From Myxococcales bacterium (lineage in GTDB: Bacteria; Myxococcota_A; Polyangia; Polyangiales; JAFGIB01): 64,000 nt of DNA. The notes below the pieces were generated by a model. It saw only the letters and a program-made list of their open reading frames with translations. It did no database searches and was not told the origin of the DNA. The stretch's first letter is position 1. The number at the start of each line of letters is the position of its first letter. Position numbers and translations under genes: made by a program. Positions 1 through 64,000 of this stretch are shown here, in pieces. Location: assembly GCA_029880325.1 (NCBI GenBank), contig JAOUOP010000018.1:58055-122054 (forward strand), written 5' to 3'.

Positions 1-3000
1 TGGCGACGCTCTGGGCTTCGCTGGCACACGTGGCCGAGCAGCCGTCGCCATCCCAATTATTGCCGTCGTCACAGGCTTCGCTCGGATAGCCCGGATCGGC
101 GCGGTCGAGGCGACCATCGCCGCATCGCGCCGACAACTGGCAGCTACCGCCCTCGCACCACGAAGCGCCGGTCTGGCAGGCCAGGTGGTGATAGGCGATG
201 GGCTGGCAGCTCGGCGGGATCGCGACGCTGGCGATGGGCGCACCGAGCCAGGCGTAGGCCGATTCGCTGCCATCGGCCCGCGCGCCGATGAAGAGGTCAG
301 CGACCGGCCATGCAAAGGGCGCACCCGTGCCGAGCGCCGCTGCCGTGGCGTTCCGAAGCTCCAGCGTTCCGGCAGCCGCATTCACCTTCGCGGTCAGCGT
401 TTCGCCGCGCGCGAAGTCCAACGCGCCGCTGCGTATCGTCGTCGCTCCGGCGCGCAGCACCGCTCGCACGCCGCTGCCGTCGCTCTCGATGGAGAGCCGA
501 TTGTCCCGCCCCTGGAACTCCAGCAGCGTAAACGATTGGATCACGCCGCCCAGGTCGGAGCTGGCGTACAGCGGCTCGAACGGCACCTCGAAGCTGCCGT
601 CGAGCGTTCCGGTGCCATCGAAGATCCAGGCCGGCAGCTCGGCGACCGCAAGGCGCGACACCTCGGCCGCGCGAAGACCACCATCCGATGGGTGAATGTA
701 CGAAGTGGGAAACGACCCGGCTTCCAGCTGGGGCATGGCGAAGTCGAGTTCGTAGCCGGGCGGCGCCAGGGCATCGCTTCCCCAGGCGTCGAGCGAGAGA
801 TGCGCGTCGACCGGTCCGACCTGCGGCGAGGCCACGCTGACCGCATGCCGGGTCCAGACGTCCGATGGCGGCGCGCCCTGCACAGCATCGGTGAAGCCCG
901 GCAAGTCGGCCTCCACGCGGACGTCATCGATCTGAATGTGATCGAAAAGCGACCTGACCCGCGTGACGAAGCGCACCTGAAAGTCGCTCACACCCGAGTA
1001 GGGGGTCAGGTCGAGCATTTCCGCATGCCACAGGTCGTCGTTGCCGTTGCCCTGGTACCACCGGAAGACCTCGAACCAGCCCGCGCCATTCCACACCTCA
1101 CAAATGAGGTAGTCATCGAACCCGATGCCGGCATCGATGAAGCGCAAGAAGTGGAGCCTGGCACCCGCGTAGCTGGTGAGATCCAGGGAGCCGCCCCAGG
1201 TCAGCGTGCAGCTGCTGTCGCAGTTATCCACGTGCGCGGCCATCTTTCCGCTGGCGCCCTCGGTGGGATAGCCGGCGGTGGTGCGCAGGGACTCGGTATT
1301 CCAATCCCCCTCGCCGCTCTCCAGCCACTGTGCCCCCAAGCCCGCCTCGAACTCATCGAGGAATACGTCGGCCGCCGTCGAAGCGCCGCCCGGCACCCGC
1401 AGGACCAGCGCGGCATCCTGGGCCGTACCTGCGGAAGCGGGGTCCTTGCGCAGCCAGGCGGCGAGGGTGAGCGCTGCGCCGGCCGGCTCGGACAGGCGCT
1501 GCTGCAGAAAATGATCGACACCGAAACCGCCCGAACTCACCCTGGCGCCGAAGAGGGCATCGGGGTTGTCCACGCTCCAGGCCGTGGAAACCAGATTGCT
1601 CGCGCTGGCGTTGGACGCGGGCCAGGCCGCCAGGTTGGCCGAATCGACGAGCTGGTTTCGGCTTGCCCCCTCGTAGAGGTGACGCGCGGCGCTGCCGCTG
1701 CCGATGACCCGAAGCTCGTCGGGCCCCACCTGCAACACCGTCGAGGCCGTTCCGTCAGAGGAGACATAGGTGGCTCCGGAAGCCCGGCGGTGCTCGGCGC
1801 GCTCCAGCGGTAAGCGCTCCAGCTTTGCGGTGGCCGCGCTCAGGCAGACGGGATCGATGTAGTCGCATTCGTCGCACGAACCGCAGGCCGGGTCGCCACA
1901 TGCGGCGCCCTCGCAGGCGGCGGGCCAACACAGATCGCTGCTGGAGCGAATGCCGAAACCTCTGGCATTATCGCGGCCACAGGCACCGGAGTCACAATCG
2001 GCGTCGTTGCGACACGGCGAGTAGTCAGGGCAAGGGCAGGCCGCGCTGCACTCGACCTCGGCCGCACAGTCGACGGGACAGGCGCCACAGGGCCCGCCGC
2101 AATCGACCGCGCTCTCGCCGGGGCTCAGCAGCCCGTCCTCGCAGCTCTCGGGCCAGCAAACCGCCGTGATCATGCCGGCCGCCCCACCCGTCAGGTAGCG
2201 ACCGGCCCTGTCGCGACAGACCAGACCCCGCAAGCAATCCGCATCGGAAGTACAGCCGCCCTCGCCCAGATCACACGGGCAGCCGGGCGTGCAAAAATCG
2301 GCCCTGGGAGCGCTCGGGTCGAACTCACCACACGCCACACAGCTGCTCTCGCGGTCGTACTGGCCATGGGCTTCGAAGTGAAACGCCACATTCAACGCCT
2401 GGTTGGGCGCGATGTGGGAGCCTTCCACCACCAGCCGCAGACGCTCGATGAGGCTCTGCGCAGGGTCGACGCCGAGAAGTGGGCTCGCCGTCGTCACAAA
2501 CGCGCTCACCGTCTGCTGTGCGTCTCCCGGCGCGTGGATCACGGTCAGCGTCAGGGGCGGAGACGAGGCGCTGGAAGCTTGCACCAGACAGTCGATGAAC
2601 GACCGAAAATCGGTATTGGCAGCGTCGTAGTCGCGAAAACCACGCTCGCCGAGCAGGAAATCCCCCGTGCTCGCCGTGCTGAAGACCCCGGGGCACAGCG
2701 AGCTCGATAGCTCGAAGCGCAGCGGAGACGTGGCTGCCGCGGTCACGCTGGGCACCGGCGAGAAGTCCACCCGGCCCAGTAGGCGCTCCGCACAGCGGGG
2801 GCAGCGGCCCGCCTCGATGCAGTCGGAATCCGCGCAGTCGCTCAGCCCATCCAGGTCTTCGTCGACACCATCCTCACAGGCCAGCTCGAAACAGGGAGCG
2901 CACGCGCCGCCGCAGTCGACCCCGCTCTCGCCCGCATCGATCTGGGCATTACTGCAGGCGTCGGCGCAATAGCCCCAGGTGCAAGCCTGGCCCTCGGCGC

Positions 3001-4279
3001 AGCCGCAGTTGAGTTGGCCGCCGCAGCCATCGGGAAACAGGCCGCACTGGCCGCCGTAGTCGCCCGAACAGGACTTGCCCGTGGCGCACAGGCAGAGATT
3101 GTCCAGGCAAATGTCTCCGAGGTTGCAATCCCCGTCGACCAGACACGCGACGCATTTCGACGCACCGTCGCACACTCCAGCGCTGCATGGCGTGCCCGCC
3201 GCCAGGGGACTGGCGACGCAGCCAGCGATGGGATCGCAGCTGTCGGCGCTGCATTCCCGGCCGTCATCGCAGAGCGCATCGTCGGGGGTATGAACCGCCT
3301 GGTCGCTGGCGGCGTCACAGCTGTCCACCGTGCAGGCGATGCCGTCGTCCACCGCGGGCGCCCCCACCGCGCAGCCGCCGCCGCCATCGCAATACTCCGC
3401 GCCGTTGCATAGGACGCCATCGTCGCAACTGAGCGACGTATAGACGCAGCCGCTCGCCAGCGTGTCGCACTGATCGATTGTGCATGGGTCGCCATCGTCG
3501 CAATCGCCGTCAACCGTGCAGGAGCGGCAGATGCCCTTGCCGTCACACAGACCGCCCGGACAACTACTGCCGGCGAGCGCGTTGGCCACCACGCACTGGG
3601 AAGCCTGACAGCTCACCGTTTGGCACTCCGATGCCGGGGCCGTGCAGTCCGAATCCAGGTTGCAGCCGTAGAGACTCGCCTGGATCACGACGTCGTCCAG
3701 CTCCAGCACCCTTCCGGGCGCGCCCGAGCGCGCCACGAAACGCAGGCGCAGGTCCGCCACCAGGTAGGCCGCCAGGTCGAACTCGACCGCCCGCCAGGTG
3801 TCATCGTCCCCATCGCCATCGGACCACAGCCCCAGCGTGTGCCAGCCGTCCGCATCGCCCACGTCGACGCGCAGGTAGTCGCCGCTCCACAGCGAGCTGT
3901 CGACAAAGCGCTGGAAGCTCAGGGTCGCGCCCGCATAGGGGCTGAGGTCGAGCGGGTTGGCCAACTCGAGGATGCAGCCGGCGCCGCAATCCTCGGCATG
4001 GACCACCGGATCGCCACTTCCCGAGGCCGGGTAGGTCGCCGCGTCGTGCGCAGCTGTGGTCGTCCACAGGCCCTGACCAGACTGGCTAAATCCAGCCAGC
4101 CCTTGGCCAAAATCGTCTCCCACCACGGTCTGCAGAGCGACCGACTGCACCACCACCTGGGGGTCTGGCGCCTGCTTCGAGCATCCGAAGGCCACAGATA
4201 GCGCCACCAGGGCGCAAAAGATCCCCTTTGACCGCAGGGCTCGACGCTCCCGGTATGCCAGCGCAGGCCCGATGCCCAT
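1..4279 (-). CDS. Very large secreted lipoprotein (partial; C-terminal end runs off the left edge). It has two related beta-sandwich domains, Cys-rich repeats, a LamG-like domain and a Myxococcus-type cysteine-rich repeat.
   Basis: Absent from the ORF track because it has no stop in the window. My translation of the minus strand from the ATG at 4279 gives MGIGPALAYRERRALRSKGIFCALVALSVAFGC (lipobox). Repeats such as DGDPCTIDQCD and DGIACTVDSCD lie around 3200-3600, CWPAACEGAACGDPACGSCDECDY at about 1860-1930, and CGDGRLD..ACDDGNNWDGDGCSATC at 1-130. The frame was checked at 4279, 1930 and 58. No complete ORF is listed in this frame, so it stays open throughout. Confidence 0.8.
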   Translation of the reverse strand, partial: MGIGPALAYRERRALRSKGIFCALVALSVAFGCSKQAPDPQVVVQSVALQTVVGDDFGQGLAGFSQSGQGLWTTTAAHDAATYPASGSGDPVVHAEDCGAGCILELANPLDLSPYAGATLSFQRFVDSSLWSGDYLRVDVGDADGWHTLGLWSDGDGDDDTWRAVEFDLAAYLVADLRLRFVARSGAPGRVLELDDVVIQASLYGCNLDSDCTAPASECQTVSCQASQCVVANALAGSSCPGGLCDGKGICRSCTVDGDCDDGDPCTIDQCDTLASGCVYTSLSCDDGVLCNGAEYCDGGGGCAVGAPAVDDGIACTVDSCDAASDQAVHTPDDALCDDGRECSADSCDPIAGCVASPLAAGTPCSAGVCDGASKCVACLVDGDCNLGDICLDNLCLCATGKSCSGDYGGQCGLFPDGCGGQLNCGCAEGQACTWGYCADACSNAQIDAGESGVDCGGACAPCFELACEDGVDEDLDGLSDCADSDCIEAGRCPRCAERLLGRVDFSPVPSVTAAATSPLRFELSSSLCPGVFSTASTGDFLLGERGFRDYDAANTDFRSFIDCLVQASSASSPPLTLTVIHAPGDAQQTVSAFVTTASPLLGVDPAQSLIERLRLVVEGSHIAPNQALNVAFHFEAHGQYDRESSCVACGEFDPSAPRADFCTPGCPCDLGEGGCTSDADCLRGLVCRDRAGRYLTGGAAGMITAVCWPESCEDGLLSPGESAVDCGGPCGACPVDCAAEVECSAACPCPDYSPCRNDADCDSGACGRDNARGFGIRSSSDLCWPAACEGAACGDPACGSCDECDYIDPVCLSAATAKLERLPLERAEHRRASGATYVSSDGTASTVLQVGPDELRVIGSGSAARHLYEGASRNQLVDSANLAAWPASNASASNLVSTAWSVDNPDALFGARVSSGGFGVDHFLQQRLSEPAGAALTLAAWLRKDPASAGTAQDAALVLRVPGGASTAADVFLDEFEAGLGAQWLESGEGDWNTESLRTTAGYPTEGASGKMAAHVDNCDSSCTLTWGGSLDLTSYAGARLHFLRFIDAGIGFDDYLICEVWNGAGWFEVFRWYQGNGNDDLWHAEMLDLTPYSGVSDFQVRFVTRVRSLFDHIQIDDVRVEADLPGFTDAVQGAPPSDVWTRHAVSVASPQVGPVDAHLSLDAWGSDALAPPGYELDFAMPQLEAGSFPTSYIHPSDGGLRAAEVSRLAVAELPAWIFDGTGTLDGSFEVPFEPLYASSDLGGVIQSFTLLEFQGRDNRLSIESDGSGVRAVLRAGATTIRSGALDFARGETLTAKVNAAAGTLELRNATAAALGTGAPFAWPVADLFIGARADGSESAYAWLGAPIASVAIPPSCQPIAYHHLACQTGASWCEGGSCQLSARCGDGRLDRADPGYPSEACDDGNNWDGDGCSATCASEAQSVA

Positions 4280-4356
4280 GATGGTGCTGTGTAGCGGCTC
4301 GTGGCCGCGGGGAGAACTGCGACCATCGTCGCAGGGGGGGCATGCGAGAGGCAGTA

Positions 4357-5103
4357 CTACTGCGACAGCTCAACTTGAAGTTCGAAACGCCCCACCCCCC
4401 GCTGCGCCGGCGGCTGCGCACTGCTGGCTACGATCGACAGCGCCTCACCGGCTGCCACCGCGATTTCAGCAATGCGCGCGCTGTCGCTTTTGCGGCCATC
4501 AAAGTCCCCATCGTCGCTGGCCGCGAGGCAGCCAAAGGGCAGTCGCTGGTGCTCGTGGCCCGCGGGATAGACCACGAGCAGCGGATCGGCGAGCGCGTCG
4601 GAGGACGGCTCGAGCATATCGGCGCCGCGCAAGATTAGCTCCAAGCGTCGCTCCCTCGGCGCCGCGCAAAGCCGGTAGCCACGGTAGGCCACCTCCACGT
4701 CGAGGACGGCTGTCGCCGGACACGCTGCGGGCACCTGGATCGGGAGCCAACGGGGCGACGCCTGCGTTAGCTGGCCGGTCACCACGCGCTGGCCCTCGCT
4801 GACCTCGAGACAATCGTCGAGGCGCCCGGTGGCCTGCCCGCCATCCTCGTCTTCATTCTCCAGGTCGCCACTGGCATCGACCGCTCCCGCTGCATCTGGC
4901 AGGCCACCGTCGCGTGCATTACCCGCGAGCGGGGCCGCAGCGTCTGGACCCTCGGTCGCCGAGTCCGAGGAAGCATCCGTAAGGTTGGGCCGCAATCGCC
5001 CGGCATCGACGAAGACCGTCTGCAACTCGACGGACTCGGGCACCGCGGAGCAGCCGCCCCCAGTTGCGAGCATCAATGGGATCAATGCGTAGAAACCGCG
5101 CAT
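4357..5103 (-). CDS. Secreted lipoprotein with a pre-peptidase C-terminal (PPC)-like tail
   Basis: ORF track 4357..5130. The likely start is MRGFYALIPLMLATGGGC (signal peptide plus lipobox) at 5103. An acidic low-complexity linker follows. The C-terminal part reads ..SDDGDFDGRKSDSARI..GRFELQVEL. Confidence 0.7.
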   Translation of the reverse strand: MRGFYALIPLMLATGGGCSAVPESVELQTVFVDAGRLRPNLTDASSDSATEGPDAAAPLAGNARDGGLPDAAGAVDASGDLENEDEDGGQATGRLDDCLEVSEGQRVVTGQLTQASPRWLPIQVPAACPATAVLDVEVAYRGYRLCAAPRERRLELILRGADMLEPSSDALADPLLVVYPAGHEHQRLPFGCLAASDDGDFDGRKSDSARIAEIAVAAGEALSIVASSAQPPAQRGVGRFELQVELSQ

Positions 5104-5277
5104 CGAGGCCGGCCGACTGTTCGAGACCAAGACCGGGCTGTTCTACGGTCCCGGCCGCGAGCGGGCAACGCCGGATCAAAAAATGATCCGAGCCGCCTCA
5201 ACCAGAAGCATTGGGGGATGCGAAAATTCTTGCATCCGGGATAGTCGGGCGGCGGCGCAAAGCGAAAGGGTCGCATC

Positions 5278-6873
5278 ATGGTGGGTCACGCGACGAGAGA
5301 TTTGGACGTGGCGCCCGGCAATACGCACCGGGCGGCGGCAGCGCTTTTGGTCATTTTTTGGTGTACGTTGCTCGGCTGCGCGGACGAAAGCACGGCCAAT
5401 GGCGACGGGCCAGCGCTTCCGAGCCCTGTGGTCACCAACGGCGCGGGTGCGTCCACGACGGATGCGCCGGCGAACGCAGCGGCAGCGAACGGCAGCGAGG
5501 TGCCGATGACCGCCGATGGCGCGGGTCAAGCCGGCAGCGGCGCCGCTGGAGCCGACGGCAGCGATAGCGCGAGCGAGACCGCGGCTGGCGATGACGCCGC
5601 CACCGATGCCGCCGCCACCGCCGATCCGCCCGCGAGCTGTGCCGACGCGGCTCTGGCCTATCAGCTGGAGACGACGCCGCTGGACTCCTCGTTTGCGCCA
5701 GCGGCCCCAGCGCAGGTCTGGAGCGGCGAAGTCGCCCACACCCCCGTCGCGGTCGCAGCCGACGGAACGGTCTACGTGGGCTTCAATGTCGCAGGTGGGG
5801 GCGCCATGATCGTGCGCTCGGACGCCCCGGCCGGCGGGGGCTTTTCGCTCCCCGACGCCGCCATGGGCGCCCTGGCAGCCACCGCCGACGGCGTGGCCGC
5901 CCTGCTCTTCGACCCAAACCCCACCGTGGACTCGCGCACCTGGGCCACGGTCGTGCGTCTCGGCAGCGACGGCAGCCCAGTCTTCCAGAGCGACCTCTTC
6001 CGCTCGCCGAACCTGGACGACGTCGACACCAAGGGCGGCGCCGCCTCGGGCGTGCTCGCTTACATCGCAGAGACCGACACGCTGGTGCCCTACTTGGGTC
6101 ACACCCAGCGCTACGACGACGGCGTGCGGCACCAGGGCGGCTATCTTGCGACCATCGACGCCAGCGGAAACCAGAGCGTCATCAGCGGCTGGTTTGGCAG
6201 CCACAACCTGTCCCAGCGCATTCTCGTCGACGGTGCGCGCGTGGTCACTTTGGGTCTGGGCGACGCCTTTCCCAAGGGCATCTTCCTGAACTACGCCGAG
6301 GGCGCACGCCTTCAACCCCAGGTCATCTATCGCCTGGCGGCCGATGGCGTGGGCAGCGCCAACGCCAAGCTCGGCGGCATGGTCGACCTGGGCAGCGACA
6401 TCGCCCTGCCCTTCATCACCAACCTCTCCATCTCCCAGGACCTGGACGCCGGCGCCTGGCCCAATACCGACGAGGCCATCTCCATGCAGATCCGCGATGC
6501 CGCGGCCAACGGCACCGATCTGGGGCTTCTGCTGGCCCCCAAGGGCGCGACGCCGGGTGCCGAGCTCGCGCCCAGCTGGATCGACCTGACGCCGAGCCCC
6601 GGAGCGCGCCTATCGCGGCTGCGCTCGGCGCCCTACGGCGCGGACATGATCCTGCTGGGCTGGGCCGAGCTCACGGGCAGCGAGTGGAACCCAACCGCCA
6701 CCTTCTTCACCATGGTCGTCGACAGCAGTGGCGCCATTTGCCAGCCGGCCACGCAGCTGCCGGCGGGCCACGGCTGGGCCTCGGGCGACGACATCAAGGC
6801 GCTCCCGGACGGCAGCATCACCTGGGCCAATGCCGAGGGCGGCGGTATTCAGCTGGTGCGCCTGGTGCCATAG
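5278..6873 (+). CDS. Secreted lipoprotein, function unknown
   Basis: 531-aa ORF. N-terminus ..AAALLVIFWCTLLGCADES (lipobox LLGC), then an Ala/Gly/Asp-rich linker and a long globular part. Coding-like composition, unlike the antisense ORF 5176..6315. Confidence 0.75.
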   Translation: MVGHATRDLDVAPGNTHRAAAALLVIFWCTLLGCADESTANGDGPALPSPVVTNGAGASTTDAPANAAAANGSEVPMTADGAGQAGSGAAGADGSDSASETAAGDDAATDAAATADPPASCADAALAYQLETTPLDSSFAPAAPAQVWSGEVAHTPVAVAADGTVYVGFNVAGGGAMIVRSDAPAGGGFSLPDAAMGALAATADGVAALLFDPNPTVDSRTWATVVRLGSDGSPVFQSDLFRSPNLDDVDTKGGAASGVLAYIAETDTLVPYLGHTQRYDDGVRHQGGYLATIDASGNQSVISGWFGSHNLSQRILVDGARVVTLGLGDAFPKGIFLNYAEGARLQPQVIYRLAADGVGSANAKLGGMVDLGSDIALPFITNLSISQDLDAGAWPNTDEAISMQIRDAAANGTDLGLLLAPKGATPGAELAPSWIDLTPSPGARLSRLRSAPYGADMILLGWAELTGSEWNPTATFFTMVVDSSGAICQPATQLPAGHGWASGDDIKALPDGSITWANAEGGGIQLVRLVP

Positions 6874-7101
6874 GCGCATCTGGCGTCACGCTGCGACGCG
6901 ACTGGCAGTGGCCTCGATGTAGCTCTCGGCACTGCAGCCGCCAGATCCCCTGACACACGCGAGCCGCCTGCACGGTACGATGTGCGAGGGCACAACGGTG
7001 AATACGCTCGCCATCGATGGCGCCCCCCGCCGAGCAGCGCGATGGCACGCCAGGTGGAAGCTCGCTTTCAAGGTAATGTCGATTGCGCGGCGCCTCGGGC
7101 T

Positions 7102-7669
7102 TCACAAGCCCGCGTCGTTGTCGCTTCCTGGGCCCGCTTCCGGCTCGACCGCCTGACAGCGCCCTTCTACGCACACCAACGACGGTGCAAGGGCACAACG
7201 GTAGGCACAGGGTTGCCCCCAATGGAACCGCCACCGCCAACCGCCCGGCCTCGTCTGCGTGCGACACATTGATTGCCACATAGCACCCGAGCGGGCAGCC
7301 CGGCATGATCGGCACGCAGTCGGACACCTTCTGGCAGCTGGCGTGGTCCGCGACGAGCTCTTCGAATGCTGCGACATCGCCCGACGCCGCCCCCGAGACG
7401 CCCGGCTCACCACCACTGGCCTGCGCGCTCCGGACGCAGATGCCCTCCCCACAGCGCGCATCCCGCCCCAGCGAACGCTTGCAGTCCCCATCGCCGTCGC
7501 ACTCCGCGGCGCAGATCGCAGCCACCTCTTCGCCCTCCTGCGCCCCACAGCTCGACTGTAACGCAGCATCATCAACGCTGACGCAGCTGGCGCACGATGG
7601 CGTCGACCAAATGCCGCGTGTCCATGCTTCGAGTCCGCCAGCGGTACAAGCCCCCCGCCAGGCGAACAA
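7102..7669 (-). CDS. Cysteine-rich hypothetical protein. The reading frame appears to switch at a C5 run (7216-7220), so this is a possible frameshift or pseudogene.
   Basis: ORF 6818..7669 looks protein-like only up to ..AINVSHADEAGRLAVAVPLG and then becomes Arg-rich nonsense. ORF 7102..7677 looks protein-like only at its end (GQPCAYRCALAPSLVCVEGRCQAVEPEAGPGSDNDAGL). No signal peptide was seen. Confidence 0.4.
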
Positions 7670-7691
7670 AAGGGCACGGGCCGGCCCTCGG

Positions 7692-9842
7692 CTACCGCAG
7701 GATTTCGCGCAGCTCCGCCACCAACAGCCGCCGGTAGAGCCGATCCACCAGGTGCTCGGGCTCGGCCAGGCCCATGCGCTCCAGATAGGGGCGCACGTCG
7801 TCGCCCACCGAGCCCTCGACCACGGCCTCGGCCAGCACCTCCACGGCGCCGCGCACTGACTCGATCTTGGCCTTCAGGGCCTTGAGCGCGCGGCCCAGGA
7901 CGATTTCGTCGTCGGTCAGGTCGGTGCCGAATGGAAACGCTGGAAATAGGCCTTCTTTTTTGGCCTCGCGCAGCACCGCTTCGTAACCCTCGGGCAGGTT
8001 ATTTCCGTGCACGGGCGCGATGCGATGGGCCGGATCGAGCTTGCCGCTCTCCACCGCCTCCTGCTGCAGCTCCCGCTGAAAACGCCCGTCGCTGACCTCG
8101 AGCAGGCGCTCGATGATCTCCTGATCGGTCTTGCCCCGCAGGTCGGCGATGCCGTACTCGGTCACCACCAGATCCCGCTGGTGGCGCGCGATGGTCGTAT
8201 GCCCATAGCGGCTGACCACGTTGGACTGAAGCTCGCCGTGGCTCATGCGCGTGCTGCGCACCTGCAGGACCGAGTGCCCATCGGGCAGGGCGTGGGCCAT
8301 GGCCACGAAGTTATATTGGCCGCCAACTCCGCTGACCACGCCGCCGTCGGCCAGACCGTCGGAGACGACAGCGCCCGAGAGGGTGACCATCATGGCGGTG
8401 TTGATGAAGCGCGCGTCGCGACGGTGCAGGCGGTCGAGCTGCTCGTGGCCGTAGAGCTGGTTGATCCTGAGCACGCTGCGCATGTCGATGCGGCGGCGCT
8501 CGGCCTCGGGCATGTCGCGAAGCCACTGGTAGAAGACCTCGGGCCCCAGGAAAAAACCCGCATGCACGATGACGCCGCCAGCGAGTTCTTCGCCCAGTCC
8601 CGAGCGCTCCAGGGCCGCCCGCGTCGCCGCCTGACCAAGGTCGGCCAGAACGCGACTTCCGTCAGGCAACAAAAGCTCGCCATCTTCGAGCTGCACGCCG
8701 GCCTCGAACAAACCCCAGCGCTTCAAGTAGTCCAAATCGCGCCCGTCGAGCAGGCTGCCGATGGCGCGCACCTGCACCAGCGCATCGAGACTGTGCAGGG
8801 AGACCTTCTCGTCGATCAAGTCGGCGTTCAGCAGACGCTGCAGCGGCAGGTCGTCGTAGACCCGGCGCTTGACGATGCCGGCTTCGATCAGGTGCATGAA
8901 GCCGTCGACCAACATCTCGGTGGCCGCAAACAGCCCCTGCTCGAAGGGTCGCGTGTCGCCGATGCGCTCGATCACGTCGCCGAAGCGCTGCAAGATCCCG
9001 AGCTGCTCGAGCAGCTTCACGTAGCGGGCGTTGTCGCGCTGGCGCAACAGCAGCGCATAGACCAGCGCGTCGCCCAGGGAACCGATGCCGATCTGTAGCT
9101 CACCCCCGTCCTTGACCAACGTGCTGGCGTAGAGCCCGATCATGAATTCGGCATCGGTGACCGAGGTCTTGGGCGTGCCGAAGAGCCGATGGTACTGGGC
9201 CGGCTGATCGACCACGAAGTCGAAGGTCTCGGGCTCGACCACCGCCTCGCCGAACATAAAGGGCAACTCTTGGTTGACCTGCCCGACCACCGCAAACTCA
9301 CCACCGCGCTCGCGCAGGGCGGCCACCAGGTCCACCGAGACGTCCGGATTGGAACTCAGGCTGTAGCGCGTGGCGCCGTCGACCTCGGCGCGGCAAATCT
9401 CCTGGGCCAGCACATTGACCCCGCGGTCGAGTAGGTCGCGCGCCACGTAGGTGTAGTTGGTGCTGATGTAGTCGCGCTGGGCGGCGTGATTGCCCAGGTA
9501 TTTGCCGGCATAAAAGTAGAACTCCATCACCCGCACGTTGTCGGGCAAGCGGCCCTCGACGCGGTCGCGCTCGTAAATGGGATCGGGATGGTCGCCGAAG
9601 ACGCGCTCGACAAAGGGACCGAGAAAGCGGCGCTCCAGGTCGCTCTGGCCCAGCGGACGCTCCAGGGTCAGGGCCGTGAGGATGTGCAGGTCGATGCTGG
9701 GATCGGCCTGGGCCCGGCGATAGAGGGCATTTACCAGGTGGTTGGGCTTGCCGATACCCAGGGGTACGGCCAGTCGAATGCGCCGCCCCACGCGCGCTAG
9801 AATGCGGTCTACGCAGTGTTCGACGTCATCGAGTCGTTCCAT
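7692..9842 (-). CDS. Acetyl-CoA hydrolase/transferase family protein (long form)
   Basis: 716 aa. N-terminal ..RLAVPLGIGKPNHLVNALY.. and C-terminal ..SGVGGQYNFVAMAHALPDGHSVLQVRSTR.. are typical of the acetyl-CoA hydrolase/transferase C-terminal domain family. Confidence 0.8.
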   Translation of the reverse strand: MERLDDVEHCVDRILARVGRRIRLAVPLGIGKPNHLVNALYRRAQADPSIDLHILTALTLERPLGQSDLERRFLGPFVERVFGDHPDPIYERDRVEGRLPDNVRVMEFYFYAGKYLGNHAAQRDYISTNYTYVARDLLDRGVNVLAQEICRAEVDGATRYSLSSNPDVSVDLVAALRERGGEFAVVGQVNQELPFMFGEAVVEPETFDFVVDQPAQYHRLFGTPKTSVTDAEFMIGLYASTLVKDGGELQIGIGSLGDALVYALLLRQRDNARYVKLLEQLGILQRFGDVIERIGDTRPFEQGLFAATEMLVDGFMHLIEAGIVKRRVYDDLPLQRLLNADLIDEKVSLHSLDALVQVRAIGSLLDGRDLDYLKRWGLFEAGVQLEDGELLLPDGSRVLADLGQAATRAALERSGLGEELAGGVIVHAGFFLGPEVFYQWLRDMPEAERRRIDMRSVLRINQLYGHEQLDRLHRRDARFINTAMMVTLSGAVVSDGLADGGVVSGVGGQYNFVAMAHALPDGHSVLQVRSTRMSHGELQSNVVSRYGHTTIARHQRDLVVTEYGIADLRGKTDQEIIERLLEVSDGRFQRELQQEAVESGKLDPAHRIAPVHGNNLPEGYEAVLREAKKEGLFPAFPFGTDLTDDEIVLGRALKALKAKIESVRGAVEVLAEAVVEGSVGDDVRPYLERMGLAEPEHLVDRLYRRLLVAELREILR

Positions 9843-9859
9843 GGCCCTGCCCTATCCTC

Positions 9860-10591
9860 TCACCGAGTCTCGTCCGCAGCCTTGGCTGGCGGCAGCTGCC
9901 CTTCGGGCTGCGGCGCCGCCGCCGACGCGTCCCGCTTCGTCCCCGCATCGGGCATGGGTTCGCCGCTCGGCGTGCCCTCCGCGCAGTGCTGGCGCCAAAC
10001 CACCGGATTGTAGCGCCCCTGGGCCAGGTCCAGGATCGTATCCAGCGCCACCAGCGGCGACAGCGCGCAGTCCAGGCGCGGCGGATTCTTGCGCTCGACG
10101 AGGGTCATCGCCTCTCTCTGCATCTTTTGGAGGTCCGCAGAGGTCTTGCCCTTCTTCTGCAGCGCCGCCACCAGCTCAGGACGCAGGATGGCCTCGGCCC
10201 GCAGGCGCTCGCGCGCGACGCGACAGAGTTCACCCTCATTGCCGAGCACGAAATAGCGGGCCACGATCCGCTGCTCGATGCCGTAGGTGACAACGGTCTG
10301 ATCGTGGATCAATACCGCCGGGGCGCAGGCCTCCACCTGCAGGATGAAGCAGTCGATGTCGGAGCCACAGGCGATGCGGCCACGCGCGTCCTTGGGGTAG
10401 CTACGGCTGCGGTCGACCTTGCGAGCCCGCAGCCGCGCCTCGATGCGCGCGCGGTCTCCCTCTTCGGCTCGGGCCGGGGTCGGCAGCGGCGCGTCGGCGC
10501 CCGGAGTCTCGGTGCAGCCCCTGCAGCCCGCACCGAGGCATAGGGCTGCAGCAATGAAAAGCGCTGAAGAGACCGGAAGGCGGCGGGTCAT
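9860..10591 (-). CDS. Lipoprotein, function unknown
   Basis: ORF track 9860..10675. The probable start is MTRRLPVSSALFIAAALCLGAGC (lipobox) at 10591, in frame with the track ORF. Confidence 0.7.
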   Translation of the reverse strand: MTRRLPVSSALFIAAALCLGAGCRGCTETPGADAPLPTPARAEEGDRARIEARLRARKVDRSRSYPKDARGRIACGSDIDCFILQVEACAPAVLIHDQTVVTYGIEQRIVARYFVLGNEGELCRVARERLRAEAILRPELVAALQKKGKTSADLQKMQREAMTLVERKNPPRLDCALSPLVALDTILDLAQGRYNPVVWRQHCAEGTPSGEPMPDAGTKRDASAAAPQPEGQLPPAKAADETR

Positions 10592-10636
10592 GGGCGGCGA
10601 GCATACACGAGGCGGCATCCTCGCCGTAGATGGCCT

Positions 10637-11299
10637 ATGCTGCCGCCGATGGGCAATGATTCCCTGCTGCAGCACCTGGCGTTCCTACCCCCGCTGATCC
10701 TCTCGCTGACGGTCCACGAATGGGCCCACGCCTACAGCGCCTTTCGCCTTGGCGATGACACCGCCGCCCGGCTCGGACGCCTCACGCTCAACCCCATCCC
10801 TCACATCGACCCCATCGGCACGATCCTTCTTCCGCTGCTCGGCGTGCCCTTCGGCTGGGCCAAGCCGGTGCCGGTGTCCCCCAATCGCTTCCGGCGTGAT
10901 GTCTCCATGCGCAAGGGCATGATGATCACCGCTTCTGCAGGCCCGGCTTCCAATATCGTGTTGGCCGTGATCTGCGTGCTGCTGCTGGGCCTGCTCTATC
11001 GCTTCAACGTGCGACAGCCGGCAATGGAAACGTTTCTCACCACGGGATTCGGCCTCAACGTCATCCTCGCCTTCTTCAACATGCTTCCGATCTATCCCCT
11101 CGACGGGAGCCGCGTGGCCGACGGCCTGATGCCCTACCGCTTCCGCCCGGCCTGGGAGCGCTTCGTGCAGATCGGACCCCTGGCGCTGCTGGCCGTGATC
11201 GTGCTGCCACGGATGCTGAACTTCAGCCTCTTCAGCTGGCCCATGCTGATCGCCAGCCAGGCGGCCGGCTGGCTGCTGACACAGATCGTAACCCTCTGA
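10637..11299 (+). CDS. Site-2 protease family (peptidase M50) membrane metalloprotease
   Basis: HEWAH zinc motif in the first TM region, ..NMLPIYPLDGSRV.. second motif, and several hydrophobic segments. 220 aa. Confidence 0.9.
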   Translation: MLPPMGNDSLLQHLAFLPPLILSLTVHEWAHAYSAFRLGDDTAARLGRLTLNPIPHIDPIGTILLPLLGVPFGWAKPVPVSPNRFRRDVSMRKGMMITASAGPASNIVLAVICVLLLGLLYRFNVRQPAMETFLTTGFGLNVILAFFNMLPIYPLDGSRVADGLMPYRFRPAWERFVQIGPLALLAVIVLPRMLNFSLFSWPMLIASQAAGWLLTQIVTL

Positions 11300-11439
11300 A
11301 CCCACTGTCGTCGGCGCTGCCAGCATTATCCCAAACAGGCATTAGTTGATACAAAATGATTCTTTGATGGCCCAAGGCATCCCGCTGCGCACGAGATCGT
11401 GGTCAAACACAGGGCGAACATGACAAGATCGCCCCAAGC

Positions 11440-12864
11440 ATGCAGGCCCCTCCGGATCTGATCGGCCGCCTCGCGGTGCACTACAAGCTGGTCTCCATGG
11501 AGCAGCTATCGATGGCGCTCCAGGCCCACGCCCGCAATCCCGGCGTGATGCTCGGCAACGTCATGGTGCAGCTGGGCTTCATCAGCGAGCCGCAGCTGGC
11601 CCAGCTGCTCGAGGCCCAGCGCCTCTACCTGGCGCAGCAGGGGGGCGTCCAGGAGGCGCAGCCGGCCCAGGCCGCCCCCGCTGCCTCGCGGGTGCCCCAG
11701 CCGCCGGCCCCCTCCCAGGCCCAGCGACCTCCGCCGCCGGCCGCCCGGCCCCCGGCGCCACCGCCAGCGCCGCAGCCCGTAGCTCCCAGCGCGCCCGCCG
11801 GCCGCCACGCCAACCAAAGCGCCGAATGGCTGCATCGGGTCCTGCAGCGCTCCATCAGCATGGACGCCCGCGACGTGCACGTGCACGCCGGCGCTCCGGT
11901 CAAGATCCGCACCTTCGACAACCTCACCGACCTGATCCCCGACGTGCTCACCGGCGCCGACACCGAAGCCGCCATCACGCCGTCGCTGACCGACGAACAG
12001 CTGGCGATCCTCGATCGCGACGGTGAGGTCGACTTCACCTACGAGATCGCGCAGATCGGCCGCTTTCGCGTCAACGTCTACCGCGAGCACAACGGCCTGT
12101 GCGGCTGCTTCCACTACATCCCCGCCGAGCCCCCCATGCTCAGCGACCTCGGCCTGCCCAACAGCGCTGCCAAGTTGGTCAATCACCAAAACGGCATCGT
12201 CTTGATCACCGGACCGGCCGGCAGCGGCAAAACCTCGACCATGGCGGCGCTCATCAACTTGCTCAACGAGGAGCGCACCGATCACATTCTCTCCATCGAA
12301 GACCCCATCGAGTACGTCCACGTTTCCAAGAGCTGCATCGTCAATCAACGGCAGGTGCGGCGCGACACGGGCTCCTTCGCGGCGGCGCTGCGCTCGGCCC
12401 TGCGCGAGGATCCCGACGTCATTTGCATCGGCGAGCTACGCGACCTGGAGACCATCTCGCTGGCGCTGTCGGCGGCCGAGACCGGGCATCTGGTGCTCGG
12501 CACCCTACACACCCAGGGGGCGATCCGCACCATCAACCGCATCGTCGGCGCCTATCCATCATCCCAGCAACCCCAGGTGCGGACCATGCTCTCGGAATCG
12601 CTACGGGCCGTCATCTCCCAAAAGCTCATCCCACGCGCCGACCGCTCCGGCGTGGCGCTGGCCTACGAGCTACTCTTGGTCAACCTGGCGGCAGCCAACC
12701 TGATCCGCGAAAACCGCACCTTCCAGCTCGGCCAGGTGCTGCAGATGGGCCGTGCCCGCGGCATGCGCTCGATGGATGACTCGCTGAAGGAACTGGTCCA
12801 ACAGCGCGTGATCAGCAAGGCTGCAGCCGCGCGCGAGGCCGATGACCCCCGACGCTTCGCCTAG
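11440..12864 (+). CDS. PilT/PilU-family type IV pilus retraction-type ATPase with an extra N-terminal MshEN/T2SSE_N-like module and a Pro-rich linker
   Basis: Walker A GPAGSGKTS, Asp box SIEDPIEY, Walker B DVICIGELRD, His box AETGHLVLGTLHT, and AANLIRE (the AIRNLIRE-like motif). The N-terminal 65 aa reads LIGRLAVHYKLVSMEQLSMALQAH..MLGNVMVQLGFISEPQLAQLLEAQ, followed by a PPAPxQ-rich linker. Confidence 0.9.
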   Translation: MQAPPDLIGRLAVHYKLVSMEQLSMALQAHARNPGVMLGNVMVQLGFISEPQLAQLLEAQRLYLAQQGGVQEAQPAQAAPAASRVPQPPAPSQAQRPPPPAARPPAPPPAPQPVAPSAPAGRHANQSAEWLHRVLQRSISMDARDVHVHAGAPVKIRTFDNLTDLIPDVLTGADTEAAITPSLTDEQLAILDRDGEVDFTYEIAQIGRFRVNVYREHNGLCGCFHYIPAEPPMLSDLGLPNSAAKLVNHQNGIVLITGPAGSGKTSTMAALINLLNEERTDHILSIEDPIEYVHVSKSCIVNQRQVRRDTGSFAAALRSALREDPDVICIGELRDLETISLALSAAETGHLVLGTLHTQGAIRTINRIVGAYPSSQQPQVRTMLSESLRAVISQKLIPRADRSGVALAYELLLVNLAAANLIRENRTFQLGQVLQMGRARGMRSMDDSLKELVQQRVISKAAAAREADDPRRFA

Positions 12865-12879
12865 ACGACTGATCCGGCC

Positions 12880-13953
12880 ATGGCACGCATCGACGCCTAT
12901 CTGACGCATATCCACAGCCAAAGCGCCTCCGACCTGCATCTGGTGGCGGGCATCGAACCGCGCATGCGCGTGCAGGGGCGCCTCAGGGTCATCGAAGGCA
13001 CGACGATCCTGGGCGACGCGGAGCTGCGCGACATGATGCGCGAGCTGCCCACGCCCGTTCAGTGGCAGCAATACGAGGAGACCCTCGAGCTCGACTTCGC
13101 CTACGGCCTCGAGGGCGTGGGCCGCTTCCGCGCCAACTTCTTCCAACAGGAAAACGGCGCCGCCGCCATCTTCCGGCTCATCCCAGAAGAAATCCTCACG
13201 CTCACGGAACTGGACATGCCGCCGGCGGTGGAGAAGTTCGCCCACCTGCGCAGCGGCCTGGTGCTGGTCACCGGCCCCACCGGCGCCGGCAAGTCGACCA
13301 CCCTGGCGGCCCTCATCGATCTGATCAATGAAACCTACGATCGGCACATCATCACCATCGAAGACCCGATCGAATTCGTGCACCACAACAAAAACTCCCT
13401 GATCACCCAGCGTGAGGTCGGCCACCACACCGAAGACTTTCGCACGGCCCTGCGCGCCGCCATCCGCCAGGACGCCGACGTGATCCTGGTGGGCGAATTG
13501 CGCGGCCGCGAAGTGGAGCTGGCGATCCTCGCCGCTGAGATGGGCACCCTGGTCTTCGGCACCCTGCACACCAACAGCGCCAGCAAGACCATCGACCGCC
13601 TGATCGACATCTTCCCCACCGACCAACAGGATCAGATCCGCATCGGCCTGGCCGAAGCCCTGGCCGGCGTCGTCTCCCAGGTGCTGGTGCCCACCGCCGA
13701 CGGCAAAGGCCGCGCCGCCGCCGTCGAGATCCTGGTCAAGACCTCGGGCCTGCCCAACATCATCCGCGAGGGCAACACCCCACAGTTGATGACGGTGATC
13801 CAGGGCGGCGGTCAACTCGGCATGCAGAGCATGGATGACGCCCTGGAAAAGCTCGTCAAGGCCGGGACCATCCGGCCCAAGGAAGCCTACCAGCGGGCCG
13901 CCGACAAGCAGCGCTTCGAGGGCCTCCTGGACGCGCCCATCGACGCGCTGTGA
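12880..13953 (+). CDS. PilT-family ATPase paralogue (degenerate His box)
   Basis: Walker A GPTGAGKST, ITIEDPIEF, DVILVGELRG, LPNIIREG. The His box reads AEMGTLVFGTLHT, with T in place of the first His. 357 aa, 15 bp after the previous PilT gene. Confidence 0.9.
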   Translation: MARIDAYLTHIHSQSASDLHLVAGIEPRMRVQGRLRVIEGTTILGDAELRDMMRELPTPVQWQQYEETLELDFAYGLEGVGRFRANFFQQENGAAAIFRLIPEEILTLTELDMPPAVEKFAHLRSGLVLVTGPTGAGKSTTLAALIDLINETYDRHIITIEDPIEFVHHNKNSLITQREVGHHTEDFRTALRAAIRQDADVILVGELRGREVELAILAAEMGTLVFGTLHTNSASKTIDRLIDIFPTDQQDQIRIGLAEALAGVVSQVLVPTADGKGRAAAVEILVKTSGLPNIIREGNTPQLMTVIQGGGQLGMQSMDDALEKLVKAGTIRPKEAYQRAADKQRFEGLLDAPIDAL

Positions 13954-14966
13954 GGGCCGCCGGACGCAGCTCTGGTCCCACTGGCGCGCTGCTGTGGGCT
14001 TTGGCCATGGCGTGGGCCGCCTGCCACGGCAGTTCCGCCTCCGAGGCCCCCGCGAATACAAACTCCAAGTCAACCCCGGCCCTGGAGCGAGCAAAACCGG
14101 AGCCTCGAGTCGCGCCCTCCGGCACGCCGCCCGAAGGCGCCCGCGTCGTGCTACTCGGCACCGGCACGCCGGTGCCCGACCCCGAGCGCATGGGACCGGC
14201 CAGCGCCGTGCTGGCTGGCGGCCGCGCCTACCTCGTCGACGCCGGCCCCGGCATCGTACGGCGCGCTGCCGCGGCCGAAGCCCTGGGCCATCACGAGCTG
14301 GCCCCCGAACAGCTCTCGCACGTCTTCATCACCCACCTGCATTCCGACCACACCGTCGGTTATGCCGACCTAATGCTCACGCCGGCGGTGGTCGGCCGCC
14401 GACAGCCGCTGCAAGCCTTCGGCCCACCGGGACTCACCGCGATGACGCGCGCCCTGGAGCGGGCCTACGCCGTGGACGCCAGCATCCGCCACGCCGGCAA
14501 GTCCCCCGAGCAGCAGCCCGGCTACCGCGTGGTCACGCGCGAGATCGAAGCCGGCGAGGTCTACACCGACGCGGCCGTGCGCGTGCGGGCCGTGAAAGTC
14601 CCCCACGGCAGCGTCGAGCACGCCTACGCCTACCGCTTCGACGCCGAAGGCCGCTCCATCGTCTTTTCGGGCGACACCGCACCGAGCGAGGCCCTGGTCG
14701 AACTGTGCAGCGGCTGCGACCTGCTGGTGCACGAGGTCTACTGCAGCCAAGGCGTCCGCACTGGGCCACCCTCCTTTCGCGAATACCACGGCAGCTTTCA
14801 CACCTCGGCCCAGGAACTCGCGGCCCTGGCGACGCGCGCCCGCCCTGGGCTGCTCTTGCTGAGCCACCTGCTCTTCTTTGGCTGCGACGCCGAGACCCTG
14901 CTGGCCGAGGTCAAAAGCGGCTACGCGGGCGAAGTGGTGGTGGGAGAGGATCTGGGTGTTTACTGA
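13950..14966 (+). CDS. MBL-fold metallo-hydrolase, secreted
   Basis: HLHSDHTVGY (HxHxDH) motif. N-terminal signal-like GALLWALAMAWAACHG. The GTG start overlaps the PilT stop by 4 nt. Confidence 0.8.
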   Translation: MRAAGRSSGPTGALLWALAMAWAACHGSSASEAPANTNSKSTPALERAKPEPRVAPSGTPPEGARVVLLGTGTPVPDPERMGPASAVLAGGRAYLVDAGPGIVRRAAAAEALGHHELAPEQLSHVFITHLHSDHTVGYADLMLTPAVVGRRQPLQAFGPPGLTAMTRALERAYAVDASIRHAGKSPEQQPGYRVVTREIEAGEVYTDAAVRVRAVKVPHGSVEHAYAYRFDAEGRSIVFSGDTAPSEALVELCSGCDLLVHEVYCSQGVRTGPPSFREYHGSFHTSAQELAALATRARPGLLLLSHLLFFGCDAETLLAEVKSGYAGEVVVGEDLGVY

Positions 14967-15045
14967 ACGGCGCGCGGGTGCGTTGCTGACGGGCCGCCCC
15001 CCCCATTGCGCCGCCGGGCCCCGCCCCACGCTCGATACGCGCTGC

Positions 15046-15867
15046 TTATCGCCTCGCGGATTCTGACAGAGCCCGCAGGAGCGCAGACGCCTCCCGCCTG
15101 CGGTAGCGCCCGTGATTGCCGTCTGCGAAGGGGCGCAGCGAAGCGGTGGCCTCGGCGTTGCGCCGCAGGCGAACCAGACACAAGGCGCGGTTGTACTCGG
15201 CTTCCAGCCGCAACACGCCGTCGGGGACCTGCTCGAGGTAGGCGTTCCAGGCCTCGAGCGCAACGCCCCAGTCTCGCAGCACGAAATGGGCTCGATGGGC
15301 GACGGCATAGAGACGCCGGGAACGCGTTTCACTGGCGGCCGCAGGCGCCTCGGACACAGCTTCTGCGGCCCCCGGAGGCGTCGCCGGAGACGCCGGCGCG
15401 GTCTGTACCGAGCGCCCCCGGCTCCCCACGACAGCGGCAGCCGACGTCGGTCGGACCTCCGCCCCTTCGTCGCGCCCAGGGCTGCCCGAGCCTGCGCCAT
15501 CGACGCCGAAAACCGGCTGCACGGCTTCGGTGCCTTCGTTCCCCCGCGCCTCGATGCTCCCAGGCGCTGCGGGAGGCTGCATCAAAGATTCACTGCGAGC
15601 TGCAACGGGCGGCGGCTCGTCGGCGAAAGCCGCCGCCAGCAAGCGCTGAAGCACAGGTGGCGCGCCGAAGACCATCGCATAGGCAGTCGTGCCGACGGAA
15701 AGCACAAGCATCACGCTCGCAAACGCGCTCTGCAACAGGTGCCGGCGCCGCCTGCGCAACAGCAAGGTCGCAGCGATTCGTCGCGCGGTGATGGAGTCGT
15801 CGCGCGTGCTACCGGAACACGCCTGCAGCGCCTGGACGTGGCGGCTAAGACTGTCGGGCGGACTCAT
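15046..15867 (-). CDS. Anti-sigma-factor-like membrane protein (one TM, Ala/Pro-rich spacer, TPR-like C-terminal part)
   Basis: The ATG overlaps the stop of the upstream sigma-like gene (ATGA at 15864-15867). TM segment SAFASVMLVLSVGTTAYAMVF. C-terminal ..ALEAWNAYLEQVPDGVLRLEAEYNRALCLVRL.. Confidence 0.6.
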   Translation of the reverse strand: MSPPDSLSRHVQALQACSGSTRDDSITARRIAATLLLRRRRRHLLQSAFASVMLVLSVGTTAYAMVFGAPPVLQRLLAAAFADEPPPVAARSESLMQPPAAPGSIEARGNEGTEAVQPVFGVDGAGSGSPGRDEGAEVRPTSAAAVVGSRGRSVQTAPASPATPPGAAEAVSEAPAAASETRSRRLYAVAHRAHFVLRDWGVALEAWNAYLEQVPDGVLRLEAEYNRALCLVRLRRNAEATASLRPFADGNHGRYRRREASALLRALSESARR

Positions 15868-16280
15868 GCCTCACCCTCCAGGAAGTGCCTGAGCTTGCGC
15901 TTGGCATGAAAGAGTCGGCTGCGCACGGTCGCTGCCGGAACGCCCACGACTGCCGCCGCCTCGTTGGCCGACAGCTCCTCGACCTCGCACAGCACGAAGG
16001 CCACCCGCTGAGCCAGCGGCAGCCGGTCGAGGCCCGCGCTCAGCTGTCGTGCCAGGGCCCGTCGCTCCACCTGCTCGGGCAAAAGGCCCGCGTCGTGCTC
16101 GAGTTCGGCAGCGATGGCGGCCCGCACCGCGGCCTGGTCCAACGCCGCGGCGCTCTCGTCAAAGCGCAGCACCAGGGTGTCGGGCAGCTCCGCCCCCTGG
16201 CCCTCGACCATGATGGGCGAGCCGAGCAAAACGCTGAACATCATCACAGGCAAGCACGCCGGCTTCGAGTTTCGGGGCAT
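15864..16280 (-). CDS. ECF sigma-70 family remnant containing only the linker and region 4
   Basis: The C-terminal half LDRLPLAQRVAFVLCEVEELSANEAAAVVGVPAATVRSRLFHAKRKLRHFL is a classic region-4 HTH. No region-2 sequence occurs upstream in any frame. The first ATG in coding-like sequence is at 16280 (MPRNSK..). The rest of track ORF 15864..16574 overlaps dsbA and looks non-coding. Confidence 0.6.
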   Translation of the reverse strand: MPRNSKPACLPVMMFSVLLGSPIMVEGQGAELPDTLVLRFDESAAALDQAAVRAAIAAELEHDAGLLPEQVERRALARQLSAGLDRLPLAQRVAFVLCEVEELSANEAAAVVGVPAATVRSRLFHAKRKLRHFLEGEA

Positions 16281-16419
16281 AAAAGGGAGTGCCCCCAGAA
16301 CCCGCCGTTGTTTAATCCTGAGCAGAGCAAAGGTCCCAACGGTGATTGAGACAGTCGTCCCGCCGCACAGCGTTCGGCCCACGGCGAAGTCGCCTGCGTG
16401 GAGGGAGCTGAGCCCCGCA

Positions 16420-17508
16420 TCAACCCGGCGGCTGCGCCTGGTCCTTGGCGTCTGAGCCTTCTGCGCCTTCTGCGCCCTGCCCGCCTTCCGCACCTTCATC
16501 ACCCCCAGCCAAGGCCGCGGCGATCGCCTTGTCGAGTGCGTCGAAGTCGGTGGGGTTTTCCACCTTCTTGCCATTCAAGAACAGCGTGGGCGTGCCGTCG
16601 ACGCGGACCTCTTCGCCGAGCTTGAAGTCGGCGTCGACGCGGTCGGCGTAGGTGGCATCGTCGAGGGACTTCTTGAAGGCCGCCATGTCCAGGCCAAGCG
16701 CCACCGCCGTGTGCTCCAGCGACTGGCGATCGAGCGCGGTCTGATCGGCGAAGAGACGGTCGTGGTACTGCCAGAAGCGCCCCTGGGCGTGGGCCGCGAG
16801 CGAGGCCTGGGCCGCCAGGTGGGCGTTTTTGTGGAAGGAAAGCGGGAATTGTCGGAAGACGAAGCGCACGCGCTCGCCGTACTTCTCCTTGATCTGCGAG
16901 CTCACCGCAGCTGCCCGCGAACAGAAGGGGCACTGGAAGTCCGAGAACTCCACCAGCACGACGCGGGCGTCCGATGGGCCAAACGCCGGCGCGTCGTCGG
17001 CGGCGATACGGGCGCGCTTTTCCGCGTCCAGGGGCTTGCCCCCGCCGGCCCGCTCCTTGAGGTCGGTGACGACTTCGTCGTAGTGGGCCAACATCAGCGT
17101 GCAGCGTTCGGTGGGAAACTCGGGCGTCTCCTGCCGCACCATGGCGCAGACCTCGGTGTCCTCTCCCAGGTCCTTGCACAACTTGTCGATCAGCACCTGG
17201 CAATCCTTGCGCGCGCTGTCGAGTTTCTTGTCGAGCTCGGCCTTGTCCTCCAGGGCGACAGCACAGGCATTGACGCTGATGAGCGAAGTGGCCTCGCGCA
17301 TCGCAGCGCAGGTGGTGCTGGCCTCACCGCTGTGGTTGCAGACGTGGCTGACCAGGTCGGCACAGGCGGTGGGAGAGACCGCGGTCGTGTCGGCGGCGCC
17401 GGTCGATGACTTGTCGCCCTTGCCCGCAGGCGCCTGGTTGCACGCCAGGAGCGAAGCCAGGGCGAGCCATGGCAGCGGTCGCGAAAGGGTTGGGACTGCA
17501 GCCGCCAC
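16420..17508 (-). CDS. DsbA-family thiol:disulfide oxidoreductase lipoprotein
   Basis: Signal plus lipobox LALASLLAC. Cys-rich helical N-domain. Thioredoxin fold with FSDFQCPFCSR (CPFC active site). Confidence 0.9.
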   Translation of the reverse strand: MAAAVPTLSRPLPWLALASLLACNQAPAGKGDKSSTGAADTTAVSPTACADLVSHVCNHSGEASTTCAAMREATSLISVNACAVALEDKAELDKKLDSARKDCQVLIDKLCKDLGEDTEVCAMVRQETPEFPTERCTLMLAHYDEVVTDLKERAGGGKPLDAEKRARIAADDAPAFGPSDARVVLVEFSDFQCPFCSRAAAVSSQIKEKYGERVRFVFRQFPLSFHKNAHLAAQASLAAHAQGRFWQYHDRLFADQTALDRQSLEHTAVALGLDMAAFKKSLDDATYADRVDADFKLGEEVRVDGTPTLFLNGKKVENPTDFDALDKAIAAALAGGDEGAEGGQGAEGAEGSDAKDQAQPPG

Positions 17509-17509
17509 C

Positions 17510-17932
17510 TCAGTCGCCGATCCGCGCTGAGGCGTTGCCCGCGGCGACCTCGCGGTCGTCCTGATTGAGCGTTGAGAGCTCCAGGTCGACGAGCTTTTGC
17601 CCGTCTTCTTCGCGGATCGCAGCCACCTTGGCGCGCGCCCTCAGGGTATCGCCAGGCCAGACCTGGGAGGTGAAGCGCATACCAAATTTAGTTAACCGAC
17701 CGTCGCCCACGAAGTTGGTCAACATCTTGCCCGTCAGGCCCATGGTCAACATGCCGTGGGCGAAAACGGTGGGATAGCCCGAGACCTTGGTCGCGAAGAC
17801 CTCGTCGCTGTGGATCGGGTTGTAGTCACCCGAAGCACCCGCGTACATCACGATCTGGGTGCGCTTGAGGTCTTCGACGACCACTTCTTCGTAGGTCTGC
17901 CCGACCTGGAGTTCGCTCGCTTTCAGTGCCAT
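17510..17932 (-). CDS. MaoC-like (R)-specific hydratase/dehydratase, hotdog fold
   Basis: ..YAGASGDYNPIHSDEVFA..GYPTVFAHGMLT.. motif. The ATG at 17932 is preceded by GAGGAGGAG. Confidence 0.85.
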   Translation of the reverse strand: MALKASELQVGQTYEEVVVEDLKRTQIVMYAGASGDYNPIHSDEVFATKVSGYPTVFAHGMLTMGLTGKMLTNFVGDGRLTKFGMRFTSQVWPGDTLRARAKVAAIREEDGQKLVDLELSTLNQDDREVAAGNASARIGD

Positions 17933-17946
17933 CGCTCGTCTCCTCC

Positions 17947-18525
17947 TCAAGTCTTGTCGATCACGCGCTCGGTGCGCATGCCCACGCTGCGTGCCGTGAT
18001 CACGAGTTCGCCGTTTTGGTCGTAGAATTCGGTGATGCGCTCGTTGAAGACCAACTTGCCGGCGCGCTTGCTCTCCTTTTCCCAGCTCTCGCCAGCGCGG
18101 CTCTTGGTGGTGAGCACGTCGCCGGGCCGCAGGTGCCGGTGGTACTCGAAGTGCTGCTCGGCATGGAGCCCGCCTCCGCCACCGCCGCCACCGCGTCGAG
18201 CGGCCGGCTTGGCTTCGGACTTGGCCTGCGCCTTGTCCTTCGCTTCCGCGGGAGCCTCCGCGTTGGCCGGGGGCGCCGAGGGGCGTCGCATCATGCCCGA
18301 GGGGTGCTTGCCCGATCCGAACCAGGTGCCGTCGGGCCGGGGCCGAAGGCCGTAGTCGGGATCGAATTGGGCCGAGGCCTGAACGAACGTGGGCGGTGCG
18401 ATGATGCCGCCGGCCTCGCCGGCGCTCGCCTGCTCCTCGTCGAAGTAGACCGGATTGTAGTCACCCACCGAGCGGGCAAACATCATGATGTGGGAGGCTT
18501 CCACCGGAAATCGCTTGACGGCCAT
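17947..18525 (-). CDS. MaoC-dehydratase N-terminal-like (FAS1-like) hotdog protein, partner of the downstream MaoC gene. It carries a low-complexity insert.
   Basis: MAVKRFPVEASHIMMFARSVGDYNPVYFDEE.. The insert is ..PANAEAPAEAKDKAQAKSEAKPAARRGGGGGGGG.. The stop lies 15 bp before the MaoC start. Confidence 0.75.
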   Translation of the reverse strand: MAVKRFPVEASHIMMFARSVGDYNPVYFDEEQASAGEAGGIIAPPTFVQASAQFDPDYGLRPRPDGTWFGSGKHPSGMMRRPSAPPANAEAPAEAKDKAQAKSEAKPAARRGGGGGGGGLHAEQHFEYHRHLRPGDVLTTKSRAGESWEKESKRAGKLVFNERITEFYDQNGELVITARSVGMRTERVIDKT

Positions 18526-18621
18526 CGTCTGTCCTCGCTGTGCAGGGCCGCCACCGACGGCAGCCGCGGCGGAGCATAGGCGCGAAAACCGCACGACAGC
18601 AACGGGACCTGGACGCTCGCG

Positions 18622-18993
18622 TCAGCCGGAGTCGCCGGCTTGGCCGCAGAGTTCGGCCACCAGGCGCAGGACTTCACGCGTCTCAAAGGGCTTTTCCAGG
18701 TAGTGGTCGGCGCTGGTGGCCTGATGCGGGTCGGCGGGCTCGCCCGAAGCCACGATCACGGGCAATGATGGATGGTGCTCTCGCAGCCACTCCACCAGCG
18801 CCCAGCCGGGTACGTCGGGCAGCCCCAAGTCCGCGATTACCAGGTCAAATCGGGGACCGGCACCGAGCAGCTCCTTGGCGCGTCCGGCGTCGGCCGCCAG
18901 CTCCACGGCATAGCCGCCGCGTACCAGCGTTCGCCGGTAGATCTTTTGCAGCATCGGGTCGTCGTCGACCACCAGGACCGTGCGCGCACTCAT
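18622..18993 (-). CDS. Single-domain response regulator (CheY-like receiver)
   Basis: VLVVDDD.., phospho-acceptor context DLVIADLGLPD, ..VIVASG.., ..YLEKPF.. 123 aa, with no output domain. Confidence 0.9.
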   Translation of the reverse strand: MSARTVLVVDDDPMLQKIYRRTLVRGGYAVELAADAGRAKELLGAGPRFDLVIADLGLPDVPGWALVEWLREHHPSLPVIVASGEPADPHQATSADHYLEKPFETREVLRLVAELCGQAGDSG

Positions 18994-19145
18994 TCGCTTC
19001 TGCTCGCCGGTGGGACGAAAACACGCCCCCAGGCAGCCAGTGAATTCCGGCAGCCCGGGAGGCCGATGTCAATGCCTCAGCCCCCCACAGCGGCCGATTG
19101 CTGCTGTGAGAGCTTGGACACGAACGCAGACCTGGGAAAAACCCC

Positions 19146-19769
19146 TCAGCCCGCTTCGGAAAAGCCGTAGGGCAGGGCAGCCTCGACCTCGGCCAGCTGC
19201 TTCGCACCCTCCAACAGCTCCGTGGTGGAATCCCAGCGCCCGCTCAACAGCTGCCCGCGCGGGCCCTCGGGCATGGTGGCGTCGATGCCGTCGCCCGCGG
19301 CCCCGAAGCTCACGCGCCCGGCTTCAAGGTCCAGCGTGAGCGCGAGTTCCGGGTCGGCGTCAACCGCAGCCATCAGACGGCGGATGGCCGCGGGCTCGGC
19401 CGTGACGCAGGGAATGCCCAGGGCGACGCAGTTGCCGAAGAAAATCTCGGCAAAACTCTCGCCGACCACCGCCTTGATGCCCCTGTGCCAGCGCATCAGG
19501 GCCTGGGGCGCGTGCTCGCGCGAGCTGCCACAGCCGAAGTTGCGATTGACCACCAGGATCTCGGCCTCGGCACGTTCGGGACGATCGAAGGGATGCTGCT
19601 GGCCGGCCTCGGCCAGCTGTTTGCGGTCGTCCTCGAAGGCGTGCTCGCCGAGTCCGTCGAAGGTGACCGCGCGCAGGTAGCGGGCGGGGATGATGCGGTC
19701 GGTGTCGATGTCATTGCCTGAAAGGGCCACCGCCCGGCCACTGATGCGTGTGCGCTTGACGTCTTGCAT
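19146..19769 (-). CDS. leuD: 3-isopropylmalate dehydratase small subunit
   Basis: ..[13 protein letters not shown].. and ..[15 protein letters not shown].. motifs. Directly downstream of leuC. Confidence 0.93.
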
Positions 19770-19818
19770 GGTGTGTTCTCTCTATGTGCTTGCGTTGAAG
19801 ACTCGGATGGTCGCGGCC

Positions 19819-21234
19819 TCAGCTGACCCCAAAGACGCTGCGGGCGTCGGCCACTTCGCCGCAGACCGCCGCGGCGGCCACCATCAGCGGCGACATCAGC
19901 AACGTGCGTCCGGTGGGCGACCCCTGGCGGCCCTTGAAGTTGCGATTGGACGACGATGCGCACAGCTCGCGCCCGGCGAGCTTGTCCGGGTTCATCGCCA
20001 GGCACATGGAACAGCCGGCCTCGCGAAATTCGAAGCCCGCCTCCTCGAAAACGCGGTCATAGCCCGCTTCGACCAACCGCGCCCTCACCTTCTGCGAACC
20101 AGGCACGACCAATGCGCGCACGCCCTTCGCCACCCTCTTGCCGCTCTTTTGCAGGTGCTTGACCACCTCCTCGAAGTCGCTAAAGCGGCCGTTGGTGCAG
20201 GAGCCGATAAAGGCCACGTCGACTTTCTTGCCGGCGATGGCACTGCCGGGCTCGAAGTCCATGTAGGCGTAGGCCTCGCGCACCACCTCGCGGTCGGCCT
20301 CCTCGAAGCGCTCGGGCTCGGGGACCTGCCCGCCCACCGAGGTCGACTGGGCCGGCGTGATGCCCCAGGTCACCATCGGCTCGATGTCGGCGGCGTCGTA
20401 ACGCACCACCTCGGCGTACTCGGCGTCGGAATCGCTCCTCACCGACTGCCAGTATTCGCGGGCGCGATCCCAGGCCGCGCCGCTGGGGGCGTAGGGACGC
20501 CCCTTCAAGTACCCGTAGGTGGTCTCGTCGGGGTTGACGTAGCCGACCCGTGCGCCGCCCTCGATGGACATGTTGCAGACCGTCATGCGCTCTTCCATGG
20601 AGAACCCCTCGAAGACGCTGCCAGCGAATTCGTAGGCGTAGCCGACGCCGCCCTGCACGCCGAGCTGCTGGATGATGTAGAGGATCACGTCCTTGGCGTA
20701 AACTCCAGGTGAAAGCCTGCCCTCGACCTCGATGCGGCGCACCTTCAGTCGACCCATGGCCAGCGACTGGGTGGCCAGAACGTCGCGCACCTGGGAAGTG
20801 CCGATGCCGAAGGCGATGGCGCCGAAGGCACCGTGGGTGGAGGTGTGGGAGTCGCCGCAGCAGACCGTCATGCCCGGTTGGGTCAGGCCAAGCTCCGGCC
20901 CCACCACATGCACGATGCCCTGCTCACCCTGCTCGGGCGAGAGGTAGCGAATGCCGTTGTCCTTGCAGTTATTCTCCAGCTCCACGAGCATCTGCTCGGC
21001 CAGATCATCGGCGAACGGGCGCAATTGACTCGTAGTTGGGATGATATGATCGCAGGTGGCGAAGGTTCGCCCCGGATAGGCAACCGACAGGCCGCGCTCG
21101 CGCAACATGGCAAAGGCCTGAGGCGAGGTGACCTCGTGGATCAGGTGCAGGCCCATCATCAGCTGGTACTGACCGGACTCCAGCTTGCGAACGGCGTGCT
21201 TGTCGAAAACCTTGTCGTACAGACTTTTACCCAT
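19819..21234 (-). CDS. leuC: 3-isopropylmalate dehydratase large subunit
   Basis: [50 protein letters not shown].. The real start is the ATG at 21234, giving 471 aa. The upstream part of track ORF 19819..21591 overlaps the MarR gene and is Arg/Gly noise. Confidence 0.95.
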
Positions 21235-21260
21235 GATCTGCTCCTGTGTGGCCCGGGCCC

Positions 21261-21713
21261 TCAGTCGGCATCCCGGTAAGACTCGATGCGGGCGACCAGC
21301 GCGTCGCCCAGGACATTGAAAGCCGCGACCTGCTCGGCCGGCAGGTCCGACCAGATCTCGGCGATGGCCCGCTCGCGGTAGCCGCGCAGCCGCTCCATGG
21401 TGACCTGGCCGTGGCGGCTCAGCCGATAGTGGCGCTGGCGCCCGTCGCCGGCCGCGACCTCCACTTCGACCAGCCCCTTGTCCAAGAGCTGCCGCAGCAC
21501 CTTGGACACCGCCGCCGGCGTGCTCTGACGCTCGCGGGCGAACATGGAGGGCATGAAGTGCTCGCTGGCGATCTCCTCCAACACCCGCCACTGGGCCTCG
21601 CTCAGCCCCACGCGCGCCGAAAGCTCCCGGCGCCGTACCTGGAAGAGGTCGGTCAACCGCTGAAGCAGCTCGATGGCGCGGTGGATGTCGCGGGTTTCTG
21701 TGGCCGGGGCCAT
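21261..21713 (-). CDS. MarR-family transcriptional regulator
   Basis: ..[51 protein letters not shown].. is a winged HTH. The probable start is MAPATETRD at 21713. Confidence 0.85.
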
Positions 21714-21748
21714 TCTCAAATAGTTAACTACACTCAATAGTTTGTCAA
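21714..21748 (-). promoter_or_regulatory. Candidate sigma-70-type promoter (leaderless) with a palindromic MarR-type operator
   Basis: The minus strand reads TTGACA (21748-21743), a 17-nt spacer, AACTAT (21725-21720), 6 nt, then ATG (21713). The perfect palindrome TAGTTAACTA (21721-21730) overlaps the -10. The region is locally AT-rich in a GC-rich genome. Confidence 0.5.
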
Positions 21749-21796
21749 GGAAAACTTCTCGCCCGTCCCAAGCCATGGCAACCTTTCGGTCTTGTC

Positions 21797-23029
21797 ATGC
21801 GATCGGAGCCGCAGCCCATGCCATCGACCCGAACGACCCGATTTTACTGGTTTTTTCTTGCCCTCCTCGGCGCTGGGGCGTGCGGCGACGACGGCGCTTC
21901 GGGCCCTGTCGGCGGCGGCGACGGCGGCGTGGACGACGGCGGCCTGCCGGTCGATTCCGGCAACCCGGCCGACCGCACCAACAAGCTCGCCGGCGACCCC
22001 GTGGTGCGCGGTCCCAGCATCGAAGAGCTGGCCGACATGCTGGTGATGGCCCTCTGCACCGAGATCGAAGCCTGCCTGGGCGCCGATGTGCTGGCCCAGA
22101 GCTTCGGCGACGAGAGCTGCGTCGAACGCTTCGGCGCCCAGCTCGACGACGGCGGTTTCGCTCGGGTCCAGGACGCCGTCGACGACGGCCGCGTGAGCTA
22201 CGACCCCAGCGCCACCGACGCCTGCCTGGCCTCGCTCACGGGCCTCGGCTGTGACGTGGGCACCCGGCGCATCGAGAGCGACGAAAACTGCGCCGCGATC
22301 TTCGTCGGCAGCGTGGAGCCCGGCGGCGCCTGCGCGCTCGACGCCGACTGCAAGGGCACCGCCTTCTGTCAGCTCGGCGACAGCTGCCCCGGCACCTGTA
22401 CCGAGCTGCTGGCGGCGGGCCAGGCCTGCACCGACGACGACGAGTGCCAGGACGGCCTCGGCTGCGACGAGCTGAGTCTGCGCTGCGTTCGTCCGGCCCA
22501 ACTCGGCGAGAGCTGCGGCGGCAGCATCGCGGCCGACTGCAAGCTGGGCCTCAGCTGCGTGGGCGACGACGAGGACATGGGCATCGCCGGCAGCTGCCAG
22601 GATCCGGCCGGCTTCTGGGTCGGCGAGCTGGGCGAGACCTGTAACTTCGACACCGCCACGCTCTGCGTCGAGGGCCTCTCCTGCGTGATCGAGGTCAGCC
22701 TCAGCGGCGCCACCTTCACCTGCCAGGAGCCCGTCGGCTCGGGCGAGCCCTGCAAGGTGGGCCTGCCCATGCCCTGCCCCGCGGGCGAGTACTGCGACGG
22801 CGACGTCTTCAATAACGACTTCGCCGGCGACTGCGTGCCGCTGCCGGGTGCGGGCGAGCCCTGCGCCCAGACCTTCGGCGCCGTATGTGCTCCGGGGCTG
22901 CAGTGCGACGAGGACGAAAAGTGCCGCCCGGTCAACCGCCTGGGCCAGCCCTGCATCAGCGACAAGGGCTGCGCCAGCGACTACTGCCAGGACGGCCTGT
23001 GCATCGAGCCCCCGCTGTGCACATTGTAG
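21797..23029 (+). CDS. Cysteine-rich secreted lipoprotein
   Basis: ..TTRFYWFFLALLGAGACGDD (lipobox). Repeated C-x-D-x-C-x-GL-x-C units occur, e.g. CTDDDECQDGLGCDELSLRC, CAPGLQCDEDEKC, CISDKGCASDYCQDGLC. The start could be the ATG at 21818. Confidence 0.8.
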   Translation: MRSEPQPMPSTRTTRFYWFFLALLGAGACGDDGASGPVGGGDGGVDDGGLPVDSGNPADRTNKLAGDPVVRGPSIEELADMLVMALCTEIEACLGADVLAQSFGDESCVERFGAQLDDGGFARVQDAVDDGRVSYDPSATDACLASLTGLGCDVGTRRIESDENCAAIFVGSVEPGGACALDADCKGTAFCQLGDSCPGTCTELLAAGQACTDDDECQDGLGCDELSLRCVRPAQLGESCGGSIAADCKLGLSCVGDDEDMGIAGSCQDPAGFWVGELGETCNFDTATLCVEGLSCVIEVSLSGATFTCQEPVGSGEPCKVGLPMPCPAGEYCDGDVFNNDFAGDCVPLPGAGEPCAQTFGAVCAPGLQCDEDEKCRPVNRLGQPCISDKGCASDYCQDGLCIEPPLCTL

Positions 23030-23075
23030 ATGTAAACCGTCGGCGCGCGCACCGAGCTTCCGCGGCGGAGATCCC

Positions 23076-23630
23076 ATGAGCAAAGTCATCGACGAACTGG
23101 ACCGCGACCATCGCAATCTCGAGGCCCTCCTCCACGTGCTCGAGCACCAGCTCGAGCAGCTGCGCCGCGGCGGCGACCCGGACTACCGGCTGATCGAAGA
23201 GGTACTCGACTACTGCACCTCCTACGCCGACCAGCGCCACCATCCCATCGAAGATCGGGTCTACGCAGCCCTGGAACGCGATTCAGGCACCATCGGCGAG
23301 CTCAGCCGCGGGCTGCACGAGGATCACGAAAACCTGGCCGCGCTGACTGCGACCTTCCACGAACGCATCGAAGACGTGCTGGGCGACGGCATGATGCCTC
23401 GCGACGCATTGATCGAGCTGGGCGAGCGCTTTCTGACCGACTACAGAAACCACATGCGCCTGGAAGAACGTTTCCTCTTCCCCGCCGCCAAGAAAGCGCT
23501 GAGCGATGGCGACTGGGCGGCCATCGGCGCCGCCTACGAAGCGATTGAAGATCCCGTCTTCGGCGAGGCGGGCGAAGCGCGCTTTGCCGCGCTGCGGGCC
23601 CACATCCACGCACTCGATCGCATCGAATGA
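23076..23630 (+). CDS. Hemerythrin (HHE cation-binding) domain protein
   Basis: MSKVIDELDRDHRNLEALL.., ..YADQRHHPIEDRVY.., ..HEDHENL.., ..NHMRLEERFLFP.. The start is at the ATG at 23076, within track ORF 22848..23630. Confidence 0.85.
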   Translation: MSKVIDELDRDHRNLEALLHVLEHQLEQLRRGGDPDYRLIEEVLDYCTSYADQRHHPIEDRVYAALERDSGTIGELSRGLHEDHENLAALTATFHERIEDVLGDGMMPRDALIELGERFLTDYRNHMRLEERFLFPAAKKALSDGDWAAIGAAYEAIEDPVFGEAGEARFAALRAHIHALDRIE

Positions 23631-24133
23631 GCGAGCCCCCGAGCGAACTTTCCGAGCGCCCCAGCCGCTCCGAGCTGAAGCGTCGCGCCGCCGAAGTCAG
23701 CCGCCTGGCCGAACGCCTGGCCGAGTTGCCCGAGCGCGATCTGGACGCCATCGTGGCCGACGACGAAGTCCGCGAAGCCATCGCCCAGTGCCGCCCGCTG
23801 CGCAAGAACGCCAGAAGCCGCCAGCTGCGCCTGATTGCCAAACTCCTGCGCGCAAGCGATCGCGGCCCCATCGAAGCGGGCCTGAGCCAACTGGAGGGCA
23901 AGCATCGCAAGCGCGTGCGCCGCGAACACGAGCAGGAGGCCTGGCGCCAGCGCCTGTTGAGCGAAGGCGATCGCGCCCTGGACGAACTCGTTGAGCTTTA
24001 CCCCGAAGCCGATCGCAACCACCTGCGCACACTCATCCGCAGCGCGCGCAAGGAGCCACCGAGCCCGCGCAGCAAGCACGCCTCCCGCGAGATCCTACGC
24101 AGCCTGACGACAATTGTCGGCCGCGAGGGCTGA
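23627..24133 (+). CDS. darP: Ribosome-associated protein DarP/YjgA (DUF615)
   Basis: ..SRSELKRRAAEVSRLAERL.., ..ARSRQLRLIAKLLR.., ..DRNHLRTLIRSARKE.. run colinear with E. coli YjgA as I remember it. The ATG overlaps the hemerythrin stop (ATGA). Confidence 0.8.
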   Translation: MSEPPSELSERPSRSELKRRAAEVSRLAERLAELPERDLDAIVADDEVREAIAQCRPLRKNARSRQLRLIAKLLRASDRGPIEAGLSQLEGKHRKRVRREHEQEAWRQRLLSEGDRALDELVELYPEADRNHLRTLIRSARKEPPSPRSKHASREILRSLTTIVGREG

Positions 24134-24185
24134 GCCAGCCCGCGATCCGGGGTATGAAGGTCCCGCGCCCCAAGGCCGCGCAGCC

Positions 24186-25520
24186 ATGATCAAGTACATC
24201 GGCTCCAAGCGCACCCTGACCTCGCTGCTGGTCTCGATTCTGGAAGCACTCCCGAACTTCCACTCGATCATCGATCTGTTCTCGGGGACCTCGCGTGTGG
24301 GCCACGCCTTCAAGGCCGCCGGCTATCGCGTCGCCAGCAACGACCTCAACGCCTACGCCCACAGCCTGGCCACCTGCTACGTGCAGGCCGACCGCGAGCG
24401 CGTGGAGCGCGACGCCCGGCGCTTGATCGCCGAATTCAGCCGCCTGCCGGGCCGCGACGGCTACTTCACCGAGACCTTCTGTCGCCGCTCGCGTTTCTTT
24501 CAGCCCCACAACGGCGCCCGCGTCGACGCCATCCGCGAGGCGATCGCGGCGCGAAATCTGGATCCTGAGCTCGAACACGTGCTGCTGGTCTCGCTGATGG
24601 AAGCCGCCGATCGCGTCGACTCCACCTGCGGGTTGCAGATGGCCTACGTCAAGAGCTGGGCCAAGCGCGCCTACAATAACCTGGAGTTACGACTGCCCGA
24701 AGTACTGCCGGCTTTGCCGCAGGGCCGCTGCGAAGCCCACCGCCTCGACGCACGACAGGCCGCGCGCGAGCTACGCGCCGATGTGGCCTACCTGGACCCG
24801 CCCTACAACAGCCACTCCTACCTGGGCAACTACCACATCTGGGAGAGCCTGGTGCTGTGGGACAAACCTGAAGTTTATGGCGTGGCCTGCAAACGCGTGG
24901 ACTGCCGCACGCGCAAGAGCGACTTCAACCAAAGACGCCGCCACGTGGAAGCCTTCCAGGAAACCTACCGGGCGCTCGACTGCCCGCTGGTGATGGTCTC
25001 TTTCAACAACGAGGGCTTCCAGAGCCGCCAACAGATGCAGGCCCTGCTGGCCGAGCGAGGCCCGGTCTTCGTGATCAGCCGCGACTTCAAGCGCTACGTG
25101 GGCGCCCAGATCGGCATCCACAATCCGAAAGGAGAGCGCGTCGGAGAGGTCACCCACCTCAACAACAAGGAGTTCATCTACCTGGTGCCGACCGAAGCCG
25201 GTCGGCGCACGGTGGGCCTCGAAGCTCGCCTGCGGGCGATCGCCGAGCGCGCAGACGAGCCCAAAACGCCAAAGGCGCCCCAGCGCAGGCGAGCGGCCCG
25301 CGCGCCCGTGCGCGACACCGACGCCCTGCGCGCTCGCATCCTGCAGGCACTGCGTCGCCGCGGCCCCCAGTCCATGGCGGAGCTCGGGCGTGCCCTGCAG
25401 CTCAGCGAATACCACCTGCGCTTGCACCTTGGAGCCCTTGCAAACGCCGGCGCCGTACGCCGCGACGAAGCGGGACGCCCGCGGCGCTACAGACTGGCGG
25501 AGCAAATCGCCGATGGTTGA
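24186..25520 (+). CDS. Dam-like (D12 class, alpha-type) N6-adenine DNA methyltransferase with a C-terminal winged-helix extension
   Basis: MIKYIGSKR (like Dam KWAGGK), DLFSGTSRVG (motif I) and AYLDPPYN (motif IV) about 150 aa later. The C-terminal 80 aa, ..ILQALRRRGPQSMAELGRALQLSEYHLRLHLGALANAGAVRRDEAGRPRRYRL, is ArsR-like wHTH. Confidence 0.85.
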   Translation: MIKYIGSKRTLTSLLVSILEALPNFHSIIDLFSGTSRVGHAFKAAGYRVASNDLNAYAHSLATCYVQADRERVERDARRLIAEFSRLPGRDGYFTETFCRRSRFFQPHNGARVDAIREAIAARNLDPELEHVLLVSLMEAADRVDSTCGLQMAYVKSWAKRAYNNLELRLPEVLPALPQGRCEAHRLDARQAARELRADVAYLDPPYNSHSYLGNYHIWESLVLWDKPEVYGVACKRVDCRTRKSDFNQRRRHVEAFQETYRALDCPLVMVSFNNEGFQSRQQMQALLAERGPVFVISRDFKRYVGAQIGIHNPKGERVGEVTHLNNKEFIYLVPTEAGRRTVGLEARLRAIAERADEPKTPKAPQRRRAARAPVRDTDALRARILQALRRRGPQSMAELGRALQLSEYHLRLHLGALANAGAVRRDEAGRPRRYRLAEQIADG

Positions 25521-26454
25521 CCACCACGCAGCCGCAGCACCCCTTGCCGCCGGCCGGGACTACGTGGGATACCCCGCCGACGTGGGCGAACGCAGCCGCA
25601 TTCCCTCGCGCATCACCCTGGCCAGCGTCCTGCTGAGCGTGGTGCTGACGGTCCCGCTGGTCGCCGTCTACCTGACCTACGGAAGCCAGCTGGCGCTGGC
25701 CCAGGCGGCCGACAGCTTCACCGACGCCTTCACGGCCCTGGCCCTGCTCTACTCGCTGCACGTGGGCTCGCAGCCGGCCGACGCCGAGCACCCCCGCGGC
25801 CACCACCGGGCCGAACCGATCGCGGCGCTGGTGGCGGCGGTGCTGGCCGGGGTGCTGGCGGTGGAGGTCTTCCACCGCGCTCTCGATGCATTGAGCACCG
25901 AAACGCCCGCGGTGATGGGCTGGCCCCTGGCGGCGGCATTCGCGGTCAAAGTGGTGGCCAAGACACTGCTCAGCTCGGTGTCGGGGCGCTACTACCGAAA
26001 GCTCGGCAGCCCTGCCCTACAAGCGCTCCAGGTCGACGCCAGAAACGACGTGCTGGTGGGGCTACTGGCCCTGGTCGGCTTCTTCGCCGCCCGCTACGGC
26101 TCCAGCGGCTGGGACGCCTGGCTGGCGCTGCCCATCGCCTGCTGGATCGCGGCGGCGGGCCTGGGTCTGGCGCGCGAAAATATTCGCTTCCTGATGGGCG
26201 AGGCACCGCCCGAAGCGCGACAGCAAGAGCTGATGCAAATCGCCGGCGAGACCCGTGGCGTCGACTCGGTGCATGCGCTGACCGCGCGCTACGACGGCAC
26301 CGGCCTCGACGTCACGCTGCATGTGGTGGTCGACGAGAACCTGGTGCTGCGCGACGCCCACGACATCGCAGAGAGCGTCGAACTGCGCCTGATGCAGGAA
26401 CCCGACGTGCTGCACGCCATGGTGCACGTGGACGTGGAAGCCGATCACGCCTAA
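25513..26454 (+). CDS. Cation diffusion facilitator (CDF) family metal efflux transporter
   Basis: ..SQLALAQAADSFTDAFTAL.., six hydrophobic segments, and a C-terminal cytoplasmic domain ..VHALTARYDGTGLDVTLHVVVD.. The ATG at 25513 overlaps the methyltransferase end by 8 nt. Confidence 0.85.
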   Translation: MVDHHAAAAPLAAGRDYVGYPADVGERSRIPSRITLASVLLSVVLTVPLVAVYLTYGSQLALAQAADSFTDAFTALALLYSLHVGSQPADAEHPRGHHRAEPIAALVAAVLAGVLAVEVFHRALDALSTETPAVMGWPLAAAFAVKVVAKTLLSSVSGRYYRKLGSPALQALQVDARNDVLVGLLALVGFFAARYGSSGWDAWLALPIACWIAAAGLGLARENIRFLMGEAPPEARQQELMQIAGETRGVDSVHALTARYDGTGLDVTLHVVVDENLVLRDAHDIAESVELRLMQEPDVLHAMVHVDVEADHA

Positions 26455-27071
26455 GGGCTTACAGCGGCGCCCAAAGCCGCCCGCTTCAGCAAGGCCCTGA
26501 GCAACTCGTCTCGGCCCAGACGTTCACTGGAGCTGAAGGCCATCACGGGCCGGCCTGCCTGGCGCTCGATGGCGAGCATCGCCGGCTTGCGCCGATTGCG
26601 CGGCAGCTTGTCGAGCTTGGTCGCCACCAGCAGCGCCTCGCGGTCGATGTGCTGGAGAAACTCCAGCAGCTGCGAGTCTTCCTCGAGCAATCCGCGGCGC
26701 ACGTCGATGATCAGCACCACGCAGCGCAGGCCCGCCCGCTGCTGCAGGTAACCTTCGATCATCGGCCCCCACGACATGCGCTCGCTCTTGCTGCGGCGCG
26801 CGTAGCCGTAGCCCGGCAGGTCGACCAAATCGAACGTGCCGGCGCTCAGCTCGACGCGAAAGAGATTCAAGCCCCGGGTGCAGCCGGGCGTCGAGCTGGT
26901 GCGCACCAGGTTGCGGCGGCCCAGCAGCGTGTTGATCAGGCTCGACTTGCCCACATTGGAGCGCCCGGCGAAGGCCAGCTCCGCGTAGATCGGCGGCGGC
27001 AGGCCCTGTACGGCCGTGGCAGAAGCGACGAAGCGGGCGTCGTGAATGGCCGGTGGGGGCTGCTGTGTCAT
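26451..27071 (-). CDS. engB: Ribosome biogenesis GTP-binding protein YihA/YsxC
   Basis: ..AFAGRSNVGKSSLINTL (G1), DLPGYGY (G3), ATKLDK (G4). The start MTQQPPP at 27071 overlaps the murJ stop (ATGA). Confidence 0.9.
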   Translation of the reverse strand: MTQQPPPAIHDARFVASATAVQGLPPPIYAELAFAGRSNVGKSSLINTLLGRRNLVRTSSTPGCTRGLNLFRVELSAGTFDLVDLPGYGYARRSKSERMSWGPMIEGYLQQRAGLRCVVLIIDVRRGLLEEDSQLLEFLQHIDREALLVATKLDKLPRNRRKPAMLAIERQAGRPVMAFSSSERLGRDELLRALLKRAALGAAVSP

Positions 27072-28726
27072 GGGTCGGGGGCCGCGGAGTCGGAAGCTGC
27101 GCCACCCGGGGCGACCCTGCGGCGCAGGGCGTCGGTCAGCGCCGTCAACTCGCCGGAGCCCAAGAGGTAGCTCGCCGCCAGGTACACCGCCAGTCCAAAG
27201 CACAAAAGCAGGACAAAGACGCCCAGGTTCGGCAGGTGCCCCCCGCCCAGCTCCCAGCGCCCGAGCACGGCGATTTCATGGATCACCACGCCCATGACAG
27301 TGGCCGCCACACCCGCGCGCACCAGGGCGACCAGCAAAGGTCGCAGCTCCAGCACCCCCAACCGGCGCCGTAGCATGATGAGCAAGAGCAGCAGCTGCAA
27401 GAGCGCCGCCGCGCTGGTCGCCGCCGCGATCGCCACGTGGCCCCACGGCGCCATGGTGGCGGCACTGAGCGCGACAAAGGTCAGCAGATTCGCCGCCGCA
27501 CACAGCACCGGCGTGCGCGTATCGTTGTAGGCGTAGAACATGCGCGTGGTGGTATGGGTCGCCGCCACCGCCCACACTCCCGGCGCCAGCCAAGCCAACG
27601 CGCGCGCGGTCTGCACCACCTGCTCGCGGCCGAAAGCGCCGCGCCCGAAGATCATGCAGACGGTGGGCTCGGCGATCACGCTCAGGGCCACCGCCGCGGG
27701 CACGGCGATAAACAGCGAGAGCCTGAGACTGTGCCCAAAGGCCTCGCGCGCGGCGGCGTCGTCGCCCTGGCTGTGCAGGCGGGCGAAGCTCGGCAGGGCC
27801 GCCGAAGCCACCGCCACCGCGAACATGCCCTGGGGGATCTCCACCAGCCGCTGGGCGTAATAGAGGTAGCTCTGGGCTCCCGACGGCAGAAACGACGCCA
27901 GCAGCCGCGAGAGCAGGATGTTGAGCTGGTAGACGCCGGTGCCGAGCACCAGCGGCGCGATCAGCAGAAAGCTTCGCCGCACCTGGGGGTCGCCCACGGC
28001 CAAGCGCGGTCGCGGCGACAGCCCGTGCCGGCGCAGACTCGGCACCTGCACCAGCACCTGCAGGGCACCGCCGACCAACGCCGCCAGCCCGAGCCCCGCC
28101 ACCGACTCCAGTCCCAGGCCGAGGGCCACGGGCACGAAGAGCCAGGGAGTGGCGATCAGCGCCAGATTCAACAGCGCCGGACTGAAAGCCGGCAGCAGAA
28201 AGCGCCCCACGGCGTTGAGGGCGCCACTGAGCAGGGCGGCCACGCCAGCAAAAAGAATGTAGGGGAAGACCAGGGCCGTCAGCTGCACCACGGTGGAGAA
28301 CTTGCCGGCATCACCTCGGTAGCCGCCACCGTAGAGCATGGCCAAGAGCGGCGCCCCGAGCACCCCCAGGGCGCTGACCAGCAGCAGCGTCAAAAGCAGC
28401 GCACCGCAGAAGCGCTGCAGATAGAGGCGGGCCTGCTCGCGCCCCTCGCGCTCGTCGAGCTCGCTGAAGATCGGGATGAAGGCCGCCGACACCGCCCCTT
28501 CGCCCAGCACCCGCCGCAGGGTGTTGGGGATCGTCCAGGCCACGAAGAACGCGTCGGTGGCAGGCAGGGCGAAGCTCGCCGCGATCACCGCGTCGCGCAC
28601 GGCTCCCAAGAGGCGTGACCCCAGAGTACCCAGCGCCGCAAGGCCGGCCCGCCGGGTGATCGCATTGCCCTCGGCGGCCGACTCGACCATGGCAGCTGTA
28701 TCGGCCCGGCGGGCGCCCGGTGTCAA
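27068..28726 (-). CDS. murJ: Lipid II flippase MurJ (MviN)
   Basis: ..LGSRLLGAVRDAVIAASFALPATDAFFVAWTIPNTLRRVLGEGAVSAAFIPIF.. and about 14 TM segments. The start may be the internal MVESAAEG at 28690. Confidence 0.9.
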   Translation of the reverse strand: MTPGARRADTAAMVESAAEGNAITRRAGLAALGTLGSRLLGAVRDAVIAASFALPATDAFFVAWTIPNTLRRVLGEGAVSAAFIPIFSELDEREGREQARLYLQRFCGALLLTLLLVSALGVLGAPLLAMLYGGGYRGDAGKFSTVVQLTALVFPYILFAGVAALLSGALNAVGRFLLPAFSPALLNLALIATPWLFVPVALGLGLESVAGLGLAALVGGALQVLVQVPSLRRHGLSPRPRLAVGDPQVRRSFLLIAPLVLGTGVYQLNILLSRLLASFLPSGAQSYLYYAQRLVEIPQGMFAVAVASAALPSFARLHSQGDDAAAREAFGHSLRLSLFIAVPAAVALSVIAEPTVCMIFGRGAFGREQVVQTARALAWLAPGVWAVAATHTTTRMFYAYNDTRTPVLCAAANLLTFVALSAATMAPWGHVAIAAATSAAALLQLLLLLIMLRRRLGVLELRPLLVALVRAGVAATVMGVVIHEIAVLGRWELGGGHLPNLGVFVLLLCFGLAVYLAASYLLGSGELTALTDALRRRVAPGGAASDSAAPDP

Positions 28727-28836
28727 ACCAGCGACATGGACCGCGCTGGCGAAGCGCCTGCAGGTCCGGCTTTGGTTGACAAGGCCGCTACCTGGGGGTA
28801 GGTCTCCCGCCCCTGTAATACTCCCGGAGCGATCCC

Positions 28837-29103
28837 TTGGCGAACCACGCTTCCGCGCGCAAGCGCATCCGACAGACCGAGACGATCACGCAGCGGAACA
28901 AGCACTTCCGCAGCACCACGCGCACCCACGTCAAGCGCGTGCGTGCGGCCATCAGCGCCGGCGACAAGGCGGCAGCCGAAGCGGCACTGGCGATGTGCAC
29001 CAAGCGCATCGACCAGGCGGTCCAGAAGGGCCTGTGGCACCGCAAGGCCGGCTCCCGCTACATCTCGCGCCTGACCTCCCAGGTGCGCGCGCTCGAAGGC
29101 TAG
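28837..29103 (+). CDS. rpsT: 30S ribosomal protein S20
   Basis: MANHASARKRIRQTETITQRNKHFRSTTRTHVKRV.. 88 aa, TTG start per the track. Confidence 0.95.
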   Translation: MANHASARKRIRQTETITQRNKHFRSTTRTHVKRVRAAISAGDKAAAEAALAMCTKRIDQAVQKGLWHRKAGSRYISRLTSQVRALEG

Positions 29104-29123
29104 CGCGCCCGGGGGGATCTGTT

Positions 29124-30044
29124 TCAAAGCGACTTGGGCGACGACTTGGGCGACGACTTGGGGGACGCCTCAGCTGAGGCGAAAGTCGTCGGCCTGGCGC
29201 GGCGGCGCTTCTTGCAGAAGCCGGGTCGATAGAGCCGGGGCGCGGGGCAGCCGCGGCTGTGGGGCGGGCACTCGATGCGCACGTGGAAGTGGGCGTGGTG
29301 GCCACCGACCACCTGCAGGCGATCGACCACCTCGCCAAAGCGAGCCGCATCCTCGGGATGGCGCGCCAGATGCCGGCAAACGCGGCGCTGAAAGCCCGCG
29401 CTGACGTAGATCACATCCACCATGCTGCGCTCGGGATCGGGACCGCCATCCACGAAGAGCTGCATCAACTCCAGGGTCTCGCGCAGCGCGATGGGGCACG
29501 ACGCCTCAACCCCCGGCCGACCACAATCCTCGTAGAAGTAGTGGACGTCAACGTCGAGGCCGTTGCGGTGGCTGCTGTGGACGCGACGCCCGTCGGCTTC
29601 ACGGATGGTTCCGCCATGGCGCCGCGAGAGATCGCCCACCGCCATGCTGTGGCCCGGATAGCGGGTCTGCAATGACGCGCCCACCTGCTGGATCAGCTCC
29701 ACCAGCTCGTAGGTGCCGAAGTTGCGCTTCAAGGTCGGGTTGACCAGGTCCACACCGGGCATTCCCGGTCGCAGCTCGGTGGCCTCGCGCAGACGCGCGC
29801 GACGATCGGTGCGGCGATCGTCGACGGGCTGGTGGGGAGCGCCCAGCGCCTGGACGACCGGCGACGGATTCGGAAAATAGGCCGTCAGCTCGTGCACGTC
29901 CGGACCGGGCTGCGGCAGCCGCGCCACGATCTCCAGGGCCTGCAGCACCACCGGCGCCGAAGCGCCGCCAGCTCCCGAGACCAGGCTGGCAAAGCCGGCG
30001 AGAACCAGGCCGAAGAGCAGCGCGGGCCTACGGAACAACGGCAT
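29124..30044 (-). CDS. mepA: Penicillin-insensitive murein endopeptidase (peptidase M74, MepA-like), paralogue 1
   Basis: Signal MPLFRRPALLFGLVLAGFASLVSG. ..HSSHRNGLDVDVHYF.. and ..HHAHFHVRIECP.. are metal ligand motifs. Only the last 306 codons of track ORF 29124..31082 look real. The C-terminal tail is SPKSSPKSSPKSL. Confidence 0.8.
   Translation of the reverse strand: MPLFRRPALLFGLVLAGFASLVSGAGGASAPVVLQALEIVARLPQPGPDVHELTAYFPNPSPVVQALGAPHQPVDDRRTDRRARLREATELRPGMPGVDLVNPTLKRNFGTYELVELIQQVGASLQTRYPGHSMAVGDLSRRHGGTIREADGRRVHSSHRNGLDVDVHYFYEDCGRPGVEASCPIALRETLELMQLFVDGGPDPERSMVDVIYVSAGFQRRVCRHLARHPEDAARFGEVVDRLQVVGGHHAHFHVRIECPPHSRGCPAPRLYRPGFCKKRRRARPTTFASAEASPKSSPKSSPKSL
29130..29165. repeat. 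In-frame 12-bp tandem repeat x3 (cgacttgggcga)
   Basis: Read directly. It encodes the (SPKS)3 tail of the MepA-like protein. Confidence 0.8.
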
Positions 30045-30184
30045 CGCGACGGTTTTCCACAGCGCACCCCGCGCTGGCAATGGCCACGGGGCATTTAAGT
30101 ACCAAAATTGCACATTTTTCGGTGCTGCGATCCCATGCTGGAGACGACGACGCTCGTTGACCGACGATCCGTCGGCCCGCGCGC

Positions 30185-31339
30185 TCAATCGCAGCGCGTG
30201 CGCAGGCGGCGATGGGGCTCGGGCTCGAGCGACAGCGGCAGGTGCACATCCACACTGCCGCTGGGTTCGGGCGCCGGGAAGCGAAGGGAGGTGGCGGCGT
30301 CGAGCACGCAAGCGCCCAGACGGGCGTCGCCGATCGCGTCCCCCAGCAGGCAGCCTCGCTCCACCTTGCCGCCCGGCCCCACCCGCAGCGCCATCGAAAG
30401 CCGCCCCCCGACGGCGGCCGCCCCCCGGGCCTGCGCCATGCACGCCGCGGCGGCCTGCTGCAGCGGCGCAAGGGCCGCGACGACCGCCTCCCGCGGCAGG
30501 TCCCCGAAGGCCGCGTCGGCCGCCAGCTCCGGCAGGCCGTCGGGGCAGCGCTGGAGCGCTGGCGGCGGGGTCTCGCCGGGCAGCTCCGTGCCCTTGGGCA
30601 GCAGCACCGAGAGGGCTACGGAGCGCCCGGCCGGCAGCTGGTAGAGCAGCTGATCGAGGACCTCGACTGAAATGGCCGCATCGGCGCTGACATAGAGGGC
30701 GCGCTCGACGCCCCCCGTTGCCGACTCCACCGTGAGCAGGCGTGACACCACCTGGTCGGGCCGCAGGGGGCCATCTTCGGTGGTCGCCTGGCGCTCGCCA
30801 TAGCGCAGGAAGACACCGTCGGCGGTCAGCGCCAGCAGCGCCAAACGCTGGTCCGGCGCCTGCGGCGGCGTTGCGGTGAAGGCCGCCGCCACTTGCCGGC
30901 CGCCGGACGAGTCGCCGGACGAGCCGCCCGCGAGCACGCCCCAGGCACTCAAAATGGCCACCGGCCCCCGGTCGCGCTCGAGCCGATCGGCCAGACGCGC
31001 GGGCGGCTCGGGCAGCTGGTCGAGGGCGGGCATGAGCGGGGCGTGCAACACGAATGCGTCGCCGCGCCGGCCCAGGATGCAATCGGCTCCGGAAGCGCCA
31101 CCGCCGTGGCGAAGCAGCCCTCGGGCCAGGCGCAGCAGGGCGGCGAAGTCGGAGTCGGTGCCGAGATCGCGCGCGGGTGGCGGCGTGGACGCAGTCTTGG
31201 ATTCGGCCGCGAGCTCACCGCCGACCGTGGCCGCGGCAGCCTGCGGCGGTGCTTCGGTCGCCGGCTGCCCCGGATCCTTGGGCTGCGACCCGGAGCAGGC
31301 GCAGGCGATGACCAACAGCGGCGAAACCAGCCGATGCAT
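30185..31339 (-). CDS. Lipoprotein with an AgmX/PglI-type (TonB-C-like) C-terminal domain
   Basis: MHRLVSPLLVIACACSG (lipobox) at 31339. The C-terminus, ..AAAACMAQARGAAAVGGRLSMALRVGPGGKVERGCLLGDAIGDARLGACVLDAATSLRFPAP..VDVHLPLSL, fits the myxobacterial AgmX/PglI tail pattern. Confidence 0.7.
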   Translation of the reverse strand: MHRLVSPLLVIACACSGSQPKDPGQPATEAPPQAAAATVGGELAAESKTASTPPPARDLGTDSDFAALLRLARGLLRHGGGASGADCILGRRGDAFVLHAPLMPALDQLPEPPARLADRLERDRGPVAILSAWGVLAGGSSGDSSGGRQVAAAFTATPPQAPDQRLALLALTADGVFLRYGERQATTEDGPLRPDQVVSRLLTVESATGGVERALYVSADAAISVEVLDQLLYQLPAGRSVALSVLLPKGTELPGETPPPALQRCPDGLPELAADAAFGDLPREAVVAALAPLQQAAAACMAQARGAAAVGGRLSMALRVGPGGKVERGCLLGDAIGDARLGACVLDAATSLRFPAPEPSGSVDVHLPLSLEPEPHRRLRTRCD

Positions 31340-31425
31340 GGCGCCACCATAGCAGCCGCCGGGGAGCTGGCGCGCCATTCCCCGAAAAGTTGCTGTGATC
31401 AAGGCACCGGTGCATAGCTCGAAGG

Positions 31426-32292
31426 GTGATGGCGAGAGGATGGCTGCAGTCGCGCGCCACTGGACGCCGCCCGCTCCGATGGCTGCTGCCATTCGCGCTG
31501 GTGCTGTGGGCGGGCTCGGGAGTGAGCGCGAGTCCCGGCGGCCAGGGTCGCCCCCTGGCCGCCACCGAGGTGAACCTACGCCCGCCACCGGGGCTGCGCA
31601 GCCGCTCGCTGGGCGCGGCCCATCGCGGAACGCTGGTCAATGGCATGAAAGTCCGCGAGTCCGCGTACCTGCGCTACGTGGGCGAGTACGCCCGGGGCGG
31701 CAATTTCTACGGCACCTGGGAGCTGGTGCAGCTGCTCGAACGGGCCGCGCGGCGCGTGGCCTTTCGGCTGCCTGGCGCCAAGCTCTCCATCGGCGAGCTG
31801 TCAGCCCAGGACGGTGGCCGCCTCGACGGCCATCGCTCCCACCGAAGCGGCCGCGACGCCGACATCGGCTTTTACCTGACGCTGCCCGACGGCCGCCCCT
31901 ACTACACCCACTCCTTCGCGGATATGGACGGCCGCGGCCGCGGCATGGCCCCCAACGGCTACCTGCGCTTCGACGACGCCCGCAACTGGGAGCTGGTCGC
32001 CAAGCTGGTGACCGACGGCGAAGCGCGCGTGCAGTACATCTTCGTCTCCGAACCGCTCAAGGCCCGGATCCTGCGCGAAGGGGAAAAGCGCGGCGCCCAC
32101 CGGCAAGTCCTCGAGCGCGTGCGCGCGGTGCTGGTCGAGCCCAACCACGGTCACCCCCACCAAAACCACTTCCACGTGCGCATCTACTGCGCCCCGGCCG
32201 ACCGCGGCCGCTGCGAAGACCGGCCGCCCTATTGGCCCTGGTACCCCGGGAGCCCACCGGGCGGCGTCTATTCCACGCTTTCCAGACCTTAG
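31426..32292 (+). CDS. mepA: Penicillin-insensitive murein endopeptidase (peptidase M74, MepA-like), paralogue 2
   Basis: Signal ..LRWLLPFALVLWAGSGVSA. ..GHRSHRSGRDADIGFY.. and ..HQNHFHVRIYCAP.. motifs. Confidence 0.85.
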   Translation: MMARGWLQSRATGRRPLRWLLPFALVLWAGSGVSASPGGQGRPLAATEVNLRPPPGLRSRSLGAAHRGTLVNGMKVRESAYLRYVGEYARGGNFYGTWELVQLLERAARRVAFRLPGAKLSIGELSAQDGGRLDGHRSHRSGRDADIGFYLTLPDGRPYYTHSFADMDGRGRGMAPNGYLRFDDARNWELVAKLVTDGEARVQYIFVSEPLKARILREGEKRGAHRQVLERVRAVLVEPNHGHPHQNHFHVRIYCAPADRGRCEDRPPYWPWYPGSPPGGVYSTLSRP

Positions 32293-32381
32293 GGCTCGCA
32301 CGGGCCTTGAGTCGCAGCAGCACAACTCCCGGCATTGCTACGGGATGGCGCCGCCCGGCGGCCTCTGACACACTTGGGGCC

Positions 32382-33047
32382 ATGGTGAGCCCGGGTCCTC
32401 TCAGGGATTCGCGGAAGAGCCGGGCGCTTTGGCGCGCGGCTGCGGCGTTGGTCTGCGGACTGCTCGCCGCCGCGACACCCATCGCGCGCGCCGGGGGCGA
32501 GGGAGGCCTGAGCCCGACCGAGCTTGCGCGACTGCAGAAGGGCGAGCTGGTCCAGCGCCCGGTGCGCGAGCAACGCGGCGACATGGAGCTGATGGGCGGC
32601 AGCAGCTACCAGGTGATCGACGCCAGACCCGAGATCGTCTGGCAGGCCCTGCTCGACACCAGCCACTACGATCGCATGCTGCCCCAGCTGGCCGAGGCCC
32701 GGGTGCTCAGCGAGCAGGGCGACGCGCGCAAGGTGTTCATGCGCCACACCACCGCCGGGCTCGTCGACACCAGCTACTACCTGGACCTCAAGCTCGACCA
32801 CGCCCAGCGCGATCTGGCCTTCCGCGTCGACGAGAGCAAGGACAACGGTATCCGCGCCGCCTGGGGCTTCTACACCGTGCGCCCCCACCCCGGCGGCAAG
32901 TCGCTGCTGGCCTACGCCGTGATGGCCGACATCGGCCAAGGGCTGGGCGTGGCCGTGGTCCGGGGCACCGTGCACACCTGGATGCTGAAGGTGCCGTGGA
33001 TGGTCAAGCGCTTCGTCGAGGGCAGCGGCCGCCACATCTACCACTGA
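32382..33047 (+). CDS. Secreted SRPBCC (START/polyketide-cyclase-like) family protein
   Basis: The ATG at 32382 lies within track ORF 31395..33047. Signal ..ALWRAAAALVCGLLAAATPIARA. ..YQVIDARPEIVWQALLDTSHYDRMLPQLAEARVL.. is typical of SRPBCC. Confidence 0.7.
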   Translation: MVSPGPLRDSRKSRALWRAAAALVCGLLAAATPIARAGGEGGLSPTELARLQKGELVQRPVREQRGDMELMGGSSYQVIDARPEIVWQALLDTSHYDRMLPQLAEARVLSEQGDARKVFMRHTTAGLVDTSYYLDLKLDHAQRDLAFRVDESKDNGIRAAWGFYTVRPHPGGKSLLAYAVMADIGQGLGVAVVRGTVHTWMLKVPWMVKRFVEGSGRHIYH

Positions 33048-33193
33048 GCCGCGGGCATCGGCCCCACACACACTCCTCGGATGGCAACATAAAGCCCTGT
33101 GTTGTCAGGGATTTATGGGTGCGCATTTTTCGTCCAAGCCCCTGGTCAACCGGGGCATGTGGGGTATGGTAGGGGACAAGTCCGAAAGGTGGA

Positions 33194-34462
33194 GTGATGA
33201 ACAGGCTGCGAACCCTACGCGCCCGGAGCCGTGCCTGCCTGGCGCTGTTCTGTATGGCGGCAATCGTTTCATGTGGCGGGGGCGACGAAGACGGTCGAAC
33301 CGGCAGCGGCGGCCTGAGCAGCGGCGGCACCGGCACGGGCTTCGGCAACCCGGAGTCCAGCGGCGCCAGTGGCGCCGGCAGCGGCTTCGGCAATCCGACC
33401 GCCACGGTGACGGGAACCGCCGACAATGTTGCCAACGAACCCTGCGCCTCGGCCAATGTGCGCACCACCCGGGCCCAGCCGACGATCGAGTTCGTCGTCG
33501 ACGGCTCGGGCAGCATGTGTGCCGTGTTCGGCCCCCAGACGCGCTGGACCGCGCTGCGTTCGGCGCTGCTCGACCCGGTCGAGGGGCTGATCTATCGACT
33601 GCAGCAGACGGTGGTCTTCGGCTCGGTGATCTACGACGGCACCATCGATCAATTTCTGGCCCTCGGCGCTGTGGGCACCCCCTCTCCGCCCTGCGCCTCG
33701 AACTACCTCCAGATGAAAGCCGCCGGCGAGTGTCCCCAGCTGGTCGACGTGCCGCCGGCGCTCAACAACGCCGCCGCCATCGACGCCGGCTTCCCGCAGG
33801 TCGAGCTGGGCGGCTCGACGCCCACCGACCGCGCCCTGATGTGGACCATGGACCGCCTGATCGAGCAGCAGGTGAGCGGACCCGACACGGAGATGGAGCC
33901 CCAGTACGTGATCCTGGCCACCGACGGCGCGCCCAACGACATCTGCGTCGGTGGCCTCGGCGGCGACGGCAGCATCCAGCGCCAGAACGTGCTGGCCGAG
34001 GTGGACCGCGGCGCCGCCAACGGCATCCGCACCTTTGTGATCAGCCTGGCGGGCAACGACCCGAACCTGCAGGCCCACCTCGACGAGGTCGCGCGCCACG
34101 GCGATCCCGGCAACCCCAACGCCGTGACCTACAATCCCACGAACAAGGCCGACCTGGTCTCGGCCCTGGCCAAGCTGGTGGGCGGCGCCGTCGGCTGTGA
34201 CATCTTCCTCGACAACGGCACCGTGAAGGCCGGCTCCGAGTGCACCGGCGAGGTCACCCTCAGCGGCAACCACCTGCCCTGCTGCACCGGCGCCCCCGGC
34301 GCCTACACCTGCGACGGCGTGCCCATGGCCGACGCCAACGGCTGGCGCCTCAAGGACGAGCGCACCCTGGAGCTGATGGGTCTGACCTGCCTCGACTTCC
34401 TGAATTCGACTGAGACCAGCCTGCTGGCGGAGTTCCCCTGCGGCGTCTTCGTTCCGGACTGA
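33194..34462 (+). CDS. von Willebrand factor A (vWA) domain lipoprotein
   Basis: Lipobox AAIVSCGGG. Gly/Ser-rich linker. MIDAS VVDGSGSM.., ..ILATDGAPND.. Cys-containing C-terminal domain. Confidence 0.85.
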   Translation: MMNRLRTLRARSRACLALFCMAAIVSCGGGDEDGRTGSGGLSSGGTGTGFGNPESSGASGAGSGFGNPTATVTGTADNVANEPCASANVRTTRAQPTIEFVVDGSGSMCAVFGPQTRWTALRSALLDPVEGLIYRLQQTVVFGSVIYDGTIDQFLALGAVGTPSPPCASNYLQMKAAGECPQLVDVPPALNNAAAIDAGFPQVELGGSTPTDRALMWTMDRLIEQQVSGPDTEMEPQYVILATDGAPNDICVGGLGGDGSIQRQNVLAEVDRGAANGIRTFVISLAGNDPNLQAHLDEVARHGDPGNPNAVTYNPTNKADLVSALAKLVGGAVGCDIFLDNGTVKAGSECTGEVTLSGNHLPCCTGAPGAYTCDGVPMADANGWRLKDERTLELMGLTCLDFLNSTETSLLAEFPCGVFVPD

Positions 34463-34487
34463 GGCTTCGTCTCCGGGTGACGGTGAG

Positions 34488-35378
34488 CTACAGCCCCTGC
34501 TCCAGACGGCGCTCCGAGAACTGACTCTCGGTAACGCTGGCCTGGTTGAACTTCATGGTGTTGGTCTCGAGCAGGGTCTGCGAATCCACCTTGCCGCCGC
34601 GCACGGTGCGCACGGCCAGACGCTTGGCGACCCAAATGCCGTCGATCTTTTCGAAGTTGCTGAACTTCATGTACTTCAGCTTCTTGCCCTCTTTGACCCA
34701 GGCCTTGACCTGTACAGGCATCAGCTTGCTCTTGCTGATCCAGGTGTGGGTCTTGACGTAGCCGGTCTCCTTCTTTTCCTTTTCGCTGCGCGGTCGCGCC
34801 TCCAGCAGCCAGCAGTCCTCGCCGTCGACCTTCACGCTCTGTTCGATGATCGCGTAGTCGTACTGCTCGGGGTCCTTCTTGGTCATGTCCGAATAGGTCA
34901 GGTCGGTGCCCATGAAGGAGCCGCTGCGGTCGGAGGTCGAGATGCGCGTGGACTTGTGCAGACTCGGCAAATAGAGCCACTGGTCGTCTTCTTTTTTGCC
35001 GTCGTCGAAGTCCACCGACAAAAGGCCCGTGTTGCGCACGTCGGCGGGGGCTTCGAAGAAGATGATGCTGCGGGTGCCCCCGTCGAACTTCAGGCTCTGC
35101 TGGTTGAGCTTGCGCACGCGCTTGCGACCGGCCGCATCCTGCAGCGTGAGGGTGACGCGCGAGACGATGCGGTCGCCGCTCTCGCGGTCCTCGACGGCCT
35201 TGGCGATGGCGCGGGCATCTTTGGTGTTGGGATCGAGCGCCAGAGCCGGCGCGGCCAGCGAAGAGAGCAGGCCGGCGCCCAGTGCCACGCGGGCGGCGGT
35301 GCCGCGCAAAAGTGCGCGTAGCAGGGGGAAGTTCGCTTGGGACGCAGGGAGCAGCTTGTGTAGGCGGTGATACGACAC
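34488..35378 (-). CDS. Outer-membrane lipoprotein-sorting (LolA-like) protein
   Basis: ..RSIIFFEAPADVRNTGLLSV..DDQWLYLPSLHKSTRISTSDRSGSFMGTDLTYSDM.. is the LolA_like family signature. It sits just downstream of an RND/MMPL gene, the usual pairing. Confidence 0.8.
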   Translation of the reverse strand: MSYHRLHKLLPASQANFPLLRALLRGTAARVALGAGLLSSLAAPALALDPNTKDARAIAKAVEDRESGDRIVSRVTLTLQDAAGRKRVRKLNQQSLKFDGGTRSIIFFEAPADVRNTGLLSVDFDDGKKEDDQWLYLPSLHKSTRISTSDRSGSFMGTDLTYSDMTKKDPEQYDYAIIEQSVKVDGEDCWLLEARPRSEKEKKETGYVKTHTWISKSKLMPVQVKAWVKEGKKLKYMKFSNFEKIDGIWVAKRLAVRTVRGGKVDSQTLLETNTMKFNQASVTESQFSERRLEQGL

Positions 35379-35408
35379 GTTTCGGTCCTCTCTGGAGATG
35401 CTCGGCTT

Positions 35409-38063
35409 TTACGACGTGCGGTGACGGTAAAAACTTCTAAGCAGGGCGGGTGTGAAAATCAGGTCGACGAGCAGCGCCAGCAACAGGCTCAGGCCGACCA
35501 AGAGCCCAAAGCGCTGCAAGTTGTACATGCTGGCCGCCAGGAAGACCATGAAGCCGGCCACCAGCACGATGGAGGTGGTGATCATGGCGCGGCCGGCGTG
35601 GGAGAAGGAGTGGGCCAGGGCCGACTCCACGTCCTCGTGGTGGTGAATGTGGGAGCGAAATTGGTGCAAAAAATGGATCGTGTCGTCGACCGCGATGCCG
35701 ATGGCGATCGAGCCGATCATGATGTTGTTGAGGTCGATGGGAATGCCCGCCGCCCCCATCAAGCCCATGATCATGGCGATGGGCAGCAGATTGGGCACCA
35801 TGGCGATGAGACCCAGGCGCAGGTCGCGCAGGAGCAGCACCATCATCAGGGTGATGGTGACGAAGGCCGCGCCGAAGCTGCGCATCAGGTCGACCAGCAG
35901 ACCGCCCACCACAGTCAAGAGATTCAAGGCCGAGCCCGTGGGGCGCACGAGGGCGCGGTCGCCGATGTGCTTTTCCACGCCGGCCATGATGTGCGCGACC
36001 AGCGGTTCGTAGGCGCTGGCATCGAGCCAACGCAGGCGCACCGTCAGCACCGTGCGCCGCAGATCGATGGTGGCCAGGCGCCTCAATTGGGCGGGGCCGG
36101 CACTCTCGAAGAGGGTGACCATGTCGACCACGCCGCGCTGGGTGTCGGGTATGCGGTAGGCCTCGGACTTGGATTCGTGGACCGCCTGGTGGGTCTCGCG
36201 CACCACGTCGACGATGCTGATCACATTGCCGATCAGCTGCTCGGGCGGCGCCTGATCGGGCTTGCCGCGGGCCACGGGAAGTCCCGTGCGCGGGTCGCGG
36301 TAGGCGAAGATGTGCTCTTCGAGCCGATCGATGGCGAGCATCAGCTCGCGGTCCTTGAGCGTTTGGCCGGGTTTGGCTTCGATCAGCAGCGTCAGGTCGG
36401 AGGTGCCACCCAGGTGATCGTCGACGGCCGTGAACGCGTCTTTGATGGCGTAGCCGCCGGGAATCCAGGCCAGGGGATTGTGGTAGACGCGCATCAGTCC
36501 GATGCAGGCGATGGCCACCACCGCGATCGCCGCCGCCACCGCCAGCGTCATACGGCGGCGCCTGTGGGGATGACTCGATGCGGCAGGCGCCCTCGACAGG
36601 CCGCTGCAAAAGGCCAGAAAGCGGTCGAAGACATCCCCGCCGCCATGGGCGCCCGCGCGCAGACCGAAGAGGCTTTTTTGGTTGAAGCTGATGAGCGCGG
36701 GCAAAAAGACCAGCGTGTGCACAAGCGCCAGCATCACGCCCAGCGCACCGAAGGTGCCCATGTCCTGGATCGCATCGACCACGGCCAACCGAAAGCTCAG
36801 CAAGCCCAGGGCCGTGGTCAGGGTGGTGAAGAGCACCGGCATGGCGGTCGTGCCCAGGGCGTGCACGACCGCTTCGTGACTGCTGGCGCCGCGCCGCATG
36901 GTGTCGCGGTAGACCGACTGGATGTGCACCGAGTCGCCGATGCCCACGCACATCACGAAGGCGGGCAAGATGTTGGTGATCATGGTCATCGGCACACCGA
37001 AGAAGGCCATCGAGCCCAGCGTCCAGATCACCGCCTGCACCACCACCAAGAGCGGCCCCATCACGCCCAGTGGATGACGAAACATCAGCGCCATGAAGAC
37101 GAAGATCAGGCCGACCGCCAGGCCGCCCATGGAGGCCAGGTCGCCGAGCATCAGGTCATTGATGGCAGCGGCCAGCGCCGGCAGGCCGGCCACGTGAATG
37201 CGAAAGTCCTCGGCCTCGACCGCCGCGCACAGGCGCAGCACCTCGGCGTAGACCCGGGCCGAGTCCTGTTCGCTCATGAAGTCGGTGCGCAGCAGGATTG
37301 CCGAGTGGCTGCCGTCGGCGGAGATCACGCGCCCGACCAGCGTGCGATCGGCCAGCACCTGCGGCTCGAGGGCAGGCAGCTGCTCGGCGCCGGGCCATTC
37401 ATCCAGCAGGCCGCCGACCTGTAGCCCCCCACCCTTCCAGCGCGTCTGGCGCACGTTGATGAGCGAGGTGATCTCGTCGATCACCGTGCCGCCCTTCTCC
37501 TCGCCCCAGGCGTCGGCCTTGGGCCCATCGTCGCCCGCTGCCGCCCCGGCTTGGCCGAAATCGTCGCCGAAATCGTCACCAAAATCGTCACCGAAGCCAT
37601 CGAAGCCCTGGTCGGCGGTCCCCGCGTCGCGCTCGGCAGCGGCCTGCTCACCGGACCCGGGAACCCCGGCAGCGGTCGTTCGCCCGCGCCAGGCATCGCG
37701 CTGACTCTTGCGCTGCCCCAGGCTTTCGATCGGCAGATCGATGGCCGCCAAGGCATCGTGCAGCTTCTTCAACCGCTCCAAGTAGGCCGGCGAGAAGACG
37801 TCGCCGCCGATCAGGATCACAAAAATCTCGTCGCGGCCGAAGTCGTCGCGCAGCTGCTCGAGCACCTGAAAGGCCTCGGAGTGCGTCGACAGGAAGGCCT
37901 CGACGCTGGTGTCGACCTTGCGGTGGGCGATCGCCTGATAGGCGAAAAACGCCGAGATGCTCAGCGTGCCGAGAATCGCGAAGACGCGATAGCGCACCAC
38001 GAACTCGGCCCAACGCGTAAAGAAGGGACTCGTGGGCGCCTGATCGGGATCGTAGACCGCCAT
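35409..38063 (-). CDS. RND-superfamily / MMPL-type transporter (12 TM, two large periplasmic loops)
   Basis: 884 aa with two blocks of 5-6 TM segments, e.g. ..GDSVHIQSVY.. and ..GIAVDDTIHFLHQF.. An acidic repeat GFDGFGDDFGDDFGDDFG lies in loop 1. Confidence 0.9.
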   Translation of the reverse strand: MAVYDPDQAPTSPFFTRWAEFVVRYRVFAILGTLSISAFFAYQAIAHRKVDTSVEAFLSTHSEAFQVLEQLRDDFGRDEIFVILIGGDVFSPAYLERLKKLHDALAAIDLPIESLGQRKSQRDAWRGRTTAAGVPGSGEQAAAERDAGTADQGFDGFGDDFGDDFGDDFGQAGAAAGDDGPKADAWGEEKGGTVIDEITSLINVRQTRWKGGGLQVGGLLDEWPGAEQLPALEPQVLADRTLVGRVISADGSHSAILLRTDFMSEQDSARVYAEVLRLCAAVEAEDFRIHVAGLPALAAAINDLMLGDLASMGGLAVGLIFVFMALMFRHPLGVMGPLLVVVQAVIWTLGSMAFFGVPMTMITNILPAFVMCVGIGDSVHIQSVYRDTMRRGASSHEAVVHALGTTAMPVLFTTLTTALGLLSFRLAVVDAIQDMGTFGALGVMLALVHTLVFLPALISFNQKSLFGLRAGAHGGGDVFDRFLAFCSGLSRAPAASSHPHRRRRMTLAVAAAIAVVAIACIGLMRVYHNPLAWIPGGYAIKDAFTAVDDHLGGTSDLTLLIEAKPGQTLKDRELMLAIDRLEEHIFAYRDPRTGLPVARGKPDQAPPEQLIGNVISIVDVVRETHQAVHESKSEAYRIPDTQRGVVDMVTLFESAGPAQLRRLATIDLRRTVLTVRLRWLDASAYEPLVAHIMAGVEKHIGDRALVRPTGSALNLLTVVGGLLVDLMRSFGAAFVTITLMMVLLLRDLRLGLIAMVPNLLPIAMIMGLMGAAGIPIDLNNIMIGSIAIGIAVDDTIHFLHQFRSHIHHHEDVESALAHSFSHAGRAMITTSIVLVAGFMVFLAASMYNLQRFGLLVGLSLLLALLVDLIFTPALLRSFYRHRTS
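37554..37601. repeat. In-frame 12-bp tandem repeat (gccgaaatcgtc x2 plus two degenerate units)
   Basis: Read directly. It encodes (GDDF)n in the RND transporter loop. Confidence 0.8.
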
Positions 38064-38206
38064 CGGGAAGCCAAGGATGCGCCCGCTGTGTAGCGCAGTT
38101 CTTTTTTGGGGTCATACGCCGAATTGACGCAACCGGCGGGGGCCACTGGCCGATGAGTGAGAGGCAGCCGGGCAGCCACCTGCCCGCACGCCCAAGGAGA
38201 ACCGCC

Positions 38207-39031
38207 ATGCCCCACTTCCAAGCCCTGCGCGGCAGCGTCGCGCTCTATCTCTGCCTCCACGCCAGCGCCTGTGTCGACATCCCGCCAGAAACCCTCGAAC
38301 CGCTGGCGGAGTTGACGCGCGACGCCTCGATCTCGGTCAATCTCTCCATCGACGCCGGGGCCATGCGCCCGGCCGACGGCGATCCCTACACGGGGCCCGA
38401 GTGCGAGCCAGCGCCCACCCCCTCCGACGACGCCGCCGAAGGCGAAGGCGCCGCCGGAAACGACATGAGCCACGCCGATTCCGCGGGTGCCATGGACGCC
38501 GGCGCCGCGACGGGCGCCGAACCGGCTCCGCGCCCCTCGGCGCCCGGCCACCTGCTGATCACCGAGCTGATGCCGAATCCGGCGGCCGTGGCCGACACCG
38601 CTGGCGAGTGGATCGAGCTCTACAACCCGGGCGCAGAGGCCCTCGACGTGGCCGGCTGCCTGCTCGACGACGGTGGTAGCACCCGACGTCCACTGCCGGC
38701 CGGCACCACCATCGACGCCGGCGCCCACTTCCTGCTGGCGCGCTCGGAGCAATGCCCGGTGCCCCCCGATCTGGTCATCAGCTTCTCCCTGGGCAACAGC
38801 GCCGACCGCGTCGCGATTTTCTGCGACGGCATCGAGATCGACGCCGTGGCCTACGGCGAGGGCTTTCCGCTGAGCCCGGGCGTGAGCATGTCGCTCGATC
38901 CCGACGCCTACGACGCCGTGGACAACGACTTCGGCCAGGCCTACTGCCCCGGGCGCTTCGCCTACGCCATCGACCTGGGCACGCCCGGCGAACCCAACCC
39001 CAGCTGCGATACAGACGCCGACGCCGGTTGA
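38207..39031 (+). CDS. Lamin tail domain (LTD) lipoprotein
   Basis: The ATG at 38207 is preceded by AAGGAGAA. Signal plus lipobox ..VALYLCLHASAC. ..HLLITELMPNPAAVADTAGEWIELYNPG.. is the LTD signature. Confidence 0.8.
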   Translation: MPHFQALRGSVALYLCLHASACVDIPPETLEPLAELTRDASISVNLSIDAGAMRPADGDPYTGPECEPAPTPSDDAAEGEGAAGNDMSHADSAGAMDAGAATGAEPAPRPSAPGHLLITELMPNPAAVADTAGEWIELYNPGAEALDVAGCLLDDGGSTRRPLPAGTTIDAGAHFLLARSEQCPVPPDLVISFSLGNSADRVAIFCDGIEIDAVAYGEGFPLSPGVSMSLDPDAYDAVDNDFGQAYCPGRFAYAIDLGTPGEPNPSCDTDADAG

Positions 39032-39116
39032 ACGCGGCGGCGCTTTGCGGCCCGAGCCGAGCATGGCACATTGGGCGGGCGCGCTTCGGACATCAGCTCC
39101 CGAAGCGCCCCCGTCC

Positions 39117-39392
39117 ATGTCGCGCGCAGACAACGATAACGACGGCAGCGCCGGCTCCCGACCACCCGCAAGCGACACCGTGGGACGCTACGATCGCATC
39201 CCCGATGTGCGCGACGGCCTGACACGCATCGAGCGCGTGATCCTGTGGACCCTGGACCGCGCGCAAAAAGAGCGGGGCGGTCGCTACGTACCCACGGCCA
39301 TGCTCTACGGCCGCGTCGTCGAACACGTGAACATCAGCGTCGACGAATTCCAAAAGACGCTGGCACGGCTGACCGGTCGCGGCGGACTTTGA
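39117..39392 (+). CDS. Small ORF with a type IIA topoisomerase A-subunit (GyrA/ParC) N-terminal winged-helix-like signature. It is probably a truncated or interrupted gene.
   Basis: ..RIPDVRDGLTRIERVILWTLDRAQKERGGRYVPTAMLYGRVVEH.. resembles GyrA ..[33 protein letters not shown].. Its TGA stop (39390-39392) is the first three bases of repeat copy A. The start is uncertain (39045 or 39117). Confidence 0.45.
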   Translation: MSRADNDNDGSAGSRPPASDTVGRYDRIPDVRDGLTRIERVILWTLDRAQKERGGRYVPTAMLYGRVVEHVNISVDEFQKTLARLTGRGGL

Positions 39393-39448
39393 ATTAATCC
39401 GCCACCATCACCCACCGTCCGCCCCAGCCCCACGATCCCGCCGCCTTA
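39390..39448 (+). repeat. Repeat family copy A (59 bp, right-hand part only)
   Basis: tgaattaatccgccaccatcacccaccgtccgccccagccccacgatcccgccgcctta is identical to 49504-49562. It has 2 mismatches to 45181-45239. Confidence 0.9.
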
Positions 39449-39449
39449 G

Positions 39450-41545
39450 GGCTCGACCCTGTGGGCCGTGCAGGGGCCGGCCGACACCGGCAAGACCACC
39501 CTGATCCTGCATCTGGCTGCGAGCACATGCTCGAGCAGCTCGACGCCCTGGTCGACAAGGGCGAGATGGGCGATCGCCTGCTGCTGGTCGCCAGCACCAA
39601 CAACCGCGCCGTCGACAGTGTGGTCGAGCCCCTCGACCACACTGTCGACGGCCTGCCCATGGCCCTGCGTAGCGGCAGTCGCCAGGTCTGCCAGAAGGTC
39701 ACCACCGCCCAGCTGCGCAAGGCGCTGGCATGGCTGGCCCGCTCTCGACCCCGCGATCAGGCCGCCCGGACGCAGGCCAGCGAGCACTACGACCAGGCCG
39801 TGGACCGCTATCGCCGCCTGCGCGAGCAACTGATGCAGCAGGAACGACCGCGTGCGAAGGCCATGGAGGCGCGCCGGGCTGCCACCGTCGCCAAGACCCA
39901 GCTCGAGCGCTTCGACGCGGAGCTGCGCGTGCGAAAGCTGGACCCCGAGGCACCGTTGCCGGTCGAGAAGAAAGCCGACCTCGCCCGCCTGACATCGCTG
40001 CTGCTCGATCTGGATCGGCTCGAGGACATGGCCGGTCGCAATCCATCGAAGTCGGCCCTGCGCCGCCTCGAAAAAGCCCACCGAAGGTTTCTGACCGAGC
40101 ACGGGTCGGCGCTTCAGAGTTTGCGCGCGGCCGCTTCGGAAGGCGCGCCTTGGCCGCTGCCGCCCGTGTGCGACGACCGCGGTCAACCGGGAGCTTGCCT
40201 CAAGGCCTGGGAAGAGGCGATCGAGGTGGCCCTCGACCAGGCCGACGCCCTGCGCAGCGAGGTCGGCGAGCGGCTCGAGGTGCGGGAGCTACTGAAAGAA
40301 CGCCGCCGTTTGCACCACCGGGTCGAGGCGTGCCCCGACGAGGGCGAAGTGACGCCGCCGAGCGACGCGCTCGATCCCCTGCGCGTCGAGCTGCTGCAAA
40401 GCGGCCTCGAGCTGCGCGAACGCTGGGCCACGCTCCACGCCGAGTCGCTGTCGCAGGCGCTCGAGCTTGCCCTGGAGTGCGTCCAGAGCGAGCGCTCCAT
40501 GCGCACGCTCTTCCGTGCCGAGGCCGAAGCCGGGCGCTGGCTGCGTCAGCTCTGTGGCGTCTGGGGCTCGACGCTTTTGTCCATGGCCAACGCCGTGGTC
40601 GCCGAGTCACGTCACATCGAGCGCGTGGTCATCGACGAGGCCGGCCAGTGCCATCCGGCCCACGCCATCTCGGCGCTTCTGCGCGCACGCTCACCCCTGA
40701 TCATCGGCGATGTCCACCAGCTCGAGCCGGTCATCGAGCTGACCGCTTCCGACGAGCGCCGCGTGCGCCTGCAGGCGGGCCTGCGCCTGAGCGACCAAGA
40801 GCTCGCGCCCTACCGCGTGGGCTCCGAGAGCTCGAACTCCGTGCAGTCCCTGGCCTACCGCGCCTGCGGTGGCCCCCTGCGTTTGACCGACCACTTTCGC
40901 TGTCAGCCGTCGATCATCGCCATCTGCGATTCCATCTGCAACTACGGGTTGAAAGTTCACACGCCGCCCCAAAGCCGCGCGCGCGAGGCTCCCTTTTTGC
41001 ACTCACCGGTGCTCTTCGTGGACGTCGACGGGCGCCAGCAGCGGCTGGGGGGAAGCTGGACCAATCCCGCCGAACTCGAGCTTTGCATGCAGTGGCTGCA
41101 GGCGATCGTCGACGCCGGCGTCTCGGTCGACGACGTGGCCATCATCACGCCCTATCGCGGGCAGATCGAGCAGCTGCAGCGCGCCGTGGCCCGCCGCGGC
41201 ATCCGCATCGCCCGCGGCCTGGCCTTCGACCCCGTGGCCGACGAGCAGGTAAGCCTCTTTGGCGTCGAGCCCGAGCCGGCGGGCTTGACCCTGGGCACGG
41301 AGCATCGCTTTCAAGGCGGTGAGCGCAGCGTCGTGCTCTTCAGCAGTGTCGTCACCGATCCGCGCTCGCTCGGTTTCTTGAATGACCGCGTCAACCTGCT
41401 CAACGTCACCGTTTCCCGCACCCGCGAGCACCTGATCACGCTGGGGCACCGCCCGACGCTGGCCACGGGCCGCTACACCCGGCGCCTTCTGGGGTCGCCG
41501 GGGGCGCTCGAGCCGGCGTTCCCTGCGCTGCGGGGCGCTGGCTGA
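39450..41545 (+). pseudogene. SF1 (DNA2/NAM7-like, AAA_11/AAA_12) helicase, disrupted. It has an in-frame stop-bounded insert at its 5' side and a 1-nt frameshift after the Walker A motif.
   Basis: Walker A ..LWAVQGPADTGKTTLILHLAA lies in the frame of ORF 39468. The sequence continues in the frame of ORF 39461 as ..HMLEQLDALVDKGEMGDRLLLVASTNNRAVDSV.. Later motifs are VVIDEAGQC, IIGDVHQLEPV, DHFRCQPSI, ITPYRGQ, TEHRFQGGERSVV and VTVSRTREHL. Confidence 0.7.
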
Positions 41546-41681
41546 GCCGTCGCCAGGGCAGGTCGGGCCCTCGACTTTCAACGCTGCTTCCAACGGTCTT
41601 CCACACGGTCGGGGCCCAGGCTCATGACTGAGCGACGGCGCGCTGCCGCTCGCACCTTCCTCCCCGAAAGGAGAACCAGCC

Positions 41682-42098
41682 ATGAGCCTGAACGTGGACC
41701 TTTTGCAGAGCAGCTTCGACCTCGTGATGGAGCGGGAGCCCGAGCTCACCATTCGTTTCTACGAGCACCTGTTCGCCCGCCACCACGAGGTCGAGCCGCT
41801 CTTTTCCAGAAACAGCCGAGCCCAGCAGGCGCTGATGCTCGCGCGTGCGCTCGGCGCCGTCGTCGAGCACCTCGAAGATGCCAGCTGGCTCGAGCAGACC
41901 CTGAGCGTCATGGGCGCCCGCCACGTGGGCTACGGCGTGACCGAGGCGATGTACGACTGGGTCGGCGAGGCGCTGCTCGAGACGCTCGCGGAGGTGGCCG
42001 GCGATGCCTGGAGCGACGAACTGGCCGCGGCCTGGTCAGAGGCCTATGGCGCCATCGCCGGGTTGATGAAAGCCGGCGCCCAGCAAGCGGCGGCTTGA
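41682..42098 (+). CDS. Single-domain globin
   Basis: ..LLQSSFDLVMEREPELTIRFYEHLFARHHEVEPLFS.. and ..LSVMGARHVGYGVTEAMYDWVGEALLETL.. show the globin fold pattern with the proximal His context. AAAGGAGAA precedes the ATG. Confidence 0.8.
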   Translation: MSLNVDLLQSSFDLVMEREPELTIRFYEHLFARHHEVEPLFSRNSRAQQALMLARALGAVVEHLEDASWLEQTLSVMGARHVGYGVTEAMYDWVGEALLETLAEVAGDAWSDELAAAWSEAYGAIAGLMKAGAQQAAA

Positions 42099-42104
42099 GC
42101 GCCC

Positions 42105-42512
42105 TCAGCGAATGTCGTCGTCGTCGCCCAACTGACCGTTGGCACCGGCGGAGACCACGGTGGCTTCGCTTTCGTCGCACTCGATGTGGAAGGCGTTGCC
42201 CCAGGGGTCGACCGAGTTGGTGCGCCGCGAGAGGATGTCTTCCTTGACGAGCGTCTCGACGCTGGGGCACTCACTCCCGAACTCCAGCTGGTAGGCGGTG
42301 ACCGCCTGGCCAATGGTTCTGGCGTCGATGCGGGCCTGACGTACGCGGGCCCGCACCAGCGAGGGCATGATGGCAAAGCCGGCAGCCACCGCCACCATGG
42401 CCATGATCACCATCACGATCATGATCTCGATCAGCGTCATTCCCTGTTGCCTGCGCCGTCTGCGCTGTCTGCGCAGCCGTGCAGCGCGCAGGGTGATGTT
42501 GTTCTTTTGCAT
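42105..42512 (-). CDS. GspG-like type II secretion major pseudopilin (prepilin-type N-terminal cleavage/methylation domain), orphan
   Basis: The ATG at 42512 follows AAGGAGAG. The leader is MQKNNITLRAARLRRQRRRRRQQG, then MTLIEIMIVMVIMAMVAVAA with Glu at +5. ..DPWGNAFHIE..SAGANGQLGDDDDI matches the GspG C-terminal pattern. Confidence 0.8.
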   Translation of the reverse strand: MQKNNITLRAARLRRQRRRRRQQGMTLIEIMIVMVIMAMVAVAAGFAIMPSLVRARVRQARIDARTIGQAVTAYQLEFGSECPSVETLVKEDILSRRTNSVDPWGNAFHIECDESEATVVSAGANGQLGDDDDIR

Positions 42513-42810
42513 GGACTCTCCTTGGTCATCGCGCCGGAACGAAGTGCGTCCGGTCGCGTCGCCAAAGGTCCTTGCAGGGTGCGTGCCAGTGCTGTAGCGC
42601 AGTAAATCGCTACGTTGCCTTGCCGACCGCGGGCGTTCGCGCGTCACAATGCCCCGGTGCGTGCGCGTGCGCTTGCCAAAGCGTCGCAAGCGCCCCAGGG
42701 CGGGAAGTCCAGGCGCCGGGAGCGAGGCAGGAAAAAACGTCCTGGCAGCATTCGCTTCCGCATGGGCCATCCAGGTCGCACGCGCGGCGTCCAAGGGTTT
42801 GGACGGCTGT

Positions 42811-43365
42811 TCAGCGTCGGTCGGTGCGCTGTGGGAAGCGGGGAGCGCCTGCTTCGAGTTCCACCTGCGAGCCGTTTGCCAGGTAGGACACGGCGCGGTA
42901 CTGGCCCGCCAGCGCGAGTAGCTCGATGAGCTGCGCCTCGTCGAAGAACCGTCGCAAGCGCTGCCAAAGGGCGTCGTCCACCTGGGCGCTTGTGTGCAGC
43001 GCGTCGGCCAGCTCCACCACGAGCGCCTCTCGACCGTGCCAGTCGTCGGCGTTGCTGAGCACCGTGGCTGTGACTTCCTGCTCGGAAAGTTCCGCGGCTT
43101 CGGCGAAGAACGCCACGTGCACACCCCACTCGTACTCCGCGCGGCAAAGCGCTGTGGTTCGCAGGATCATGAGCTCGCGGGTCCTGAGGTCGATGCTGCC
43201 AGGGTCGAGCAGTCCGCCGCGGCGCAAACGCCCAAGCACGCGGGGGTTTTTCGCGACCGTCCGGAACAGTCCGATCGGTTCCATGCCGGGCGGCATCAAT
43301 TTTGCCAGGTCTTGCGCGACCTCGGACTCGTAGGGGGGGCGTGCGGGTTCGATTCGGGCTGCCAT
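42811..43365 (-). CDS. Carboxymuconolactone decarboxylase (AhpD-like) family protein
   Basis: ..LFRTVAKNPRVL.. and ..RELMILRTTALCRAEYEWGVHV.. The start is MAARIEP at 43365. Divergent from an HxlR regulator. Confidence 0.8.
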   Translation of the reverse strand: MAARIEPARPPYESEVAQDLAKLMPPGMEPIGLFRTVAKNPRVLGRLRRGGLLDPGSIDLRTRELMILRTTALCRAEYEWGVHVAFFAEAAELSEQEVTATVLSNADDWHGREALVVELADALHTSAQVDDALWQRLRRFFDEAQLIELLALAGQYRAVSYLANGSQVELEAGAPRFPQRTDRR

Positions 43366-43405
43366 GTTCGTCGCCTTTCGCGGTCGCTGTTTTGCCAAGG
43401 AATGT

Positions 43406-43453
43406 GCTACTGTTTTCGTAGCAACCCGATGGTAGCGCTACGGTTTTAGTAGC
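43406..43453. promoter_or_regulatory. Two GCTAC-N7-GTAGC inverted repeats, candidate HxlR operators
   Basis: GCTAC(43406-10) tgttttc GTAGC(43418-22) and GCTAC(43437-41) ggtttta GTAGC(43449-53), 31 bp apart. The central GTAGCGCTAC (43432-41) is a perfect palindrome. They lie in the 110-bp CMD/HxlR divergent intergenic region. Confidence 0.5.
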
Positions 43454-43457
43454 GCAA

Positions 43458-43772
43458 GTGCAAGCGGAGGTTCGGATGGCTCCTGTTGCCAAGCGACCGA
43501 TCATGGAACTGCTCGACCTTCTCGGGCGGCGTTGGACACTGCGCGTGCTATGGGAACTCAGGGGCGAGTCGCTGACGTTCCGCGGACTTCAGTCTGCCTG
43601 CGACGAGATCTCGCCCAGCGTTCTCAACGCGCGGCTGTCGGAGCTGCGGGAGGCAGGGCTTGTGGAAGCGATGGAGGCAGGCTACCGGCTGAGCCCGATG
43701 GGGCGACAGCTCGGTGAGCTATTGCTTCCTCTCGATGCCTGGGCCAAACGCTGGGTCAAACGTCGGGCTTGA
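43458..43772 (+). CDS. HxlR-family transcriptional regulator
   Basis: ..LDLLGRRWTLRVLWELRGESLTFRGLQSACDEISPSVLNARLSELREAGLV.. The likely real start is the ATG at 43476, preceded by GGAGG. Confidence 0.9.
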   Translation: MQAEVRMAPVAKRPIMELLDLLGRRWTLRVLWELRGESLTFRGLQSACDEISPSVLNARLSELREAGLVEAMEAGYRLSPMGRQLGELLLPLDAWAKRWVKRRA

Positions 43773-43922
43773 AGCGCGGCCGGGCGCGGTGCAATCCCGC
43801 GACCGTTCGCATCCGCGTGTTGCACCGGCTGTCGAAGTCGATGGCTCGAAGCGCGCCGGGCGGCAAGGTCATCGCGGTCCGGTGTGGGGTCTTTGGTTGC
43901 CGCTGGAACTCCGCTATGCTCG

Positions 43923-44120
43923 ATGGTCATGCGGGGACTCAGCTGGGCCGGGTGGCTTTTCGTTGTTGTGATTGCGTGTGGGGACGACGCCAGCAGCGCG
44001 GGTGCGGGCTCCGACATGGATGCTTCGCTCGACGCGGAGGCAACGGCACCGGGGCGCTCCGCCGAGGGGCAGAGCTGCGGCGGGGTGAGCAGTAGCTTCG
44101 GGATCACCTGTTGCATCTGA
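43923..44120 (+). CDS. Possible small lipoprotein
   Basis: MVMRGLSWAGWLFVVVIACGDD (lipobox VIAC), ending ..GITCCI. It is short and I recognise no homology, so the call is weak. Confidence 0.35.
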   Translation: MVMRGLSWAGWLFVVVIACGDDASSAGAGSDMDASLDAEATAPGRSAEGQSCGGVSSSFGITCCI

Positions 44121-44196
44121 GCGGGTGGTTGGCGGTCAGGCAGGGCGTCACCGGGACCGTTGTGCACGGGCTCTGCGGAAGTGCGCCCCGCAGCCG

Positions 44197-44805
44197 CTAT
44201 CGCGCGAGCCCTTCGAGGGCGATTTCGCCCGACGCGATGCGCTGCAGGGTCTCGACCAGGAAGGCGTGCTCCCGCGCTTGCACGCGTGCGGTGAGGGTCT
44301 CGACCGTGTCGGTTTTTTCCACTGGCACGGGCGTTTGGGCGAGCACTGCGCCGTGGTCGTAGATCTCATCGATCAGGTGCACGCTGATGCCGGTTTCGGT
44401 CTCGCCGGCCTCGAGTACGGCGCGGTGCACGTGCTGTCCGTACATGCCCTGGCCGCCGAACTTCGGCAGCAGCGCGGGATGGGTGTTGAGGATGCGACCG
44501 CGGTAGGCGGCGACCGTGCGTGGGCCCAGTAGCTTCATGTAGCCAAGCAGCAGCAGCACCTGGACCTGGCGGTCCTGCAGCGCTTCGAGGATGGCCTCGT
44601 CGCGGACGCGGTCGTCGGCGAAGCGCGGGCCTCCGATGTGTTGGCACGGGACGCCGTGCTCGCGAGCGAAGGCCAGGACGCCGCTCTTTTTGTTGTTGCT
44701 GATGATGAGGCCGATGCGGGCGTCGAGACGGCCGTCACGGCAGGCCTGGGCGACGGCCCGGGTGTTGCTGCCTTGATGGGAGGCGAGGATCCCGAACGTG
44801 AGCAT
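44197..44805 (-). CDS. purN: Phosphoribosylglycinamide formyltransferase
   Basis: ..GILASHQGSN.., ..LLLGYMKLL.., ..ILNTHPALLPKFGGQGMYG..VH.., ..GISVHLIDEIYDHG.. Confidence 0.9.
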   Translation of the reverse strand: MLTFGILASHQGSNTRAVAQACRDGRLDARIGLIISNNKKSGVLAFAREHGVPCQHIGGPRFADDRVRDEAILEALQDRQVQVLLLLGYMKLLGPRTVAAYRGRILNTHPALLPKFGGQGMYGQHVHRAVLEAGETETGISVHLIDEIYDHGAVLAQTPVPVEKTDTVETLTARVQAREHAFLVETLQRIASGEIALEGLAR

Positions 44806-44862
44806 GGCGAATGTGGTGCACCATGCCGTGGTGCTTCGGCAAGTGGCTTTCCGATCTCGAGC

Positions 44863-45075
44863 CTACAACGGTGTGCAGTCGCTGGGCGGCACGTTGAACC
44901 AGCGTTCGAGCACGGTGCGCGCCTGGATCGGCATCGCCATGTTCTGGGGCATTTCGCCGAGCAACATGCGCTGGCGGGCCACCCACCACATGGGTTGTCC
45001 CGTGGCGTACCACAAGGAGGGCTGGAGAAAGTCGGAGGTCAGGGTGAGCCGCGGGGCGTCGATGGCGGGAAAGTC
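44863..45075 (-). pseudogene. C-terminal fragment (about 70 codons) of an unidentified gene, 5'-truncated at repeat copy B
   Basis: ..DDFPAIDAPRLTLTSDFLQPSLWYATGQPMWWVARQRMLLGEMPQNMAMPIQARTVLERWFNVPP.. has coding-like GC3. The only in-frame start lies inside the repeat, and the same MTGPIDPLLMLPTD artefact occurs at copy C. Confidence 0.45.
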
Positions 45076-45239
45076 GTCCGTAGGTAGCATTAGAAGGGGG
45101 TCAATTGGGCCAGTCACCGCACCGGGGAGGAGTTGACATAAGAGACACTACTGCGAAGTACGACAGCAATGAATTAATCCGCCACCATCACCGACCGTCC
45201 GCCCCAGCCCCACGATCCCGCCACCTTACAGCACGGCGG
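45076..45239 (+). repeat. Repeat family copy B (164 bp)
   Basis: gtccgtaggtagcattagaagggggtcaattgggccagtcaccgcac..ccttacagcacggcgg. It has 6 mismatches to copy C by hand alignment. Confidence 0.9.
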
Positions 45240-46855
45240 CTCGGGCGTGACCGTGGGCGCGGCCCTGCAGTTTCCGCTCGGTCATGCCGACGTGATGGAG
45301 CTGGAGCGTTCGGTGGTGGACGCCTCGCGCTTCTTCGCCGACGTCAACCATCTGCACTACACGCTGCCGGACTACCCCTACATCGAAGAGCCGCGCCTGA
45401 CGCTGCACAACGACGACGGGCGAAACTTCCTGGCCGCCAGCGAGCAGAGCTACGACGTCATTATCAGCGAGCCGAGCAACCCGTGGATCACGGGCGTCTC
45501 CGACCTCTTCACCGTCGATCATTTTCGGGTAGCCAAGAAGCGCCTGGCTAAAGATGGCATCTACTGCCAGTGGGTCCAGCTCTACGAGATGAGCCCGCGC
45601 AACGTGAAGATCATCTACCGGACCTTCGCTTCGCAGTTCAAATACGTGGTGGTCTTCTCGGCCGAGGATCTCTCCAGCGACACCATCCTGATGGGCTCGG
45701 ACTCGCCCCTGCCCCTGGATCTCGGCCGCCTTCGCCGGGCCTTTGCCGAGCCGGGCGTGGTTGCCGAGCTCGAGCGCGCCTACATCCACTCGCCCTACGA
45801 CGTGCTGGCGCGGGTGCTGCTCTCGGACCGCGACGAGGTGATGCGCTTCACCCACATCGAGCACCGCAAGGACAAGAAAACCGGCCGCATCAAAGCCATC
45901 CCCGAAGCCACCAACGCCGAAGACTGCCGGCCGCCGGGCTGCCGTCGCGAGCCCTTGCCCCTGAACACCGACGACAACGCGCTCATCGAATTCGCCGCCC
46001 CGCGGGACGTCATCGGCTTCGATGCGCTACCGCGGCTACTTGCGCACCGTCTACCACCACGAGTGGCCCTACGGCCGCCTGCAGGACAAGCTCATCGGTC
46101 CCAACTGAAAGTCAGAAGACGTGGCCGAGCAGGCCATCGCGCTGCTGGCCCATGGCCGCACGCGTGAGGCCGGTGCGCTTGTGGCCATGCTGCCGCCTGC
46201 GGCCGGTGGCGGCCTGCGCGCCAAGGCCGAGACCAAGGCTTTCGCCCCTGCGGCATCCCCCATCGAGCAGGCCCACGCCATCTGGGGCGTACTGGGCGAT
46301 GAGCCGAACACGCCCAAGGTCAGCTTCCCGCCGCCCACGCCAGAGCACCTCGACCCTGAGCTCGACGCCGCCACCAGGCGCCAGCTCAGCCGCGGCCACG
46401 CCGAGGCCCTCGACTGGCTGCACCGTGGCGAGCCCAAGCGCGCGGTCACAGCCCTGAGCGCCCTACCCAGCGCCCTGTTGCAACACGCGGGCGCGCCCAT
46501 GGGCTACCTGCGGGGCTACCTGCACTACCGGGCCGGCCAGTACGACGAAGCCATCGACACCCTCGAAGCCACGCTGCAGGCCGATCCTGCCTTTGCCCTC
46601 GAGCACCCCGCCCTCTACTTCTTCCTGGCGCGCTCCCACGACGCCCTGATGCACTTCGACAAGGCCGTGCGCAACGCCCAAGTCTACATCGAAGCCGCAC
46701 CGCTGTGGGCGGGCGGTGCGGACGACGAGGCACAGCCGGAACCGCCCCCGAACGCCGCACCGATCAGCGATGAAGCGGGCGAGACGCTGAAGCAGTTTCA
46801 TTCCGACCGCGCTGGCGCCGTGGCGGAGGCATCCGGACACGCGCAAGCACCATGA
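45240..46855 (+). pseudogene. Spermidine-synthase-like (fused SpeE-type) gene with a TPR-like C-terminal region. It is 5'-truncated, frameshifted near 46020, and has an in-frame TGA at 46106.
   Basis: ..SGVTVGAALQFPL..DVMELERSVVDASRFF..YDVIISEPSNPWITGVSDLFTVDHF..GIYCQWVQLYEM.. The N-terminal membrane part is missing. The frame moves from ORF 45247 to the frame of ORF 46121 (..RYRGYLRTVYHHEWPYGRLQDKLIGPN*), then continues as ..AEQAIALLAHGR.. Confidence 0.6.
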
Positions 46856-46959
46856 TGTGAGCAAGCTGGGCATCGTGATGCCCGCGTGCGCGCCATCACG
46901 GCGATGTCCTCGGCCGGCCCAGGCCGATCAATGGCGACCCGCGACGTGGGCAGCAACTC

Positions 46960-48948
46960 TCACGGATGCCCGGCTGGGTTCAGCTCACGACAACCGGGCA
47001 GGTCCTCCCAGCGGGCCAGCTCCGAACGCAGTCGAAGCATCTCCTGGGGCTGCTGGAGCGCAAGATTGACGCGTTCGCCGGGATCGCTTTCCAAGTCGTA
47101 GAGGTAGTTGAGGTTGTCGTCGAGGTTGACGATCAACTTGTAGCGCTGGCTCATCACCGCCAGCTGGGCGGGCAGCCCCACGCCTCCCCAATGATCGACG
47201 GCGATCAGCTGACTGACAACGGGGAGCTGCGAGGGAAGCGCCGGTCCGAGCAGGTCACGGCCCTGAAAGCCTTCCCGCTGCGGCAGACCGAGATAGGCCA
47301 AGAGCGTCGGAACGACGTCGACGAGTGAGACGGGGTCCGTAATCACGCGCGCTGAAACCCCGGGCAGCCGCATGTAAAGCGGAACCCGCAGCGCTTCCTC
47401 GTACAGCGAGCCGCCGTGGTAACGGCTTCCGTGTTCGCCGAACTCCTCGCCGTGATCACTGAGCATGATCACGACTGCGGCCCGCCCGCGCTCGCTCTGT
47501 TCGAGTTCTGCGACAAGGCGTCCCAGGTGCATCAACACGTGGCGAATCTGTGTGCGATAGCGCTCCTGCTGCGTCAGTCCCTCGAGCCAGGGCGCGTAGG
47601 GCGCGTGAGCGTCGAGAAAGTGAAGCCAGCGCATGCGCGGCGGCCCGGAGGCCCCGGAGCGGGCCTCCTCGATGGCCCAGTCGACCAGCCGCGCGGTCGC
47701 ACCACGCAGGGCCACGACGTCGCAGTCGTCCTGAAAGGGCGAGCGCTCCCGGGACAAGCCGAGCACCTGCTTTCCCTGATGTGCCGAGCCCTTGTGCTGG
47801 TGGATCCAAATGTCGGCGTCGTAGCCGGCCGCGTCCATCAGTTCGAAGACGCTGGGATGCCCGAGGCCCGTGTACCGAAGGTAGCGCGACTGCGCCATGG
47901 CGAGCATCGCGCGATAGGTCTCGGGATAGGGCGTGTACGCGCGTGCAAAGTCCACGGTCCCGCGCTTCCAGCGCGCGAAGTCGGGCACCTCCCGCAAGTC
48001 CAGCCCACCCCAATCGGCACGAACTGTGTCCGTCACCAGCAGATACACATCGGGAAGCGGAGCGCGCGGGGCGGGCCGACGCGCGGGGACCACGGGCGCA
48101 GTCGCCCTGCTGAGGCCGTTGCAGTTGCGGTCGACCGGGTCCGGCAGTTCGCAGCGCCCTGGAGCGATCTCCGGGTCTCCATCGTCGCAGTCGGTTCCGG
48201 CGAAGGTGCCCGCGTGGCCGTCGCGATCGAGGTCGAGCAATAGGCGCATGGTGGCCAGCAGCTGGGGCTGGAGCATGCCGTGGGCGTCGCCCAGCACGCG
48301 GACCTCTCGTACCTGGCTGCCGAGGGAGAGGTGACTGGCCAGGCCCACGGCCGCCAACGCGCCCAGGCGCCGCCAGCTGGCCCTGAGGGTCCAGTCCCAA
48401 AGCGTACAGGCCCCCAGGATCATGGCGGCGAAGCCGGCCAGGTCGTGCAAGGTCGCGTAAAGACGCCGTAGCACGAAGGCGTCCGCCAACAGACACGACA
48501 GCGCGGCGACCAGGCACAGCGCCCGAAACAAGGGCGCCCCGAGCCCACCGCGGATGCTGGCGAGGAGAACACCTGTGACGCCGCTGGCGGTCGGCACCAC
48601 CAGCGCAAGTCGGTAGGGATCGTCGGCGAGATTCCAGGGCCGCAGGATCAGTACGCCCACCCCGCCAGCGGCAGCACCGATCGCCGAGCCCAACAACAGT
48701 CGCCACAGCCACGAGCCCCTTCGCGGAGCCCATAGCGGCAAAAATAGGCGCCAGGGCAAGCTCACGCACGCGGCCGCAAGTCCGCTCACCCAAAGGGCCT
48801 CGGCCAGCAGGCTCAGCCCGTAGCGAACGAGCAACCCGCTGGGCTCGCCGATGCGCAGGCCCACGACAGCGAGTTCCACCGGGGCCAGCAGCAGGCAAGT
48901 GGCGAAGCCGACCGCCCAGGCGCGGGCGAGCATGACCGGAAGTGTCAC
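46960..48948 (-). CDS. Membrane-anchored sulfatase / alkaline-phosphatase-superfamily protein
   Basis: Multi-TM N-terminal half. DCDDGDPEIAPGRCELPDPVDRNCNG is the myxobacterial putative metal-binding motif. Sulfatase core: ..VYLLVTDTVRADWGG.., ..WLHFLDAHAPY.., ..IMLSDHGEEFGEHG.. Confidence 0.8.
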   Translation of the reverse strand: MTLPVMLARAWAVGFATCLLLAPVELAVVGLRIGEPSGLLVRYGLSLLAEALWVSGLAAACVSLPWRLFLPLWAPRRGSWLWRLLLGSAIGAAAGGVGVLILRPWNLADDPYRLALVVPTASGVTGVLLASIRGGLGAPLFRALCLVAALSCLLADAFVLRRLYATLHDLAGFAAMILGACTLWDWTLRASWRRLGALAAVGLASHLSLGSQVREVRVLGDAHGMLQPQLLATMRLLLDLDRDGHAGTFAGTDCDDGDPEIAPGRCELPDPVDRNCNGLSRATAPVVPARRPAPRAPLPDVYLLVTDTVRADWGGLDLREVPDFARWKRGTVDFARAYTPYPETYRAMLAMAQSRYLRYTGLGHPSVFELMDAAGYDADIWIHQHKGSAHQGKQVLGLSRERSPFQDDCDVVALRGATARLVDWAIEEARSGASGPPRMRWLHFLDAHAPYAPWLEGLTQQERYRTQIRHVLMHLGRLVAELEQSERGRAAVVIMLSDHGEEFGEHGSRYHGGSLYEEALRVPLYMRLPGVSARVITDPVSLVDVVPTLLAYLGLPQREGFQGRDLLGPALPSQLPVVSQLIAVDHWGGVGLPAQLAVMSQRYKLIVNLDDNLNYLYDLESDPGERVNLALQQPQEMLRLRSELARWEDLPGCRELNPAGHP

Positions 48949-49230
48949 GATTCCGAAACGCCGTCCATTCGGCCGCTGTTCGCACAGGCCGAACCCGTGT
49001 TCCCGCCCCAGCGTAGCGGCTCAGCACGGCGACGGGAAGCGATCCATAGGTCGCCGCGTGGACAGCTCCGCATGGCTCGACGAACCCAGACACCCATTGC
49101 AGCACCATGGCCAGTTCACCCGGCTGCCCGAAGCCCACCGTGCGCACCGATGCATCGCCAGCTCCAGGGCCACCTGCTCCTAACACAACCATCTTGCTCT
49201 TTCCTTGGCGGACGGCCATCGCCATGCCCC

Positions 49231-49398
49231 ATGAGCGACGACATCGCCAGCAACCTGGCCGACAACCTGCGCGCCCTGCGCGAGGCGCGCGGCTTCAGTC
49301 AGCAGCAGATCGCCAAGCTGGCCGGGCTGCCACGGCCTACCTGGGCCAACCTGGAGAGCGGCTCTGCCAACCCCACAATCGCGGTGCTGACGCGGGCA
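49231..49398 (+). pseudogene. XRE-family HTH regulator, 3'-truncated by repeat copy C
   Basis: MSDDIASNLADNLRALREARGFSQQQIAKLAGLPRPTWANLESGSANPTIAVLTRA is followed immediately by repeat sequence and a stop. It ends inside the usual HTH domain. Confidence 0.7.
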
Positions 49399-49562
49399 GT
49401 CCGTAGGTAGCATTAGAAGGGGGTCAATTGGGCCAGTCACCGCACTGGGGAGGAGTTGACATAAAAACCACTACTGCGAAGTACGACAGCAATGAATTAA
49501 TCCGCCACCATCACCCACCGTCCGCCCCAGCCCCACGATCCCGCCGCCTTACAGCACGGCGG
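49399..49562 (+). repeat. Repeat family copy C (164 bp)
   Basis: See copy B. It lies between the truncated XRE gene and the 3' side of the IS91-family transposase remnant. Confidence 0.9.
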
Positions 49563-49573
49563 AACGCATTAGC

Positions 49574-49610
49574 CAAAAAAGCAAAAACGTCCCAATCAAG
49601 GGACTTTTCC
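49574..49610 (-). terminator. Possible intrinsic terminator downstream of the IS91-family tnpA remnant
   Basis: The minus strand reads ggaaaaGTCCCttgattGGGACgtttttgcttttttgg: a short stem (5 bp, extendable with one bulge) followed by a T-rich tract. Confidence 0.4.
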
Positions 49611-49702
49611 GCCCCAAGAACGCCCCCCCCCCCACCCAGGCCTCGCTCCCGCAGCGCCCAGCTCACCACACGCCTGTCCGCCCATCGAGTCGGCCCTGGC
49701 CC

Positions 49703-50147
49703 TCAAGCCGACTCGAGGTCGAGCCACTCGTTTCCCGGCGGCGGCCGTGCCGGTGCGATCGGCAGCGGCTCGGTCGGCAACTTCAGGCTCTTGAGGATGC
49801 GGCGAATCGCATCCGGCTTGAACACAGCAGCCAACAGCCGCCTCGGCCCCTTGCAGCTTGGACAAATCAGCACGTCGGTCTTGAACGCTCGGCGCATCAA
49901 GTCCGCATAGCTGTAGCCCCCCTGCGCCCGCTCACCGCCGCCTTCCGGCACAGGCGGCTCCGAGCCGAGATCCTCCTCGGCGTCGCCGCGCTCCGCAGCC
50001 GGCCTCGCCTGCGCCCGGTAGGCGACGACGCGCGCCCGCAGCGCCGAGCGCGGTGCCAGTACGCCGCGGGAGACCAGCGAATTTTTGTGCGGCCGAGGAA
50101 TTAACGCCGCCAGGCGCTCGACGAACGCAAGCGGCTCGAATTCGACA
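49703..50147 (-). pseudogene. IS91-family transposase, C-terminal fragment only
   Basis: My translation gives ..VEFEPLAFVERLAALIPRPHKNSLVSRGVLAPRSALRARVV..GYSYADLMRRAFKTDVLICPSCKGPRRLLAAVFKPDAIRRILKSLKLPTEPLPIAPARPPP.., the typical IS91/IS801 C-terminus. Its 5' side is cut by the ISKra4-like IS at 50148. Confidence 0.75.
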
Positions 50148-51867
50148 GGGTGCGGCTCCTTTCATGCGACGTTTTTCACGAGTCGGAGGCGTCGTCTACG
50201 GGTGGGCGGGGCAATTTCTGGAACCTTCGAGTCAATGTAACGTGACAGGTGGTTGCGGTAGGTCTCCTGTTGCTCGTGAAAGGCCCAGTATTCGTCGAAA
50301 TCACCGCTGGAGAGGATCGAACGCAGGCGCAGGACGGCTTCGGCACCCTCGAGACTCCAACGCGCGCCAGTGAGGTCCATGCGGTCCTTGATCAAGTGCC
50401 GACAGGCGCCTTCGATGACGCCGGTAGCGATCGGTGCTCCCATCGCGAGCAGCTGTTCGTAGCGCATCATGGACTTGCGCTTCAGCAGATAGTTTGCGGC
50501 TTGGTCTACGGGCTTGCGCTGCTTGGCGCTCAATTCACGGAAGGTCGCCATGCGAGTCATGCCGGCCACCACTTGGCTGACTTCGCCCTGAAGAATGCGT
50601 CGCAAGCGCTCGAGAACCCAGTCCTCGATCTCGGATGTCCCTTCATCAAAGAAGACGTGCGCCGCACGCCACAGATATTCGAGGGCATGGATGAAATCGA
50701 GCACCAGTGTGACCTCGACTCCCCGACGCTGGGCCTCGGCGCGCACCAGCTCGATGAGCTTGTCATCGCCATCGACCAGGACCAGCCAGCGCTTTCGGTG
50801 CTTGGGGTCACGGTCGGCGGCTTCATCGAACGCGTCAGAGATCACATCCTTGAGCGGCCGCTGCAAGCTCGCCCACACCCGCTTGCCTTCGGGTCTGGGT
50901 TTGGGCTTCGTGATGGCGTCGCGCACTCGCCTGAGACCCGCGATCACGTCGTCGGCCGTCCTTTCGTGCGGTGCCACCGTGTAGACCGCCGCCACCGATG
51001 CTCGGCGTTTGCGCCCGCGCTTGACTTCGCCCTTGCTGCGCCGACTGTCCATCTTCGGCCTCGCCTCTTGCGCCGCCTTGCGGGTCGCGTCGGTCAAGTC
51101 CTCGTGACGTAGCACGACCCCCTTTTGGTCAAAGGTCAGCGCCAGCAATTCACTGGTCGGTTCCGGAAAGTGAAGTCGGGTGTTGCCGCAGAAGGCGTCG
51201 AAGTCAACTGCTGAGCGCTTCACCGACTGTTCGGCCTGACGCTTCGGAACATGGGCCGCGTTATGCACCGCCATCATCTCCAGCGTCGCGTCAAACGACA
51301 TGCGCAAGGCGCCCAGTGCCACCTGACGGTCTACTTCCAGCGAGTATCTCGTCGAGCCAAGTCCCAGAGCAGCATCGACCGGGAACAGGTACGACAGGCC
51401 ACGTCCTGAGTGACCCGTGCGCTCCACCTCCACAGTCCCGAAAACCGTCTCGAGCTTGCGCACCATGCCGCTGCGCTTATGGGTGCGCTCTCGAGCGTCA
51501 GCACCCACGACCGGCTGTGTCGCTCGGGCCTGACTGCGCAACGTAAGATAGGCTTGGTGCAGCCGACGCATCAGCTCAGCGCTGCTCGTTCGACAGCCAT
51601 CGCTCAATCTCCGCTTCGCTCTTGGTGCCAAGCTCATCGGACATCAGCGCCTTCTTCATCGAAGCGAATTGCGCCTCCGCCTCGACGAAATGTTCCTCTT
51701 CACCGAGCGCCTCGTTGCGGTAGGCTGCCCTCATGGGGTCACCTCCTGGGTAGATAGTTGTCTCTTCAACTTCTAGATACCCCGGAGGAGCCCCATTTTC
51801 ATCCTTGCACGACGCTCAACCGCTTGAAATTGTTGGCTTTCGGCGTCGCATCAACGGATCCGCACCC
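50148..51867 (-). mobile_element. ISKra4-family insertion sequence (about 1.72 kb) with 24-bp imperfect terminal inverted repeats
   Basis: The left end is gggtgcggctcctttcatgcgacg (50148-50171). The reverse complement of the right end (51844-51867) is gggtgcggatccgttgatgcgacg, matching 21/24. No direct repeat was seen in the flanks. Confidence 0.8.
50162..51734 (-). CDS. ISKra4-family transposase, apparently split by a 1-nt frameshift near 51576-51590
   Basis: Track ORF 50162..51637 contains ..LTFDQKGVVLR.., ..RGRKRRASVAAVYTV.., ..WLVLVDGDDK.., ..VLDFIHALEYLW.. and ..PIATGVIEGACRHLIKDRMDLTGARWSLEGAEAVLRLRS..GDFDEYWAFH.. An unlisted 52-codon ORF (51734..51576) has the strong RBS AGGAGGTGA and ends ..SEAEIERWLSNEQR*. 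It would join ..ELMRRLHQAYLTLR.. if one nt were removed. Confidence 0.8.
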
Positions 51868-51894
51868 CTTTGATAGAGCGAGCCCGAAGCCTCC

Positions 51895-52572
51895 ATGAAG
51901 AAAGCCGACAAAGCCGCGCGCATCGCGGAGATGCTCGACAAACTCTACCCCACGACACCGATCCCGCTCGATCACAGCGACGCCTTCACACTGCTGGTGG
52001 CGGTGATGCTCAGCGCCCAGACCACCGACAAGAAGGTCAACGAAGTCACGCCCGCGCTGTTCGCCATCGCGGGCAGCGCAGAGCAGATGGCCGCGCGCAG
52101 CGTCGACGAGCTGCTCGCCAAAATCCGCGTGCTCGGCCTGGCGCCGACCAAGGCCAAAAACCTCAAGGCCATGGCCCAGCAGTTGATGGGCGAGCACGGG
52201 GGCGAGGTGCCGAGCGACGAAGCGGCTCTCGAGGCGCTGCCCGGCGTCGGCCACAAGACCGCCTCGGTGGTGCGCGCCCAGGCCTTCGGCATCGCCGCCT
52301 TCCCGGTCGACACCCACATTCACCGGCTGGCCGCGCGCTGGGGGCTGTCGTCGGGCAAGAACGTGGAGCAGACCGAACGCGACCTGAAGCAGCTCTTTCC
52401 GCGCGAGGCCTGGAATCGACTGCACCTGCAGATCATCTACTTCGGCCGCGAACACTGCCCGGCGCGCGGTCACGATCTGGCAAAGTGCCCCATCTGCGGC
52501 TGGGCGGCGACCAAGCTCCGGATTCGCGAAGAGGCCGCGACGCGGGGGCCGCGGGCGCGCGCTGCGCAATAG
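51895..52572 (+). CDS. nth: Endonuclease III
   Basis: ..LLVAVMLSAQTTDKKVN.., HhH-GPD ..LPGVGHKTASVV.., ..VDTHIHRLA.., and the 4Fe-4S cluster C-x6-C-x2-C-x5-C at the C-terminus (CPARGHDLAKCPIC). Confidence 0.95.
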   Translation: MKKADKAARIAEMLDKLYPTTPIPLDHSDAFTLLVAVMLSAQTTDKKVNEVTPALFAIAGSAEQMAARSVDELLAKIRVLGLAPTKAKNLKAMAQQLMGEHGGEVPSDEAALEALPGVGHKTASVVRAQAFGIAAFPVDTHIHRLAARWGLSSGKNVEQTERDLKQLFPREAWNRLHLQIIYFGREHCPARGHDLAKCPICGWAATKLRIREEAATRGPRARAAQ

Positions 52573-52581
52573 GGCTCGCGC

Positions 52582-53085
52582 TCACTGGGCAGCGCCCGGT
52601 GAAAGCTGTACCAGCGGCGCCACGGTGGCGACCGTGACCCTCACGTAGTCGCCAGGCGCCAACACCATCTGCATACCCTTGAGGCCCGCCGAGACCGCGA
52701 TCGCATCGTGGTCGAGCGCGCTGCGATCGATGAAAACGGGGAAGTTGCGCCGGGCACCGAGGGCGGTGACGCCACCACGGATGTAGCCGGTCAGCGGCTG
52801 CACCTCCTTGAGGGCCACCATGGCGACCTTGCGGTTGTCGCTGGCGCGGGCGAGGAGCTTGAGGTCGAGTTCGGCCGTGGCGGGCACGACGGCAAAACAA
52901 TGACCGTGGCGATCGCCGTGGGCCACCAGCGTCTTGAAGACGGTGCGCGGGTCCATGCCCACCTGGCGCGCGACCTCGGCGGCGCCCAGGTGGGCGCTGT
53001 CGACTGCGTACTCGCGCAGCTCGTAGCGCACGCGCGCCCGCTCGAGCAGACGCGCGGCGTTGGTCTTCGACGGGGGCTTGGGCAT
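52582..53085 (-). CDS. ybaK: Cys-tRNA(Pro)/Cys-tRNA(Cys) deacylase YbaK
   Basis: MPKPPSKTNAARLLERARVRYELREY..TLVAHGD..FAVVPATAELDLKLLA..PLTGYIRGGVTALG.. Confidence 0.85.
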   Translation of the reverse strand: MPKPPSKTNAARLLERARVRYELREYAVDSAHLGAAEVARQVGMDPRTVFKTLVAHGDRHGHCFAVVPATAELDLKLLARASDNRKVAMVALKEVQPLTGYIRGGVTALGARRNFPVFIDRSALDHDAIAVSAGLKGMQMVLAPGDYVRVTVATVAPLVQLSPGAAQ

Positions 53086-53098
53086 GGCGGCTCGCGCT

Positions 53099-53701
53099 TC
53101 AGGGTTCGTCGGCCCCGCCCGCCACATCCTCCAGGGTGTAGCCCTTGCGCGGGAAGTAGTAGTCGACGGCGCGCTTGGCTTCCGGGACCGTCGGATAGTC
53201 GATGCCGATGGTGGGCGCGAAGCGGCCGGTGATCAGCTCCGTGGAACGCCGCAGGCCCTGATCGCCCTCGCGCCACCAGCGCAGCTGCAGGCGGCAGACG
53301 GTGGTGCGGCAGGAGACGCTCTCGATCACATCCTCGGGTAGCTGGGGATCGTCGAGTAGCTCGCGGATCTCACGTTCGGTGGCGTCGGCCCAGAGCGCGT
53401 CGCGGGGTTCGCGCTCGAAGGCCGGATACAAGACGGTGGCGGGGTTGCCCCGGGGCTTCCAGGCCGGTGGTGGCGGCGGCTCTGGGGCCTGCTCAGCGCC
53501 CTCGGCGGGGGCCTTTGCGGGCCGCGGCGGCCGCGGTACGGCGGCGGGCGCGGGCTGTGCTTCGGCGAGTTCGGCTTCGTCCTCGGACGGCTCGACTGCG
53601 CCGGAGGCGGCGGAGCGGCGAGGGGCCGAGGGACCCAACAGCCAGAGGTAGCCGAGGCCGAGCACCACAAGGGCGGCAAGGGCGGGCGTCCAGCGCTTCA
53701 T
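53099..53701 (-). CDS. Membrane-anchored hypothetical protein with a Pro/Ala-rich linker
   Basis: The ATG at 53701 lies within track ORF 53099..54307. MKRWTPALAALVVLGLGYLWLLG is a TM segment. The globular C-terminal part includes ..SVSCRTTVCRLQLRW.. Confidence 0.65.
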   Translation of the reverse strand: MKRWTPALAALVVLGLGYLWLLGPSAPRRSAASGAVEPSEDEAELAEAQPAPAAVPRPPRPAKAPAEGAEQAPEPPPPPAWKPRGNPATVLYPAFEREPRDALWADATEREIRELLDDPQLPEDVIESVSCRTTVCRLQLRWWREGDQGLRRSTELITGRFAPTIGIDYPTVPEAKRAVDYYFPRKGYTLEDVAGGADEP

Positions 53702-53780
53702 CGCAGCTCCTTGTACCGCGCGGCAGCGGCGTTGGCGATCGCGGACGGAACGTGTAAGAACCTCGCGCGCAGGAGCCGAG

Positions 53781-55532
53781 ATGCGGATCGAATGCGCCCA
53801 TTGCCAGCAGCAATTCGAACTCGAAGCCGGGGCCGAGCGGCGCTGCCCCAAGTGCATGCGCTCCAAGGGGTTGCGCACGCTTCCCGCGAAGGCCTCCACC
53901 GAGGGCGCAGGGACCAGGGCCGCCGGCACTGAAGCATTGGGGCGCGGGCGGCTGATCGCAGGCCTTGTGGGCGCCGCAGCCGTGATCGCGATCGTCGCCT
54001 TTGCGCTCCTGCGCCAGGGTGGCCCCGGCGGTGGCGCCGACGACGGCGGACAGCAAGTGGCCGCCGAGCTGAAGAAGCGCGGCATCGAAGCCGGCGAACT
54101 CGCGCGCCTGCTGGCCGCCGACGACGCCGTTTTGAGCTTTGCGCGCGAGGCGGCCGGGTCGGCCGACTCGGATGCCGCCAAGGCCGAAGCCCTGGTCAAG
54201 GCGATCCGGGCGCGGGCCAGCGCCGGCGCCTTCGTGCCCTGGTCGATGGTGGAGCCCCGCGCCGGAGCGCTGCGCCTGGGCGGGGAGCTGCTTTCGAGTC
54301 TCGGCAAGGACGGGGCCCGCGAGCGCCACTACCCGCTGGAACTGGCGGCGCTGACGGTGGCGGCCCTGCGCGCGCTGTCGACCGAGCAACCGGTATACTT
54401 GGCCGAGGTCTACGCCTACCCCGACGAAAAGGCGCCCCTGGATGCCTCCGGTCGCTTCGGCTACTTCGCCGTCGCCCTGGGCGGCACTCCGGAAGGCGCA
54501 AAGAACGAAAAAGGCCAGCAGGCCCAAGCCAAGGCGGTCAAGCCGCGCCTCTTTGACCCCTACGGCGGACGCAGCGCACAGCCGGCCCCCGGCGAGCTGC
54601 GGCTGCTGACAGACCTGGAAGCGGTGGGCGCAGCGCTGTCGCTCAAGGCCAACCAAGTGCTGGGCCAAAATGGCGAACCGGCCGCGGCCCTGCGCGACGC
54701 CGACGCCGCCATCGCGCTGTATCCAACCTCGGCTTCGGTGCGCACCACGCGGGGCATGGTGCTGCTGTCGAGCGGCGGCGAGCAGGAGGGCCGCGGCGAG
54801 CTCGAAGCGGCGGCCCAGATGCGCCCCGACGGCCCGCGCCGACACAACGCCGCGGTGCTGGCCCTGGCCACCGGCGGCCAATCGGAAGCCTCCAAACAGC
54901 TGGCGCTGGCGCTGGAACAGTACCCGGAGTACGCGGCGGCGCTCACGACCCTGGCCACGCTACAGATGGCCAGTGGCGAGCGTGAACAGGCCCAGAGCAC
55001 GCTCGAACGGGTCGAAGGCCTCGATCGGGAGCTGCCCTCGCTGCCGCTGGCCTGGGCCCAGTGGTACATGAGCGGCGGTGACCTGCAGCAGGCGCTGGCC
55101 CGGGCCGAGCGCGCCGTGGAGCTGAGCCCCGACAATCCGCAACCACGGCTGATGCTCGCGCGCATGCAGCGTCAGGCTGGCGACTACGACGGCATGCGCG
55201 CCCATGCCCGCAAGGTCATGGAGCTGGTCGCCGAAAGCCAGAAGTCGCGGACCAAACTGCTGATCGAGCAGCTGCTGGGGCCGACGGCGCTGGAGGCGCC
55301 CGACGCCTTCGACGCTGAGGACGACGGGACGCCGGACGGCGGCATCGGAGAACTGGCCGATCCAGGCCAGCTCGATCTGTCGAGCGGCTCGAAGCTGATG
55401 GGCGGCGAGGGCAACTCGGGCCCCAGCCTGCTCGGCGGCGACGGGCCGGGGAGCTTGAAACTCGGCGGCGGGGCGCCGAAACTCCGTCTCGGTGGTTCCG
55501 GATCCGGACTGGGCCCGGCCCCGGCCAACTGA
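53781..55532 (+). CDS. Zinc-ribbon / TM / TPR-repeat protein
   Basis: MRIECAHCQQQFELEAGAERRCPKC is a zinc ribbon. The TM segment is LIAGLVGAAAVIAIVAFALL. The middle domain is transglutaminase-like in layout. Several TPR-like helices follow, e.g. ..ALEQYPEYAAALTTLATLQMASGEREQA.. Confidence 0.75.
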   Translation: MRIECAHCQQQFELEAGAERRCPKCMRSKGLRTLPAKASTEGAGTRAAGTEALGRGRLIAGLVGAAAVIAIVAFALLRQGGPGGGADDGGQQVAAELKKRGIEAGELARLLAADDAVLSFAREAAGSADSDAAKAEALVKAIRARASAGAFVPWSMVEPRAGALRLGGELLSSLGKDGARERHYPLELAALTVAALRALSTEQPVYLAEVYAYPDEKAPLDASGRFGYFAVALGGTPEGAKNEKGQQAQAKAVKPRLFDPYGGRSAQPAPGELRLLTDLEAVGAALSLKANQVLGQNGEPAAALRDADAAIALYPTSASVRTTRGMVLLSSGGEQEGRGELEAAAQMRPDGPRRHNAAVLALATGGQSEASKQLALALEQYPEYAAALTTLATLQMASGEREQAQSTLERVEGLDRELPSLPLAWAQWYMSGGDLQQALARAERAVELSPDNPQPRLMLARMQRQAGDYDGMRAHARKVMELVAESQKSRTKLLIEQLLGPTALEAPDAFDAEDDGTPDGGIGELADPGQLDLSSGSKLMGGEGNSGPSLLGGDGPGSLKLGGGAPKLRLGGSGSGLGPAPAN

Positions 55533-55586
55533 GCGCAAAAAAAATGCCCGCAGCGTCTGCGGCGTGGCCCACGACGGAGGTGGACG

Positions 55587-56192
55587 ATGGCGGATGAGGG
55601 TCTGAGCGGCACCCTGGCCGACGAACAGGCGGCGATGCAGAAGGGCAAGGGAGGCCAGCTCCTCATGCTGACGGCCTTCGCCCTGGCCTTGCTGGGCGGC
55701 CTCTTCTTTTTGATGGGCGGCGACGACGAGAATCGCGTCTACGGCGAGCTGGGCAAGAAAATCAACGGCCTGAAGATGGAGCACTTCGACCAATTCTGGG
55801 GCTGCGCCCTGGCCGGCGAAGACCTGCGCGACGTGAAGTCCAACGCCGACCTCAGCGCCCAGCTCGACTCCCGAGGGCGCGAAAGGGGCCAGGCCTACGG
55901 CGTGCACCTGCGCGACACCTGCCTGAAGAAGCTCGAGGACTTCGGTCCGAACCTGGAGGCCCTGATCGCCCCCGAGGACCTGAAGGAGCCCATCGCGGCC
56001 ATGGTCGAGGCCAACGGCAAGCTGCGCACCGCCGTCAGCAGCCTCGCCACCTACCTGGACAAGGACGAGCTCGAGTACGACAGCGACGAGGCCAGCGCAC
56101 CGATCAAGGACGCCACGCGCGCCTGGTACGACTTCAAGAAGGCCCACAAGGGCGCCAACGACGCCATCCGGACCAAGAAGGACGCCAAGTAA
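55587..56192 (+). CDS. Hypothetical single-pass membrane protein
   Basis: TM segment QLLMLTAFALALLGGLFFLMG, then a helical soluble domain. Coding-like composition. Confidence 0.65.
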   Translation: MADEGLSGTLADEQAAMQKGKGGQLLMLTAFALALLGGLFFLMGGDDENRVYGELGKKINGLKMEHFDQFWGCALAGEDLRDVKSNADLSAQLDSRGRERGQAYGVHLRDTCLKKLEDFGPNLEALIAPEDLKEPIAAMVEANGKLRTAVSSLATYLDKDELEYDSDEASAPIKDATRAWYDFKKAHKGANDAIRTKKDAK

Positions 56193-56341
56193 TTCAGCGG
56201 CGCCCCGCTGGTCACTTTTGGCGGCGTGCGATCTGCGCGACCGCGACATGGATGTCTGAGTTCAAGGTATTTTGCGGCGCGAAAAGCGCTCGTTTGCGCG
56301 TCTGAAACCGATGGCACCGCGCTTGCACCGCTCTGGCTGCC

Positions 56342-57202
56342 GTGTTCGAGGGCGGAAGGAAATTCGGGTGGGCAGGGCCCGTCGTCGCGCTGGTTGCGGC
56401 CTGCACGCCCCCGACGGCGGTACGTCGCACCACGCTGATCCCCACACCCTCGCTGCCAGCCCGGGTGGGCGCACCGCTTGCCGGCGGCGAGGGCCGCGGC
56501 GGCCTGGAACTCAACGCCGGCCACCTGACGCCCGATCTGGTGTTCGAGGACGGCGAGTTCGGCGACCCCGGAGTGCTGATCCCCGACGCCCACCTGGGCG
56601 GCAGCTTCTACTTCGGCTTGCACGACCTGATCGAAGTCGGCGGGCACCTGCAGTACGCGCATGCGCGCTGGTCCTCACCCAACGTGCTCAACGTGTTGCC
56701 TTTCCCGAAGGGCACGCGTGATGACTTCTGGAAGGGTGGCCTGGGGGCCCGGCTCAACCTGAGGCTTGGCGGGGACCGGAAGCTGCGGCCTGCCCTCTCG
56801 CTGCTCGCCGAACTGGAAGCGGTCGGCCTACCCGAGGTGGTCTTCGTGCGGCAGGACGATGGCCGCTACGGGTTGAAAGAGGAGCGCAATTTCTTCTTTT
56901 TCGTGCCCAATGGCGCCGCACACCTCGGCCTGTCGATCGAACTGGGGACGTCGCCCCGCCAGGTTCTGCACGCCGGGGGGCTGGTCGGGCTGACCACGAG
57001 CGTCAAAAACGTGGGCTTCGACGAACTCGAGAACGTGGATGACGACACCACCGAGAGCTTTCTCGTGAGCTATGGCGGCGTCGGCGTCGACTACCGGGTC
57101 GAGTTCATCTTTATCGGTGGCCACGTCTATCTGCCCTTCGATGACCAGGAGATGGTCCGTTTCGGTCCCCGGCTGCAGCTGCAGGCGGGGTACGCCTTCT
57201 GA
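56342..57202 (+). CDS. Probable outer-membrane beta-barrel lipoprotein
   Basis: ..GPVVALVAACTPP (lipobox). Alternating beta-strand-like pattern. C-terminal ..RLQLQAGYAF ends in an aromatic residue. Confidence 0.65.
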   Translation: MFEGGRKFGWAGPVVALVAACTPPTAVRRTTLIPTPSLPARVGAPLAGGEGRGGLELNAGHLTPDLVFEDGEFGDPGVLIPDAHLGGSFYFGLHDLIEVGGHLQYAHARWSSPNVLNVLPFPKGTRDDFWKGGLGARLNLRLGGDRKLRPALSLLAELEAVGLPEVVFVRQDDGRYGLKEERNFFFFVPNGAAHLGLSIELGTSPRQVLHAGGLVGLTTSVKNVGFDELENVDDDTTESFLVSYGGVGVDYRVEFIFIGGHVYLPFDDQEMVRFGPRLQLQAGYAF

Positions 57203-57383
57203 CATCCCTCGTCGGTGCCAGGCCCCACGAGCGCCATCGCGCACGGAACGCCCGTCCAGGGCCTAGAGCCCGCGGAAACCTCGCGGACATCCAACCGGAC
57301 GCGAGCGAGCGGACGGGCGCCCAACTTTCGCGGAAACTGCACATGTGGTAGATGCGGTGCCGCTTCGACAGGAGATTTCAGCG

Positions 57384-58205
57384 ATGTCGGAACTGGTTCA
57401 AATCCGGATAGGCGGCCACCAAACTGGACTGGGAGCGACCTGCCGGGTGGATGACTGGAAGACCGGCCCCACGGCCACCTTCCTCGGTCTGTCCGCATTC
57501 ATCGTCTATTCGACCTGGGCCGCCCTGCAGGGCAGCCACTACTACGCCGGCCCCTATCTCTCGCCGATGTACTCGCCGGTGATCTGGACCGACTTGTCCC
57601 AGCTCGGCGCCGCGCCCCTCGAGCACGCCCTGCTCGGGGCTTGGCCCCAGTGGTGGCCGAGCTTCATCCCGGCGACACCGGCGGCGCTGATCCTGATCTT
57701 CCCGGGATCGTTTCGCTTCACCTGCTACTACTACCGCAAGGCCTATTACCGGGCCTTCGCCATGACGCCGCCCGGCTGCGCCGTCGGAGCGCGCCCCCAG
57801 GGCCAGTACAAGGGCGAAACCGCGCTGCTGATCTTCCAGAACTTGCACCGCTACGCGCTCTACTTCGCCATCGCCTTCATCTTCATCCTCTACTACGACG
57901 CCCTGCTCGCCTTCAAAAAGGACGGCGAGTTCGGCTTCGGCGTGGGCACGCTGATCCTGCTGATCAACCCGACGCTGCTGGGTGCCTACACCTTTGGCTG
58001 CCACTCCTGGCGCCATCTCATCGGCGGCGGCATCAACCTTCACTCGAAGTTTCCCATGCGCCATCAGCTGTGGAAGCTCGCGAGCTACCTCAACGAGCGC
58101 CACATGCGCTTCGCCTGGCTGAGCCTCTTTTGGGTCGCCTTCACCGACGTCTACGTGCGCCTGGTCTCCATGGGCGTCATCACCGACCTGAACACCTGGG
58201 GCTAG
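57384..58205 (+). CDS. sdhC: Succinate dehydrogenase/fumarate reductase cytochrome b subunit (b558-type)
   Basis: Immediately upstream of sdhA/sdhB. It has five hydrophobic segments with conserved His residues, e.g. ..FTCYYYRKAYY.. and ..GCHSWRHLIGG.. The start is taken at MSELVQ. Confidence 0.75.
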   Translation: MSELVQIRIGGHQTGLGATCRVDDWKTGPTATFLGLSAFIVYSTWAALQGSHYYAGPYLSPMYSPVIWTDLSQLGAAPLEHALLGAWPQWWPSFIPATPAALILIFPGSFRFTCYYYRKAYYRAFAMTPPGCAVGARPQGQYKGETALLIFQNLHRYALYFAIAFIFILYYDALLAFKKDGEFGFGVGTLILLINPTLLGAYTFGCHSWRHLIGGGINLHSKFPMRHQLWKLASYLNERHMRFAWLSLFWVAFTDVYVRLVSMGVITDLNTWG

Positions 58206-58214
58206 AGCAAGACC

Positions 58215-60047
58215 ATGGTCGACATCAACGAGCTACAGACCTTCGAGCATGACGTGCTCGTCATCGGCGCCGGTGGCGCCGGACTGCGCGCCGCCATCCA
58301 GTGCGCCGCGCTCGGCCTCGACACGGGCGTCGTCAGCAAGTCCCTGTTGGGCAAGGCCCACACGGTCATGGCCGAGGGCGGCATGGCCGCGGCCCTGCGC
58401 AACGTGGACAAGCGCGACAACTGGAAGGTGCACTTCCGCGACACCATGCGCGGCGGCAAGTTCCTCAACAACTGGCGCATGGCCCAGCTCCACGCCCAGC
58501 AGGCGCCCGATCGCGTGCGCGAGCTGGAAGACTGGGGCGCCGTCTTCGACCGCACGCCCGACGGCCTCATCAACCAGCGCAACTTCGGCGGTCACCGCTA
58601 CCCGCGCCTGGCCCACACCGGCGACCGCACGGGCCTCGAGCTAATCCGCACGCTGCAGGACCATGGCGTGCACCAAGGCTTCGCCACGCACATGGAGTGT
58701 AAGATCGTGGGCCTGCTCAAGGACGGCGACCGCATCGCCGGGGCCCTGGGCCTGTGGCGCGAGCACGGGCGCTTCGTGCTCTTCAAGGCCAAGGCCGTGA
58801 TCATGGGCACCGGCGGCGGCGGCCGCTGCTGGCGCGTCACCAGCAACAGCTGGGAATACTCCGGCGACGGCGCCACCCTGGCCTACGACGCTGGCGCCGA
58901 GCTGATGGACATGGAGTTCACCCAGTTCCACCCCACCGGCATGGTCTGGCCACCTTCGGTCAGCGGCGTGCTCGTGACCGAAGGCGTGCGCGGTGAAGGC
59001 GGCATCCTGCTCAACAACAAGGGTGAGCGCTTCATGTTCAACTACATTCCGGAGCGCTTCGCCCCGGAGACCGCCGACACCAAGGAAGAAGCGGCGCGCT
59101 GGCTCGAGGGCGACAAAAACGCCCGCCGTCCGCCGGAGCTGCTCACCCGCGACGTGGTGGCCCGCGCCATCCGCTCCGAGGTGCAGGCCGGGCGCGGCAG
59201 CCCCCACGGCGGCGCCTTCCTGGACATCGCCAACCAGCGGCCAGCGGAATACATCAAGAAGAAGCTCCCCTCCATGTACCACCAGTTCAAGGAGCTGGCC
59301 GAGGTGGACATCACCAAGGACCCGATGGAAGTGGGGCCGACCCTGCACTACTTCATGGGCGGCATCCGCGTGGACGCCGACAGCCAGATGTCCAAGGTGC
59401 CGGGGCTCTTCGCCTGCGGCGAGGCTTCGGCGGGCATGCACGGCGCCAACCGCCTGGGCGGCAACTCCCTGAGCGACCTGATCGTCTTCGGCAAGCTCTC
59501 GGGCGACGGCGCCGCCGACTACATCAAGACGCTGGAGGCGCCACCGCAGGTCAACGAAGACGAGGTCAAGGCCCTGGTCAAGCACTGCACCGACATCCTC
59601 AACCGCGAGGAAGGCCCCAACCCCTTCGTGGTGCACGAAGAGATTCAAGAGATCATGGGCGAAGGCGCCGGCATCGTGCGCCAGGGCGACGAGCTTTCGA
59701 CCGCCATCGAGAAGCTGCATCAGCTGCGGCCGCGCATCGACTCGGTCAAGGCCCACTCTGCCTCCCAGTTCAACGCCGGCTGGCACGAAGCCCTCGACCT
59801 GCACAGCCTGGTGACCACCGGCGAGGCCGTGGCGCGCTCGGCGCTGCTGCGCGAGGAAAGCCGCGGCGGCCACACGCGCCTGGACTTCGAAGGCGAGCGC
59901 GAAGAGTGGTCCAAATACAACATCGTCGTCAGCAAACAGCCCGACGGCACCATGCTCGCGCGCAAGGAAGAGCGACCGGACCCGCCCGAAGAGCTCGCGA
60001 AGATCGCCCACGCCAAGATCGAAGACCTGGAGGCCGGCAATGTCTAA
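58215..60047 (+). CDS. sdhA: Succinate dehydrogenase/fumarate reductase flavoprotein subunit
   Basis: VLVIGAGGAGLRAA (FAD), ..AHTVMAEGG.. (covalent FAD His context), ..HPTG.., ..GEASAGMHGANRLGGNSL.., ..REESRGGHTR.. Confidence 0.95.
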   Translation: MVDINELQTFEHDVLVIGAGGAGLRAAIQCAALGLDTGVVSKSLLGKAHTVMAEGGMAAALRNVDKRDNWKVHFRDTMRGGKFLNNWRMAQLHAQQAPDRVRELEDWGAVFDRTPDGLINQRNFGGHRYPRLAHTGDRTGLELIRTLQDHGVHQGFATHMECKIVGLLKDGDRIAGALGLWREHGRFVLFKAKAVIMGTGGGGRCWRVTSNSWEYSGDGATLAYDAGAELMDMEFTQFHPTGMVWPPSVSGVLVTEGVRGEGGILLNNKGERFMFNYIPERFAPETADTKEEAARWLEGDKNARRPPELLTRDVVARAIRSEVQAGRGSPHGGAFLDIANQRPAEYIKKKLPSMYHQFKELAEVDITKDPMEVGPTLHYFMGGIRVDADSQMSKVPGLFACGEASAGMHGANRLGGNSLSDLIVFGKLSGDGAADYIKTLEAPPQVNEDEVKALVKHCTDILNREEGPNPFVVHEEIQEIMGEGAGIVRQGDELSTAIEKLHQLRPRIDSVKAHSASQFNAGWHEALDLHSLVTTGEAVARSALLREESRGGHTRLDFEGEREEWSKYNIVVSKQPDGTMLARKEERPDPPEELAKIAHAKIEDLEAGNV

Positions 60048-60780
60048 GCGAACCTTCCGCGTCTGGCGCGGCGACAAGAGCGGCGGTGAATTCAAGGAGT
60101 ACAGCGTCGAAGTCGGCCCTGGCATGGTCGTGCTCGACGCCATCCACCGCATCCAGGCCGAGCACGCCTCCGACCTCGCCGTGCGCTGGAACTGCAAGGC
60201 CGGCAAGTGCGGTTCGTGCTCGATGGAAATCGATGGCATGCCCAAACTCGGCTGCATGACGCGCCTGGGCGACTACCCGGAAAACCACACCATCACCATC
60301 CAGCCCATGAAGACCTTCCCGCTGATCAAGGACCTGGTCACGGACGTCAGCTGGAACTACGAGCAGAACAAGCGCATCAAGCCCCTGCAGCCCAGGCCGC
60401 GCGACGCCGACGGCGAGCATCGCATGCAGCAGGACGACGTGGAGCGCACCCAGGAGTTCCGCAAGTGCATCGAATGCTACCTTTGCCAGAACACCTGCCA
60501 CGTACTGCGTGACCACGACCGCAAGGACGCCTTTATCGGGCCGCGCTTCATGATCCGCGTCGGCCAGCTGGCCATGCACCCCCTCGACACCGAGGACCGC
60601 ATCCCCGCCATCCGCGACGAATACGGCTCGGGCTACTGCAACATCACCCGCTGCTGCACCGAAGTCTGCCCCGAGCACATCAACATCACCGACAACGGCA
60701 TCATCCCGCTCAAGGAGCGCGTGGTCGACAGGTACTACGACCCGGTCAAGATGCTGCTGCGGAAGATCAGCGGGAAGTAG
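60040..60780 (+). CDS. sdhB: Succinate dehydrogenase/fumarate reductase iron-sulfur subunit
   Basis: ..RWNCKAGKCGSCSMEIDG.. (2Fe-2S) and ..CIECYLCQNTC....CTEVCP.. (4Fe-4S/3Fe-4S). It overlaps sdhA by 8 nt. Confidence 0.95.
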   Translation: MSKRTFRVWRGDKSGGEFKEYSVEVGPGMVVLDAIHRIQAEHASDLAVRWNCKAGKCGSCSMEIDGMPKLGCMTRLGDYPENHTITIQPMKTFPLIKDLVTDVSWNYEQNKRIKPLQPRPRDADGEHRMQQDDVERTQEFRKCIECYLCQNTCHVLRDHDRKDAFIGPRFMIRVGQLAMHPLDTEDRIPAIRDEYGSGYCNITRCCTEVCPEHINITDNGIIPLKERVVDRYYDPVKMLLRKISGK

Positions 60781-60852
60781 AAACGCAGACTCGCTTCGAG
60801 GTCGGACACGTACAGCTCTGGGACCAAAGCGGGCCAGTCCATTTGCGTCCGC

Positions 60853-61635
60853 CTACTGCCGGCCCCCCGGTCCACGCACCGCGGCCATCATGCCGCCATC
60901 GACGGGATAAGCCGCGCCCGTGATGAAGCTCGCGGCATCGCTGGCCAAAAATCCCACCAAGTTGGCGACCTCGGAGGGTTCGCCCACGCGCCGGAGCAGG
61001 TGCATTCGAGCCATCGCCTCGAGCGCCTCGGCCTGGCCGTGCATGGGCCCGAGGATGGGCGTGTCGATCACGCCCGGGCAGACGGCGTTGACGCGGATGC
61101 CGTGGCGGCCGAACTCGGCGGCTGCTGCCTTCACCAGGCCGACGACGCCATGCTTGCTCGCGAAATAGGAAGGCATTCCAGAGCCACCCACCAACCCGGC
61201 TACCGAAGCGGTGACCACGATGCTACCTCCACCAGCCTCGATCAGCACCGGAGCCACCGCCCGCATGCCGAGGAAGACGCCACGGAGATTGACCGCGATC
61301 ACAGCATCGAAAGCCTCGATGTCGCCGTCGAGAATCGATGAGGGACGGCCGATGCCGGCGTTGAGAAACACGGCGTGCACGCCGCCGTAGCGCGATTTCG
61401 CGGCCTCGACCATGGCCTGGTTATCGCTCGGCTCGGTCACGTCGGCGTGCAGCGCGTGGGCCTGACCTCCGTCCGCCCCGATCGCGGCAGCCACGCGCGC
61501 GGCGCCGGCGTCATCCACGTCGGCGACCACCACCGCTGCCCCGCGCGCGGCGAACATCCGCGCCGCGGCCTCCCCGATACCCGAAGCGCCACCAGTCACG
61601 ATCGCTACCTTGCCCTCGAATCCACTGTCGGCCAT
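60853..61635 (-). CDS. SDR-family oxidoreductase
   Basis: MADSGFEGKVAIVTGGASGIGEA (TGxxxGIG), NAG, and the catalytic S..YxxxK (YFASKHG). Confidence 0.9.
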   Translation of the reverse strand: MADSGFEGKVAIVTGGASGIGEAAARMFAARGAAVVVADVDDAGAARVAAAIGADGGQAHALHADVTEPSDNQAMVEAAKSRYGGVHAVFLNAGIGRPSSILDGDIEAFDAVIAVNLRGVFLGMRAVAPVLIEAGGGSIVVTASVAGLVGGSGMPSYFASKHGVVGLVKAAAAEFGRHGIRVNAVCPGVIDTPILGPMHGQAEALEAMARMHLLRRVGEPSEVANLVGFLASDAASFITGAAYPVDGGMMAAVRGPGGRQ

Positions 61636-61940
61636 GTTCGTTCTCCTCGCCAAGGTCAGCGCACGCTAGCATAGGCTGCGCCTCGAAGCCGAACGCTGCG
61701 CCGCAACAGCCGCGGCGCACGCCAGGGCCCCTCAGAAGCAGCAAATCGAGCCCACACCGCGCCCCCCCGTTCGCGCTGCTGCGAGACGAAACGCGCCGAC
61801 GGCCGATCATCACTGATGGCCATTTGAGCGGTCCGTTCTCGCACGCGGCGGCGCCGCCCCCCCGGCGCGCTCGCACTGGCCTGGGTGCCGCCATTTTGGT
61901 ACGTTCGCACGTCGGGTGCTCGCACGTGGCTGGGGTCGCA

Positions 61941-63227
61941 ATGCATGTCGTCGTCCTGCTGATCGCATCGGCGTCTGTGCTGGGCTGCGGCCTGAGTTCC
62001 AAAACGGCGGAGGCCGGAGTCGAGGTTGAGGGAAGCAGCGAGGCATCGGACGCTGCGCAAGCCGACCCTCAGACCGGTTCGCAGCGCCAATCGAAAATCG
62101 CCCAGTGCCGGGACAACAGCGACTGTCCCGCGCAGCTACCGCGCTGCGATCGTTCGGCAGAGCGCTGCGTAGAATGCGTGCTCAACGCCGACTGCCCGCT
62201 GCGAAAGCTGTGTGCGCAAAACACCTGCATCGAGACCCGCGTTTGTGATTCGAGCCTCGATTGCGACGCCAGCGACGGGGTCTCGATTGTGTGCGACACG
62301 GCCCTCCGAAGTTGCGTGCAGTGCCTGCGTGAAGCCGACTGCCCAGGCGACGAGACCTGCGGCAACGCCCAGTGCTGGCCCCGGTGCGAATCGGACACCA
62401 CCTGCACCCCGCTGGGTCTGCTTTGCGACCGCAGCGCGGGCTACTGCAGGCCTGCGGACAGCGTCGAATCCACGCCACCAACCCAAAGCTCCATGGACGC
62501 CGGTGTGATCACAGCCGACGCCATGGTGGACGCCATGGTGGACGCCATGGTGGACACCATGATGGACGCCATCGACGCATCGGCGCCCGACAGCTCGGTG
62601 CCAAACGCGGACGCAACCGTGGACGCGGGCCCGCCTGCTCCAGTGAACGTATTGGTGATCTTCGACAAGTCGGGCAGCATGGACCAGGCGTGGACGACCG
62701 ACTCGAAATGGTCAGTCGGAGGACAGGCCGTGGCCCAGGGGCTCGAACCATTCACCGACCGCCTGCGAGCAGGGGCGATCTTCTTTCCGCAGCCCGGCTC
62801 CTGTGACGTCGCCGCGTTCGACGATGCTCAGCAACTCGCCTTTCGATCAGGAGCCGAGTTCCTGGCAGCCTGGGAGTCGGCATTGACCACCCAGCTACCC
62901 AACGGCAGCACGCCCCTGGGTGTCGCGCTCCAAGTGGCCGATGCCGCGCTCACCACTGCACTCGCCTCGGCCGATGCTTCAACCTGGCCCACGGATGTGA
63001 TCCTGGTGACCGATGGCGAGCCGAATTGCTCTGCCGATATCACGGAAGCGCTTGCGCTGGTCGCGGGATGGGCGGCTGTGGGTATCGAGACGCTTGTGAT
63101 CGGATTGCCCGGATCCAGTGGGGCGGCCGACACGCTCGATTCCATCGCAGCCGCCGGCGGAACCGGCTCCCACATCGCCGCGACGGATGCGATGACGCTG
63201 AGCCAGACGATCACCAATAGGCTGTGA
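61941..63227 (+). CDS. Cys-rich plus vWA-domain lipoprotein (paralogous in architecture to 33194..34462)
   Basis: MHVVVLLIASASVLGCG (lipobox) at 61941. The Cys-rich N-domain has units such as CRDNSDCPAQLPRCD and CLREADCPGDETCG. The DAMVDAMVDAMVDTMMDAID repeat follows. MIDAS VIFDKSGSM.., ..LVTDGEPNC.. Confidence 0.8.
   Translation: MHVVVLLIASASVLGCGLSSKTAEAGVEVEGSSEASDAAQADPQTGSQRQSKIAQCRDNSDCPAQLPRCDRSAERCVECVLNADCPLRKLCAQNTCIETRVCDSSLDCDASDGVSIVCDTALRSCVQCLREADCPGDETCGNAQCWPRCESDTTCTPLGLLCDRSAGYCRPADSVESTPPTQSSMDAGVITADAMVDAMVDAMVDTMMDAIDASAPDSSVPNADATVDAGPPAPVNVLVIFDKSGSMDQAWTTDSKWSVGGQAVAQGLEPFTDRLRAGAIFFPQPGSCDVAAFDDAQQLAFRSGAEFLAAWESALTTQLPNGSTPLGVALQVADAALTTALASADASTWPTDVILVTDGEPNCSADITEALALVAGWAAVGIETLVIGLPGSSGAADTLDSIAAAGGTGSHIAATDAMTLSQTITNRL
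62517..62576. repeat. In-frame 12-bp tandem repeat (gacgccatggtg x3 plus 2 degenerate units)
   Basis: Read directly. It encodes (DAMV)n in the vWA lipoprotein linker. Confidence 0.8.
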
Positions 63228-63322
63228 GCGGGGCGTTTCTTGCGGAGCTGAGCGACGCGAGCCCCGGGAGGCCCCCGGCTGGGAACCGCGGCCACCGTGA
63301 ACACTGCGGCCCCGATGGGGGC

Positions 63323-64000
63323 CTACGCGAGCAGTTCAGCACAATCCCAGGCGTCGATCAGAGCCATGACAGCGGTGTGTGCGCCAAATGCAACCTCATC
63401 GGGTACGTGGTCCGCGGCGAGCTGCGAGAGCGGGGTGCGCAGGCCGTCGAGCAGTGCGTGCCTGAAGTCTTCCTCGCAGCGCTCGAGGGGATAGCCCTTC
63501 ACGCCATGCTCGAGCAATCCTGCGTAGTAGCGGTGGAGAATGCCGGCCGAGATGTCGTGGCTCCAGCAGATTGGGTCGGTCCACAGAAGGTAAAAGGCCA
63601 GGTCCCACGCGCATGGGCCCATGCGGCAACTGCCCCAGTCGATCAACACGGCGTCCGCGCGAATGCCTTCACGTGGGAAGAGGACGTTGCCGACGTGGGG
63701 ATCGCCGTGCAGCAGCGCGAAGCCGCGGCGCGTTTCGAGCCGCGCCACGAGTTCGGGTGACCTTCGCTCGAGATAGCGACGATAGAGAGCGTCGTCGCGC
63801 TCGTGCAGCCTCTCCCCGAGACGCCGTCGCACTTGCGGGCAGTGCTCCCGAAGCCATGGCAGCGAGCGGCACGTCGTTGCCGCCGGATCGTTTGCACGTT
63901 GTCCAAAGCCCAACAGCTCCCCCTCGAAGCGGGCAGCGTGAAGCGTGGCCAGCCTGGCCGCCGCGGTCAAAAGCCGCGGCGACAACGAGGACGTGCACTT
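63323..64000 (-). CDS. Aminoglycoside/ecdysteroid-kinase-like phosphotransferase family protein (partial; N-terminus beyond the right edge)
   Basis: ..FALLHGDPHVGNVLFP....AVLIDWGSCRMGPCAWDLAFYL.. is the HGDxHxxN...DW kinase-like motif. The frame stays open from the track start (TTG 63985) to position 64000. Confidence 0.7.
   Translation of the reverse strand, partial: KCTSSLSPRLLTAAARLATLHAARFEGELLGFGQRANDPAATTCRSLPWLREHCPQVRRRLGERLHERDDALYRRYLERRSPELVARLETRRGFALLHGDPHVGNVLFPREGIRADAVLIDWGSCRMGPCAWDLAFYLLWTDPICWSHDISAGILHRYYAGLLEHGVKGYPLERCEEDFRHALLDGLRTPLSQLAADHVPDEVAFGAHTAVMALIDAWDCAELLA

Follow-up and report, generated by a model that had tools for sequence, protein, structure and literature searches.

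Short Repeat Units with Two Unlike Ends beside an IS91/ISCR-like Transposase Remnant in a Myxococcales Metagenome Contig: Candidate Miniature Mobile Elements

Repeat Copies and Their Flanking Genes

The window analyzed here, a 64-kb stretch of a Myxococcales contig, contains three copies of a short repeat unit, all in the same orientation and set among truncated genes and insertion sequence remains; a 124-kb contig carries the same proteins as the window. Copies B (45076-45239) and C (49399-49562) are complete direct repeats of 164 nt that bracket a segment of 4.16 kb. They are identical at 158 of 164 positions (96%), and the six mismatches, a number already given by the first-pass annotation, fall at unit positions 48, 67, 69, 70, 118, and 148; B is recovered by nhmmer with the family profile at E = 3.6e-22. 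Both copies are read on the minus strand, a polarity assigned from the neighboring IS91-like remnant, which lies on that strand of the window. The third copy, A (39390-39448, minus strand), had been taken for the right-hand end of the unit and equated with 49504-49562; its length of 59 nt and its orientation stand, and the stretch to which it is identical is 49493-49551 (unit positions 95-153). A is an internal piece of the unit that lacks the whole left half, which includes the ori-like end defined below, and also the outer 11 nt of the ter-like end; together with the G that follows it (39390-39449), it forms a 60-nt in-frame block with TGA as its first triplet and TAG as its last. In the window, a 23-mer of the unit occurs three times and a 36-mer twice, against 0.00 expected in shuffled sequences, which rules out chance as the source of the copies. 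The G+C content of the unit is 59%, compared with roughly 68% for the genome.

Regarding the genes beside B, its right-hand neighbor (45240-46855, plus strand) is, by comparison with homologues, a pseudogene of a fusion between an MFS/spermidine synthase and a TPR domain (SpeE-TPR), truncated at its 5' end and frameshifted near 46024; the open reading frames 45247-46167 and 46121-46855, the latter having the TPR repeats, are a single gene in the homologues (P0164 and P0165). The fragment starts at the very boundary of B, on its ter-like side, and inside SAM motif I, in agreement with the earlier description of a 5'-truncated SpeE-like gene; with a slash at the junction, the relative L092 has ...ATCATCGGTCTCGGC / TCGGGCGTGACC versus ...CAGCACGGCGGC / TCGGGCGTGACC in the window. 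In L092, the gene has at least 285 additional N-terminal codons, which encode a membrane domain. The SpeE-TPR gene of three relatives sits in a conserved neighborhood, CNNM-sigma70-[gene]-gap-pgk-tpi, and none of these neighbors (CNNM, sigma70, gap, pgk, and tpi) is present within the 64-kb window; hence, the fragment lies outside its ancestral context, as expected of one that was carried along or relocated. A motif resembling a ter end at the end of this fragment, CACGGCG, was dropped because it is not above chance in GC-rich DNA. On the left of B, an orphan open reading frame of 71 codons (44863-45075, minus strand, GC3 of 0.90) adjoins the ori-like end, and the CTAATG of the unit provides it with an in-frame ATG at 45090; a homologue search with this frame returned no match, and it is plausibly the remnant of a gene.

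As for C, the gene for an XRE-type regulator (49231-49398, plus strand) is cut in its last helix at the ori-like end of the unit, and its reading frame continues into the unit; it matches only positions 1-43 of the 55 of the HTH_3 profile, as anticipated from the first reading of a regulator cut in mid-domain. At A, the gene on the right encodes an SF1 helicase (AAA_11/AAA_12; 39450-41545, plus strand), which is a 5'-truncated pseudogene recognized with the AAA_11 profile: its Walker A motif starts 10 codons past the remnant, and a -1 frameshift occurs at about 39521; with this repaired, the AAA_11 score becomes 65 bits instead of 43.5. The gene on the left of A (39117-39392, plus strand) encodes a protein of 91 aa belonging to a widespread stand-alone family of 80-110 aa (376 matches); the TGA stop of this gene serves as the opening triplet of A, and the homologues of the protein stop at the same place. 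That this small frame and the helicase are one gene split by A was rejected because the former is a complete member of its family. The proposal that every copy abuts a broken gene is, therefore, correct in part: the truncations of the SpeE-TPR, XRE, and helicase genes are solid, the break on the left of B is plausible, and that on the left of A is wrong, the small gene being intact.

At none of the three copies are the left and right flanks two parts of a single gene. As no pair of flanks matches, a later rearrangement, the capture of gene fragments, or mis-joins in the assembly are all possible.

The IS91/ISCR-like Remnant and the ISKra4-Family Insertion Sequence

On the right side of C, the segment 49563-50147 (minus strand) is the 3' remnant of a transposase gene of the IS91/ISCR type (HUH Y2), followed by a 3' region of 140 nt. 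The coding part, 49706-50147, corresponds to the last ~150 codons of the gene and matches positions 371-486 of the 509 of the NCBIfam profile ISCR_clade_Ia (E = 3.6e-16), with a score of 59 bits against a family cut-off of 925, so that the remnant is only a distant relative within the IS91 superfamily; its homologues carry the PF04986 domain (Y2_Tnp). The closest relative (P0001/P0012) has 80% identity and is found on a contig of 65.8 kb. The 3' region contains a perfect subterminal hairpin, GTCCC-TTGATT-GGGAC (49589-49604), and its last nucleotides, ...GGCTAATGCGTT, are placed directly against unit C. In the IS91 family, oriIS is located 3' of tnpA (PMC13181058), which means that C abuts the ori side of the remnant.

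The other end of the remnant is defined by a complete insertion sequence of the ISKra4 family (50148-51867, minus strand; NF033572, E = 1e-89, 301 bits), which has terminal inverted repeats of 24 nt and a transposase gene at 50165-51637, and which removes the 5' part of the IS91-like gene at 50147. No target duplication is visible at this insertion sequence. The ENA contig k141_936366 ends inside it, at window position 50288. The repeat unit was also considered as an end of the ISKra4-family element, and this was rejected.

The contact between unit and IS91-like sequence recurs elsewhere. Three unit types, each different, meet the same IS91-like 3' position through their ter-like end with no spacer: in the window, the junction reads ...GGCTAATGCGTT / CCGCCGTG, and in L083, one of the related contigs described below, it reads ...GGCTAATGGGCC / CCGCCGTG on two occasions. 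In L083, the same IS91-like 3' end is present twice, with differing truncation points, each time against a unit of a different subtype. In all, four IS91-like copies were seen and all are 3' fragments that have the ori end in common and differ in their 5' cut points; units adjoin the 3' end in three of the three remnants whose ori end is visible, which come from two genomes, two of the junctions being in one contig. Compared with the units, the ori end of the remnant shares CTAATG and lacks the terminal ACCTACGG, and the copies compared have no ter end. The core of the unit does not derive from the IS91 3' region, a possibility rejected with an alignment score of 20 versus 16.7 ± 2.5 for shuffled sequences. 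At the 3' ends of more distant IS91-like elements (L095, L096, and L097), no significant unit-like segment was detected; the resemblance in L095 is at the level of motifs only, with a pairwise z-score of about 4.4, one in 200 shuffles scoring higher, and nothing found by nhmmer.

Anatomy of the Unit

On the minus strand, the unit begins with a GC-rich palindrome, CCGCCG-N10-CGGCGG, and finishes with ...CTAATG-N6-CCTACGGN; in the polarity of the transposase, it reads 5'-CCGCCGTGCTGTAAGGCGGCGG ... CTAATGCTACCTACGGA-3', and the reading for the entire family is 5'-CCGCCGTGCTGTA(A/G)GGCGGCGG ... CTAATG-N6-CCTACGGN-3'. The palindromic end is termed ter-like (45218-45239 in B and 49541-49562 in C), and the opposite end ori-like (45076-45093 in B and 49399-49416 in C, where it reads CTAATGCTACCTACGGA on the minus strand). 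The palindrome starts at the first base of the ter-like end in all the full copies, and its likeness to terIS is one of architecture only; the ori-like end is not palindromic, and the two ends of the unit are unlike each other. At all 11 junctions examined, the ori-like end is followed by C (CC in six, CG in three, and CT in two), with GTCC as the commonest tetranucleotide, and the base preceding the ter-like end varies among junctions. The conserved C, or GNC, beside the ori end could be the target or a part of the element.

Terminal inverted repeats are absent from B, C, and their relatives, as noted at the outset, beyond a subterminal motif of 6/7 nt (CCGTAGG / CCTACAG). No flanking direct repeat was found at any of ~11 copies, none of which has demonstrably contiguous flanks. 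The absence of a meaningful open reading frame common to the copies was likewise borne out: the sole frame that is open across the whole unit has an altered residue at each of the six differences between B and C. The search for tRNA and tmRNA genes gave none, consistent with the first-pass annotation, and no Rfam family matched anywhere in the window, nor in 38500-52500 even at E ≤ 1, which applies also to group II introns and other retroelement fragments. Folding, suggested as a check for a structured unit, is no better than that of shuffled sequence on either strand (z-scores from -0.3 to -0.9). The TTGACA box pointed out in the earlier reading is present on the plus strand; it has no matching -10 hexamer, scoring for sigma-70-like promoters gave none in the unit, and the box is replaced by TTTACA in the 164-type copy of L083.

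The core of the 164-nt type has a terminator-like hairpin with a T-run (49468-49495, minus strand), consisting of CATTGCTGTCG-TACTT-CGCAGTAGTG followed by TTTTTAT; B has it too, although its T-run there is degenerate, and it is strongest in the copy of L083 (8 T). A second hairpin, flanked by A- and T-runs, is located just to the right of C. In the 113-nt type, described in the next section, a weak hairpin is predicted at the nonpalindromic end, and this is absent from the 164-nt type.

Relatives in Other Contigs

The family is not confined to the three copies of the window. A search with a 20-mer of the unit retrieved two JGI contigs from one sample (Ga0224501), labeled L083 and L084; their source is a relative with about 87% identity, and the repeats that it shares with the window are 82-97% identical. 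In L083, six units of 113 nt accompany a single 164-type copy of about 90% identity, and L084 has three 113-nt units and three partial copies, so that the two contigs have at least nine 113-nt units; the family profile counts 12 full and four partial copies across the contigs, with only the known ones in the window. On the plus strand, the 113-nt units match B and C over ~15 nt at the start (G-N-CCGTAGG...) and ~40 nt at the end (CCCCA.CCCCRCGATYCCGCCGCCYTACAGCACGGCGG), and the cores of the two types do not align. The 113-nt units are found in either orientation and in settings unrelated to one another; of those in L084, one adjoins the 5'-truncated open reading frame of an ABC-2-like permease, and in L083 they are arrayed head to tail without spacers, the period being exactly 113 nt. 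The partial copies of L084 include one truncated at the ter side (2053-2129), which keeps the ori-like end and GTCC, much as natural IS801 miniatures keep the ori end, and one that consists of the 35-nt palindromic end alone (4993-5027); this end of ~35 nt is GC-rich and has GTAG or GTAA in its loop, and CCGTAGG is found at the other end. Another 164-type unit in L084 hosts an inserted group II intron (Rfam RF00029, 46 bits).

Wider searches returned little. An exact-pattern scan with a 21-mer of the unit over one genome per species (GTDB) found no match; three unit patterns met only chance 17-mer matches in viral contigs, with no further similarity; and a plasmid collection had no match for the unit plus the IS91 3' region at the DNA level or for the transposase fragment at the protein level. 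No synteny was found with the best PurN relative among species representatives, a Myxococcales MAG (73% identity). The source is an uncultured Myxococcota-like organism, represented solely by short-read metagenome assemblies. So far, the unit family is known from a few metagenome contigs only.

Origin of the Units

The unit is very probably a small, noncoding, and nonautonomous mobile element, as only its ends are conserved and its copies are dispersed, nested, and arrayed. The first-pass annotation had suggested either the terminal segment of a mobile element or a recombination scar for which such an element was responsible; the mobile element holds, and A fits the description of a scar, being an internal piece with both ends missing, but B and C have the appearance of whole miniature elements, equipped with both putative functional ends, rather than a piece of a larger one. 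The additional copies and the three abutments on IS91/ISCR-like sequence are contrary to the case set out there as a refutation, in which only three copies exist and none is linked to a transposase. Analysis of the ends and neighbors points to a more specific reading, to which we assign about an even chance: B and C would be complete miniature elements of the IS91 family, moved in trans by the rolling-circle mechanism, and A a decayed remnant of one. As a lesser alternative, C might be the contiguous end of the neighboring IS91-like element.

From the position of the remnant and the form of the two ends, we infer which transposase acts and in which direction the unit moves. An IS91-family HUH Y2 enzyme would act in trans on the miniature elements, driving single-strand rolling-circle transposition: it would nick at the ori-like ...CCTACGGN end, replication or displacement would proceed up to the palindromic ter-like end, and the strand would be pasted beside a short target with no duplication of it. 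The target would remain at the ori end, so that the junction beside a resident ori end could be struck again, and repeated strikes would generate both the head-to-tail arrays and the units placed directly against the IS91-like ori end. The corresponding full-length IS91-like element is predicted to have CCGCCGTGCTGTARGGCGGCGG upstream of tnpA and ...CCTACGGN downstream. Insertion would be what interrupted the XRE gene and also, at some locus, SpeE-TPR and the helicase gene; the flanks that do not match may stem from ter read-through that carries a gene fragment along, as in ISCR elements and Helitrons, from recombination or deletion between copies, or partly from mis-joins. For C, the proposed history has an IS91-like element entering the XRE gene first, unit C landing later between the IS91-like ori end and the XRE stump, and the far side disappearing in the ISKra4 event. 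On the ter side of B and of A, the flank would be a relocated and decayed gene fragment.

How much of the break-point pattern reflects the genome itself depends on the assembly. It is unlikely, although by no means negligible, that the unit is real and the pattern partly an artifact of a short-read assembler that joined the flanks of different copies, in which case the units would be simple insertions inside the SpeE-TPR, XRE, and other genes of the real genome. The contig is a metagenome contig of the MEGAHIT type, window 34197-50288 being 100% identical to the ENA contig k141_936366 (108 kb); a Logan contig (SRR7132593) ends exactly 30 nt into B, which indicates a branch of the graph at the repeat, as expected for k = 31; and mis-joining at a multicopy repeat predicts precisely that no copy is flanked by both halves of one gene. 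Nevertheless, the six differences between B and C are spread over the unit, so that 141-mers tell the two copies apart, the 108-kb ENA contig and the 124-kb contig agree across all three copies, and similar truncated flanks appear in the independent JGI assembly of the relative; in addition, the SpeE-TPR and helicase fragments are frameshifted too, and SpeE-TPR is off its ancestral neighborhood on both sides. The nature of the enzyme is a separate matter, and it is rather improbable that the units are REP/REPIN-like, or PATEs derived from IS200/IS605, moved by a Y1 HUH enzyme (RAYT/TnpA) encoded elsewhere, with the IS91-like element preferring to insert by the palindrome. Families of this kind also have no inverted repeats or target duplications and use a fixed short target at one end, REP hairpins are targeted by some insertion sequences, and the end of ~35 nt, with its GTAG or GTAA loop, its solo copy in L084, and CCGTAGG opposite to it, would suit them; but a clear palindrome exists at one end only, the whole unit does not form the long hairpin of a REPIN, the units lie against or inside coding sequence and not solely between genes, the arrays are head-to-tail and not inverted pairs, and no Y1 transposase was seen beside any copy.

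Two further explanations dispense with transposition. The copies might be leftovers of site-specific integration, with att-site duplications on either side of an island of 4.2 kb, or else segmental duplications produced by homologous recombination, and the 164-bp direct repeats that bracket 4.16 kb, the single orientation of the three window copies, and the lack of an empty site for any unit are compatible with this; it is very unlikely, given that no integrase is found among the open reading frames between or beside the copies, nor any tRNA or tmRNA, that the genes are cut exactly at the unit boundary, and that in another genome the same ends enclose an unrelated core and are found in tandem arrays, in either orientation, and in contexts that have no relation to one another. 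Finally, a functional noncoding RNA or a regulatory cassette (promoter plus terminator), duplicated for its usefulness, is scarcely credible. The TTGACA on the plus strand, the terminator-like hairpin with its T-run on the minus strand, and the second hairpin to the right of C speak for it; on the other side, Rfam is empty and folding stays at the shuffled level, no sigma-70-like promoter accompanies a TTGACA that is not kept in the L083 copy, the T-run is degenerate in B, and compensatory variation is absent. The unit was accordingly rejected as a structured RNA, as a tRNA-derived att site, and as a promoter cassette.

Comparison with Known Elements

The reading of the units as IS91-type miniatures can be set against what is known of this family. 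IS91 elements have no inverted repeats and generate no target duplication; their target tetranucleotide, of which GTCC is one of the known forms, is next to oriIS only, and a single GC-rich subterminal palindrome is present at the terIS cleavage site (PMC13181058). A mini-IS91 made of 89 bp of the ter end and 82 bp of the ori end, about 170 bp in total, is able to transpose (PMC13181058), and natural miniatures of IS801 (229, 360, and 679 nt) have the ori end in common (PMC3189936). The units resemble these miniatures in being very short and devoid of genes, with no inverted repeats or visible target duplication, and in having a constant ori end beside a short conserved flank, with a GC-rich palindrome or a tetranucleotide at the other end; movement in trans is a proposal in the case of the units. 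They differ in that the IS801 miniatures are contiguous 3' pieces of the insertion sequence, whereas the cores of the units are related neither to each other nor to the adjacent IS91-like 3' region, and in that the ends of the units are matched to no autonomous element, the IS91-like copies being 3' remnants. The units form head-to-tail arrays in L083; to our knowledge, arrays of such miniatures are undescribed for IS91.

With ISCR elements and Helitrons, the units would share rolling-circle movement, ends that differ from each other, and a hairpin close to the terminating end, a likeness of organization only. In both of these groups, ter read-through carries flanking genes or their fragments, as may have happened here with SpeE-TPR and the helicase; nonautonomous Helitrons have only the termini in common with the autonomous element, and ISCR_clade_Ia is the best match of the remnant. 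It is, thus, conceivable, although we regard it as doubtful, that the units are a bacterial counterpart of nonautonomous Helitrons in an uncultured Myxococcota-like lineage, in which only the ter and ori ends are kept, arrays arise by reuse of the target, and gene fragments, namely the 3' parts of SpeE-TPR and of the helicase, are captured by ter read-through.

REP/REPIN sequences and PATEs are also short, multicopy, and noncoding, with a GC-rich palindrome, a GTAG-like motif, and no inverted repeats; they produce no target duplication, none being visible at the units, and are handled by an HUH enzyme on single strands, as is proposed for the units. PATEs have subterminal hairpins at both ends, and of the units only the 113-nt type has a second, weak one predicted. 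In contrast to REP/REPIN sequences and PATEs, the units have one clearly palindromic end, no long hairpin, coding sequence as neighbor, and head-to-tail arrays; furthermore, the remnant beside C is of the Y2 type (IS91-like), whereas the enzymes of REP/RAYT and IS200/IS605 are Y1. Classical MITEs, such as MITEPsy1, Correia, and RUP, have in common with the units a size of 100-170 bp, the lack of an open reading frame, a multicopy nature, and the disruption of genes, but they possess terminal inverted repeats and target-site duplications, neither of which is seen in the units.

Conclusions

The units make up a new family within a known type of element; they enlarge the inventory of bacterial mobile DNA modestly and open no long-standing question. 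For those who work on this lineage, the unit is a repeat that breaks genes, and it probably breaks or misleads metagenome assemblies as well; between 39 and 50 kb of the window, annotation pipelines call intact proteins where several of the "genes" are in fact pseudogenes. If the reading as IS91-type miniatures is right, the units would add a natural and amplifying family of gene-less elements to a class known until now mainly from IS801 fragments and laboratory mini-IS constructs, and they would offer a simple account of how head-to-tail arrays form at the ori end and how gene fragments come to be relocated.

Units as intron target and possible start-codon source

As for the unit itself, in a relative its core served as the homing site of an intron, because a group II intron on the metagenome contig L084 has the palindromic half of a 164-type unit as its 3' exon. 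Only the 3' part of this intron was identified (L084 4352-4673; Rfam RF00029, 46 bits at 4573-4673), and a 113-nt unit in opposite orientation occupies the place of the 5' part.

Motifs reminiscent of the unit ends, CTCCGTGCTG...GATCGGG and GGCTAAGCGCCTATCG, spaced by ~150 nt, were found at 630-800 of L095, a contig from a different sample, downstream of an IS91-like gene that is 45% identical; with the unit profile, the similarity of this region to the unit ends was not significant.

Neighboring insertion sequences

The IS91-like remnant has two notable features in its 3' region: a perfect hairpin, GTCCC-AATCAA-GGGAC (49589-49604), which lies between an A-rich run and TTTT, and a poly-C run of 11 nt (49627-49637); both features are kept in the two copies of the IS91-like 3' end on L083, a metagenome contig of a relative. 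The adjoining ISKra4-family insertion sequence is complete (50148-51867), with terminal inverted repeats of 24 nt, and no target duplication was seen at it. This element is probably multi-copy, since the ENA contig k141_936366 stops inside it (window 50288).

Genes beside the unit copies

The winged-helix-like protein of 91 aa (39117-39392) belongs to a widespread stand-alone family, with 376 matches among 50%-identity representatives; neither Pfam nor NCBIfam has a model for it. The helicase and the SpeE-TPR genes each carry a single-base frameshift, at ~39521 and ~46024, respectively, and gene callers shorten or split them and list them as normal proteins, e.g., products of 306 and 244 aa.

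In three relatives (L092, L093, and L094, all ENA long-read-style contigs) the gene order CNNM/CBS, sigma-70, MFS/SpeE/TPR, gap, pgk, tpi, K+ transporter is kept; many of these genes are broken into pieces, and this splitting is probably due to long-read indel errors.

Finally, the CTAATG motif of copy B includes an ATG (45088-45090, minus strand) that shares its reading frame with the orphan ORF 44863-45075 and that gene callers choose as the start codon; therefore, the element may provide a truncated gene with its start codon.
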